Below are positions 1 to 64,000 of a DNA stretch of 64,000 nt, piece by piece (positions within the stretch are counted from its first letter, which is position 1; every line of letters starts with the position of its first letter). A program made the position numbers and the translations under genes. The stretch is taken from assembly GCF_018977255.1 (NCBI RefSeq), contig NW_024704765.1, forward strand, positions 6,820,001 to 6,884,000, read 5' to 3'. Source of the DNA: Callorhinchus milii (taxonomy: Eukaryota). Under the pieces are notes generated by a model. That model was not told the DNA's origin. It saw nothing but the letters and a program-made list of their open reading frames with translations, and did no database searches.

Positions 1-3000
1 CACACACAACAATATCCCACAAACAGCCACGAAATAAGTGAATGCTCAATTTTATCTGGAGGATTGTAGGCCATCAGGAGAAACTGCCTTCTCTTTTCGT
101 GAACTGATAGATAGAGCCTAGGATTGTTAGCCTAGACGGTAAGCTCAAAGTCCTGACGTGGGGCTTAAACCCACATCCTCTGATTCAGAGGCAAGAGTGT
201 TATCAACTAAGTCAGGCTAAAGTCTGACAGGATGTGGCCTATTATCTCGATGGACCACAGTATGAAGTTTAAACATTAACAGAATCATTTGGTTCAATTT
301 TCAGCTTTACGCAGTTGCCCGAAGTACGAGGGATGTTTGTAAAGAATTAAAATTTCAACCAAATTTCGACTGTGCAGGATGGGATTCAGTTGTCCTATTA
401 ATCATATGGCTGTGTAAATTTGCTATTTATTTAGGGTCCGTTTTAATACAGCAACAATGTTAAGCTTAGCTATTCTTATTCTTATTTTCATTTTAAACAC
501 AGCATCAGTTGCTATCCATTGGATGAAATAGGACAGATGAGAGAAAGAAACAAAACATTAATTTCAACTAAAAAGTTCTGCCGAAAGGATCAACACGCAG
601 AGCTGAATCAGGGTTAATTGTGGATAATATTGATTGAAGGAGCTGTGTGCTGGGAACTTTAGTTGGTGCTGGAGGGAGAGAAATCAAAGTGTGATTAATG
701 TGCTCACCTTAAAACCAATCCGAATCCAATTTCCTGCAAATGTTCCTCGGAGGCCCATGTTCATTGCATTATCCTCAGTGAAATCATAAGAACATAAGAA
801 TTCTCTGGGTGAAAGAAGATAAAGGTCCATCTAGTTCGCCTTCCAGCATCCTGGTAGTCGCTTGACTTATCGTGTCCCAAACTTTATCCTGTATTCCCAG
901 ATATTATTTTCTAGCAAAAATCTACCTAATTTGTTCTTGAAACCAACAACATTTTCCGCTTCCATTGTCTATCTCCCTAGGGAGCCTGTTCCACGCGTTT
1001 ACTTCCATAAGATCACCTTCAGGGAGACATGTCTACTGGAATAAGAATCACACTGAGGCGTCAGTGAATGAGAAGATCTGAAGTGACAGCGTTTGATTCA
1101 GTCAGATGTGCCTCGGAGAGGGCAGAGGGAATTGGTGGGAGGCAGACTGTTGTACCAAAATAGCACCGCAGTACATATCTCTAGAAAAGAAAAGAACATT
1201 GGAGATAATAATCAAGCAGTGTTAGTGCGGAGCTATAGGAACTACATTTCAGTTTGCTGCATTGTGCGGCAAAGAGTGAGATGCTGCAAACTGATTTGGG
1301 ATTAGACTCACACAGAGAAGCTCAAGAGAAACAGGAATTATCGACTGAACCACTACCACAGAAACAGCTACTGTCATGTTGCTTTAACCAGCACCGTAAA
1401 AATCTATGGCACATCAGAAAGGCCAGACAACATTACTGTTGATGTTTAACTTACTCATTGTCTATCCCAATCCCAAGTCCCCGCTTCTCCTCCATACTTC
1501 CACAGCAGTGGCAGATGAGGTGTTAACCGAGTCCCGCTTGCCTTTTAAAGTTTCCATGGTTTCCATTTGAAAAGAAGAGTTTCTACCAGTGTCCTGGCCA
1601 GCAATCCCCAGATAAAATGGGTCACTCACTTCATAGTTATTGTGGGGCATTGCTGTGCACAAATGAGCTGCGGCATTTAGAAAGATAGGAGCATAGGAAC
1701 AAGAGTAGGCCATTCAGCCCCTCAAGCCTGTTCTGCCATTCTGCAAGATCATGGCTAATCTGTGCCTCAACTCCAATTACCTGTCCTTGCCCCATATCCC
1801 TTGATACCCTTATCTCCAAATTCCAAGTCACTGCACTTTACAGGAAATGTTGTGAAGTGATGAGAGGTGACCTTCTCACGTGAAAGGCACTAAAACCAAA
1901 TGCAAGGGATATAATGACATCAAATGGCTTACGTACAGCTTACTGCAGAGGAAATTGTGTAGGTTTAAGCCATCAATACAGAGGTAATAGCACCGGAAAG
2001 ATTGCTGTGGTTATGTACATTTCAGTAGCTTAGCTATTGAACAATCCCAGTCAGAAAATAGTTAAGCGAGAAGCAAAGTCTCCCTGTAATATTGGAATCA
2101 GAAAGCAAATTGGCAATGTCAATGCTGTCAGCGTTATACATATTTCAACATGGTAATATTTCCTGCTTCCACAAGAGTCTGAAAGAGATTGAAAGGACGA
2201 GGGGATGTGTTTGGATTGTCGATGACATTTTGCATGAAATGTTTGACAATGACAATTAAACGAAGAGGAGACAATGATGCATTCGTAGACACACAGCTGA
2301 GAGGGAACTGCCAGCTGCGGACCCCACCCTGGAATCCAACACAGCAGCCACACAGCTGCCAACTTTAGTGATGATCTTGATGAACACATGCCATCGGCCA
2401 GATGATGCACTCCAACGGGCAAGGGGACAAATGCAACAGCAACAATAACTTGCATTTTTATAGTGGCCGTCAGTGTCTCGGAGCGCTTAACAGTGGCGGA
2501 GCCTGACACCGAGCCGGGGGGAGGAGGTGACCGCAAGCACGGTCGAATATATGTAACACAGTGCAGAGAGGCATCTGGTTATGTCAGCCACTCCATATGC
2601 CATTACATGGGCACTGCAAAGGCACTCAGATGCCTGTTTGAGATCTTTTGCTGAAGGAGAATTGACCTTGCATGGCAAGACATAAAGATATCATTGGCAT
2701 TCTGCCAACCAGAATCTTTTTATGTTTTCTGCCAGCTGAGCTCAGTTTGGCTAGCACTCTCGCTCGCTACTGTTGCTCATCAGATTCAGTAATTCTAGCT
2801 GTTATTCTGTTGTGTTTGACTTTATCAGATGCCTTCTGAAAAAAAAAACATGCACCGCCCTTCATCTACGAGTGAGCGTGAGAAAGGGAGGAGGGAGGAG
2901 GATTTGAGGCGGGAGAGGAGGAGGAAAGAGGGAAGTGGGGGTGATGATCAAAGGTGTGATCTCCACTATTGGCTTTGCACACTGCTGATCGAACGTATTG

Positions 3001-3371
3001 TACCAACCAGCTTCTGGACTTGGCTGCCCGACAGATTGCAATTATAACTGTGCACTGAAGGTTCATTTAATTGAGAATAAGGACAGGAAGCAATAAATAT
3101 AGGTGACTTTCACCACAATCATTGTGCCGAGCTCCAAAGTGTTTTATTGTGTACAAGGGTACCTCCCAACGGCCTTCCTTATTGATTCCTCTTGCTGTTA
3201 GTGGAGGCAATTCCATTTCTACTCAGAGCCCCAACCAAAGAGCACGGAATGACATTAAATATTAATTTTTATCAATAAAGACGTTTGAACCCAGTTGAAC
3301 CTCGGAGCATTACACCAAGATAATTTGTATTGTTTTCTCTTCCGCAGCTTTCTAAATGTTTGCGTGTAGAT

Positions 3372-3680
3372 CAGGTTCGATTCCTGGACGGGGCGAAACC
3401 TCAGGTAAATTTCCTTACTCCCCACGCACCCCTCTGTTTACCCAACAGTAAGTAGGAACCTGGTTGTTAGTCGACTGTCGGATCACTTTCTGGGGGTAAT
3501 AATCCCTTCAAAAGCAAAATGCGGTCAATCTATGACACTGCTGTGCGCAATTGGCTGCCCCTTCTCACCCACAAATATCCAGTCAATTTATTTTACGGTC
3601 TATTGTTATTCTGTGAAACGCTTTGAGACGGCTCGGAAATGTGATAAAGTGCCGCATCAAATGCAAGGATTATTATTGTT
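3372..3680 (+). mobile_element. Same tRNA-derived SINE family, 5'-truncated
   Basis: B box, CORE-like segment and (ATT)n tail. Confidence 0.85.
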
Positions 3681-6600
3681 ATCCCAGACAAAGAGGTTAA
3701 TGGAACTGTCTGTTACCCACAAAGGTTCTCCTGATAGCCAACTCCTCCACAACACTATTCAATTATGGTGATGGCTTCAGTGAGACTGAAGTATAGAGCG
3801 TGGGCTGTTCTAGTGGATGCTGGAGGATCCATTGAAGCTGCTTTGCTGTCTGTAACTTGCTCAGACACAAATTGGACAAGGCCAGAGGAATAGTAAAGCG
3901 AAAGAGACACGGTAACGCACTTCATTGTCAACTGTTTTGTGGCAATTCACACAATCACTTGCGCATGTGCACAGTTGCTAATGGATTTTCCTAATAAATA
4001 AATAAATAAATAAATAATTAAACAAACAAATAATAGAGTATATCTGCCTAAAAATAATAATTCATCCTAATAATAATAATTGCATTTGACATAACGCCTT
4101 ATCACGCCTTCGAGACATCTCAAAGGGCTTCACAGAATATACTGTAAAGTGAATTGACTGCGTATTTTGTGGGTGAAACGCGGCAGCCAATTGCGCACAG
4201 CAGTGTCCCCACAAACTGTGTTGGATTGAGTGACCAAATGATTATTATTATTTTTTGGAGGGATTATTACCCACCCAGAAAGCAAATGAATAAATACATA
4301 TTAAGTACACTCTAAGGAGCACTGATTAATTTTAAAATGGACTTTGTTCTAATTATTGTTCTGGAAGAATAAGTGATTACATTACTAAACAGTCTAAGGC
4401 ACACTTCTGCATATTTGCAGATGAATGGCTACTCATGTGTTTTAGCAGGAAAAGTAACAGAAAGGGACAAAATCCATAGAATTAACACATCTTCTATCTC
4501 AGTAAACTCTGCAAGACGCAGGAGGCATTTTACTCTGTTAAATTACAGATGTCTTGCGGAGGTGGATGTCGGACAATTCTTTGCCCGACTGATACTTGAC
4601 GTAAAGCCTTAACCAGTGGGTTTGTTTATTAAAAAAAATCATTCGATTGAGTGACCAAATTATTATTTATTTATTTTGAAGGGATTATTACCCCCGGAAA
4701 GCAATTTGCCAAGCGACTCACAACCAGGTTCCTACTTACTGCTGTGTAAACAGGCAAGTTTCCTCACTCCACACACCTCTAAGATTTCGCTTCTTGTCAT
4801 TGAAGCTCATTTCCCCATCATTTCCATTATTCTCCTGGGTACCAGGCTCTGCACATCTCCACACAGGTAAATCGTGTACGGCCCAGAATAGGAAATTGTT
4901 CTACTGGAGTTCTCTCAACCTCCTCTCCCTCCTACTCTCAGTCTATCACTAATTCATTCCACCATTTTGATTTCTTCTCCTGCCAAGGAAACGCCTCAAA
5001 AAGAAATTAAATGTTGATACGGAGCAATAATAGGCGGCAGCTAATTTGCACCGGACACGTCCTAGTGCAACACTGAGATGAACAGACAGTTTATTAGAAT
5101 CTTTCCAGTGAGTTTGGAATGAGCGGAGAGTTACAAGGCAGCTTAACCAGGAGGAAAACATTTAAGTAGCTTGGGAAGGGGAGGGAGGGGGAAAGGAAGA
5201 AATCCCTTCATTCTCAAATTGTTGGAGCGGTTGTACTTCAGATAAAATGTTAAACCGAGGTCCCGTCTGCCTGTTCAGATGGATGTTACTGTGGGATCTT
5301 TCCTATTCGAAAAGAGAAGGAATTTCTCCCTCCCAGTGTCCTGGCCAACAATCCCCCAAATTTGCGTTCTGACGAAGGGTTGTGGACCCGAAACGTTGAC
5401 TCACTTTCCTTTCTCCATAGAGGCTGCCCTGACCTGCTGAGTGTTCCCAGCGACTTCTGTTTTTGTTTGAATCCCCCAAATAAAATTGGTCATTCACTTC
5501 ACGGCTGTTTGTGGGACTTTGCTGCGCACGAATGCCCCATTTGCCTACAAAACACACAGTCCCTGCAACTTACAGTACAGTATATCATGTGAAGCACTTT
5601 GGAACATCCTCCCAACATGAATGGCGCTGTATCAAACATGTAATGATTGTTGTATTATTATTATTGTTGTTGTTGTCAATAATAATAATTCCAAGGCAGA
5701 TGGGATGGGACCTACACCAATGACTCAATCTGTAAATGGGTAATAAACTTGTATTTAATATAGAATGTCTTTTGGGTGATTTCGGATCATTAGTCAACAT
5801 CGACCTTGCCTAATAAAATAATCCGACCCAAACAATTGTATGGTTTTTTTTTCTCTCTCTCCTCTGAATTTGTCCCAGTGATTAAACAGAGCTGAGTCAC
5901 TCAATGCCAGGCTGTGCCATCCATTGCAGTTCACAATTTGCTTGACATTTCCCAACATGCGATGGGTTCATGTGAATCAAGGAAGCAGAGCACAGCTGGG
6001 TTGAGGCTGATAATTAGACGGGATCAACCCAGAATGGAACACTCACAGTTGTAATAAGGATCACCAGGAACAAACGGATGGTGTGATTAACTGGGCTCTC
6101 AATGTCACGTAGGACACAGAGCAGGAAACGAGTCAGGAATACTAAACTTGTCAATTGACGTCAAGGAACATAAATGAGCGGTTGCACAGGCACAGAAGGG
6201 GGTTTGTCCTGATTTAAATAGGTTACCGTAACTCTTACTTTTCCACCAGCAGCAGTGATGCGAGCAGATATTTATTTGTTGGTATCTTCTCTCTCTGAAA
6301 CCCTCACCTGACACAACAGACCGATCAGAGAATCGCTCTATTTTTCCCTTGCGAGTGACCTGTTCAAACGATCAACTTGGTTTGCTTTTGTAACATACCG
6401 TCTTTTAAAACACATAGAAAATGTACATTTCTAAAAAGATAAACTTTCTTTGAAGACTAAACCAAATGTTTGGAGTCTTCAAAGCCCGACTTTGGTGAAG
6501 ACCATTTAATTGAGCACAAAAATAATTTCTTTAGATTGGAACAGGTTTATTCCAGAGATCCGAAAGTGGTGCCCAATGCCTCGTGGATTCCTCAATTTAC

Positions 6601-7199
6601 TATTAACAAAAAGAATTATTATAAACTGTTCTTTCTATAACTTAGAATCATAGTCTGGAAAACGTGAAGATTTTGGCTTTGGGTCATGCTTGATCAGGCG
6701 TCACTACCAACTGCTACAAAATGCACAGTCACTACACTTTACAGTGAAACACTCTGACGGGTCATAGAAACAGGAGTAAGCCGTTCAGCCCCTCACATCT
6801 GTAGCGCCATTCTATTAGATTGTGGCTGATCTGCACCTCAACTCCAATTACCCTCCCTTGCTTCGTATCCTCTTGATATCCCGACCTAACAAATATTAGG
6901 GTCTCGAAGACATAAGGTGCTTATGCAATCATTGCAATGATTATTCTTATGATTTGTTTTATGCTGGACTAACTCGCCAGCACCTGTGCGAAACACAGAG
7001 CGTTTTCTGGTATCTCATAATGAACTTTCAATCACACGGAAGGTCTAAGAGATTGGCTGCTTTAGTGCGGAGTTTTATTGAGCTCCTGCTGTCCTGATAA
7101 ACACTCTGGTTTACAGGTTTGACTTGTGGGACCTGCAATGTTTCCAGCTAAATGGAAGCGTTGCTGCTGTGTGACCCGGGCAGACCGCCTGCCTCTCTT

Positions 7200-7460
7200 C
7201 TGGGAGGAAAGAAGAGAGGAGGAATGGGGGAAAAGAGGAGAGAAGGAGGGAGAGAGGACAGAGAGGAGGGGGGAGAGGAGGGGCGGCGGGGGGTGGGTTG
7301 GGGGGAGGTGAAGAGAGAGAGGAGGGGGATGAAGAGGAGTGGGGGGGTGAAGACGAGGGGAGGAAAGAGGAAGGGAGGAAAAAGGAGGGGAAAGGAAGGG
7401 AGAGAGAGTATAGGGGGGAGACAGAGGAGAGGGCGGGAGGGGGAGCGAGGAAAAGGGGTA
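7200..7460. repeat. Polypurine (GA-rich) low-complexity tract
   Basis: Almost pure G/A on the plus strand. Confidence 0.9.
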
Positions 7461-8744
7461 ATGATGCCTCACACACTTTTAAACCCATTCATAACAAATG
7501 TAAATGCTTTCAACATTGCTGTACTTACCCCCTCTTCTTGAAAACACCAACGGGGTGAAACCCACCTTGTCTTAGCCGGTTAGGGCCATTTTTATAAAAT
7601 ATATATTTAAGACCGTGCAGAACTGTGGAAATTTCTGAAGATGGGGTTGGGAAGCTCGTTTTCTGCAGTTGCTAGAAAAAAAGAACGCCTTCAAAATGTT
7701 CCTCGATTGGGCGAGACGTTCAATGCTAAGACGCTTACACACACAAAAAAAGTCTTACAGGCTAAGAGTAGGTTAAATTTCAGGCCCTCTACATGATGCT
7801 GGTGAACATTACATTAATGTACATTAAAACACACACACAGTACAAGATTCTGGACAAACGGACTCACCCTTAGCAACTGATGTCGATTTTAGTGAAGATT
7901 AGAATATTTTATTTACCTATTCGTGTTAAATACATTGGCACTTTACTCTCTAGGATATATAAAATAAAAGTTGAAAATAAATTAAATTAGATTTGCCGGT
8001 AAATGAGAGAGAGAGAGAGAGAGTTCTACCTTAACAGGAGATACAGGTATTAGTTTTAGAAGTTTACAACGGTTGTGCTTTTTTTTTGTAAAGTCGTTGA
8101 TGTCTCTTGCCCTTCTGCTCCGACTGTCCTTGGCATTTGGGTTGGCGGCTATTCGGTGGGGAGCCGGTAAGAGTTTCGCGCAGTTCCAGGGGGAAACTTG
8201 GGATGTAAGTGGGAGCGAGAGCGGCGAGATACAGGAAAAGGAGAAGGAGGTAAAGAGTCTTGTGTTGGGAACTGGCCCAAGACTGTTCTGTTCTGCAGTA
8301 ACGGGAATGACCAGGGCAGGACGGGAAATTGCCAGATTGCTCATCTTGACTTCTGGTTGATGCTCCGCTCAGTAGGTGGTGTCCCACTTAAAAACCAACG
8401 CTTGCCTCGTTTAAGTCAGGCCCTCCATCCAGCCCGCTCCTTCCTCGGAGTAATAGTACAACGTCAATCAGCGACGACAAAGAGTCGCACTTATATAGCG
8501 CCCTTCACACAGCGGAGCGGGGAGATAGCGTCTCAAAGCCTGTGTCCAGTCAACAAAACGGTCCGTTCCAGTTGGATCTGCAGCATTGATTCCCACACAT
8601 GGCACAGAAGGAGGGAGGGAGAGATGAGAGAGAGAGAGAGAGGGAGAGAGAGAGAGTGGAGGTAAATTGCACTTAAACAGGGATTGTCGCTGTAGGTGTG
8701 TATTGTCACTGCTCACACGTCCCGCCTGCCTGCCCGACCCGCCC

Positions 8745-9520
<776 letters not shown>

Positions 9521-9673
9521 TTTGTGAGGATGGCTGGTTTACAGGCAGCAATGTTAGTTAGCCATTACATTACGCACACACACACACACAATACATTACA
9601 ACACACACACACACACACACATATACACTCACTCACTAATTGTTCAGGTCCACCAGCCTTAGTTAGCTATTAA

Positions 9674-9782
9674 GAGACATTGCACACATTAAAAGACATT
9701 GCACACATTAAGAGACATTGCACACATTGAGAGACATTGCACACATTGAGAGACATTGCACACATTGAGAGACATTGCACAC
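9674..9782. repeat. 19-bp tandem repeat GAGACATTGCACACATTRA, about 6 copies
   Basis: Direct head-to-tail copies. Confidence 0.95.
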
Positions 9783-12469
9783 ACATCCCACACACACACA
9801 AATGCACTCACTCACTCATTGCTCAGACCCTTCTCTCGATTGCCCCATCGTTAGGCGATCCAGCCCCCACTCCCAACAAAAGGAGAGCAAGAGAGGGGTG
9901 GGGGGGGGGGGGGGGAGAAAGGCAAAGCAAGGCTTGGGTTTGGCTATGAATTGCCCAACATCAATCAACCTTTGCCTAGAAATTCCAGCTGCTGCCTGGA
10001 ACCCTGAGCATCTTCCACAAGGCAACAGCAGCAATCCACACACCCAGACACTGCTTTAACTTGTTACAGAGAGAGAGAGAGAAAAAAAATCCTTCCTTTC
10101 TTTCCCCCCTTCTAATGATGTCATCCTTGACTTGGCTGTCCTTGGGCTGAGAGGAGGAGGAGGAGGGGAGAGAGAGAGAGACTCAACCACATAGCTCTGT
10201 GGGGTGGGGGAGAAAGGGTTGGAAGGGGGAGGAGAGGGAAGAGATGCAGTTGCTGAGCCAACCTCTTATCTTTCCACTCACTATTTCTATTGCATTACAA
10301 AGAAGCACTGGCCAGTGAGGAGCCAGACATGGGAGGGAGGGAGGGAGGGAGGGAGGAAGGGAGGCTAAATGGGTTTGCAATAGATTTTTCGATTTAATAC
10401 AAGACCGCACATGGGTTTCGCGTCTCTCTGCTGCTTGCGTCGCTATCTCACCTCGGATCCTTTTCACGGGTGCGCTGGTGCAGGATAGGAATAAGAACAA
10501 TAATAATCCTTGCCTCCGATGTAGCGCCTTATCACGTCCTTCGAGACGACTCAAAGCGCTTCAGAGAACATACCGTAAAGCGGATCGACAGTATTTCTGG
10601 GGCGAAAAGCAGCCGCCAATTGGGCACAGTAATGTCTCACGAACAGCGGTCGACTGAGTGAGCGAAATATTATTTTTAGTTACTTATTTTTAAAAGGGCT
10701 TTGGAAAGAAACGGGAGGAATATTAGAGTGGGGGAGTGAGCAGGGGAATATGATTAGATTGGCTGACGTGGAGAAAAGCAGCAGTGCAGACTCAGTAGGT
10801 CAGATGGCCTGTTTCTTTGATGTAATATTATACAATGCTTTATTTTCTCCCACAGAAACCACCCCCCACCCCCCCGCCCGAATGGCACAATATTACAAAT
10901 ATACGACAGATAGAAAAATTTAAACAGAGGCAGTTACAAAATTTTATTTCAAGTGCGGGTGTGTGTATATAAAAATATACAGAAGCAATTTGGTTTCTCT
11001 CACAAATGAGTAATACGGTATATACAGAATATCAGTACAATTTCATAAATGACCTTAACTTGGTAAAAACAAAAGACTGGAAGCTGTGTATCATAGTGCT
11101 GCATGATCGGAGGGTGTGTGATCTACGTTACAAGAGACGCAGGCCAGAGTGAAAGGCGCTATATAAAACCAAGTAATTGGTACTGCGAAAGGTTTTCCTG
11201 CGGGTAGTGCTGTGGTGCAGAGTTCTCAAGGCAGCTCAGCGCTAACGTTCTGACACTCGGTGACCCTCCTAACCTCGCCAGGACCACCAGTGATGAACAC
11301 TCGACTGTGCCTACACTCACCCCATTCCTCCCCGGCTCAGCCTCAAACCGATAAGCCATCCGAGAGGCTAACCCGCAGGAAGGGCGCTCTGAAGGTAAAA
11401 CCCGCGTAAAGTCTGATCTGTATAAAACAGTATAATCGTTCCAAGTCGTACGTCTGCCCAAGTCCTGTTCAAGAGTTTACATTCTATGCAAGTTTGACGC
11501 AAGTCATCCTTCGCGTAAGTCGTATTAAATGTCTGGCCCCAACCCACGTGACTTACGTGAGGTTTACTGTTTAAATTCAAGTTAATTGTTGGTCACTTCA
11601 CCGCTTGGCAGAATTTTATGTCGTGGTCACAGAAACGGCGTCTGTCTTGGTCGCTAGGACTCCACAACGCCCCTGTAAGATGGCAGTCTCGAGTGGACCC
11701 GGGTCATTACCAGCAATCCCACATCTCAGGCCTTGGAGGGACGAGAGTAGAAAGATCCCACGTAAAATTATAGGGATCAGGGCAGGGCAGGAGAATTGAA
11801 CGAACAACTTGCTCTGCGAGAGACAGCGCAGACATAATGGGCCAAATGACCTCCTTCTGCACTTTTCTACGATTCTATCTATAAGCCCTATAAAGCGCTT
11901 TTGAGACTTTGCGTACTCGACGTGAAAGGCACTGTATCAAATGCAAGGATTATTATCATCTCGACCATTCAATTGGGGGGCGGGGGGGCAAATAGGTTTA
12001 AATATTACAATTCCCATCAGGTACGAAAGAAACGCTCAGCATAAGCAGCACGGAACTGTCCATCTGTCCGTTTGCTTCAATCTCAAACTGCAGGCGACAT
12101 TTGGACAGTCTGCGGCAATAAACGAACCGTAAAAGATTTCTGCCTATGACAAGTCGCTGCCGATCGCTGCGTACAAAAAAAAAAACACGACACGCGCCAG
12201 AAGGAGCTGATGAGGCCTCGAGCTAAAGGAGCCGTACAGAAGGTCACGACCACAGTGCTACACACTGCTGCCTTGCAACAGGAACTTTTTAAACCTTGAA
12301 CAATAATAATGATGATGATAATCCTTGTATTTGATACAGCACCTTATCCCGTCGTTGAGACGTCTCAAAGGGCTTCGTGGGATACACCGTAAACGGTACC
12401 AGGTAAGTCAATTAGGGGGCCAGGTTTAGCAAAGGTTGGGAGGGGGGGGGGCTTTAGAAGCTTACAGAT

Positions 12470-13130
12470 TGTAAGAGAAAGACTGGAGGACGAGAGCCCT
12501 GAGGTTCTTGGAAATAATGACTTAAGAGAAAGCAGGCAAGAAGGCAAATGGGATTTACGGCATTTTTCACACAAGTTCTGGAGTACAAAAGATGGTGTCT
12601 CTCCTGTTATTATCGATCGAGTGCTGGTCAGACCTCGTGTAGAGAACAGCGTTCGGTTTTGGTGGCATTCCAACCTTAGGAAGGATATACTAGGCTCGAA
12701 GGACATCCAGCGATGATGCTTTACCAGATTATTTCCTGGTGCTGAAAGGGTTTAAGCGAACAGTAAGTGGCTGGGGGAAGACTGGCCTTGTGTGTTCCTG
12801 TTTTCCTAGGTATCTTAAAAGAAGGAACCAGTGCAATAAAAGGTTTCGGTGTGACTAAAAGGTGTCTCTCGCCTCCGTTCTTAAGATGAGGAGTTTGAGT
12901 TGCATGAGCTACCTCGAGAGGCAAGAAGGGGGTAGCGACGGGGAGAGGGGGGTCCGAGAGGGGAGCACTTGTGGTTGGTCCAAGCAGACAGGACACCAAG
13001 CCATGGGACATCTGTGCACTCGGGACAAGTTCAAGCGCAGTAAGTGTGACCCGCCAGCTGGGATGCGACAGGTACGTATCGCACAAAGGAGGAGAGAACT
13101 CAACGAGTCAGAGTTTAAAGCCTCGTCACT
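12470..13130 (+). mobile_element. Degenerate CR1 LINE fragment(s)
   Basis: 12620-12760 decodes with breaks to a LVRP..E..V.FW...LRKDI..LE..QR..TR..PG.KGL-like CR1 ORF2 segment. Confidence 0.6.
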
Positions 13131-13522
13131 CAGACGGTGGACAACTTAAGCAAAGCGCCTATTAATGCAACGCAGCCGAACCCACTGAATTGAGATGCGC
13201 GGAGGACTTGCTAACGTCTCCAATCGCTCGGAGAACAACGTCTTTGTCCGTTCCGCGATTGAGCCGACCCTGTAAGTCGCGGGCGGGCGGGCAAGCCTGG
13301 CAGAATTAAACGCGGTTCGGGAGAGTGAATCGGCAGCGATAACACGAGCACCTTTCCTCAAATAGTCACGAGCTTCTTCCACTATAATCCCAACTGCTGA
13401 CGAGAGAGAGAGAGTCAACGAATCGTTCACCCGCTCGCTGGCTCGACAAATCCCGCTCCGGTTTGAGCTCAGCGGTCCGCGGCCTTTACTGACTTAATTG
13501 TCTGAGATACCGGCCTCGGATC

Positions 13523-13570
13523 CTAGTCAATGAGATTGTTGTCATCCTCGATTTCCCCAGCGTGGTCTTC
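13523..13570 (-). CDS. GOLIM4-like last coding exon
   Basis: EDHAGEIEDDNNLID followed by TAG; T-rich acceptor. Confidence 0.72.
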   Translation of the reverse strand, partial: EDHAGEIEDDNNLID

Positions 13571-16500
13571 CTGCCTCAAAAAAAACACAAAGGAACAGTC
13601 AGAGCACCCACTACCCAGTCAAAGGCTACAGACAGACCAGACCGACCGACCCACAGACAGAGGACAGTTAAAAGATGTGCTTCTGGGATTATTGTAAAGT
13701 TCACAGCACTCACGATCTCAGCCTCCTGATCTTCCTGATAGTTTTCCATTCCCTCATCTCCATTTTGTCCTGCTCCTTCATGACCCTGCGTTGCCAAAAA
13801 GAAAAAAAAAAACACGAAAGAAAATAAAAACAGGAACATTCACGTAGGGCCTTTCACATCGAGCTAACGTCTTCGAAGCCACGTAGGGAATACATTAGAA
13901 ATCGACGAAAACCCACAGAGTTCAAACCAAGAACGATTCACAGTGAATTGACTTTGTTGCAGCTTATCCGGGGGAAAGAGCGGGACAGCTGCGAATGCCG
14001 GGAAGGAAATGGCCTTTTTTACTCACCAGGTTTTTTTTTTTTTTTTAAAACCACCTTGATTTGCCGGACATCGAGTTCAGAGACGGACACACGTTCACAC
14101 AAACTTGGCAGTTAACGTGGGAAGCCGAATCCCAGTGCAAATGAACTGGGACTCAGTTAAGACCCGGTGATGGGAGGCGACGGTGGAGCAGGCTCTCTGG
14201 AAGGACCAGGTCAAACAAGCTGCAGGTTCTGCTCACCGCGAGCCCAGGATCTTACACTGACCTTTGGTTCCTGCTTCAGGAAGAGGTCGGGCTCCTTGCC
14301 GGTGTCCAGGGCGCCCTTGGCTGCGAAGCTCGGCTGCTGCTGCTGTTCCGCCTCCTCAAACTCGTCCTCCCCCTGGTTGTTGGGGTCCTGAGCCGGGTCC
14401 TGCTCCGCCCCAGGGATCTGCAAGAGAGAAACCCCAGGAACCAGCCCGGCCGGTGGGAGAGGGGAACGAGGTCAGGCGGCATCGCTCCTCCCTGCCTTCG
14501 CGCCACCTCCTGCCAACTCTCCCACCCACTTCACGTGCCCCACCCGCTCCCCCTCCCCCTCCCCTCCCCGGGTGTTTGACACTTAAATATGGTAATCCCT
14601 CTGCCTCGCTCGCTCGCTCACTATCTCCCTCCCCCCTCTTCATTAATTCGGTCACTCGCTCCACGGACTGTTTGTGGGACGCTGGTGGGCACAATTGGCT
14701 GCCAACAAAATTCACAGTCAATGACTTGCCAGTGTATCCCGCGAAACGCTTTGAGACGTCTCGACGACGTGACGAGGCGCTGTGTCAAATGCCAGGATTA
14801 TAATGATTACTAACAATAATAATAACAACAATAATAATAATCCCGGCGGCGCACGGCATAGTGTGTGTGTGTGCGTGTGCGTGTGCCACAAACAGCCGTG
14901 GGTTGAGTGACGGCATTGTTATTTTACACAGCAGGCAAAGGCAAAGCGGCTCAACTCACAAGGGGTTCCTGCACGATTGACCCTTTCCTGGACCCGAAGT
15001 TTCTCAGCAAAGGTTTCTCGTCTGGTTCGTCCAACTCGTCCTCTGAAAGGCCAGAGCAAAACTGGTTCTGAGTGTGGCTGAGCCCGTGCGAGTGGCAGAA
15101 AGAGGTCTCCGCCACCAACAGGGGGCAGCACTGTCTCACTCTCTCTCTCACTCACTCACTCACACACACACACACACACACAGAGAGCAATGAAGACATT
15201 TGGATTGAAGATTAGGAACTGGCTGAATGGGGCCGAATGCTCTTCGTCCGTGCAGTCGCTTCTCTTCTCTGGGAAGAGTGATGTGTCAAGAAAAGCTGGT
15301 AACACGACACACGGGGGCAGGTTTCTCTCGCCCGGTGACTCGGAGGCGAGAGCGCTACCACTGCGCCAGACTGATACAACAAACAAACAAACAAATAAAT
15401 AAATCAATAAAGACTTTAAATGATGCCAGACCTATATCTAAATCCTCGTCGTCGTCTGACTTCTCCTCCGCGGGCTCTATATTGGCCCACTGGGCGTCCC
15501 TGTCATCTTGGCCTCTCGTTCTCTCCAGGTCCATCAGGTTCTGCCCAGCTTGGCCTCGCCGGCTCACATCATTGATCACTTCATTCCAGCTGTGACACAA
15601 AGAGACACGATGGAGTGGTTCAAACTGCCGGCATCACCCACGGTGACTGCGGCCGAGAGAACATGTCCCACGCGGTGAGAATGCCCCCGGCTCCTCGGAA
15701 CTGCATCCCACAGTCCCCTTCGTCTTGCTCGCTCCCTCCCTCGCCTCCTTCAAAGCACGTCTCAAGACCCTCCTCGTTGACCGCCTGTTCAGCCACCCTC
15801 CCATAACCACCCTCCCTGCCATCCATCTCCCCCAGCCCCCCCGCCCCCACAACCACTGATCCCAACCCCCAGCTCCGGTCCAAATCCCTGACTGTCCAAC
15901 ACCTTGGGACGTCTTCCCGATGTGAAAGGCTCCGTGTAAACGTGTCGTGTGCAGCAGAGGGTACACACCTCTTCAGTTTCCCTCGGTTCTCAGTCTCGCG
16001 ACTGTCTGGCCTCGCGTCACTGACGATAAAGGGCTTCGGCCTCTCTCCGGCCCTTCCCGCCAGCAAGGGACCTTGCGGACTGGCCACATCGAGCGTCTTA
16101 CCCTCCACCACCAGCTCAGGCTTTGTTCCCTGGATTAAATGAGAAGCGAGTTTCGTGAGAACGAGATTCGTTGGAGCTCCCCTCAACTCCCAATTACCAG
16201 TGAATGCAACACACACTCCCTTCGAGGCCTGGTCCATGGCTAATCCACCTCAATACCTTCCTTTTCCATCGTTCCCCACAGTCACCTTTTCTCCCCCAAC
16301 CCAACGCCCCCCACCCCTCTCCGATACCCAAATCCCAACCCGCAGCTCGGGTACAAACCCCCAATTGTCCAGCGCCTTGGGGATGTCCTGCTGACCTGAA
16401 AAGTGCGATGACCAAAAAGTGGTGACACCATTATTAAAAGTCTTAAAGAAAATGATGATTTTTTTTCCAAGATAACAGGGCAGATATCACGACTTTTTGG

Positions 16501-19500
16501 TCACCCGTAAACGCAATGCAACTTGGTTGTCGTTTGGTATTGTTGGTTACCCCAACCCCAGATTCCCCCCCACTCCCCGGGGCTGGTTACCCTCCCCCTT
16601 CCCCTTCCCCGGGGGCTTGTCTAAGACCAAGACCGCCCCCTCACCCCGGGTGTACAAGCAGCCTCACTGCGAGACGCCACGCTCACTAACTCACCGTGGC
16701 TCCTGGCTGCAGGCTGTTCACCGTCCTGGTGAATCGAACCACACGATTGACGCTCTCCTCCTGAGAGCGCGCCCTGGGCCCGTGCCCGGCCCACCCCGCC
16801 AGGCCTGGACCCTGACCCCGGAACGCCGGATGCTCCGGGGCAATTCCCTGCGGGTTTCCGTCTCCTCGGTCAGGGGGAGCCGGGAATGCCTGCCCTCCAG
16901 GAACCAGCCTGTCCAACGGACGTGCAGTCAATTCCTAGGCAGAGAAGCAGCCGGTGAGAGTGCAGATCCCTGATTCAGTCAAACTGTGTGCGGGCAATTG
17001 GCTTTTGTCGCATTTCGCCCACAAAACACACAGTCACTCCACTTTACCGTGTATCCTGTGAAGCGCTTTGAGACGTCTCAAAGACGTGATAAGGTGCTGT
17101 GTCAAATGCCGGGATTATTATCATCAGATGCAAGGAATAATATTATTGTTTTTATATGCAAAGATTATTATTATTATCATCAAACACAAGGAATAATATT
17201 ATTATCATCAAATGCAAGGATTATTATTATAAACCAGATCAGGCGGCAGCCGGAGAGCTTCTGGTGAGTGCATTTATCAAAGGATTTATTCTGTGTGGAA
17301 GGATTTATTCTATTCCACACACATACCCACAAAAAAACTTCAAGGGTCATCAGCTGGGAAGCAGAGAGGCTCATAGAAGCAATTACATTTACAGAGTCAT
17401 GGAGTTCTCCACTGACCCAGTTAGAGATTTAATACAAACAGGAAAGCCTCCAAACCACTGCTTGTGCTGATTACAGTCCATCCTGTCGGTTTATGTGCAT
17501 AACATCACGCAGCATGTTACAGCAGCTAAATGTGGCGTCAATATCATCTCTAAACGAGAATAAAGTAAGTAGTTTTTCTGCTTGAGCTTGACAGACAATT
17601 GCTGTAGAGCGTAGTGACTGCGTATTGGCCAGTGGAACGCAGTACTAATCACCAGCACAATCTCGGAGGCATCGTTAGCCTGGCTCACCAGGAGAAACTC
17701 CAGCCTCTTACAGAGTAGTGGTAGTGCAATGGGATCACTCACAGGATTGAAACGGAGAAGGCAGTTTACCTGACGAGTAATTTAAAAGGCCGGAACAGAA
17801 TTGCGGAACTACATTTCCAACCGTTTTCATCATCAGAGGAAACCGCGACTGTTTTGTGGGGAGGGGGGGGGGGGGGGTCGCTGCTGTGCGCAATCGGCTG
17901 CCGCGTTTCGCCCACAAAGTACACAGTCGCTCCACTTTACAGCGCGTCCCGTGAAGCGCTTTGAGTTGTCTCGAAGACGTGATCAGGCGCCGGGTCAAAC
18001 GCCAGGATTATTAACATTATTGTTATTAACCGTACCTTCTGCGCTGGGACCTGCCAATGGTTGTTGCCGGGAACCGGGGGCTGCCCTCTCAGGGCCTGGT
18101 TCTCTACCCACGGCATTGCAGCGTTCTGTGTGATCCTCTTGAAGCTTGGCATCTTGTGCAGAGCATCCTTCAGCTGCCTGAACTCCTCCGCCTGGGCCTG
18201 GGACACGACACCAATCACTGCCGTCAAGTCAGTTCTGACCACAGGTCACCCACCCGATACACTAACTCCCTTTCCTCTCTCTCTCCGCAGACGCTGCCTG
18301 ACCTGCTGCCTGTTCCCGGCCACTTCCGCTTTTTTCATTCCCACCCATCAGTAGTTTGGTTTGCTTTGGTTTGTCTTAAGCAACGCGATGGGTTCGGGTT
18401 GCGTTTAATAAGAGTTTGTGGACGGGGACGATCTGCTCGTCTCATCGGTTAATGGCCAGTCCCCGGCTGAGGTTTTATTCACCCGATAGCAATACCCTGA
18501 AGTGACATTTGTACCGTTTCTGGTTTTGCCGCTGTTGGGTCGGGGGGGATCAGGGGATACGGGTCAACGGAGGGTGATTGGAGTTGAGGTACAGATCAGC
18601 CGTGGTCTTATAGAAGGGCGCAACAGGTTCGAGGGGCTGAATGGCTGTTCCCATGTTTCTATGACTGAATATTCACCGACTCCCAACCCCCAGCTCCCAA
18701 CATCACACACAGCTCCCCCCCTCCTCCGGTGTGCAATCAGATTCCCTATTAGTACAAATGTAGGTTTTAATGTTAAATACCAGGTCTCAATCCACTGGTT
18801 GCTAAGTGATGGGAGGCGTCGTAACTCATCATCTACCCGAAACAACTCGTTTTACCGCCTGCGAAAGCCACTGCACGCAACACGGCCACTCGCCTCCGCT
18901 ATGATCACCCCACGCAAGATCACTTCGTTCACAGCTTCCCCTTTAATGCCCCTCACTGCCGTCTGTCAACCCAACACTGCAGAATCACTCACACACACCC
19001 CCACACACACACACAACACCCCCACACACATATGCACAAACCATCCACCCACACACACAAATCCCACACTCTCGCACATGGAACCTTTAACATCCAACTG
19101 AACAGACACAGACTGGTTCCTCAGTTTAACGTCTGATCTGAAGGGCCGCGTCTCTCTCAGCGCTGCCTGGGAGGGTCAGCCTAGACCGCCAGCTCAAAGC
19201 CCCGAAGTAGGGCTCGAACCCACAACTTTCAGACTCGTCGGCAAGAGCGCTGCTGACTTGAGCAGCCAGAATGACACCCGGGTGAGACCCAGGAGCTGGG
19301 AGGCTCGGGTGTGCTGCGGCCCCTCACCCCGGGCTGTACCTCGGATTGCTGTAGCTGTGTGTGGACCTGCTGGTGAGCTCTCCTCAGCTGCTTGCTCTCC
19401 TCCTTCAGGAGGGACACGCTATCTGCGGAGCGAGGATAAGTCGCGTCAGAGGAAGCGAGCGGTCACCGTTCGAAGCTCCTGGGGCCGAACCCGATCTGGA

Positions 19501-22500
19501 AACCGCGTCTGTGCAAAGACCTCTCGAGAAGAAAGGTTATCGAGGCATTCGAGCGCGATTCGATCGGGCGCCTCCCGTGGAGCAAACGTCGCGCCTCAAA
19601 GCGCTTCACGGAGATAATACGTTGCCAAGTGGATTGACCGGGTATTTGGGGGGCAAAGACACGGCAGCCAATTGCGCCCATCGCCCTCCCACAAACCGTC
19701 GTGGATTGAGTGACCACATTTTTGGTTTTCATTTTTTTATGGAGAGGTTATTAACCCCCCCCCCACCACCCTCCCGGGGAAAACCATCCACCAATCGATT
19801 AACAACCGGGTTCCTGCTTATTGCTAGGTAAACACAGGCAGGTGTGGGTGTGTGTGGAGTTAGGAAACTTGCCTAGTGTTTCGCCCTGTCCTAACCCGCC
19901 CGGGAATCGAACCCGGGTCCTCTCGCTCGCGAGGCGCGCGCTCTAACCACTACTCCACCGGACTCGTATGAACGTGCGTTAATAACGAGGCTGCTGAGAA
20001 CCTTGTAAGTGGCTGATCTCGGCTTGCTTCTGCTGCTGGCTCTGCGTGTGATGATCCAGAGCCTTCCTGTGCTCCAGCTTCAGGCTGTTGTGTTGCAGCT
20101 GTAAATCCTGTAGCTGTTTCCTCACGTCATCCTGTTGGCTCTGTGCGAGGCGAGAGAGAGAGAGAGAGAGGGAGAGAGAGGGGGGAGGGAAGGTCAGATT
20201 CCTGGCTCAGCTCAAAGCAGCGGTTTAAACCCCCTCCCCTCTTCCCCGACCCGACCCTGTCCTTCTCCCATCACACACGTGGTTGCGTTTCACTCACAAA
20301 ATACAGTCGCGTTGTGTATCCTGCGAAACGCTTTGAGACGTCTCGAAGACTTGATAACAATGCAAGGAATATTGTTATTATTATTGGGTCCAAATCCCTA
20401 ACTGCCCAGCACTGAGAGTCACCCTCCCGATGCGAAAGGCACGGGGGAAAGGTCACTGTACCTAGTCCTCTCCCCCCTCCTCCTCCCTATTTCCAGGAGA
20501 TGAATAACTTTCCCAGCAGACGAACGCTTCAAAGTGATCCCAGGCTTTATTTAATCTAGGAAATGCCCGACAGGGAATGAATGTCCCGGTCACAGCAACG
20601 ATTGGAACAGATCTGGGCAGTCCTGAGTCTGTCAGTGATGTGTTGACGATGCTTTTTACACTTGCCTTCAGTATCTTGTGTTGTGAGGACAGTGCGCTGT
20701 AGCGGTTCATAGCATCCTGCTGTGGAGAACAGTTCACGTTACATTAAAAAAATAATAATAATAACCCTTGCATTTGACATAGCGCTTTCCACGTCTTCGA
20801 GACGTCTCAAAGCTTCACAGAATAGACCGTAAAGCGAATTGACTCTATTTTTGTGGGCAAAACCCGGCAGCCAATTGCGCACAGCAGCGTCCCCACAAAC
20901 AGTCGTGGACGGAAGTGGCCCAATTATTATTGTTTTCTTTTTCTTGAGGGATTATTATCAGCCGTGTGTGTATGTGTGTGTGTGTGGGTGGGTGGTTGGA
21001 GGAAGGAAACTTGCCCGAGGTTTCGCCCTGACCCACCCGGGAATCGAACCCAGGTCCTCTCGCTTGTCTCTAACCACTGAGGGAGGGGTGGGGGAAATGG
21101 AAGGGTTAAGATGAGGGATGTGGGGTAGACAAAACTTGGGAGCCAATGCTTTAGAATAGACTTTCACATCCGGATTTGCTTTTATTTTACCGGCAAAACA
21201 CTTTATATCGCATTTTACTTTTGGCAACTGTGCTTTTTGTTTTTCTGGCCGGAAAGCGCTCGGAGACTTTCACTTGATGCGAAAGGCACCAGGTAAACGC
21301 CAGTCCGTGTTGTTAATTAAACGGGAGCCGAACTAAGATGGGTTTCAGTTTCGGGGGCTGTAAACATTTTGGGGATTAGTGAACCTCAGGTCAGGAGTGT
21401 AGGGAAGAGGGAACAATAGCTACGGAAAAGTGTCTCCTTACCTTTTCTTTACTCAGAGCTTCCTGGGCTTCCAGCTTATACACCAGAAAATCTACAAATA
21501 AACAAAGACACTTCTGCAGGTTCAGTCTGTAACAATAATAATATATAATCCTTGCATTTGATATCGTGCTTTTTCACGTCTTCTCAACGTCTCAAAGCGC
21601 TTCACAGAATAGACTGTAAAGTGCATCGACCGTATATTTGTGGGCGAAACGCTCTCACTGACCTCCACGGTGACTACTTTTATTAAATTCAACCTGGTCA
21701 CAGCCCTGAGGACAGTTGTCTCTTGTGATCCCACACCCCCCCCCCTCTCGAGACTTGACTCTTTGATCGCCCTTTCGGTCATCGCTCCCACCCCCCCCCA
21801 CCCTCGACAGTCTTTATTAAAAGTTAAATCGTGTCGTGTCTTAAAAGTTCTCTCCGAGACATCAGGTTTTGAGGCTGTTGTTCCTCAGAGCTGTGAGAAC
21901 AGACAAATGGCAGCTGTAAGCCACGGCTTCGCGCGATCTCTCTCTCTCTCTCTCTCTCTCTCACCTTCTTTGGTTTTTTTGTGGTCCCCTCTCTCCTTTT
22001 GTAAAGAGCGTTCCAGCCTCGATCGATGTTCGTACACAACTTGCAAGAGAGGAGACAGGGTTAGGGTTAGACGGTGAACCCACACCGGGCTTCTCTACCT
22101 CTCGCTCTTTCTAAAGCTTTCTGTGACGATAACAACAGCAGCAGCAGCAGCAGCAGCAGAGACGTCTCTGAGCGCTTCGCGGGACACGCTGGGAAGTGGA
22201 GCGACGGTGTGCGTTTGTCAGCGAAACACGATCCTCAAGAGGGAAGGAATTCCTACTTGGAAATGCACACGTCACAGACGGTCAGAAATAGACAAAAAAA
22301 AAAAAACTAAAGTAAACTCTGTCGTTTTGTTCAGCGTTATCTGAAAACTTTTCACCGACCGATCGACCGACCGCAGTAAGGAAAAAGGATCATTCTGTGA
22401 AGCAGACAAAGCCAGATTCCCTCCTGAAGTTTGCTAAATAAACTTTCCTGATCTCCTGGATCCTATTTCTTTTCTCAGTGTTAATTCCCCCCCCGTTCGC

Positions 22501-23664
22501 ATTTCACTTGGGTCTTGAGACGGGGTTAGCTTGTCTGTCTGTGTGTGTGTGTGTGTGTGTGTCCCCCTCACCTTGTGTATCTGTGTGTGTGCCCCCCCCC
22601 CCCCCTGTGTGTCTGTGTGTGTGAGATCCCCCCCCCTGTGTGTGTGTGTGTGTCCCCTGTCTCTGTGTGTCTCTGTGCCCCCCCCCCCACCTTGTCTCTG
22701 TGTGTGTGTGTGTCTCTGTGCCCCCCCCCCTTGTGTGTCTCTGTGTCCTCCCCCCCCTGTGTGTCTCTGTGTCCCCCCCCCTGTGTGTCTCTGTGTCCCC
22801 CCCCCCCTGTGTGTCTCTGTGTCCCCCCCCCTGTGTGTCTCTGTGTGTCCCCCCCTGTGTGTCTCTGTGTGTGTCCCCCCCTGTGTGTGTGTCCCCCCCC
22901 CCCTGTGTGTCTCTGTGTCCCCCCCCCCTGTGTGTCTCTGTGTGTGTCCCCCCCCTGTGTGTGTGTCCCCCCCCCTGTGTGTCTCTGTGTGTGTCCCCCC
23001 CTGTGTGTGTGTCCCCCCCCCCTGTGTGTCTCTGTGTGTCCCCCCCTGTGTGTCTCTGTGTGTGTCCCCCCTGTGTGTGTCCCCCCCCCTGTGTGTCTCT
23101 GTGTGTGTCCCCCCCCTGTGTGTGTCGTCCCCCCTGTGTGTCTCTGTGTCCCCCCCCCTGTGTGTCTCTGTGTCCCCCCCCCTGTGTGTCTCTGTGTCCC
23201 CCCCTGTGTGTCTCTGTGTCCCCCCCCTGTGTGTCTCTGTGTCCCCCCCCCTGTGTGTCTCTGTGTCCCCCCCCCTGTGCCCCCCCCCCCCTGTGTGTGT
23301 GTGTGTGCCCCCCCCTGTGTCTCTGTGCCCCCCCCCCTGTGTCTCTGTGTGTCCGCCCCCCTGTGTCTGTCCCCCCCTGTGTCTGTCCCCCCCCCTGTGT
23401 CTGTCCCCCCCCTGTCTCTGTGTGTGTCCCCCCCCCCTGTGTCTCTGTGTGCCCCCCCCTGTGCCCCCCCCCCCCCTCACCTTGTAGCTGAGCGGACACG
23501 GTCTCCTGTTGCTGTTTGTATTTCTGAGCCAAAACCTCAGCGCTCCTCAGGTTCCCCCTCAGGTCACTGTACATATAAACCCCCAAACCCACTCCCACCA
23601 GAGCCACAGCCACAAACCCCGTCTGCCACAGCCCCCTCTGCCTCCGGCAGCCCCCACCCCCCAT
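13523..23664 (-). CDS. Golgi integral membrane protein 4-like (GPP130 family), whole gene, 14 coding exons, about 554 aa
   Basis: Exons assembled by hand with compatible phases: 23664-23481, 22039-21965, 21491-21442, 20719-20666, 20140-20002, 19422-19340, 18197-18036, 16934-16695, 16129-15969, 15589-15432, 15042-14960, 14417-14262, 13785-13714, 13570-13523 (1665 nt, open frame). Type II TM segment, SAQLQVVYEHRSRLERSLQKER, FLVYKLEAQE, RYSAL..QH.ILK and DPNNQGEDEFEEAEQ are GOLIM4 motifs. Confidence 0.88.
13714..13785 (-). CDS. GOLIM4-like exon 13
   Basis: GHEGAGQNGDEGMENYQEDQEAEI; long T tract before acceptor, GTGAGT donor. Confidence 0.8.
14262..14417 (-). CDS. GOLIM4-like exon 12
   Basis: Contains the conserved DPAQDPNNQGEDEFEEAEQ motif; TTGCAG acceptor, GTCAGT donor. 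Confidence 0.9.
14960..15042 (-). CDS. GOLIM4-like exon 11
   Basis: EDELDEPDEKPLLRNFGSRKGSIVQEPL; TTTCAG acceptor, GTGAGT donor. Confidence 0.72.
15432..15589 (-). CDS. GOLIM4-like exon 10
   Basis: SWNEVINDVSRR...EEKSDDDEDLDI; acidic; TCACAG acceptor. Confidence 0.75.
15969..16129 (-). CDS. GOLIM4-like exon 9
   Basis: GTKPELVVEG...ENRGKLK; phase-2 donor matches the next exon. Confidence 0.65.
16695..16934 (-). CDS. GOLIM4-like exon 8
   Basis: Open 240-nt segment between a CCTAG acceptor and a GTGAGT donor; ends VVRFTRTVNSLQPGAT. Confidence 0.7.
18036..18197 (-). CDS. GOLIM4-like exon 7
   Basis: AQAEEFRQLKDALHKMPSFK..., resembles GOLIM4 TQVAEYKQLKDTLNRIPSLR; donor GTACGG. Confidence 0.82.
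19340..19422 (-). CDS. GOLIM4-like exon 6
   Basis: DSVSLLKEESKQLRRAHQQVHTQLQQSE; 83 nt; AG/GT boundaries. Confidence 0.88.
19585..19965 (-). mobile_element. Same SINE family, near full length, reverse orientation
   Basis: Reverse tRNA head GGGAATCGAACCCGGGTCCTCTCGC...CTAACCACT plus body. Confidence 0.85.
20002..20140 (-). CDS. GOLIM4-like exon 5
   Basis: SQQDDVRKQLQDLQLQHNSLKLEHRKALDHHTQSQQQKQAEISHLQ; coiled coil; phases fit. Confidence 0.85.
20666..20719 (-). CDS. GOLIM4-like exon 4 (GC donor)
   Basis: QDAMNRYSALSSQHKILK; CACAG|CAG acceptor, AAG|GCAAGT donor; 54 nt. Confidence 0.88.
20753..21078 (-). mobile_element. Same SINE family, reverse orientation
   Basis: (AAT)n tail, body and head remnant. 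Confidence 0.85.
21442..21491 (-). CDS. GOLIM4-like exon 3
   Basis: DFLVYKLEAQEALSKEK; TTGTAG acceptor, GTAAGG donor; 50 nt. Confidence 0.92.
21965..22039 (-). CDS. GOLIM4-like exon 2
   Basis: VVYEHRSRLERSLQKERGDHKKTKE; AG/GT boundaries; 75 nt. Confidence 0.92.
22535..23478. repeat. Minisatellite (C-run followed by TGTGTGTCTCTGTGT) in GOLIM4-like intron 1
   Basis: Tandem units of about 20-24 nt; source of the spurious long C/V/P-rich ORFs. Confidence 0.97.
23481..23664 (-). CDS. GOLIM4-like coding exon 1 (cytoplasmic tail, TM, start of coiled coil)
   Basis: MGGGGCRRQRGLWQTGFVAVALVGVGLGVYMYSDLRGNLRSAEVLAQKYKQQQETVSAQLQ; donor GTGAG at 23480. Confidence 0.88.
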
Positions 23665-24075
23665 CGCCAGACAGCCCCCAGACAGCCCCCACCCCACAGC
23701 CAGACAGTCACCAGACAGCCCCACCCCACACAGACAGCCCCCACCCCACAGCCAGACAGCCCCCACCCCACAGCCAGACAGTCACCAGACAGCCCCCAGA
23801 CAGCCCCCACCCCACAGCCAGACAGCCACCAGACAGCCCCCACCCCACAGCCAGACAGCCACCACCCCCACAGCCCCCACCCCACAGCCAGACAGTCACC
23901 ACCCCCACAGCCCCCACCCCCCACAGCCAGACAGCCACCAGACAGCCCCCACCCCCACAGCCCCCACCCCCCACAGCCAGACAGTCACCAGACAGCCCCC
24001 ACCCCACAGCCCCCACCCCCACAGCCAGACAGCCCCCACCCCACAGCCAGACAGCCACCAGACAGTCACCAGCAA
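23650..24075. repeat. Minisatellite (CAGACAGCCCCCACCCCACAGC-like) abutting the GOLIM4-like ATG
   Basis: Tandem degenerate units of about 11 and 22 nt. Confidence 0.95.
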
Positions 24076-24104
24076 TCACCCCCCGAGGCTGAGGCTGGAG
24101 TTAT

Positions 24105-24460
24105 CTTCCCCTCCTCTCTCTCTCTCCCTCACTCCCTCCTCACTCTCCCCCTCTCTCCCCCTCCTCTCTCTCTCCCTCTCCTCTCTCTCTCCCCCTCCTA
24201 CTCACTCTCCCCCTCTTCTCTCCCTCCTACTCACTTTCCCCCTCCTCCTCACTCTCTTCCTCCTCACTCTCCCCCTCCTGTCTCCCTCTTCTCTCTCCCT
24301 CCTCTCACTTTCCTCCTCCTCTCTCTCCCTCCTACTCTCCTCTCTCTCTCTCCCTCCTTCCTACTTCCCCCCTTTGCTCTCCCTTTCCTCCCCCTCCTCT
24401 CACTCCTTCCCTCCCTCCCTCCTCTCTCTTACTCACTCACTCATCACTCCCTCCTCCCTC
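24105..24460. repeat. Polypyrimidine (CT-rich) low-complexity tract
   Basis: Almost pure C/T on the plus strand. Confidence 0.9.
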
Positions 24461-26896
24461 TGTGGTCCAGCAGATCCCTTGTGTGTGTTTGAGTGAGTGA
24501 GTGAGTGATGGAGAGAGAGAGAGAGAGAGCTTCACAAAAAAACACACCCCCACAGCCCTCCTTCCCCCCCAAACCCCTCATCTCACGTTAACTTGGTACA
24601 TTTTTAGGAAGTGGAGTAATTGGCACTGACATTGACCAACGTGTCTCTGGGTTTTTCCTGTCAATTCCACCCCAAAAGCCAATGGGCTGAGCCACCAGAG
24701 GGGCGGGATGTCTATGGACAACCCAACCAGAGGCTTCTGTCTGTCTCTCTCTCTCTCTGTGTGTGTGTTCCTCTTGTGTCTTCGAGCTGTGTTTGGCCAC
24801 AGAAAGTGGGACAACCCCCTGTGCCCACAGCTGATGGTCTCAGGAGGAGTTGGGCAAAGCCGCTCAGAACCTTCCCCCCCAAAACCCCACTGAGCCGCCA
24901 ATGCGCTTCTCTTGAAACTCCCCACTCCCCACTCCCCCCCCCATAGCATCCTCTCGCCTCCTTCCTACCCATTGGGTAGAGCCAATTCAGGATCCTTCCA
25001 AGAGCCAACAGCGTCCATCTCCCCACCCCCCACACCCCCCCCCCCCCCCCCCCACCGCCGCCCCTTTTCTTCCGCCTTTCTTTTCCTTCCTCCTTTCTTT
25101 TTCTTCCTACTTTTCCTTCCTGAGAATACCGCAACTGCTTTTGGGCTGCAACTCTAAAGCCAATGACAATATTTTCCGCTGAGGGTCCATCAAGCCATTG
25201 CTTCCCCCACCACCCCCCCCCCCCCCCCCCCCCCCCGCCCCCTCTCTTGCTGCCTCTATTAATAAAGGCTGGGGATTCAGATGGAGAAATGTTCTGTGTA
25301 TGAACAGTAATATGAACTCCCATTGCTGTGGCCGTGTGCTAAAGTACTGGTTTCTTGGTGCTGCCAATGGGTGGTGGTGTCTGTGTGTGGTGGGGTGTGG
25401 GGGGGAGGAGAGGGGTGTCATAAAACAAGCATCAGAATATCCAGACCCCCCCCCCACTTCTGGCATCCAGCCCCTCCCCCACTGTAAATAAAAGTTTTTT
25501 TTAACTTGTATGGGACGAGATTAATGCCAATAAACTTTGCCTTCGACCTATCACTTTGTTGAAACGTCCCACTGAGCGCTTCACAGGGTTTTATTGCAAA
25601 GTGTAGTGACTGTATATTTTGTAGGCGAAGGCGACAACCAATTTGCACACAGTAAAAAAAAACACATAGATCAGTCAAGTTAATGGTTACCCTCTGAGGG
25701 ATGATTCTCCCTCCGCTCTGGTCATCTACTGTGCTTCAGATGAGACGTTAAGACGAGATTTACCGTGAAGTGTAGTGACTATGTTTTGCAGGCAGACGCC
25801 GCAGCCAGTTTGCGCAAAGGCAAAGTCCCACGAACAGCCATAAAGTGAATGTCCGTTTTTTTCTCTCTGGGGGAGTTGTTGGCCTTAGGATGAGATGTTA
25901 AACCAAGGTCCCGTCTGCCCGTTCTGGTGGAGGTTAAAGGTCCTGAAAAGAGAAGGGAGTTTCTCCCGGTGTCCTGGACAATAATCCTCCAAATGAAATT
26001 GTTCACCTGTTTCAAGACAGTTTGTGGGACATTGCTGTGCACAATTGTGCTTCCGTGTTTGCCACTCCAATTCACAGTAAATCCTCCCAATGTAAAAGGT
26101 ACTGTACCAAATGCAAAGGTTATTATTATTATTATCTGCCTGTTCAGGTGGAGATTAAGCGGCACTATTCGAAAAGAAAATACTTTTTTTTTTAACCTGT
26201 ACGTTAATTCATTTTTTCCAAATCAGGATGAATACTCCAAAAAAGACAAATACCCCAATATGGTAAGAAAATAAATATTGCCATAGGTTCCGTAAAATTA
26301 CGTGTCAAAACTTTACAAATTGAGTTACTGCTTTTAAAAAAAACCAAACGCGAGTTGAAGTCTCTTTGCCTGACGGGGAATTGTTGATGTGAGAGTCGAG
26401 GCAGTGGCCGAGTGCGTGGGATTTGCTCAGCGCTAACGGGCTGCCACTCGCGGTGTCAGCATCAACTAAGGTATTAATTGGTCTGTGGGGCAGGGTAGCG
26501 ACCAAAGGGATTCAACTGTGCTCCTTGGTTCCGGATTTGGACGCGTTCATTCACACGCTCATCTCCACCTCAAGCACGGTTGCACTCATCTCGTTTAACT
26601 TTCCATTTTGCCTTGAAGAAAAGAGGTAAGTTATGTATAACGTGTGCACAATGTGCAAAATACGCATAGAAATAACATGCGAGCTTTGTTATACAGTGTG
26701 AGTTAGACATGTAGGATAATTCCGAGCTATTAGTGGTGCAGATGATGTAAACGTGTGGCGTATAAGCTACATTTAGTATTAGGGGGTAAGGTAAGGGTAT
26801 GGGTTACAGGCTTTGTGTAGTGGTTCAGGATGCGTAGCACCTAAAATCTGATCAAGACACGTGTACAACAACGCAAAGCACTTAACAGATACAATA

Positions 26897-27468
26897 TAAT
26901 CCTTGCATTTGATATAGTGCCTTAACACATCGTCGAGACGTCTCAAAGCGCTTCACGGAATATGCCGTAAAGTGAATCGACTGTATACTTTGTGGGCGAA
27001 ACACAACAGCCAATTGCGCACAGCAGCGTCCCCACAAAAATGCCGCGGATTGAGTGACCGCTTTTTTTTTTTGAAAGGATAATTACCCTCAGAAAAGCGA
27101 TCTGCCAATCGACTAACAACACGGGTTTCTTCTTACTGCTGCAGGATATAATAGAGCACCAATTGGGGAACAGAGAGATTTAAGGACATTGAGTGAATGT
27201 TGGTTGAAGAATTACCGTTTGTTTTCAAGGAAGAAAGAGATAGAGGAAGTGAGGCAACAAGATTTTACAAGAGAGTTTCAGAGGACAGGGGCAAACTGTG
27301 GTGGATTGAGTAACCAAATTTATTTATTTTCTTTTGGAGCGGTTATTAAGGCCGGAAAAGCAATCTCGATCCACTAACAGCCTACTACTGGTAGGTAAAC
27401 CTGCCGTCTGGGAATCGAGCCCAGGTCCTCTCGCTTGCGAGGCGAGCACGCTAACCACTACGCGACGG
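26897..27468 (-). mobile_element. Two reverse SINE pieces (about 26897-27140 and 27290-27468) upstream of the ora3-like CDS
   Basis: Tail/body piece and body/head piece of the same family. Confidence 0.75.
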
Positions 27469-27554
27469 GAAACGTTATGTCGGGCAGAAGGTGATGGGTT
27501 CAAGTCCCATGTCGGAATTGCTAGACTGTGTTTGCCTCTCCAGGCTGCCGTAAC

Positions 27555-28483
27555 ATGGCTGAACACCCGGTGCTGGTGGTGGCGTACGGGCTGCTCGTGT
27601 CCTGTGGGATCCTGGGCAACTCCGCCGTCATCAGCGTCACAATGGACAGCACTTGCGAGAGGAACCGTCTCTCCTCGTCCGACCTCATTCTGATCAACAT
27701 CGCAGTGGCCAACCTGCTGCTGTCCTTGACGAGGAACACCTACTGCTGACCTTGGATGCCGGTCTCCCCGTCTCTTTCTCCAGCGAGGGCTGCAGGCTGA
27801 TGATGTTCGTCTGGACCTGGCTCAGGTCAACCAGCATCTGGGTGACCCTCAGCCTGAGTTGGTTTCACTTTGTCACGGTCAGAACCAGCCGGGGAGCCCT
27901 GGAGAGGCTAAGCGAGAGGAGGCGGGTCATCGCCCTCATGGCGGCGGAGTGGGGAGTCAACCTGGTCTATTCCGGCTTTGCCCTGGGCTACTCCTCCAAC
28001 TCGACCAACAGCACCAACCACCTGGCCGTGATCAGCAGCACCATCCGGCCTCTGCTGGGCTGCGTCTGGACATTCCCAACCAAACAGAGCGGTTTCATCT
28101 ACGCGCTGGTGTCCGTGGTGGTGCATGAGGCCATTCCAGTCGTCCTAATGCTCTACGCCAACGCAGGCACTTTGCTCTTTCTGTACCAACATCACAGGAA
28201 GGTCCAGGACTCTCAGCTCGCAGGGGGCGACCGCATTTCCCACGAGTGGAGAGCGGCCAAAACCATCCTGTATCTGATCGGCCTGTTCGTCTTCTGCTGG
28301 GGAACTCACGTGCTGTCCGTGAACTATTATAACTTCAAAGGAAGCCCTTCAACCCATTATCTACTGGTCATAGCCAGGTTTTCTGCCTCTGGGTTTATAG
28401 GGCTTTACCCCTTGGTGGTGGCGATGGGGCACAGCAAGCTCAAACACAGGCTGAAGAACATCCTAAAGTGTCTTTGTCCGTAG
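27555..28483 (+). CDS. ora3: V1R/ORA family chemoreceptor, ora3-like; 1-nt frameshift at 27738-27741 (pseudogene or assembly error)
   Basis: Frame 1: MAEHPVLVVAYGLLVSCGILGNSAVI...SSDLILINIAVANLLLSLTRNT. Next frame: LLLTLDAG...GCRLMMFVWTWLRS...SSTIRPLLGCVWTFP...VHEAIP..WGTHVLSVNYYN..LLVIARF..MGH.KL. Seven hydrophobic segments; motifs match teleost ora3 as recalled. Restoring one C gives 309 aa. Confidence 0.85.
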
Positions 28484-31400
28484 CACACGCGGCAATATCG
28501 ACAACTGCGTTGTCAGATATTAGCGGCTATGAACATAATAATCCTTGCATTTGATATCGTGCCTTTCACATCGGGAGGACGTCTCAAAGTGCTTCACAGG
28601 ATTCCCCGGGCAGGGCCAAAGTTTAGTCAAGTTTCTTTTACTTCACGCGTCCCTGTTTACCAAGCAGTAAGTTGGAACACGGTTGTTAGTCGATTGGCGG
28701 ATCGCTTTCCGGGGCCAATAAACTCTTCCAAAAAAAAAATTTGGATCTCTCACTCCACGACTGCTGTGCGTATTCTCCCACAATATAGTCAATTCACCTC
28801 GCAATATATTCTGTGCAGCTTCGAGACGTCTCAACGGCGTGTGTTAAGACTCTATATCAAACGCAAGGATTATTATTGGAACAAATCAAACGGTACACTG
28901 TACTCAGTAAAACTACACAGTGATCAGAAAAACCACACGAAAGATCAGCCTGAGATTTCTACAGCTAAAAGTCTCAAGTCTTACATTTTGATATTGTGTA
29001 AGTCCGTCTCCTGAGGTGTTTAGTTTAAAAAGAAGTGAAAGTTGGGGTTGTACGGAAACAAAACAAACTGCAAAGGATGAAGGAAACAGAAGAATAATGA
29101 GAAGAGAAGAGAAATAAATGAACGAGCAAAAAAAGAGGTCAGGCATTCAAAACTTGGACATTAAAAACATTAGGGATATGGGGAAAGAGCTGGAAAATGG
29201 GATTGATTTAAAAATAATTGATCGAGTGCTAAAAATAATGCTCTTTTGCCTTTGACATATCACTTCGTTAAAATGCCTCGAAGCGCCTCACAAGATTTAC
29301 TGGAAAGTGTAGTAACTGACAATTTGTGCGCCAGTCACAAAGTGAATGAGCAGTTTTATTTGATGGATGCACATCTACTTCCTCCAAACTTAAGATAATT
29401 GCAGGATGTAATGAGTTTATATTAAACTGCTCCCATTGATGGTGAGAATGAGATACAGTTTGTGACTTTCTGCAATCTGTCACTATATTATTACATAACG
29501 TGGGACAATTATGACTTGACTGCAAGAATTAACTTTACGCACGTGTGACACTAAGTCATTAATTCAGTCTGTACTCATTCCATCACAATAGCCGTCATCA
29601 CCCGAGGGGATTCAATTTACTGCTTCTTTATTCGGAGTTTGCAGCGTTAATTCTCATCCACTCGCTGTGCGTTAACATACTCCGAGTCTACGCTCAGCCC
29701 CCTTCAAAGCACGTTGAAAAGGAGGAAAGAAATTTGATCCTGAAAGATAGGGACAACATTCCATTTAGCATTCAATCAGGCAGACGCCGGCTGGCTTCAC
29801 GCTCCCTGCCCACCCCCCCATCTGCAGTCGGGCATTCACCTCCTTCAAGGTCCATCTCAAGACCATCCTCTTTGACCGCGCCTTTGGTCATCTTCCACCC
29901 TCGCCCCTCCTTGGCCTCCACCCCTCCCGAATCCAACCCCCAGCACGGGTGCACACTCTTCACTGTCCAGCGCCTTGGGACGTCCACCTGACTGACTGAC
30001 TGACTGAAGCTCTTCATTCACATGAATTGTTTGCACTGAAAGAAAGGAGAGACAGAAGGAAGAAGAACAGTTTTATAGCACCTTATCAGATTGAATCATT
30101 TACTGAATTATATTGAACCACAATTACAGGCGGCGTGAACCAGTTATAGATTGTGTGTGTGTGTGTGTGTACGTCAGGCACACATCCCAACTTCACACAG
30201 ACCTCAGTCGTTGAGGAATGTTCTCCAACTCATTACTGTTAATGACCTTCGGGCAACGAGAACCAAGCAATTAATTTAATTGAATTGTTCATGAGACGTT
30301 GTCGCTAACCCCAGTGCGCATTGTTGCTGTTCTTGCCCTGAGGTTACCACTTGCTGTAAAGCACCCGTAAGCAGTAAGCACACACGCTGAGAAATATTTC
30401 AGAACAAAATAAGTGCTTCTCTGTGAAAGCGTAGTCTGGAGCTGTCTCAACCTCTCTAAGTGCAGTGTTGGGTGAGGAGCGCTGTAGTGTTAGAAGGTGA
30501 CGGGCTTCAGCTGAAACCTTACACCAAGGTCCTCCCTATCTGTCTGCTCAAGGTGGACATTAAAGATTCAATAGCGCTATTTTGAAGGAAAAGAGAAGGG
30601 CAGTTTTCCCACCGTGTCCTGGCCAACAATCCCCTCAAGTAAAATTGGTCACTCACCTCATCACTATTGATGTGCACAAACCAGCTGTCACGCTTGGCTT
30701 ACAGTTACAGTCACTACACTTTTTACAGTAAAATGTTGCGAGTCGTCTCAATGGCACGATAAGGTGCTTTGATGCAAAGGTTGTTCTTCTTCTTATCTCA
30801 AGACGGTGAGGGCGCTGAGAGGAAAAGCATTGTGTAGGACGGCAGAGAAATCGTTGAGGAGGAACGAGAAGAATACTCAATGGCCGTGAACAAAGGAGTC
30901 TTGGTGTTTAGGGGGGGAATTAATCCACCCAGCGGCAAAAAATCAGCAGGTGCAAACAAGTCTTGGTCTGGAACCGCTGATGGTCCCACCCAAGGAGATA
31001 ATTAGACCTCGGAGAGCATTGGTTTCCCAATTACTCTTGCCCGCAGGCGAGACGGCAGGAAGTAGATGATGCTTTGAGGTCCTGGTCTTTGCTAATTTCA
31101 AGTGTGTTTACGGGAACTGGAGCCCCACAAGAGGCAAATAACGATCAGGAATTCAATGTCGAAGCAGCAAAATAAAAATCTATTCATCAGGGTCTCGGCA
31201 CCGCATGGCAGTCATTAAGTGAGATGCGCTGTCAGCGGGAAAAAGGGGTCTCCAGACTTTTATCGCACGTCAAGCTGTTGTTTACAATCGTTTCAAATTC
31301 ATAATGAGGCACAGAAGCAGACTTCGTTTTACGACCGGATGCTAAGCTGCTCTTAGCACTGCGGTGTCGTAGGCTGGCAGGAAGCAAGAGCCTTTTAAAC

Positions 31401-32522
31401 ACGTCTTAAGTTTTCAAAGATTGAATGCATCCGAGCCACAACCGGTTATCATTTCATATGATAGAAGCCGCGCTCACGAGAAACACTGTGATACTAGTAA
31501 TGATCCTTGAATTTGACCCAGCGCCTTATCGTGTGGTTGAGACGTCTCAAAGCGCTTCACGGGATATATCGTAAATACACTGTAACCTGTGAAGTGACTG
31601 TGTACTTCGTGGGTGACTGTATGGAGGAGAGCGATCTGCCTGTCCGATGCACACACCCGGTCACGTTTATAGCTGGGGTTTTCACCTCTGCTATTATATT
31701 CAGTCACTCCACTTTACCGTGTGTCCTGTGAAGCGCTTTGAGACGTCTCGACAACGTATTAAGGCGCAAGGATTATTATATTATTGTTGCGTTCACATAG
31801 AGCCTTTCGCGCACACGATGATGCTTCGGTCTCTTTGAGTGAAACTGATCAGAATGAGTGAACAGCTACCTACACGCCTTCACTTCACGGCGAAGCAGGG
31901 CTAACGTTTATCCTCCCAGCAGACCCAGTTGGTGTTGAGTGCGCCGTGAATCCTGACCTCTCTGGCGATCAGCCTCACGAACAGGAGTTAACTTTCGCAT
32001 TAAAAGAGTGAAAAACGCCGTCGAGACCTCGCAATCGGAAATCGACGAAGTGGCGTCAGCTTACGAGGAGCGCGCGCGACGGTGCTGCAGGTGCGAGCGA
32101 ATTAAACCGGAAAACCCTTCGGAAAATACTTAGCTCGCTCATCAACCAACGCACCGGTTGCTAGGCAGAGGGTGCGGGTTAAATGAAGCGTTTCTACCTG
32201 GTCAGCACAAAGAAAAAAAAAACCTTTAAAAATAAAGTAACAGCAGAACAGAGACCAAGATGCTGCTCTGCCAGTCACGCTGAAGAGACTCGCTTCAAGG
32301 TAAGCTTCTGTAGGACATATCAACGAAGAATGAGATGGAAGCCACGTCACTTGCCCGGCTGCTCTGTCCTGATAAGTGCTGCACTGCCGCGTGGATCAGC
32401 GAGAGGCAAATGAAGAGAGAGAAGCCGAAACTTGCATTTGATTACAGCGCCTTTCGCGCCCGGAGGACGTCTCAAAGCGCTTCCGCGGATTCGCTGTAAG
32501 GCGCAGTGACTGTGTGTTTGTG

Positions 32523-32840
32523 GAGTCCCGTAGCTCAGTGGTTAGCGCACTCGCTTTGCAAGCGAGAGACCCGGGTTCGATTCCCGGCAGGGGGTGAAAC
32601 CTTGGGCAAGTTTCCTTACTCCACACCCCTGATAATAATCCCTCAAGAAAAAGAACAATAATAAATTGGTCACTTCAATCCGCGGCTGTTTGTGGGGGGA
32701 CGCTGCTGTGCGCAATTGGCTGCCGCGATTCTCCCACAAATATACAGCCAATTCACTTTACACTCTATTCTGTGAAGCGCTTTGAGACGTTGAGAAGGCG
32801 TGAAAGCTGCTATATCAAATGCAAGGATTATTATTATTAT
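32523..32840 (+). mobile_element. tRNA-derived SINE with intact head (abundant family in this window)
   Basis: A box TAGCTCAGTGG, B box GGTTCGATTCCC, then CCTTGGGCAAGTTTCCTTACTCCACAC, body, and tail GTGAAGCGCTTTGAGACG...ATCAAATGCAAGG(ATT)n. Confidence 0.9.
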
Positions 32841-32856
32841 TTTGTACACAATCTCA

Positions 32857-33185
32857 GCGGCCAATTTGCATACGGCAATGTCCCACAACAGCCACGAAGC
32901 TAACGAACAATTGTTGGGTGGTTGTTGGGCAGGAGATCGACCGGGTGAAACTCCTTGCTCTTTTCGAGTAGTGCCATGGGATCTTTTAACGCCCAAGCTG
33001 AGTGGCAGACAGGACCTTGGTTTAACGCCTCATTGAGGGACAGCACCTCCGACCTCCAGCGCTTCCCCCCAGCACCTCACTAAAATGTCAGCCTAGAATA
33101 CATGAGCTCAAAGTCCCGATGTGGGACTTCATCCCACAACTTTCTGTCTCGACGGCAAGAGTGCTACCAACTGAGCCAATCTGAC
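32857..33185 (-). mobile_element. Older Deu-domain SINE (SacSINE1/AmnSINE1-related)
   Basis: Reverse of tRNA head...GTTAAACCAAGGTCCTGTCTGCC...AAAAGATCCCATGGCACTA..CGAAAAGAGCAAGGAGTT, the Deu domain as recalled. Related degraded copies at about 20-215, 1490-1690, 5240-5660, 25885-26135 and 30470-30795. Confidence 0.7.
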
Positions 33186-34362
33186 TCCTGGCTGCTGTGT
33201 GGTTGTAAGCATTATTTATTACTATGATTGTTATTTAAGTGCTTTTACACAGTTCAGCGTGCTAAGGCGTTGTTAAAGAAGAACCGTGCAGCGAGAGTAG
33301 AATCTAAACGGTTATTCACTCGAATTGAAATGGCTGAATTCTTACTTACCCATCCAGCCAGCAGAGATAATAAACTTGTGTCCTGCTGTTGGAGCCCAAG
33401 TGAGCGAGGTAAAAGAACGTATGATCCCTCTGCGATTCCCAGATTGCCTTTTCGTAAATGTTATTTTTCTTCCTCCATGTTTAAGCTGCTCTATTTAACT
33501 TACTCCACCTTTTGGGCAAAGCTTCGATACCTAACCAGTTTGCTTCGGACCGACGCTAAAGATCCCATCCGTGCGGCTGCTCAACCAGGAGAAGGAGATT
33601 CTTCCCGTTGTCCTGGCCAACAGTCCCTTAGATAAAACGGGACCTCGCTGCGCGCAAAATGCTTTGTCAAATTTGTCTACAGCAACAGTCGCTGCACAAT
33701 AATCACTGTGAAGCACTTTTGAAATGTTTTAAGGTGATAAAAGTGCTCTTGTACAGAAAGGCAGGTCCTTTCTCTCCTTGACGGAGACTGCCATCTCGTG
33801 AACACATCGCTGAACTACATTTGTGGGTGAAGCAAAACGGTAACGGGTCTCATTCTACATCTCGAATCCGTTACAGTCTTGTCCGCTCCCTAGACACGCA
33901 CTCTCCTCCTCCGACCCCATCCTCCTGCCCGTGCCCTCAACCCCTTTATTTGCTCATTCCACGCTCCCTCTGTCCTACCATTGGCCTTGAGCCACCGTGC
34001 CTCTGTCCATCAGAAATACTAATAATCCTTGCATTTGATGTAGCGCCTTGTCACGTCGTTGAAAGCGCTTCATGGGATACACCGTAAAGCGGAATGGACT
34101 GTATATTTTGCGGGCGAAATCTCTCTCCCCGGTTCCTCTCAATAATACTACAAAATACAGTCACTACACTTTGCATTGTATCCTGTGAAGTGCTTTGAGG
34201 CGTCTCGACGACGCGATGAGGCCCTATATCGAACGTGAGGATTATTATCATTAATAAGGTAAGCGGGAACGCATCGGCGTAATGTTTTATTCACAATTTT
34301 AAATGTTGTAGATTATTAATAGCGTGCAACACACGCTATTGAGAAGCCTGGTAAACGGGAGC

Positions 34363-35289
34363 ATGACGTATCAATTTAACCCTCACATCATCTTCTACGG
34401 AGCGCTGATCTTTCTGGGTACCCTGGGCAACTTCCTCGTGCTCGCGACCATACTGGCCATCGTGTTGGAGGACCACAGTTTTCCTTCCTCCGACATTCTC
34501 CTAACCAACCTGACCATCGTGAACCTGCTGATTTCGATCTTCTGGAACATCCCGGAGTTTATCTTGGAGTCGGGGGTTGAGATGCTGCTCCCCCTGAGCT
34601 GGTGCCGGCTGTTCATGTTCATCTGGGTGTGGCTCAGGTGCGTCAGCATTTGGGTCACTTTCCTCCTCAGTCTCTTCTACTTCCTGAAGATAAAGCAGCA
34701 TGTGCGGTTGTCCACCAAGGCCAGGGAAGCCACCTTTGTCTCGGCCACCCTGCTGGCCATCTGGCTGGTCAACTTCGCCTACGCCATACCCGCCCTGTTC
34801 TACGCCAAGGCCACTTCCGGGAACGAGACAGTGTCCCTGATGATCGTCAGCACCACCGTCAAGCCGTTCCTCGGGTGCGTGTGGAACTTTCCCAACGCCC
34901 AGGCAGCATTGGCGGTTTCCAAGTCCTACCTGGTGATCCAGGAGATCCTGCCCATGCTGCTCATGTTGGGCACCAACCTCAGCACTGTGTACTACCTGCA
35001 GAAGCACATGAGGTCCATCGGGGTCGAACGGCTGCACAGCTTGCAGGTAGAGAGGAAAGCAGCCAAGGTGATCATGGCTCTGGTGACCCTGTTCGTGCTG
35101 TGTTGGGGAACCCACTTGTTGGCGGTCAACTATTACAGTTACAACCGAGGGAGTGCCACCAGCTTTATCCTGACCCTGGCAAACTACAGCGCCTCGTTGT
35201 TTATTGGCTTCAGCCCGCTGATATTAGCCATGGGGCACGGCAAGCTACGTGGCAAGATCTGCAAAATACTGCGTATTAAACTCACGTAG
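34363..35289 (+). CDS. ora4: V1R/ORA family chemoreceptor, ora4-like; intact, intronless CDS, 308 aa
   Basis: 7TM ORF with LGN, SSDILL.NL, WCRLFMFIWVWLR, STT.KPFLGCVWNFP, EILPMLLM.GTNL, ERKAAKVIMALV.LFV.CW and SASLFIGFSPLILAMGHGKLRG motifs typical of ora4. Confidence 0.9.
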   Translation: MTYQFNPHIIFYGALIFLGTLGNFLVLATILAIVLEDHSFPSSDILLTNLTIVNLLISIFWNIPEFILESGVEMLLPLSWCRLFMFIWVWLRCVSIWVTFLLSLFYFLKIKQHVRLSTKAREATFVSATLLAIWLVNFAYAIPALFYAKATSGNETVSLMIVSTTVKPFLGCVWNFPNAQAALAVSKSYLVIQEILPMLLMLGTNLSTVYYLQKHMRSIGVERLHSLQVERKAAKVIMALVTLFVLCWGTHLLAVNYYSYNRGSATSFILTLANYSASLFIGFSPLILAMGHGKLRGKICKILRIKLT

Positions 35290-35517
35290 GGGAGCCAGTG
35301 TATTATTATTATTATTATTATTATTGACGACATCTCCGCGTTACTAAGCTTTATAAAAAGCCGTGCCTTTGATACCTTGTCCTTGTTGGAACGTGTCTCT
35401 CTCAGTGTCTCGTCAGCGCATTACGCCGGCTACCGAGCCGTCGCTGCCACACAATTGGCGGCTGATTTTGGAGCGGGCGCCGGGAGTGGGGCGACGAGCG
35501 TTTTCATCCAAGCGGCA

Positions 35518-35898
35518 TCCCGTCGCTCAGTGGTCAAGGGCCCTCGCCCTGGCAAGCGAGAGACCCGGGTTCGATTCCCGGCAGGTCAGGGCGAAACCTT
35601 GGGCAAGTTTCCTTACCCCCCCCACACACACGCACGCACGCCCACACACGCACGCCCACACCCACGCACCCCCTAATAATAATCCCTCCGAAAAACAAAA
35701 CGATAATAAATCGGTCCTCTTCAGTCCACGACTGTTTGTGGGGAGGAGAACGCTGCCGCGCGCAATTGGCTGCCGCGTTTCGCTCACAAAAATACACAGT
35801 CACTACACTTTGCAGTGTATCCCGTGACGTCTGGAAGACGTGGTGAGGCGCCGTATGAAATGCCAGGATTATTATTATTATTGTTATTGTTATTATTA
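35518..35898 (+). mobile_element. Same SINE family, full length, downstream of ora4-like
   Basis: tRNA head, body with CA-rich insert, (ATT)n tail. Confidence 0.88.
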
Positions 35899-36119
35899 AG
35901 CGCGGAAAACGGCTAATAAAGGGGATTTGGGACGTCTGAACAGCGCGAAACCCTCCACACAGACCCTGTTACTGATTCCTATTGTATTTTCCGTATCGGG
36001 TTTATTGTTTCGGGGGTAAATATTCGGGGCGGAGTTTTTTTGGGGTCTTTTTTTTTAGGAGCCGAGTCTTTAGGGATAAAGGGATTTGGGTCAATACTTG
36101 GGGTTGTTTATGGTGAATG

Positions 36120-37212
36120 TTCAGGGTCAGTGCGTTTGGGGTTGAGTGATTAGGGCCAGTCTCTAGGGTCAGTGTGTTTGGGGTCATTGTTTAGGGTCAG
36201 TGGGATTGGGGTCAGTGATTAGGATCAGTGTTTAGGGTCAGTGTTTGGGGGGGGGGGCGGTCAGTATTTAGGGTCAGTGATTTAGGTCAGTGTTTGGGGG
36301 GGGTCAGTATATAGGGTCAGTGTGTTTAGGGTCAGTGTTTGGGGGGGTCAGTATATAGGGTCAGTGATTAGGGTCAGTGTTTGGGGGTCAGTGATTAGGG
36401 TCAGTGTTTGAGGGGAGGGTCAGTATATAGGGTCAGTGATTAGGGTCAGTGTTTGGGAGGGGGGTCAGTATATAGGGTCAGTGATTAGGGTCAGTGTTGG
36501 GGGTCAGTGATTAGGGTCAGTGTTTGGGGGTCAGTGATTAGGGTCAGTGTTTGGGGGGGGTCAGTATATAGGGTCAGTGATTAGGGTCAGTGATTAGGGT
36601 CAGTGTTTGGGGGTCAGTGATTAGGGTCAGTGTTTGGGGGTCAGTGATTAGGGTCAGTGTTTGGGGGGAGGGTCAGTATATAGGGTCAGTGATTAGGGTC
36701 AGTGTTTGAGGGGGGGTCAGTATATAGGGTCAGTGATTAAGGTCAGTGTTTGGGGGTCAGTGATTAGGGTCAGTGTTTGGGGGTCAGTGATTAGGGTCAG
36801 TGTTGGGGGTCAGTGATTAGGGTCAGTATATAGGGTCAGTGATTAGGGTCAGTGTTTGGGGGTCAGTGATTAGGGTCAGTGTTTGGGGGTCAGTGATTAG
36901 GGTCAGTGTTTGGGGGGGGGTCAGTATATAGGGTCAGTGATTAGGGTCAGTTTTGGGGGGGGGTCAGTATATAGGGTCAGTGATTAGGGTCAGTGTTTGG
37001 GGGTCAGTGATTAGGGTCAGTGTTTGGGGGTCAGTGATTAGGGTCAGTGTTTGGGGGTCAGTGATTAGGGTCAGTGTTTGGGGGTCAGTGATTAGGGTCA
37101 GTGTTTGGGGGTCAGTGATTAGGGTCAGTGATTAGGGTCAGTGTTTGGGGGTCAGTATATAGGGTCAGTGTTGGGGGTCAGTGATTAGGGTCAGTGTTGG
37201 GGGTCAGTGTTT
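36120..37212. repeat. G-rich minisatellite of GGGTCAGTGATTA / GGGTCAGTGTTTG(n) / GGGTCAGTATATA units
   Basis: Dozens of 13-20 nt units, each starting GGGTCAGT, seen directly. Confidence 0.97.
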
Positions 37213-37944
37213 GGGGGGGAGGGGGGGGTGAGGGAGGCGGGGACACGGCCTTGCCCCCCCACCCCCGCCCCCACCCCTCTCCCCGCGGCCTGAAGCCCTG
37301 AGGGCGGGGGAAGCCGCGTCACCGCCCATCACAAAGCCCCGGGGGGGGAGGGGGGGGTAGTGAGTTCAGCGCGTCCCGAAAGCCAGGCCGAGGCTTGAGG
37401 TGCGGCCTAGTTGCTGCCCTCCTCCCCCCCTCTCCCCCCCTCCCCCCCCACACACACACACACCTGAGGGGGGGGGAGGGGGGTCCACCCTCCCGCCACA
37501 CACACACACACCCCCCGAGCCGAGCCGAGGCCTCGGTGTCCGGCCGCCATGCCGCCCGCCTCCCGCTGAGGCCGAGGCGGGTGGGGAGGGAGGGAGGGAG
37601 GGGCCATGTCCCGCAAGCAGGGGCGGGGGGGTCGGGGCAACCGGCCGACCGAACCCGCCGCCGCCGCCGCCGGCGGCAAGGCCCAGGCCCAGGCCCAGCC
37701 CGGGGCCGCCGCCGCCCGCAGGGCCCGAGCCCAGGCCCAGGCCCAGGCCCAGGAGCGGAGGAACCGCCCCCACGGCGGCCCCGCGCAGCGCCAACAGCAG
37801 CAACAGCGCGAGTTCCTCAGCTTCGCCAATCAACTCCAGGCCCTGGGCCTCAGGGTCCGCGAGGTCCCCGGGGACGGGTAAGAGAGGCCTCGCCCACCGC
37901 CCACCGCCGGCCACCGGCCACCCGGGTCCCGCTCACACCGGCAA
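37210..37944 (+). promoter_or_regulatory. GC/CpG-rich OTUD3 promoter and first-exon island
   Basis: Very high GC and CpG density and GC boxes around exon 1. Confidence 0.6.
37606..37877 (+). CDS. OTUD3: OTUD3 exon 1
   Basis: MSRKQ...[23 protein letters not shown]; donor GTAAGA. Confidence 0.93.
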
Positions 37945-40900
37945 NNNNNNNNNNNNNNNNNNNNNNNNNNNNNNNNNNNNNNNNNNNNNNNNNNNNNNNN
38001 NNNNNNNNNNNNNNNNNNNNNNNNNNNNNNNNNNNNNNNNNNNNNNNNNNNNNNNNNNNNNNNNNNNNNNNNNNNNNNNNNNNNNNNNNNNNNNNNNNNN
38101 NNNNNNNNNNNNNNNNNNNNNNNNNNNNNNNNNNNNNNNNNNNNNNNNNNNNNNNNNNNNNNNNNNNNNNNNNNNNNNNNNNNNNNNNNNNNNNNNNNNN
38201 NNNNNNNNNNNNNNNNNNNNNNNNNNNNNNNNNNNNNNNNNNNNNNNNNNNNNNNNNNNNNNNNNNNNNNNNNNNNNNNNNNNNNNNNNNNNNNNNNNNN
38301 NNNNNNNNNNNNNNNNNNNNNNNNNNNNNNNNNNNNNNNNNNNNNNNNNNNNNNNNNNNNNNNNNNNNNNNNNNNNNNNNNNNNNNNNNNNNNNNNNNNN
38401 NNNNNNNNNNNNNNNNNNNNNNNNNNNNNNNNNNNNNNNNNNNNNNNNNNNNNNNNNNNNNNNNNNNNNNNNNNNNNNNNNNNNNNNNNNNNNNNNNNNN
38501 NNNNNNNNNNNNNNNNNNNNNNNNNNNNNNNNNNNNNNNNNNNNNNNNNNNNNNNNNNNNNNNNNNNNNNNNNNNNNNNNNNNNNNNNNNNNNNNNNNNN
38601 NNNNNNNNNNNNNNNNNNNNNNNNNNNNNNNNNNNNNNNNNNNNNNNNNNNNNNNNNNNNNNNNNNNNNNNNNNNNNNNNNNNNNNNNNNNNNNNNNNNN
38701 NNNNNNNNNNNNNNNNNNNNNNNNNNNNNNNNNNNNNNNNNNNNNNNNNNNNNNNNNNNNNNNNNNNNNNNNNNNNNNNNNNNNNNNNNNNNNNNNNNNN
38801 NNNNNNNNNNNNNNNNNNNNNNNNNNNNNNNNNNNNNNNNNNNNNCCNNNNNNNNNNNNNNNNNNNNNNNNNNNNNNNNNNNNNNNNNNNNNNNNNNNNN
38901 NNNNNNNNNNNNNNNNNNNNNNNNNNNNNNNNNNNNNNNNNNNNNNNNNNNNNNNNNNNNNNNNNNNNNNNNNNNNNNNNNNNNNNNNNNNNNNNNNNNN
39001 NNNNNNNNNNNNNNNNNNNNNNNNNNNNNNNNNNNNNNNNNNNNNNNNNNNNNNNNNNNNNNNNNNNNNNNNNNNNNNNNNNNNNNNNNNNNNNNNNNNN
39101 NNNNNNNNNNNNNNNNNNNNNNNNNNNNNNNNNNNNNNNNNNNNNNNNNNNNNNNNNNNNNNNNNNNNNNNNNNNNNNNNNNNNNNNNNNNNNNNNNNNN
39201 NNNNNNNNNNNNNNNNNNNNNNNNNNNNNNNNNNNNNNNNNNNNNNNNNNNNNNNNNNNNNNNNNNNNNNNNNNNNNNNNNNNNNNNNNNNNNNNNNNNN
39301 NNNNNNNNNNNNNNNNNNNNNNNNNNNNNNNNNNNNNNNNNNNNNNNNNNNNNNNNNNNNNNNNNNNNNNNNNNNNNNNNNNNNNNNNNNNNNNNNNNNN
39401 NNNNNNNNNNNNNNNNNNNNNNNNNNNNNNNNNNNNNNNNNNNNNCACCCCCCCCATTACTCCAACACTCCCCCACACACACTCCCCCCATTACTCCAAC
39501 ACTCCCCCCCCACACACACCTCCCCATTACCCCAACCCCACCCCTACACCCCCTCCATTACCCCAACCCCTTCTCCCCCCACCCCCATTACCCCAACACC
39601 CAAGGAGGGTGATCAAAAGGAGGGTCGTGAGACGGGTCTAGAAGGAGACAAGGGAGGGGGGGGTGTGTGAGGCGGAGGGACTGCGGGGTGGAGTTTCAGA
39701 GGGCGGGGGGGGGGGGGGCAGAGTGGCTGAAGTGGGGCGAAGGAGGCGGGGGACATGAAGCAGGCCGGAGCGAGCGGGCGGGTTGGTAAGGGGTTAGGAG
39801 GTCGCAGAGGTAGCGGGGTGGGGGGGTCACACTCCCTTCTCCAGTGTCTCCCCCCCCCCCCAAACCGTTCCCCCATACCCCCCCCAAGTCACCCCATCCT
39901 CACTGCACTGTACCCCCGGCGGTGCCTGTCTGTGCCTGGGACCCGGTGTCCGGAGTGGTACACTGTGGTCAGAGAAACAATGGCTGATTTATTCCCTGAC
40001 TCGTGTGTGAGTGAGTAACCGACTAACGGGGGCTTGAAGGGGGTTTGGGGGTAAGGCGGGATCGTGGGAGGGAATGGAGGGGGGAGTCGGGAGGGCGGTG
40101 TTGGGGGGGGGCTCGAATAATCCCATTGAAATATGTAATTTCTTCGTGCGGCTTAAAGGAACTGCCTGTTTCGAGCCCTTGGCGACCAGTTGGAAGGCCA
40201 TTCTCGCAACCACTTGAAGCATCGGAGGGAGACAGTGGATTACATGGTCAAGCACAGGGAAGACTTTGAGCCGTTCGTGGAGGACGAGGTGCCTTTTGAC
40301 CGTTACGGTGAGTCTTCGAGGACTCAACCCTGGTCCTGCCGGGCGCGTTCAAGTCCTGGGGTGATGAGGTCCTACGTCAAACGCAAGGCTTGCTATTATT
40401 AATAACATTATTGTTGTTATCATCATCATCATGATTATTATTATTATTGGATGCTCCTCTTGACGCCTTGATCCACTGGAAGGGTTCGGGAACAATAGCT
40501 TTCCGGTAAACCGTCGGGAAGTTTCTCCCTGTTTCCTGCGGAGCTGGCTGGCCCAACGTTGCTGCCGCAGATACTGTGGCCCTGACACCAGGTCGTCTGA
40601 CGGGTCTCGGCGTGCGGTGGCCTGAGAAGCAGACGCAGTCCGAACAGTAATGTCACGGCTGGAGTGGAACTGAAGTTGTCTCGCGGCAAATGGCTCAGTC
40701 AGAGCCTTTGATTGGGTGGGGGGGGTTCCAACCCCGGGGTTTAGGGGGAGCACAGTCACCTCGGGGGACCCGGATGGTAATAGTACCAGGTGCCATAAGC
40801 CAACCCAATGGGGATATTGGTGAGGCAGAGCTGAACTTGGCTCCCAGCGAGACCCTATCATGTTTTTTTTGTGTGTGTGTGTGTTTCTAGTCATGAATCT

Positions 40901-43900
40901 GGAAAAGCCGGGTACGTTTGCTGGTAACGATGCCATCGTCGCCTTTGCCAGGAACGCCCAAGTGAATATAGTCATCCACCAGCTCAACGCACCGCTCTGG
41001 CAGGTAACGCACACCGTGCCTCGGGAGTTGCACGCTCACGGAAACCAGGACCGTGCCCTTTGGTCCTCAAGTGGTGACGTCGGCTACAGCGGTTTTTGGT
41101 GGTCGCGCTTTCAGCCCCTACTCTCCCTCCGTCCCTCCATCCGTCCTCGCCCCGTTCCTTCGCCCCGTCTTCAAGTCCCGCCTGAAAAACTTCCTCTTCG
41201 AGCGTGCCTACGGTCACCTCCCGCCTCTCCCTTCCCTTCCTTCCCCCCCACCCCCACCCCCCGCCACTGTCGAGCGCTGCCCAGCTTGTGGGGTTGCTGT
41301 ACAAACTCAAAATGGTCACTGTTGTGTTTACTCCGGGAACGGAAGCCGCACAACACTCGCGCACGAATAAACCTTGTTGTTGTGAATGAGTCACCCAGTT
41401 CTCTGCCAGTGATAAATACAGTATTGTCCTCGGCTTCCTCTGCAACTGTTTTTTAATTATATATATATATATATGTGGAAGATCTTTCAAATGCTTGGAA
41501 TTGAGCGATGGATTTCCTTCCTAGTGTGATTTGGCATGAGTGCGTGTGGGTGGGTGGTGTCTCGTTGATTAAACAAGCAATAACAGCTTGCGTATGCAGC
41601 TCGGGTCACATAAAGATAATGTGCCGGAGCGAAGGCTTCGCGGGGTTAGTGTCGGGCACTGAGCAAAGTGGGAGGGGACCGTAGGCAAGGTCAAAGAGAT
41701 TGGTTTTTGGTGGAGGGATTTAGCGCGCGAGAGAGAGAGAGAGAGAGAGGGTGAGCCAGAGAGGTAGAGCTGAGGAGTTCCAAAGGGAGTGTGCGTAGTA
41801 AAACCGGGAAATTATCCAAGTTCAATGATGTGTCATGTTTCATGACCCATCAAATCTCGCACTGGCCATAAAATGTTGCAGCACAGAAATGGCCCTCTTC
41901 CGGAGGAACAGGAGGAGGAGGCCATTCAGCTCCTCGAGCCTGTTCTGCCATTCAGTTAGATCATGGCTGATCTGTACCTCAACTCCAATGACCTGCCTTT
42001 GCTCCATAGCCCTTGAAACCTTAACCTAACATAAGTCTATCCACTTCAGTCTCAAAAATTTGAATGGATCCAGCATCCACAGCCACTTGAGTCACCTAAT
42101 CTAGTCACACTTTCCCGCATTTCTCCCCCCCCCCCACCCCACCTCCCACCAATTCCTTTTAATCTCAATTCTCCTTCAACGAATTGATGAATTAGTAAAT
42201 GCTACATTGTGTAGCGCGAATCCCACATTCCAACCACCCTCCGTTTAAATGTTTTTCTTACCTCCCTTTCGCGTTTTTTTTTCTTTTTTGGGGGTGGGGG
42301 GGGGAATCGTCTTAAAATTTATGCCTTCTCATTTACCGATAGAACGAATAAGATAATCCTTGTTTACTCCCATCGTAAACCTTTCACGCGGGGCAGCATC
42401 CGGGAGCGCGGAGATGTCTCGACGACATGATAGGGGCAGCATCGAAGTGCAAAGATTGTTATTTTGCTCTATCTCGATGCTGGATTTCGCAATGTTCTTG
42501 GCAACGGATGAGAGAACGTGTGTGGGGATGTGTGTGAGAAACACGGCTTCAGTGACTGCATTGAGAGCCCTTTAGCGCTGACTCAGTCCTTCTAATGCCG
42601 CAGGTTCCCGGAGCGCGGAAGGGCCACGCAGCAGAGCTCCACATCGCCTACAGATACGGGGAGCACTACGACAGCGTCCGAAAGATTAACGATAATTCAG
42701 AAGCGCCGGCTAATCTAAAGACAGAGGTCGGTGCCACCGAGAAGGTTTCATTCAAAAGCCTCTGCACTCTGTTTTACTTTCAGGAACAGCAACACTCGGT
42801 TTCTGTTTTGTAAAACATTCTCTGCTGGCGGGGGTAATAATCCCTTCAAAATAATAATAGTAATAATAATTTGGCCACTGTTTGTGGGGACGCTGCTGTG
42901 CGCAATTGGCTGCCACGTTTCGCCCACAAAATATTACAGTCAATTCACTTTGCAGTATATTCTGTGAAGCGCTTTGAGACGTCTCAAAGACGCGATAAGA
43001 CGCTACATCAAATGCAAGGATTATTATTATTCATTGATTGATTACCATAAGATTCTCTCATTAACTTTTCAAGCTGTTAGGCATCAACTGGAGACGAGAA
43101 AAATCTGTTGGCTCACCTGGCTTGGGCTCACCAAGAAAACATATAAACCAGATAACCCCAGGCCACTCCATCTCTTGTACTCCCTCCTCAACTGAATTCT
43201 TTGCCAAATAGCTGACTTAATTAATACCTTCTCTGAATTTCTTGACACAATTCCTGTCACCTCGAGGGCGGGTCGGGCCTTGCGTTCGGTCTCTTGTCTC
43301 GCGCTCAACCTCGGTGTACCCGCCCACAGATGCTGATCAAGGACGATTCGAAGAAGAAAGACGGGAACACGACATGCAATTATCGGGCCGAAGACATACG
43401 GGATTTTGAGAGCGAACCGACCGAGACGGAGGTGGACGACGCAGTTCAGAAAGTGCGCAATGCGACGGGGTGCACGGTAAGTTTCTCCCTCAAAACACAT
43501 ACAAGTCACTGGGCTCTGCGATATGTTCTGTGAAGTGCTTTTAGATGTCTCAGTGAAGTGATAAGGTGCTTACATCAAATGCGAGCACCTTATCACTCGT
43601 ATGATATAATTATGTTATATTATGCACTTTTCTTGCAGGACACGGATTTAATTGTTCAGAGTCTGGAGGTGGAAAGCTATAACATAGAGTCAGCTATTGC
43701 CGCCATCTTACAGATGCATGAGTTGCCAAATTACGGTGAGTGGATCCACCCTGGTCTCAATCAGTCTCAATTTAAAAGGACTTTTCGCGAATCTATGCCA
43801 GGAAGATATAATTTCCACTCTTCCACTAATTCATTTATTTATTTATTTTTGGGGTGGGGGTGGGGGAGGTGGTTCCACGTTCTCTGTCGAGCTCTTTTTG

Positions 43901-45367
43901 CCCCCAGCGCCTTGGGATGTCCTCCCGACATGAAAGCAAATGTTTTCGCACGAATGTCAACGTACAGTTAGTCCTCGCGAGCAGACTAGGGGCTTTTTGT
44001 ACTGCGCTTTTACGTGACTCTTGTTTTATTAGCTTCCGATACAATCTCGAGTCGTAACTTTATGGTGGGTGTTTGTCTGTTCGGGAGACCAATTCCCACA
44101 CAACAGACTGTTGACTTACTGGTACGTTCCAGTCATAAAAGTGAATACTTCTGTTTATTGCTCCTGCTCTGTGAGATTTACTCAAAGTACAGCAACTGTT
44201 TATTGACCAAAAACATCCTGACATATTGGTGGGTGGGGGAGGAGGGGAGATTTTGCATTGCTGGGATGGAAAGTTTTACTTCGGAACATTATTCTAAATG
44301 GTCTTCTGGACTAGAAGGGGGTGTGCGGAGGGAGTGTGGGGGGCGGGGGTCCAACCTTTTAGCTGCTGAGGCCCGGATGCCCTATTTGAGAAATGTCCGT
44401 GGGCCGAAAAAGCAACATTTTTGTGTTTGCGTTCCAGAAACAGAACATAACATTTACGGGTTTATGGAGGGAGCGGGTGGGCAGGTGAAATGGAGGGAGG
44501 GGGTGGGCTGGGGGCCGGATTTGGCCCGCGGGCCGCCAATTGGATCACCCTGTTCGAAGACAGCAACAAAAATGACATTTGTAGAGCGCCTTTCACGTCA
44601 GAAGGATGTCCCGCGGCGCTGAGGGCATAGCCTAATAGCTTCCTGTGCACCTTCTGCTTGTTGTCTAACCCCGTTGCCCTGACAGGAATCTCTGTGACCC
44701 TGTTCTCTCGCTGAATTAGATGCCGATGACAAGACATGTACGAGAGGCTGTAACAGTGACTGTCAGTGTCGGTCTCCACTGTGGATGGAGAACGGAAGCG
44801 GCTCCAGGATTTTCGGCCCCCATGTAGCCGACGTGGGAGAAAAGGAGAATAACAGGACGCTAAATGAGAAGGAGGACAACAAAAGAAGCAAGAATAAGCC
44901 GTCAAAGGTATGTTTCTTTTTCTTGGGTCAGCCGGGAGTCTGACACGCACGGAAACCTATGGCTGTGCTTGAGCGTTTCCGAGCCCAACTGAGAATTCCG
45001 TGCATCCCACCTACACGTGGAGACTCTAGAGTTAGATGAAAAGCGTGTTAAACTGTGTGCGCGCGTGTGTGTTTGTGTGTGAGAGCCTGTGGGCATGCAC
45101 GTGTGTGTGGAGTAGAGATGTCCTGATGCAAAAGGCGCCATATCGAACGTAAGGACTGTTGTTGTTATTATTAATCTGCCGTTTTCTCTCTCGTTAAAAC
45201 CCGAGGTGACAAACAGGCAGAGAAAAGAGCAGCAAAGGCTGGAGAGGAAGAAACGGCAGGAGGAAAGGCATCGGCAAAAGTTCCTGGACTGCAAGAGCAA
45301 CAATGAAGGCGCAGAGGCTCAGGCACCAGTCACTCTGGTTAAGACATTCGCCACTTTAAACATTTGA
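37606..45367 (+). CDS. OTUD3: OTU deubiquitinase 3, whole gene, 8 coding exons, about 416 aa
   Basis: Exons 37606-37877, 40159-40307, 40891-41003, 42604-42726, 43330-43476, 43639-43735, 44720-44907, 45206-45367 (1251 nt, all GT-AG). Catalytic PGDGNCLFRAL and YGEHYDSV motifs, UBA-like region, C-terminus [12 protein letters not shown]. Confidence 0.96.
37945..39445. other. Assembly gap (N run) in OTUD3 intron 1
   Basis: About 1.5 kb of N with an isolated 'cc' at 38846-38847. Confidence 0.99.
39446..39600. repeat. C-rich minisatellite (CCCCCCATTACYCCAAC...) at the gap edge
   Basis: Tandem degenerate units. Confidence 0.85.
40159..40307 (+). CDS. OTUD3: OTUD3 exon 2
   Basis: [29 protein letters not shown]...[14 protein letters not shown]. 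Confidence 0.96.
40891..41003 (+). CDS. OTUD3: OTUD3 exon 3
   Basis: [35 protein letters not shown]. Confidence 0.96.
42604..42726 (+). CDS. OTUD3: OTUD3 exon 4
   Basis: [31 protein letters not shown]. Confidence 0.96.
43330..43476 (+). CDS. OTUD3: OTUD3 exon 5
   Basis: MLIKDDSKK...[16 protein letters not shown]; donor GTAAGT. Confidence 0.92.
43639..43735 (+). CDS. OTUD3: OTUD3 exon 6
   Basis: [26 protein letters not shown]. Confidence 0.93.
44720..44907 (+). CDS. OTUD3: OTUD3 exon 7
   Basis: ...[14 protein letters not shown]...[10 protein letters not shown]; donor GTATGT. Confidence 0.88.
45206..45367 (+). CDS. OTUD3: OTUD3 exon 8 (last coding exon)
   Basis: [25 protein letters not shown]...[12 protein letters not shown] followed by TGA. 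Confidence 0.94.
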
Positions 45368-45717
45368 TGCACTGCCTTCTTTCTGGGAGTGAGCAGCAGC
45401 GAACGAACACACACACACTCACACACACTCACACCTGAGAATGAAACCTGCTTTACTATCTAGTCGCCCGACTTGGGGAGGAGAGAAGAGGCGAGGCGAA
45501 GAGAGGGATGCAAGTTTACTGCCGTGTAACCGTTGCTGCTTCAATTACGAGTAATTTTGACTTCACAAAAGCCGGCGTCTTTTGAAAGTCCTTTGAAAAA
45601 CGGACTCTTTGTGTTTGTTCCTTTCGTTTGTTTTTGTATCCTTAGTTGAAAACCGAAAAATCAGAGGAGGGGTTGCATATGTGCATGTCCGAGGTTGTAT
45701 ATTTATTACACTATGCA

Positions 45718-45723
45718 ATTAAA
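45718..45723 (+). terminator. Candidate OTUD3 polyadenylation signal (ATTAAA)
   Basis: ATTAAA about 350 nt after the stop, following a U-rich 3' UTR-like stretch. Confidence 0.4.
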
Positions 45724-45804
45724 AAGTGATGATTCAAGAAAAATAAGAGAGAGATGAAAGTGTTTAGGCTGTTATTATTATCAGTAGTAAGTCGATTTCC
45801 GGGA

Positions 45805-46120
45805 GTAATACTGTAAAGTGAATTGACTGCATATATTTTATGGGCGAAAGCCAATTGCACACAGCAGCGTCCCCACAAACAGTCGTGGATTTGAGTGATC
45901 AAATTATTATTATTACTTTAATTGAGAGGGATTACCACCCCAAGAAAAGCGATCCGCCAATCGATTTAACAACCGGGTTCCTACTTGCTGCAAGTGCTGA
46001 GGCGTGTGTTTGTGTGCGTGGAGTAAGGAAACTTGCCTGAGGTTTTGCTCTGCCCGGGTAAAGTCGAACCCAGGTCCTCTCGCTTGCGAGGCGAGGGCTC
46101 TAAACACTACGTTACGGGGA
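45805..46120 (-). mobile_element. Same SINE family between OTUD3 and RNF186
   Basis: Reverse body and tRNA head. Confidence 0.85.
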
Positions 46121-46344
46121 CCCCACAAAGGTATGTAAATGTTGGTATTTTCGACTAGATTATCAGCATTACAGATTGAAGAGTTGACAAATATTGGTCA
46201 CGAGTGACACCCTCAAACATCCAGCTGAACTTTGTCAACCAATGCCATAAAGCCGTTCCATGTAGTTACACTTTACTCCTGGATTATAGCGCAGTGGCCA
46301 ACGTCACAACAGTAAGACACACAGTTTTTGTTTGATTTATTGGA

Positions 46345-46395
46345 GTCACGTGAATGCGGGAATCAAGGCCTGACGTAACGGAGCCATAAAATAAA
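46345..46395 (+). promoter_or_regulatory. Candidate RNF186 proximal promoter
   Basis: GTCACGTGA (46345), TGACGTAA (46371) and CATAAAA (46385), about 130 nt upstream of the ATG. Confidence 0.35.
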
Positions 46396-46516
46396 CGCTT
46401 GCGAGTTCGGTTAGGGTGGTGGCTGGACCTCTCTCTGTCTCGAGAGAGAGAGAGAGAGATCGGGCTGCACTCGCTGGGCAGTCTGAGCTGGGCCGGGGTC
46501 TGGAGGGTTTAAGATC

Positions 46517-47188
46517 ATGGCCGAGACGCAGGTGGACTTCGATGGAGATGGCGATGTGGCTCTCTCGGAGCTGGAGTGTCCCGTGTGCTTCAACAGCTAC
46601 GAGTTCTTTGTCCGCAAGCCCAAGCTGTTGGCCTGCCAGCACGGCTTCTGTGCCATCTGCCTCAAAGTCATCCTGGAGGAGAAGGACGGTTGCTGGGTGG
46701 TGCCTTGCCCTCTGTGCAGGCGTTACACTCTGGCCCTGGACGCTTCCGTGGCCAACTTGCCGGACAACCCCCGGGTCGTGGACCTACTCTCCAGGAGGAC
46801 GTGCCCTTTCCCCGAGTCCGTCCCCGAGGTACTCCTCGTTCCGCACCTGCTTCTGCCGATGGCGGACGCCGGGGTCGGGGGCGAAGTCCCGGAGGTCAGA
46901 GAGGACCTCGACTTTCACGTGGACCAGGGCGAGATCTTGCTCGCCGGCTGTGCCGAAAGCGCCACCAAGCGCTTCCTGTTGACCCTGATCTTCTTCCTGA
47001 TCATCGTGCTCGCGGTCCAGTATTTCGTCAATAAAGCGTCTCTCGTCTGGGTGACTGTGGTGCTGGGCTCGCTCAGTGCCCTCATCACGTTAACCCTGCT
47101 CTACAGCTGCTGTCAGAAGAGAGGCCACAGACGACTGGGCGCATCCTGCAACTGTAACTGTCCGTGTCTCCCCGCGACCAACAACTGA
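46517..47188 (+). CDS. RNF186: RING finger E3 ubiquitin ligase RNF186-like; single exon, two C-terminal TM helices
   Basis: LECPVC...PKLLACQHGFCAICLK...W..PCPLCR C3HC4 RING closely matching RNF186; two hydrophobic segments near the C-terminus; good Kozak context (ATCATGG); adjacent to OTUD3 as in human 1p36.13. Confidence 0.85.
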   Translation: MAETQVDFDGDGDVALSELECPVCFNSYEFFVRKPKLLACQHGFCAICLKVILEEKDGCWVVPCPLCRRYTLALDASVANLPDNPRVVDLLSRRTCPFPESVPEVLLVPHLLLPMADAGVGGEVPEVREDLDFHVDQGEILLAGCAESATKRFLLTLIFFLIIVLAVQYFVNKASLVWVTVVLGSLSALITLTLLYSCCQKRGHRRLGASCNCNCPCLPATNN

Positions 47189-48329
47189 CCCGGTCAACGT
47201 CAGCGTAAAGATTTTAAATTAAGATCTCCTCCCCTTCTCCCCACTCCGCACTCCCCCACCCACCAATCCCCGAAAGGCTGTGGATGCTGGATCAATTGAA
47301 ATCAATTTCAAGACTGAGGTGGCTATTCCTTTTTTTGGGGGGGTCAGGGTATCGAGGGAGATGGAGTGAGGGGAGGTAATTGGAGTTGAGGTACAGATCA
47401 GCCCATGATCTAATAGAATGGCAGAACAGGCTCGAGGGACTGAATGGCCTCCACCTTCTCCCCCTCCTCCTCCTGTTCTCCTGTGTGGCATACTGCTAAC
47501 GGACTCGGGTACCGTTTTCACCACAATGAATTGCACGATAATCCAGGCTTTTTATTCTGTTTAAAATCACGTGTAACATATGCGATGTGGTCTATGGGAG
47601 ATGATATACTGTGTATGTTTTTGTGCAGCGCAAAAGTGGGGGTGGGTGGGAGGGGGTGTGTGTGTGGGGCGCAGAATATCACAGTCGTTTCCCCCTGACA
47701 GTGAAGCACAGTGAGAGATTGGGCGCTAAATCAAATCACACCGCACCCCCTCACCAAAAATAATGGGTCATTCAATCCATGACTCTCTGTGAGACGCTGC
47801 TGTGCACAATTAGCTACTGCATTTCTCCCACAAAATACACAGTCACTCCACCTTACGGTGTCTTCTGCCTAGCGCTCAGAGACATCTGAACAACGTGCTC
47901 AGGCGCTGCTAATAGTATTGCTGCCTCCCTCGAGGGCTGAGAGGAGGTTCATCACGGGAATGGCACCAAAGCAGAGTGTGCCGGGGCTGTGAGCTTCCTC
48001 TCTTGGGGGGTGGGGGGTGATCTCCTCCCCGGTTATGGTAACGTGACAGAAGGGGCCTAATTACCTCCTTTTAGCCCCCCAGTGTGAAAGGCAGAGCAAA
48101 TCCGTGTGGCTGGGTGGCTTGTCGGCCATCCTGTACTCTATTCCTGTCTTTAGAGCCAACTTGGGACCCCGGGGGCTGAGAACGTTCCCTCCGCTTTGTT
48201 GGGTTGGCAGAGTGATGGGTTCATCTGTCACACAGCCCTGAATCACAGCTGCGGACACCCGAGCCAGCAAACAGGGGTGGACAGACTCCCCCAACAAACC
48301 TGTTTGGAACAGGGTCGTGGTGGCGGGGG

Positions 48330-48362
<33 letters not shown>

Positions 48363-50759
48363 TGTGTAAAAAAAAAATCATCCCAATCCTTCTGGCTTCT
48401 CCGTTCACTTTACAGTATATTCCGTGAAGCACTTTGGGGCGTTTCACAGATCGGGCGTTAGATCAAATGCAAGAATTATTATTATCATTATTATTATTCA
48501 GACGGCCTGTCCAGAAATCGGTCAGGAATCCCGACGTAACTCAGTCCTGAAGTTGGGAAGCATTTATCTGCCATTTGGTGTGAATGTCGTTACGGATTTC
48601 ACCCCACCCCACCCGCCCCTTCCCTCCCCTCCTCTCCCCCCACCCTCCTGTTGTGAGCACGGGGGACAGAGTTGAGGCTGAGGTTTACCTGCTGATAATG
48701 TTACAGTGGGAAAAAAAGGCCAAGATGCTCAAGAATACTCTTTTATGGCAGCTCGTTACCATGGCAGTGGGATGCTTCTCCACTTGACTCTCTCTCCCTC
48801 TCTCTCTCCCGTGGTGGCGTACTGTTGCTATGGTGTCAGTTAATGATGCTTTAGTCTCTCTGTCTCTCTGACCCCCTCCCACCACCCCCCAACCCCCCCC
48901 CCCCCCACCTCCAACTCTCCCCAGATGTCGCTAAAGTGTGGGCACAGCATGTCCGAGACAAGCACTGGCTGGGACCATATGGGGGCAAACTCACTCTCGG
49001 TCCGTGACACATTGGGACAGATGTTCCTCTGTTCCTACCCCCCCAATCCATCACCCAGTTAATGGCCTGACACGTCACGTCCCTATTGTGCTCAAAGCCC
49101 ACCTCCCAGTCCGCAAATTTGTCCTGGTCTCAATAATAATAATAATAATAATAATAAAATCCTTGCATTTGACACACAGCGCCTCAACACGTCTTCGAGA
49201 CGTCTCAAAGCGCTTCGCAGGATTGACCGCAAAGTGAATTGACCGCGCATTTTGTGGGCGAAACGCGGCAGCCGATTTCTTAGCCTGAAGACCAATGTCT
49301 CCCCGTTTAATGTCCGGCTTATTTGAAAATATCGGAGAAAAGAAACGCAGCAGAAACCCAACAACGCTTCCCGAAAGAACTTACAACGACAACAACAACA
49401 AGCGTCTGCGGGGGTGGGGGTGGGGCAGGGGAAAAGGGGGGAGGTAGACACAGTCGAAAACAGTGCGCAACCAATCACGACAGGAGGGATGCCTTAAAGC
49501 GCTTGTTTCACAGTGGAAGGGTTTTGAGACGTCCTCCCGACGCGAAAGCCTCCGTGTCGAAAATTATTATTATTATTTTTTATTATTGCTATTTTTTATT
49601 AAAAAAACCAAAGACTGTGGAAGATCCCACATACCCGAAAGGCACCGTCTCGCTATCATTGTCTCACTGTCCTTTATTCCGTGGAGTTGTGGCAACGCGT
49701 TATCCTTCCTAACAGGTGAATAACGCAGAGAGTTGGTCGTATATCTTGACCGCAGTTTCAGACCCACATTATCCCCACTGTCAAAGCAGCTGTTTGTTTT
49801 GTACACTCTTTGCTTTGCTTTTTGTCGCCTGTTAATTCACGGCCATTCATCAAGGCGACAAGTCTAAGCAGGGCTTCAGCTGCACAGGTGGGAGGAGAGG
49901 AAGGGAGAGGACAGGAGAGGGAGGGAGGGGGGGGAGGGAGTGTGTGTGTATGTGTTTGGGGGAGTGGGGAGAGGTATAGAAGTCAGGGGTTGAACGCAGA
50001 CCCTTGGACAAATGTCCAGCTCCTCACCAGCTCACTGGCAATGAGAGAGTGACGTGGGATTCTCGCTGACAGAAACACACAGTCACTACACTTTACAGGG
50101 AATCCTGTGAATTCCCGGTCAATCGAAGACCCTTGACTCACTTTCACATCTCCTCCCCCCATGCCCCCCCCCCCAAACCCCCACTGCCCCCGTGGCCTCG
50201 CCCCCACCATAGCTGTGACCCTCCTACTGCCACCATCAACAGATGAACTTACTGCCGTTCAGGAGGAGGGATGGGGAGGAAGAGGGTGTGTGTGTGTGCG
50301 GGGGGAGGGTGGGGTGGTGGGTGGTGGTGGTGGAGAAGAGGAATGTCAAGCTCTCAAGGAATGTGTGGGGTGGAAGGAATGCCAGGCGCTCCACACGGCC
50401 CCAGCATCGGCCCCTTGGCCGTGTGCCCGCAGCGCCTGGCAAGCAGGAGCCACGCTGCACGCAAGTGTGGCCGCATTCCCGCTCAAACATAGACACACGC
50501 CCACTCGAACCAGGGACCAGCGCCCACATCAGCCTCCCACTGACAGACAAGACGGACAGACACAGACACAGACAGCCAGACACGCTTCACGCAACCTGAC
50601 ATCTCTTACGTCCTATCGAAACCGACCTGCCCACCTCCGCCAGTCGCCGTCTGCGGCCAATAATGCCAGGGAGTGGTCAGCCCTGGAGGGCATTCCACAC
50701 CCAGACTGGTCCTGTCCTCAACAGGTTCTGCCACCCACCCACCTCTGTGTGGTGATCAA

Positions 50760-51070
50760 TAATAAGAATAATCCTGGCATTTGATACAGCGCCTCGTCAC
50801 GACGTCGAGGCGTCTCAAAGCGCTTCACAGGATACACTGTAAAGTGTAGTGACTGTAGATTTTGTGGGTGAAAGGCAGCAGACTTTGTGGGTGAAAGTCC
50901 CCACAAACAGTGGGGACTTTCACCCACAAACAGAGTGACCCCACGTTTTTTTGTGGAGGGGTTATTACCCCCGGAAAACCATCTTTCAATCGACTAACAG
51001 CCAATTTCCTACTTACTGCTCGGTAAACAGAGGCGTGTGGAGTAAGGAAACCTGCCCTAGGTTTCGGAGG
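50760..51070 (-). mobile_element. Same SINE family, reverse, with internal fold-back rearrangement
   Basis: Tail, body and CORE-like segment; perfect palindrome at 50884-50930. Confidence 0.85.
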
Positions 51071-51544
51071 TTTCGGCCCGCCCCAGCGACTGTGTATCCT
51101 GTGGGCGAGAGAGAAACTCGCTTCTCTTTTCAAACAGTGCCGTGAGATCTTTACAACTCAGCTGAACAGGCACAGACAGGACCTGGGTTTAACATGTTGA
51201 TGTAGAACATGTACAAAAACTGAGCCGTTTGAGCCAAGGAAGAGTTAAAGCCTTGGCAACATATTGAACCTATGTGTATGTGTGTGTGTGTGTTTCCATC
51301 TGTCAGCAGCTGCTGCAAAAATCAACACTAATCAAATATCTTCTGGGAAAGGGAAGGACACAGGATGGTGCTGTTATTTCTCCTTCCATTGAGAGCCCAT
51401 TACAGCCAGAGATGTTTTGCTCAGTTCTTGGCTTTTAAGCTGTCCACTTAAGGAAGGCAGGAAAAGCTGATTGCAATGAAGACAGATGAGATTTTGATCT
51501 GCATAGCAGCCAGACACGAGACCTGAAGCGGTAAAACTGATTAT

Positions 51545-51903
51545 TAATAATAATAATAATCCTTGCATTTGATGTCGTGTCTTATCACATGGATGAGACG
51601 TCTTAAAGCGCTTCACAGAATATAGTATAAAGTGGATTGATGGCGTATTTCGTGGGTGAAATGCCGCAGCACGCAATAGTGTCCCACCAACAATTGTATT
51701 GAGTCAACCAATTTTTTTGGGTGGGATTATTACCCCCGGAAAGAAAGCTGCCAATCGACTAACAACCAGGTTCCTACTTACTGTTAGGTAAACAGAGGTG
51801 TGTGGGGTAAGGAAACTTGCCCAAGGTTTCGCCCTGCCCTGGAATCGAACCTGGGTCCTCTCGCCTGTGAGGCGAGGGCTCTAACCACATCGCTGCAGAA
51901 CTC
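51545..51903 (-). mobile_element. Same SINE family, full length, reverse
   Basis: (AAT)n tail through to tRNA head. Confidence 0.88.
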
Positions 51904-52924
51904 CACAATAATAATACTCCTTACACTTGTAGAAACTGAAAATTGTGAACCGACTCCAGATAGACCCAGACATCAAAACCAATCTGCGCTGGATCAACCC
52001 ACTTTTAATTAGCATTTATGTCATGCGTGGGGATTTATCAGACAGGTAACTGATCCAGAGGTGCAGCTACATACCTCACAATTATCCCAAATTCCTCAAG
52101 CGAAGCTGTACCTGTAGTGAGTCCAGGAATTCTGCTGATAACATTGGGTACCGGCCTGGCTCAGTCGCTCGCACTCTCACCTCTGAGTCAGGCGTTTGTT
52201 AGTTCGAGGCTCTCATCGGGGCTTTGATCTCGTGAGATCTTTTCCACGTCTCTTCCCCATCGCCTGAAATTAAGAACGTAAGAATGTAAGAACTTGCGAG
52301 ATGAAAGAAGGCCAAGGAACATCAAGTTCGCCTCCCACCGTCCTGGCAGCTGCTTTGACATGTCATGTCCCAAACTATACACTGTATCCCCAAGTTATTA
52401 TTTTCTAACAGATACTTGATCTCGGATGACTCAACACTTTCTGCTTCCACCGCCTGTCTCCCTTGGGAGCCTGTGCTGTGCCATGTTTGGTGCAGCGTGG
52501 TAACACGCTCTGTGACGCTACCCCGAGTGAGGAACGCTGTGTAAAGTTCAGGCTGTTGTTTTAGCGTCATTTCCCCTTTGCTACTCGGGGTCAGCTAGTA
52601 GCACACGCCGTGGGAGGTCCTCCCGACGCGAAAGGCTCTCTATAAATGTAATTTTGTCGTCGTCGTTGTTGATTTGAGGCGAAGGGATACGGCAGGAGAG
52701 TTCCAGAGAGACCTGAAAGCTCGGCCTATTTGTGTCACTTCTATCTGATGGACCACAGGTTAAATTACTTGACCCCCCCCACCCCCTACCCCCCACCCCC
52801 CACCTTCCTCGCCTCTCCAATGGGTTCCCGTGACTATGTGGACCCGTCACAAGAGTGCGCTGTAGCTCAATGCCTCCTCCAGTCTTGTTGCCCTGTTTAA
52901 GGAAAGGAGAGGAAAGTTCCCCCA

Positions 52925-53225
52925 ATAATAATTAATAATAATCGTCCTTGCATTTGACACATCTCGTTGAGACGTCTCAAAGCGCATCGCAGGACACACT
53001 GCAAAGTGGAGTGACTGTGTATTTTGTGGGCGAAACGCGGCAGCCAATTGCGCACAGCAGCGTTCCCCCCCTCCCCACAAACAGCCATGGATCGAATGAC
53101 CAATTAACTCTTTTTTTAAAGGAATTATGAACCCCCGGGAAAAAAAAGCGATCCGCCAATCGACTGGTGACCGGGTTCCCTCTTACCGCCAGGTAAACGG
53201 AGACGGGGAGGAGTAAGGAAACCTG
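52925..53225 (-). mobile_element. Same SINE family, reverse
   Basis: Tail and body. Confidence 0.82.
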
Positions 53226-55425
53226 AAGGCAAGTGAGTTCAGAGGCAACGTTTGGTCTGTGTTGCGAAAGCAGTCAATTTTCCTGGATACGGTTCTGTGT
53301 TGTTACCACTGGAGGGTACCACAACACCAGCAATCGAACAAACTAACTCAAACACAGGACCGTTCGCACTCTCAGTGCATTTTATCCCCCAGTCCCAAGT
53401 CGAAGGCAAAGTCTCTCTCTCTGTCTCACTCACTGACTCCAACCACCACCTGCAACGATGAGAATCGCAGCCCTACGTTCTATTTACGGGTTGAGGGGTT
53501 CCTGCGAGCGACACGCAGCTGGGGTGGGGTGGGGTGGGGTGCTGGTGCTGGTGCTGAGACCCGCCAGCGTGTAATGGGAACAGGCGCTGCGGGGATTTTT
53601 TTTTTCTCGGGCAGACGGGGGCGGCCGCAGTGCAGGGCTGTTAGTTTGATGTCGTCCTCCAGCTCAGCTCGCTCCCCACAAAAACAGCCCGGCAGTGATG
53701 TCCCCCTGATTCGCTGCCTTGGACTGCCCAGCGCAGCTTTCAAAGTGCCAGCCGTCCCACAGCGCTGGCCAACCCGACTCGTTCTTAACCCCTTCCCTGC
53801 CGCGGACTGAAACTATCCTTCGACCAGTGGAAAGAGAGCATCATCCCCTCCCCCCATTTCTCTCGGTCAAAACCCCCTCCTCATTGCGCCCACCTCCGTC
53901 AAATGGCCTCTCAGCCTTCCTCGCTCCCAATTAAAAACAGACCACCCTCCACCCCCACCCCATCTTTTCCAATCTCTCCATGTAACTGAAGCCCTTCATC
54001 ACTGGGATCATCCTTGTGAACTTCCAACGACAACTTGCATTTACACAGCTCTCCCCCCCCCCCGCCCCCCGCCCCCTCTCACCCAGGCTAGCGTCTCAAA
54101 GAGTGCTTGATATTCCGGAGCAGCAAACCAAAGAGAAAGCATCGTGTCCTAGTTAATAAACCCCACGTCGCACTGACCTGTGGCGCCTTTGGGCGGGGAA
54201 TAAAAAAACGGCCACTGAATGCAAAGGTCTCCTGAGCAGAGGGTAAAATCTGTTCCCAGGGGAGACGTTCGGTTACGGTTCATGTCAGTGTTTATCCCGG
54301 GGTCTTTATTCGCTCTCCACATGACCCTGTAGCTCGCCTTTCTAAATGAGAAGCCACAAATCAGCCGGGCAAAGTGTGACAGACACAGGAGCAGTGGGAT
54401 GCTTGGGAGCTGGTGGGACCCATAAATATCTGTATAAACCCCCACTTTTCTCCTGGTTCCGGGTTGGATCTCGCCGTGGTGACTCCTTCCCTGAAAGCCA
54501 GTTGTTAAAGTGCTTCATTAAAAAAAAAGGGCTGACTCGATCGCAGGTTTGAAACTTTCCCGCATCTTTAGCGTTCCCAGTTACACCGTCGATCCATCGC
54601 AACAGCTGACCTGAGGCCACCATTGGGACTTGGAGCTCAGAACAGCCCAGACTGAGACTCCAGGGCAGGGCAGGGCTGGTGGGGGTAGCGGGGGGGCTCT
54701 TGTTGCATTGCCAGAGGTGTCGCCCTGTGCACGAGAAGTTAAACCTCACTCCCCCCTCTGCCCGGTGGGGTGGGGGGGGGCTGCTAAAGATCCTGTAGCG
54801 CTGTTCGAAAAGAGAAGAGAGGTTTCTCTCGTCCGGTTTGCCTGGCCGACCATCTCATAATTCCCCGGGTGGACCTTGCACAAACCCCGACCGTTTGGTG
54901 AAAGCTTTGCCTACAGCGGCCGTCCGCGGGGCGATGGGGGAGATGGGTCAAGGTGGGGGGACTGGGGGAGAAGGGCAAAGAGGAAGGAGGCTTGGATCAA
55001 TATTGGTTCGGCGAACAGATGGAAAAAATGTTGAAATGTTCTATTACGTCTCCCGGCGTGCTGTTTGTGTCAGTGCTGAATGGCTCAGGAGTCTATTAGC
55101 GCAAACAGGCCCTTTGTTTTACTGCTTAACGCACTGGTAGGAGGCAACGGCAACGAACAAAGGCAGCGGAGATTAAAGTCGAGCCGGGAGAGTAAGAGAG
55201 AAGCAAACAAAAAAAAACACAGAGAGAGAAAGAGAGAGCGCGCGAGAGAAAGGGATCAGAAAAAGCTCAACCAGCCAACTGGCAACTGCTTCAGACCTCA
55301 GACAAAGCACATGGTTTTTTTTTTGACAGAAGCTAAACTTTTCATTCAATTATTGTTAGGTGTCAAACTGGAGGGATTCACTGGTTCCCCTATGTTCTTG
55401 GGGTTTTCCCTGAGATTTTTTTTTT

Positions 55426-55980
55426 AAATCCTGGCATTTGACCCGGCGCCTCCTCACGTCTTCGAGACGTCTCAAAGCGCTTCACAGGATACACTGTCGA
55501 GTGAATTGACTGTGTGTTTTTTGGAGCGAAATGAGGATTTCGGACTTGTGCTTGTAATAGCTCCCCTCAGGCAGGGTAGAGTCCTGGAGCGCTTACGTGT
55601 TGCGTTTGTGGGGACGCTGCTGTGTGCAATTGGCTGCCGCGTTTCGCCCGGAAAATATACGGTCAATTCACTGTACAATATACTCTGTGAAGCGCTTTGA
55701 AACGTCTCAGTGATAGGGCACTATATCAAATGTGAGCATTATTATTATTATTATTCATCTTCCCCGTGATGGCTTTGAGACGATTTGACATTATAAGAAG
55801 AATAATAATAATAATTATTATAATAATATAATAATAATCCTTGGGTTTGACACAGCGCCTCATCACGTCTTCGCGACGTCTCAAAGCGCTTCGCAGGACA
55901 CTCCGTAAAGTGAATGGGCCGTGTGTTTTGCGGGTGAAACGCGGCTGCCGATTGCTCGCGGCAGCGTCGCCCGCAGACAA
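55426..55980. mobile_element. Cluster of three SINE 3' halves in alternating orientation (-, +, -)
   Basis: Tails at about 55426-55530, 55600-55755 and 55810-55980. Confidence 0.8.
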
Positions 55981-58900
55981 TTAAGCGCTCCGGGACGCCC
56001 CCCCCGCTTGAGGGGAAGCTACTTAAACACAAGTTGTTGTTGTTGTTGTTGTTGTTATTGTCGGCAGCCGTACTTACGTGAGGCCGGATTATCATGCGTT
56101 TGGAAACCCGTCACGCAAAAATAAACCCCCGGCTCGCACAAAGCATTTTGTCAAGAGGCATTTCCGACTCTGCGTGAAACGAGTGATGAAGTGAGACAGA
56201 CAATGACGGGCAGTGTCAGCCGGGGAGGAAAGCTTCCAATTAACATCCTGTTAAAAAAAAAGTGTGTGGGGTGGAGGGGTGGACACAGAGAGAGAGAGAA
56301 AAAAACCCTCTCTTCCTGTCTTCCGCTGGGTTTCCTGCTGCATTCGAATACATGGTTTTGTGACAAAGAGTTACCCGTGAAGCAATGATCTTTATCACAT
56401 CCCCGCAATTAGCAGCCCCACTCCTTGCTTTTCCTTTCATCGCTACAGGGATTGATTTATCCTGGGCAGGTCTTCACACAGTCTCGGAGTATCTGGGGGC
56501 GGGCGGGCGGGCAGGGGGGGGGGGGGTTTGTCCAGCTTCCATATCGAGACGCAGTCGAGAGGGATTCAGACCCTTCACCATCCCTCGTTGGCGGGGATGT
56601 GGGAGTCAACTTTTTCCGGTGTTTCTTGATTAAGAAATCCTGGCGATCTCATCTCCACCTGAGCTGCGAGTCGAAATAGTAATACTGACAACATTAATAA
56701 TCCCGGCATTTGACACAGCGCCTCATCACGTCGTTGAGACGACTCAAAGCGCTTCGCGGGATACACTGCGAAGTGGAGTGACTGTGTGTTTTGTGGGCGA
56801 AACGCAGCAGCCAATTTGCGCCCAGAGACGTCCCCACAGACGGCGGTGGAGTGAGTGACTAACCCTAACACGAATCTGCTTTACCTCAACGTGTTTTCCC
56901 GAGTCGGATTCTCGATGCTTCCGTAGGGGAATGGGGTAAAGGGCAGGAAATTGGGATTGGGATTGGGAAGGACAGTCTCTCGGGAAGAGAACAACAACAA
57001 CAACAACAACAAGAACCAGATTACATTTGTATAGCGCCCTTCGTGTCGGGAGGACGTCCCAAGGCTCTGGGAAAACTCCGACAGGAAAAAATGGACCGAA
57101 TGCAAATGCTCGACCGAGTCTGTGTGTGTATTTTGCAGGAGGTAATACACAGGCAGCACGGAATCTGTATCCTGCTCCCCCACACCTCACCCCGTCCACC
57201 TCGTTTGCACACCCACCTCCCCCCCCGCCCGCCCCCCACCCCCCCCTGGCCTCGCGGCTAAGTGTGAAAGATTAACTCCTCGCACTCTCAGTGTGTAGCA
57301 CATCAAGTGCTTTGTGTTACTTTAAACATTCACACATTAAGCAGGTTACAGACAAGACACCCTGAGCCTTGCTTTCATCTCAGACATGGCTTAACATCGG
57401 ACGCCTCCTTTCACAGACGCTTTAGACACTCGAAACGTGGCACCAAACCAAAGCTTTTTGCTGTAAAAGTGGAAGTGGGGAAGGAGGGGGCAAGGCGGAA
57501 GGTTTGAGGGAGAGAGTTCCAGAGTTTCGGGGCGTAGCGGCTGGAGAAGGGAGCGTAATTTATACAAGTGTCATTTGTTGTTGTTGTAAAGTGCCCTTAG
57601 TGTGTACAAACAGACAACCCTCATTGCACAAACATCGCTATTGTAATAATTCTTAATCCAAACCTCGGGTGTGTTCTTAAGTTTGTTTTATCAGCAACTC
57701 AAGAGCACTAGTACTCCTCCGATCCATTAATCAAAATTTCCTGCACACTTTTGTCCCCACTCCCAGTGTTCTTTTGTACTTAACATAAGAACATAAGAAT
57801 TTGCCGGGCGAAAGAAGACTAAGGTCCACCTGGTTCGCCTTCCCCCATCCTGGCAGTCACTTGACATGTCGTGTCCCAAACTATATCCCCCAGATATTGT
57901 TTTCTAGCAGAGATCAGACTGGTCAACAATCCTCCAGATGAAATTGGTCATTCATCTCATGACTGTTTGTGGGGACATTGCTCCCGACAAACTGGCTGCT
58001 GCCTTCGTCTGCAAAAAATAAACCGCAGTCACTACACCGACAGCAATTCCCGTGAAGGGTGTTTGACCCTTAGAGGCGCAATATCAAATGCAAAGATTAT
58101 TTTGGCTGAAATAAAAATAACAGCTGAAACAAAGGACAGAGAGAGGATGGCTGTGTGTATTGGGGGGGAAGAGAGAGAGGAAGAGAGATCTCCTATTGTG
58201 TTTCACTACTTAAGAGCAGAACAGTGCACACCCTTCATAACCATGTGCGCATACTGAGCATAAAGCAACACACAGCCCTGCAGAGCAGTCTAGGGCTTGT
58301 CCTATGTATTGGGATTATGTATTGGAAAGTCTATTTGGCTCTATCTGAGACAAAACAGGAGATAGGAAATGGAAGCTAACTGGTGGGGATGTGAGGGAAC
58401 GAGGCCGAGAGACAGAAGCCATTAGTTTCCTCACACTGCAAGTGAGAAGAGGGAATCTCTTCGCACACGACCAGGAACAAGGCTGAGAGGAAGGAGGCAC
58501 AGGGACAGAGCTTGGCACAGCAGGCAGCCATTTGCCTTATTTGCTCAGGAGAGTAGAGAGTTCAGCACATCCTTCCGCCAGTTGCCGCTGCAGCAAAAAA
58601 AGCCAATTTTACCCGCGTTTCTTTCATTGGATTTCTCGCTCAAGAAACCTGAGCGGGGACCTGGAGGCACATCACACGGGTCACCCCCCCCACACCCCCC
58701 CACACCCCCACACTCGAGTGGGAATCCGCTCCCAACAGAATTTGAGTCGTAACACCGCAAGTCAGGGTAACGGACCTTGGATTAACCGGTTAAGAAATCC
58801 ATTGAGAAACACACGGATCATTATTATTACTATTATTATTATTTATTATTATGCGTGGTTTACTAAGCTAAATAATAATAATAATAATAATACTCGTAGA

Positions 58901-59476
58901 GAAAACGTAAACTGTTATGAACGTGAAGAATCCCAATTTCCCGACCGTTCTCAAGCCCACGTTGAAACAACGCGCATCTTCTTCCTCAATGCTTTGTGTG
59001 ACTTTTGCTATGCTTCACGCACACTGGGGTGCGTGTTTTGACAGCCTTATTGTTCCGCAGAACAACAGCGCGAATGGCATGATGTGAAGGGACACTACCG
59101 GCAATGTGTCGAGAAAGTCATTTAACAAAATCCTTCATTGTCACAAAGGCAATTTAATCTCCCTCATTTCCAGCCCTTCTTTTCTGTGGAAGAACAGACC
59201 AGCAACCAAATCTCCTCATTAAACGTTAAACAACACACACAATTACTTCCTTTTCCCTTTTGTCTGCTCCGCAGCCTGTTTCAAGGAGGAGGGAGGCATC
59301 GGCATTGGTTCCCCGTAGTCCATCAGTGGACAGACTAGGAAGCCAACAGCGGACACAGGAGCCATCGCTCACCTCATGGGAAACCATCGCTTGTTCAGTT
59401 GAGCAGCGCTACCTGCACTGACTCCCAGCGAAACATTTAACCACTGTTGGTACAGTAAATGAAACCCTTAACGACT

Positions 59477-59755
59477 CACTCCACACGCTTCGGTTTACCC
59501 AGCGGTCAGCTGGAGCTCGGTTGTCAGTCGATTGGGGGAATCGCTTTTCTGGGGGTAACAATTCCTTCAAAATAAATTAGAATAATTGGGTCACTCGATC
59601 CGCGACCGTTTGTGGGGACGCTGCTGTGAGCAACTGTCTGCCGCGTTTCGCCCGCAAAATACGCAGTCAATTCGCTTTGTGGTATGTTACTCTGAAGCGC
59701 TTTGAGACGTCTCGGAGACGTGACGAGGCGCTGTGTCAAATGCAAGGATTATTAT
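59477..59755 (+). mobile_element. Same SINE family, 5'-truncated
   Basis: CORE-like segment, body and tail. Confidence 0.82.
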
Positions 59756-60169
59756 ACCGTTGTAGGCTTACACATGAGGATTGATCGTGGGGATGAGATG
59801 CCGCTGTTGTTTGTGGACCATTCCCTAACTTAAGTCATGAGAGGAGAGAGTCTGAAGGCGGAGGGAGGTCTGGACTCTGTCCGTTTTCTGCTACGAAGAT
59901 CAACCCAGTCATCTCCTCTCGTTGGCAGTGGGAGGCTCTTCCCAGTCACCACTGAGGCGAAAATGTCGCAGAACCGACCTGACTGGTAGACTCATATAAT
60001 TCTCTATTGCTCCATCACATCCGCTTGCCTCTCTCCGTGTGAGAAAGTCAACAGGGAGTCGCTATCTACCCTTAGAGATAACACTGTGGACTCAAGTTCC
60101 TGGATTAGGGTAGAATGTCCCAGAGCAGGGTGGGGTGGGGTGGTCATGGGTTCAAATCAGCATGTGTTG

Positions 60170-60420
60170 GGTCAGTCACTGCACCCTGTTTGGAACTCCA
60201 TCCCTCAGTTCCTTCGCCCGCCTCGCTGCCTTCCCTCGCATGTCTCAAGACCCTCCTCTTCTCTTCGCCCGCGCCTTCAGCCAGCCTCCTTTCCACCCCC
60301 CCACCTCTCCCTGCCCTCCACCACTCCCTGACCCCGACCCCCAGCTCGGGTCCAATTCCCTGACAGTGCAGCGCCCTGGAACGTCCTCCCGAGATGAAAG
60401 GCAGGTGGTGTGTAGATGTC
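60170..60420 (+). mobile_element. L2-type LINE 3' end fragment
   Basis: GGAACTCCATCCCTCAG...TCTCAAGACCCTCCTCTT...CAGCGCC.TGG.ACGTC.TCCCGA..TGAAAGGC. Similar pieces at about 15680-15940, 29770-29990 and 41080-41300. Confidence 0.6.
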
Positions 60421-61911
60421 ACGTGTTGTTGTTGTTGTTGTTGAGTCACCCCCTGCCTGGTCCTGGTACTCACTCTCCCCCAAATCCCCGTTTGCCTTGA
60501 GCATTCTCCTCCTGCATTCAAAACCGTCTTATGAACATATATATATCCTTGACTGTTCCTTTGGTCAACACCCTCTACTCCCCCCGTCCTTGCCCCTGCA
60601 ACCCCACCCGAACTCCTCACCCCACCCCCCCCCCATTCTCAGGGTGGATCCCCATCATTGGGGCTACCTGAAAAGTGCCAAATCATTGCAAGTTGTTGGA
60701 CCGACTGAGCATTCGGTTCATTCTAGACGAGTGGGAAATTGTCACGTGGATGTAGAACTCTCGGTCTGTCTGGTTTGGGGAATCTTAAGCACACCGATGG
60801 GAGGGTGGGTGGGTGTGCGTGTCTCGTGTTGGTATCTGGGCGTGAAGCGTGTGTCAGACACCCGGCCACCAAAAGATGAAGCGCGTCACAGGTCGCTATT
60901 TTTGGCCTATGTGGCACGTTGGTTAGCATTTTAGCCGGAGGAGGATTTGAGAACCGGTTCGGACAGAACAGGTTTCTCGAGGAGCCTCGGGCTGCAGGTA
61001 TCTGGAATCCACCTTGAGCAATCAGCGAGGCAGGATTCCAACAACGTAGAAACAACTGCGCATTCAGGAAATCTTACTTTGTGTTGGCCGGGTGACCTTT
61101 CCTGATCTCCAGGCAGGTTCTGGGAAGCCTAATTAACCTTGTCCAGCTCCATCTCAGGCCGACTGTCGAGTCCTGTCGCTCAGTGGTTAGAGCACTTGCC
61201 TCGCAAACCAGGGTTCAATTCCTGGGCGGTCAAACCCACAACCTCGTGACCCAGAGAGCGCTACCGACTGAGACGAGCTAATAGATGGAGAGTTTCAGTC
61301 GGACGAATAAAGAAGGCTCCAGTTCCTGGCTTTGATCACTTTCGAGTCCTGCAGGAATCTCTCCCCCCCCCACCCTCACCCTCACCCCACCTCCCCGAGG
61401 GCCGAGGGAAACGCGAGAGGAAAGATTCACGTCTGAGCAAAGCTCTGCGGTCGGCAACAGAGAGCACAGCCTGCGAGGAGGAGGTGATGGGCCTGGAGCT
61501 TTCCGCAGGAGAGGCGTGAAGATAGGGGCTGACTGAGGCTTATATGATGATAGTCCTCATGAGCTTCCTCTACAGCTCAATTGGTAACAACCCGACCACA
61601 CCTGGTGTGAAAGGCGAAACAGGACAGTCACGGGAGATTACTATAAAAGGATGGACTCAAAGCCCCTAACTCTCCCTCTCCCTCCCACAGGATTATACAC
61701 AATGTAAAGTGTAGTGACTGTGTATTTTGTTGGCAAAAACATGGCAGCCAGTTTGCACACAGCTTTTGTTGCCACAAACGGCCTTAGGGTTGAGTGTCCG
61801 GTTTGATCCGAGGGATCGCCGACCGGGACGCCGGAGAGAGGGGAAACTCTCTCCTCCTTTCGAATAGCGGAAAAGAGGATGTCGCCAATGTCACAGTAAA
61901 GGAGGAGTAGA

Positions 61912-62070
61912 GAAACATAGAAACACGGAAACAGGAGGGAGGCCATTCAGCCCCTCAAGCCTGTTCTACCATGCTATAAGATCATGGCTGATCTGTACCT
62001 CAAGTCCAATTACCTGCCCTTGCCCCGATATCCCTTGATACCCCGACCCAACAATTATCTATCCACCTTC
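61912..62070 (-). mobile_element. CR1-type LINE 3' end
   Basis: AGAAACATAGAAAC...GGCCATTCAGCCCCTCAAGCCTGTTCT...GATCATGGCTGATCTGTACCTC. Same end at about 1694-1815, 6764-6895 and 41905-42090 (minus), and 18530-18663, 47270-47480 and 63190-63340 (plus). Confidence 0.75.
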
Positions 62071-63451
62071 CCCCCATATCTTTGCAAAATGTTCTTCTTC
62101 AAGTAACTTTCCTTTCGTTTTATTTAGTAAAACTTATGAAAAAAGCCACAAATGAACAATAACACTAACAATAATACCAATAACAGTGATCCTGGCGTTC
62201 GACACAGCACCTTATCACGTCTTCGAGACGTCTCAAAGCGCTTCGCGGTGTGCACTGCGAAGCGAGGTGACTGTGTGTGTTTTGTGGGCGAAACGAATGA
62301 ACAAAGAGGTGAGCGCGACGGTCACCTCAAGCGTTAAAAGAAGAAACGTCAGCCTGTGGTGACTCGTTAGCCCAGACAGGTGAAGGCCAGAACGTTCTCA
62401 CAGCCTTCAACACGGGGAGTTGGGCAATGGGTGTCAGATGAGCCGATAATCAGTGAATACCATAAAAGTTTGTGAGCGGTATGTACTTGACTCCTGAAAC
62501 CAGTTTCTCTTTTACTCATTAACTCGTCGGGCCGGTCCCCAAACCACAGGTTGCAGATAAGCTGCTGGCAGCAATGCGAGTGGGCGGAAATTTCCCACAA
62601 TGTTTCTCACAGGTGAGATCGGACCGTGTGTCTCAACACAATGATGACATGGAATTGCATTTCATTACACAGCAGGTGCCTGAGTGCCTGGGGATAGGGC
62701 CACAGGTGCAAGACAATAGAGCTCAGGTATTTTTCCCAGTCTCATAACTTTACATTCGATCTACCTTTACGTCCTCTTGTGAAATTAGACAACAGCGCCC
62801 CTATTCATTTTCAGTATCTGTTGAAAAATAAAGGGAGTGTGTTATTAGATAAATACATTTAGGTCTGTATCGGATTGCCTGACTCTGGTGCGTAATGTGG
62901 CGCACACTGTTAACTTTAGATTTACACCCATTGTGCTGCCGGTTCAACACAATACCCAGACTACGAATTATCATCTCAATTGGTGGAGCTTTACTGAACA
63001 GAGACAGCGCTTATGCTCTTTGTTTTACTGGGAGCTGAACAATTATGTGTCAGTTCTCGGGGGCTAAAAGCTCATTAGCCGAAATATTCCAATCTTGATT
63101 TTCCCGACCGTGTGAATCTTTCTATTTAACCCCATTGAGTGCTGATGTATATTTGTTGGCGGGGTTCCTGTTCGAAGGTTCGAGACGGGAGGTGGATAGA
63201 TTTTTGTTGGGTCAGTGTGTCAAGGGATACGAGGTAAGGGCGGGTTATTTGGTGTTGGGGTACAGGTCGGCCATGATATTATAGAATGGCGGAACAGGCT
63301 CGAGGGGCTGAATGGTCTACTCCTGTTTCTGCGTTTCCAATAGCAGATCAATCAACCGGATCAAACAGTGGCCGATTCTAAATCTGTCGGACATAACAGT
63401 CTCGTGAGGAGAATGAGAAAGATTTATCAAAGAACCCAACATTTTGCAATG

Positions 63452-63760
63452 GAGTCCTGTTGCTCAGTGGTTATAGCCCTCGACCCGCAAGAGAGAGACC
63501 TGGGTTTGATTCCCAACAGGTCAGGGCGAAACCTTGGGCAAGTTTCCTTACTCCACACTCACGCCTGATAATAATCCCTCAAGAAAAAATAATAGTCACT
63601 CAATCCACGGCTGTTTGTGGGGACGCTGCTGTGAGCAATCGGCTTCCGCGTTTCGCCCACAGAATACATACAGTCAATTCACTTTACAGTATAGTGCTTG
63701 AAACGTCTCGAAGACGCGATAAGGCGCTGTATGAAATGCAAGGATTAGTATTATTATTAT
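63452..63760 (+). mobile_element. Same SINE family, full length
   Basis: tRNA head, body and tail. Further partial copies at about 4070-4285, 10499-10675, 14645-14840, 16980-17120, 17845-18025, 20275-20385, 21535-21650, 28625-28875, 42830-43030, 49133-49275, 56695-56860 and 62185-62295. Confidence 0.85.
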
Positions 63761-64000
63761 TTTCATAGACTTTAGGAACTGAGCTGTGGGGGAAGCTGAT
63801 CCGGTTTTCTCTTTTTTTTATTTTTGTTTTCTTTAAAAAAAATGTTTGTCTAGTTTTATTATCGAGAGTAATAAATGATTGTGTATCACATCAGAGATCA
63901 AGGGGGTATCAGCAAGGGCTGTCAAAGGGAGATTAGCCTCTGGGGGGGAAACCCTCAGGACGGCCAGTAAGGGAGGCAGCAGATACTTTGATATTCTCCC

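What the first reader, a model, noticed from the sequence alone, without database searches (positions are those of the whole stretch)
13523..23664. Second GOLIM4/GPP130 gene in a 1p36-type neighbourhood: candidate ohnologue lost in mammals
Seen: an intact 14-exon, ~554-aa type II Golgi protein whose N-terminal coiled coil and DPNNQGEDEFEEAEQ motif are GOLIM4-like, but whose middle and C-terminus are divergent and shorter (ends EDDNNLID rather than the RRAEM of human GOLIM4 as recalled). Known: human GOLIM4 lies at 3q26, whereas the neighbours here (FNDC10, OTUD3, RNF186) are 1p36 genes, and 1p36/3q26-28 form a whole-genome-duplication paralogon (PRDM16/MECOM, SKI/SKIL, PRKCZ/PRKCI, TP73/TP63). 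Inference: this is an ancient paralogue absent from mammals, with unknown Golgi or manganese-trafficking function.
Basis: partly seen in the sequence, partly recalled or inferred. Interest (0 to 1): 0.7.

Follow-up and report, generated by a model that had tools for sequence, protein, structure and literature searches.

The report
GOLIM4 twin missing from placental mammals
This is an intact, spliced second copy of the Golgi protein gene GOLIM4, kept from sharks to platypus and marsupials, likely born in an early vertebrate genome duplication and likely lost in placental mammals, and it lacks a short stem segment that likely matches the one human GOLIM4 needs to bind the Golgi calcium/manganese pump.

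Summary
The gene is real: 14 exons on the minus strand (23664-13523), 554 aa, identical to a database protein named 'GOLIM4-like' of Callorhinchus milii, with splicing supported by contigs of probable RNA runs. The genome holds a second, canonical GOLIM4 on contig C11 beside neuroserpin and PDCD10. Trees give two clades, each running from chimaera to mammals, and reject the window protein as a GOLIM4 orthologue (AU p 0.0005). SKI/SKIL and PRDM16-MECOM-type pairs on the same two contigs fit a whole-genome-duplication origin. 'Lost in mammals' is wrong: platypus, echidna and eight marsupial genera keep it. No placental copy appeared in the listed hits of three searches, so the loss is likely placental. 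New here: none of 167 paralogue proteins examined has the 28-residue exon-7 segment, which in human GOLIM4 is likely the exon needed to bind ATP2C1; the manganese-response motif DFLV and the convertase site are kept. It likely works as a cycling Golgi coiled-coil protein fixed in the short-isoform form. It is already auto-annotated in many species; I found no paper describing it, but one key supplement was unreadable. Modest interest.

The parts
23481..23664 (-). Exon 1 coding part: ATG, short basic tail, transmembrane helix, start of stem
   Evidence: (contig X4 covers 23481-23636 and continues into exon 2)
21965..22039 (-). Exon 2 (75 nt): holds the HRSRLER convertase-type site
   Evidence: same size and phase as the C11 gene
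21442..21491 (-). Exon 3 (50 nt): holds DFLV, the motif needed for the manganese response of human GPP130
   Evidence: PMC4230593
20666..20719 (-). Exon 4 (54 nt), followed by a GC-AG intron
   Evidence: spacing in contig X4 fits
20002..20140 (-). Exon 5 (139 nt), stem
19340..19422 (-). Exon 6 (83 nt), stem
18198..19339 (-). Intron 6: place where canonical GOLIM4 has its 84-nt exon 7; no remnant found
   Evidence: best tblastn E 0.065 against E 2e-15 to 3e-6 on C11; joint in 4 of 4 runs
18036..18197 (-). Exon 7 (162 nt): end of stem; matches exon 8 of the C11 gene
16695..16934 (-). Exon 8 (240 nt), alternatively spliced; holds the clade motif RFTRTVNS
   Evidence: included in X1 and X2, skipped in X3; catshark isoform P0002 also lacks it
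15969..16129 (-). Exon 9
15432..15589 (-). Exon 10: short conserved helix (residues 384-396) in the disordered tail
14960..15042 (-). Exon 11
14262..14417 (-). Exon 12: DPNNQGEDEFEEAE motif
13714..13785 (-). Exon 13
   Evidence: 72-nt gap in contig X3 fits
13523..13570 (-). Exon 14 coding part and stop; the contigs run on as 3' UTR below 13300
8745..9520 (-). Neighbour FNDC10 (synteny marker; changes frame once in this assembly)
37605..45364 (+).
   Evidence: Pfam OTU at 40157-40399
46517..47188 (+).

Best explanation
The window holds an intact, spliced GOLIM4 paralogue that forms its own clade from chimaera to marsupials; it likely arose by whole-genome duplication, was likely lost in placental mammals, and is predicted to be a type II Golgi membrane protein that cycles through endosomes by its lumenal coiled-coil stem. 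Shown: gene, splicing, second copy on C11, two clades, presence in monotremes and marsupials, absence of the exon-7 segment. Inferred mechanism: a short basic tail and one helix anchor it; the membrane-proximal stem (residues about 36-107), nearly unchanged from GOLIM4, would bind sortilin, cluster in high manganese through the DFLV region and be sent to lysosomes, and would be shed by PC7/furin at HRSR. Because it lacks the segment that likely equals human exon 7, it would not recruit the ATP2C1 pump and would act like the short GOLIM4 isoform. Its own acidic, proline-rich tail likely handles a different set of secretory cargo.
For: Gene model and splicing. Only two loci match in the genome, C24 and C11. 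C11 copy encodes P0147 and lies beside a TRPV-like gene, neuroserpin, PDCD10, a WD40 gene and a second serpin, the order given for GOLIM4 in PMC9664204 (passages). C24 carries SKI and TP73, C11 carries SKIL and MECOM, and C24 has a second PR domain of the MECOM/PRDM16 pair. Tree of 54 rows: paralogue clade 29 rows, support 94/92; canonical clade 14 rows, 95/98. On 25 of those rows the AU test rejects window+canonical (p 0.0005) and window+C11 (p 6e-12). Exons 1-6 share phases with the C11 gene. Mammals: 3 monotreme and 10 marsupial rows, 0 placental, among the best 120 of 278 hits to the platypus protein; 0 mammals among the best 120 of 548 hits to the window stem. Stem: 38 of 46 residues identical to rabbit GOLIM4 over 50-95, DFLV 4 of 4; 51 of 58 positions share the commonest residue between clades. 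Exon-7 segment in 0 of 167 paralogue proteins, present in lamprey and in canonical proteins. Functions of these segments in human GPP130: PMC4230593, PMC5597328, PMC12250082, PMC11178546, PMC8373120 (passages). Model: helices 10-80 and 85-210, tail disordered.
Against: No placental genome was searched: absence rests on ranked hit lists that hid 158 of 278 and 428 of 548 hits, and 176 of 326. Paralogon support is two gene pairs 1.4-10 Mb from the genes; the C24 PR exon scored higher to MECOM (53 bits) than to PRDM16 (45 bits), so its name is by elimination; TP63 was not found, and DIX and PB1 searches added no C11/C24 pair. Lamprey placement is unresolved, so first versus second duplication round is open. 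Only 3 of the 14 canonical rows carry a name. The 167 proteins are isoform clusters heavy in birds and were picked by motifs near DFLV, which inflates motif counts. All functional steps are transferred from human cell studies; the aspartate of DFLV alone was not required there. The current RefSeq-derived models start at Met31 and lack the membrane anchor.
Confidence: 0.72

Rival explanations
1. It is the ordinary GOLIM4 orthologue, moved to a new place.
For: NCBI names the current window model 'Golgi integral membrane protein 4'. It keeps the DPNNQGEDEFEEA motif that the chimaera C11 protein lacks.
Against: A second gene on C11 holds the GOLIM4 neighbourhood and the canonical motifs; AU test p 0.0005; lungfish and chimaera each have one named protein in each clade.
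Confidence: 0.01
2. It is an old single-gene or small segmental duplicate on the jawed-vertebrate stem, not a whole-genome-duplication product.
For: No immediate neighbour of one copy was found to be a paralogue of a neighbour of the other; the linked pairs lie megabases away; two further family searches gave no pair.
Against: SKI/SKIL and the MECOM/PRDM16-type pair sit on the same two contigs in matching assignment; the split predates the chimaera-bony fish divergence; introns are kept, so it is no retrocopy.
Confidence: 0.12
3. It is a real ohnologue but functionally a redundant backup of GOLIM4, lost from placentals (and perhaps most teleosts) without consequence.
For: The stem is nearly the same as in GOLIM4. 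The gene sits in a GC-rich, compact block (gene GC 0.54 over 10 kb against 0.43 over 39 kb on C11). It is shortened and fast-evolving in reedfish, conger and arapaima.
Against: Kept from chimaera to marsupials with clade-specific tail motifs absent from canonical proteins (RFTR-type 139 of 167 against 0 of 11; MDAG 127 of 167 against 0 of 11) and a fixed loss of the exon-7 segment.
Confidence: 0.3
4. It is not lost in placentals; a divergent copy exists but ranked below the listed hits.
For: All three protein searches listed only part of their hits.
Against: A platypus-seeded search ranked 13 non-placental mammal rows and frogs in its best 120 but no placental; the 8 unnamed rows there match birds, lizards and frogs. 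Of 147 representative hits, 2 had a monotreme or marsupial best match: platypus itself and a 76-aa fragment 98% like koala.
Confidence: 0.12

Closest known systems
GOLIM4 / GPP130 / GIMPc (human; chimaera C11 gene P0147)
   Same: Type II layout, long helical stem, phases of exons 1-6, DFLV motif, HRSRLE site, acidic disordered tail; DPNNQGEDEFEEA motif shared with bony-vertebrate GOLIM4.
   Different: Separate clade and locus; no exon-7 segment; lacks the KSxYEEQ, GNPDQQED and RRAEM-type motifs (0 of 167) and has its own RFTR-type, SWQD-type, MDAG and terminal DDYY-type motifs; tail richer in Pro and Gly, half the Glu.
GOLIM4-S / GOLIM4-deltaE7, the short human splice isoform
   Same: Both lack a stem segment; the chimaera C11 gene also has an isoform without its seventh exon (P0292).
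   Different: Here the lack is fixed in a separate gene. That the missing 28 residues equal human exon 7 is inferred from exon order on C11, not from a human sequence.
[quoted passage not shown]
   Same: The named platypus, marsupial, bird, reptile, amphibian and fish proteins tested are members of this clade.
   Different: They carry only an automatic name; chicken LOC419409 is tied to this clade by its name, not by a sequence test here.
Ohnologues lost on the way to eutherians (Kuraku and Kuratani 2011, PMC3296468)
   Same: Same pattern: present in chicken, absent from eutherians, paralogue retained.
   Different: GOLIM4 is not named in the main text; the list of 147 genes is in a supplement that could not be read.

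Membership tests
GOLIM4/GPP130 protein family | Short N-terminal tail plus one transmembrane helix (type II) | tested here: met
   Hydropathy peak at residues 11-35; exon 1 in contigs; topology itself is inferred
GOLIM4/GPP130 protein family | Long helical stem homologous to the GPP130 stem | tested here: met
   Helices 10-80 and 85-210 at pLDDT about 70-96; 37 of 52 identical to rabbit GOLIM4 over 36-87
GOLIM4/GPP130 protein family | DFLV 88-91, needed for the manganese response | tested here: met
   4 of 4 identical; role from PMC4230593 passages
GOLIM4/GPP130 protein family | PC7/furin site HRSR-LEK | tested here: met
   Both arginines kept, Lys73 replaced by Arg; site from PMC12250082 passages
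GOLIM4/GPP130 protein family | Golgi residence, endosomal cycling, manganese-induced turnover | not testable with these tools
   Needs cell experiments
Canonical GOLIM4 orthologue | Groups with vertebrate GOLIM4 | tested here: not met
   AU p 0.0005; separate clade
Canonical GOLIM4 orthologue | Lies beside SERPINI1/PDCD10/TRPV7-8 | tested here: not met
   That neighbourhood belongs to the C11 copy
Canonical GOLIM4 orthologue | Has the alternatively spliced 84-nt exon 7 | tested here: not met
   0 of 167 paralogue proteins; no remnant in intron 6
Vertebrate whole-genome-duplication ohnologue | Duplication older than the jawed-vertebrate radiation | tested here: met
   Both clades contain chimaera and bony vertebrates
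Vertebrate whole-genome-duplication ohnologue | Copies on paralogous chromosome segments | tested here: met
   SKI on C24, SKIL on C11; MECOM on C11, a MECOM/PRDM16-type PR exon on C24; two pairs only, and two other family searches gave none
Vertebrate whole-genome-duplication ohnologue | Assignable to the first or second round | tested here: inconclusive
   Sea lamprey joins the paralogue clade at 98/90 in one tree, unresolved in the other; alternatives not rejected (p 0.26 and 0.06)
Gene lost in all mammals | No orthologue in monotremes or marsupials | tested here: not met
   Platypus, echidna and 8 marsupial genera
Gene lost in placental mammals | No intact orthologue in placental genomes | tested here: inconclusive
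   0 placental rows among listed hits; placental genomes not available for search

The most novel reading that the evidence does not exclude
The paralogue is a hard-wired short-form GOLIM4, uncoupled from the ATP2C1 pump, that serves bulk glycoprotein secretion in the oviduct; it was kept in lineages that wrap eggs in oviduct-made coats (cartilaginous fish, reptiles, birds, monotremes, marsupials) and lost when placentals gave these up. The hint: chicken LOC419409 'GOLIM4-like' is among the 30 most up-regulated genes in the laying magnum (5.4-fold, PMC8088581) and among the top 15 up-regulated in a uterus comparison (PMC12027243), both times with avidin and melanotransferrin. Against: it also appears in ductus arteriosus and tracheal vesicle lists, and its identity with this clade rests on its name.
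Probability: 0.12. Interest if true: 0.6.

Novelty: new member of a known kind. Interest (0 to 1): 0.32.

Why it matters
GOLIM4 is studied as a single gene in human cells (manganese sensing, secretory control in cancer). A natural twin with the same membrane-proximal stem but without the exon-7 segment and with a different tail is a ready-made comparison for which part does what. It also means that GOLIM4 work in chicken, Xenopus or opossum has a second gene to account for, and that database names mix the two up. As an evolutionary pattern (an ohnologue dropped on the placental stem) it is of a well-known kind.

Tried and rejected
Homodimer prediction of the stem (residues 34-218, two copies): no verdict, score 0.60 but one control 0.46; not used either way. 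Pfam found no family for exons 1, 7 or 12. A third hit on C6 (E 0.019, internal stop) was not matched and was taken as chance. DIX and PB1 family searches added no C11/C24 pair; TP63 was not found. No listed sequencing run is on record as RNA; tissues are unknown and contig depth was not used for expression. Simakov 2020 (PMC7269912, passages) did not give the chromosome assignment needed to date the duplication. Paper searches for a description of this paralogue found none; supplement searches by gene name were blank in PMC5901865 (19 files) and PMC10195156 (1 file), which may list genes by other ids. Three look-ups in earlier findings returned nothing. Two rows (P0325, P0287) were dropped from the tree because they lacked the anchor motif. 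Absence from zebrafish-type teleosts was suspected from the hit lists but not tested.
Full report
Observation. Exons picked by reading all frames join into a 14-exon, 1665-nt frame on the minus strand, 23664 to 13523, giving 554 aa without internal stop; intron 4 has a GC donor, the others GT. The protein is identical to P0010, an older RefSeq model labelled 'GOLIM4-like' of Callorhinchus milii. The newer models (P0003, P0006-P0009) are labelled 'GOLIM4', and P0003 starts at Met31 without the membrane anchor. Contigs from runs guessed to be RNA skip five of the introns in 4 of 4 runs in the part of the table shown, and piece coordinates fit the other exons. The exon 1-2 joint is seen in 4 of 4 runs, one contig reaching 23636 and so covering the anchor. 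Exon 8 is present in two runs and skipped in frame in another. The gene is real and spliced.

A second copy. Searches of the own genome with exon 1, with P0003 and with P0147 give two loci, C24 (the window) and C11:18.43-18.47 Mb. The C11 gene encodes P0147, labelled 'GOLIM4a'. Downstream of it lie an ankyrin plus ion-transport gene, neuroserpin, PDCD10, a WD40 gene and a second serpin (123 of 794 candidate frames were scanned). PMC9664204 (passages) describes SERPINI, TRPV7/8 and GOLIM4 as conserved neighbours. So C11 holds the true GOLIM4. Exons 1-6 of the two genes share phases, and exons 2, 3, 4 and 6 share sizes.

Neighbourhood. The window gene lies next to FNDC10 with SSU72 just before the window; a tailed-frog orthologue is even annotated under the SSU72 name. 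C24 also carries SKI and TP73; C11 carries SKIL and MECOM; a PR exon on C24 belongs to the MECOM/PRDM16 pair but could not be named on its own. The human positions 1p36 and 3q26 are recalled, not from a call. Two linked pairs fit a paralogon; they lie megabases away, and DIX and PB1 searches added none.

Phylogeny. With 54 rows and 240 columns of the N-terminal region, the window protein falls in a clade of 29 rows (94/92) apart from 14 canonical rows (95/98). The clade holds sharks, rays, reedfish, paddlefish, bowfin, conger, arapaima, coelacanth, lungfish, caecilian, frogs, reptiles, birds, monotremes and marsupials (names). On 25 of the 54 rows the clade has 100/98, and the AU test rejects grouping the window protein with canonical GOLIM4 (p 0.0005) or with the C11 protein (p 6e-12). 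Lamprey is unresolved: sister to the paralogue clade in the smaller tree, but other placements are not rejected (p 0.26, 0.06). Only 3 of 14 canonical rows carry names (chimaera, lungfish, rabbit).

Mammals. The representative search (best 150 of 326) held a platypus protein. Seeding with it gave, among the best 120 of 278 hits, 3 monotreme rows and 10 marsupial rows from 8 genera (Dromiciops, Gracilinanus, Monodelphis, Trichosurus, Petaurus, Phascolarctos, Sminthopsis, Sarcophilus) and no placental; the 8 unnamed rows match birds, lizards and frogs best. The best 120 of 548 hits to the window stem held no mammal. A placental-stem loss is therefore likely but not shown, since no placental genome could be searched and part of each list was hidden.

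Anatomy and likely working. AlphaFold2 gives helices 10-80 and 85-210, a disordered tail and one short helix at 384-396 (mean pLDDT 59, high only in the stem). In human GPP130, residues 50-95 carry the manganese response and DFLV 88-91 is required (PMC4230593, passages); sortilin likely binds 36-87 (PMC5597328, passages); PC7 and furin cut at HRSR-LEK (PMC12250082, passages). The window protein matches rabbit GOLIM4 at 38 of 46 positions over 50-95 and 37 of 52 over 36-87, with DFLV intact; across 170 paralogue and 15 canonical proteins, 51 of 58 positions from 50 to 107 share the commonest residue (rows were picked by a motif in this region). These activities are thus likely kept. The clear difference is a 28-residue segment, the seventh exon of the C11 gene: 0 of 167 paralogue proteins have it (one longer row has an insertion elsewhere), it is present in sea lamprey and in 5 of 10 canonical rows at the standard spacing and skipped in 3, and intron 6 of the window gene shows no remnant. 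Human exon 7 lies in the stem, is alternatively spliced, and is needed to bind ATP2C1 and to rescue secretion (PMC11178546, passages); the long form also binds RAB26 more strongly (PMC8373120, passages). That the 28 residues equal human exon 7 is inferred from exon order. The tail has clade-specific motifs and lacks the canonical ones. Best reading: a cycling Golgi protein with the manganese- and sortilin-responsive stem, fixed in the short form, with its own tail. All functional steps are inferred.

Expression hints. Chicken LOC419409, labelled 'GOLIM4-like' (id recalled, link to this clade by name only), occurs in 5 papers: up 5.4-fold in laying magnum (PMC8088581, section 5), among the top 15 up in a uterus comparison (PMC12027243, passages), and in lists from ductus arteriosus, tracheal vesicles and a selection scan (PMC6428269, PMC8780788, PMC8230197, passages). 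This supports a secretory-tissue role weakly and argues against strict oviduct specificity.

Novelty. The gene is auto-annotated in dozens of species. Six paper searches found no description of it as a paralogue. Kuraku and Kuratani 2011 list 147 chicken genes without eutherian orthologues; the main text does not name it and the supplement could not be read, so it may already be listed there. The library lacks most subscription journals.

Verdict. Observation confirmed; ohnologue reading supported; 'lost in mammals' corrected to 'likely lost in placentals'. A new member of a known kind, with one useful testable twist, the fixed lack of the exon-7 segment. Interest 0.32.

Noticed in passing
window 27555-28483 (+) and about 34360-35289 (+): Two tandem single-exon receptor genes with Pfam 7tm_1, TAS2R and V1R hits, about 40% identical to each other, likely V1R/ORA type; the first changes frame near 27740.
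   Followed up: partly
window 8745-9520 (-): FNDC10 also changes frame near 9240. Two such breaks within 20 kb suggest assembly indels rather than two pseudogenes; not checked against reads.
   Followed up: partly
window 20665-20664 (-): Intron 4 of the gene has a GC donor; the same intron of the C11 gene has GT.
   Followed up: partly
window 23575-23664 (-): The current RefSeq-derived model P0003 starts at Met31 and misses the membrane anchor, though a contig covers exon 1 to 23636.
   Followed up: yes
G000:C11:18430744-18469480 (L004-L007, L014): The chimaera canonical protein P0147 and a shark-like canonical protein P0143 lack the DPNNQGEDEFEEA motif that bony-vertebrate GOLIM4 and the paralogue keep.
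   Followed up: partly
L009:3763-9933 (-): Ankyrin plus ion-transport gene next to the C11 GOLIM4, likely TRPV7 or TRPV8 as described in PMC9664204.
   Followed up: no
P0153, P0172, P0297 (conger, arapaima, reedfish): The paralogue is shortened and on long branches in these fish, and no named hit came from zebrafish-type teleosts; a second independent loss is possible.
   Followed up: no
G000 small contigs C668, C936, C969, C1096, C1143, C1226, C1362, C1419: Eight small contigs carry near-identical PR-domain exons, suggesting an expanded PRDM gene family or a collapsed repeat.
   Followed up: no
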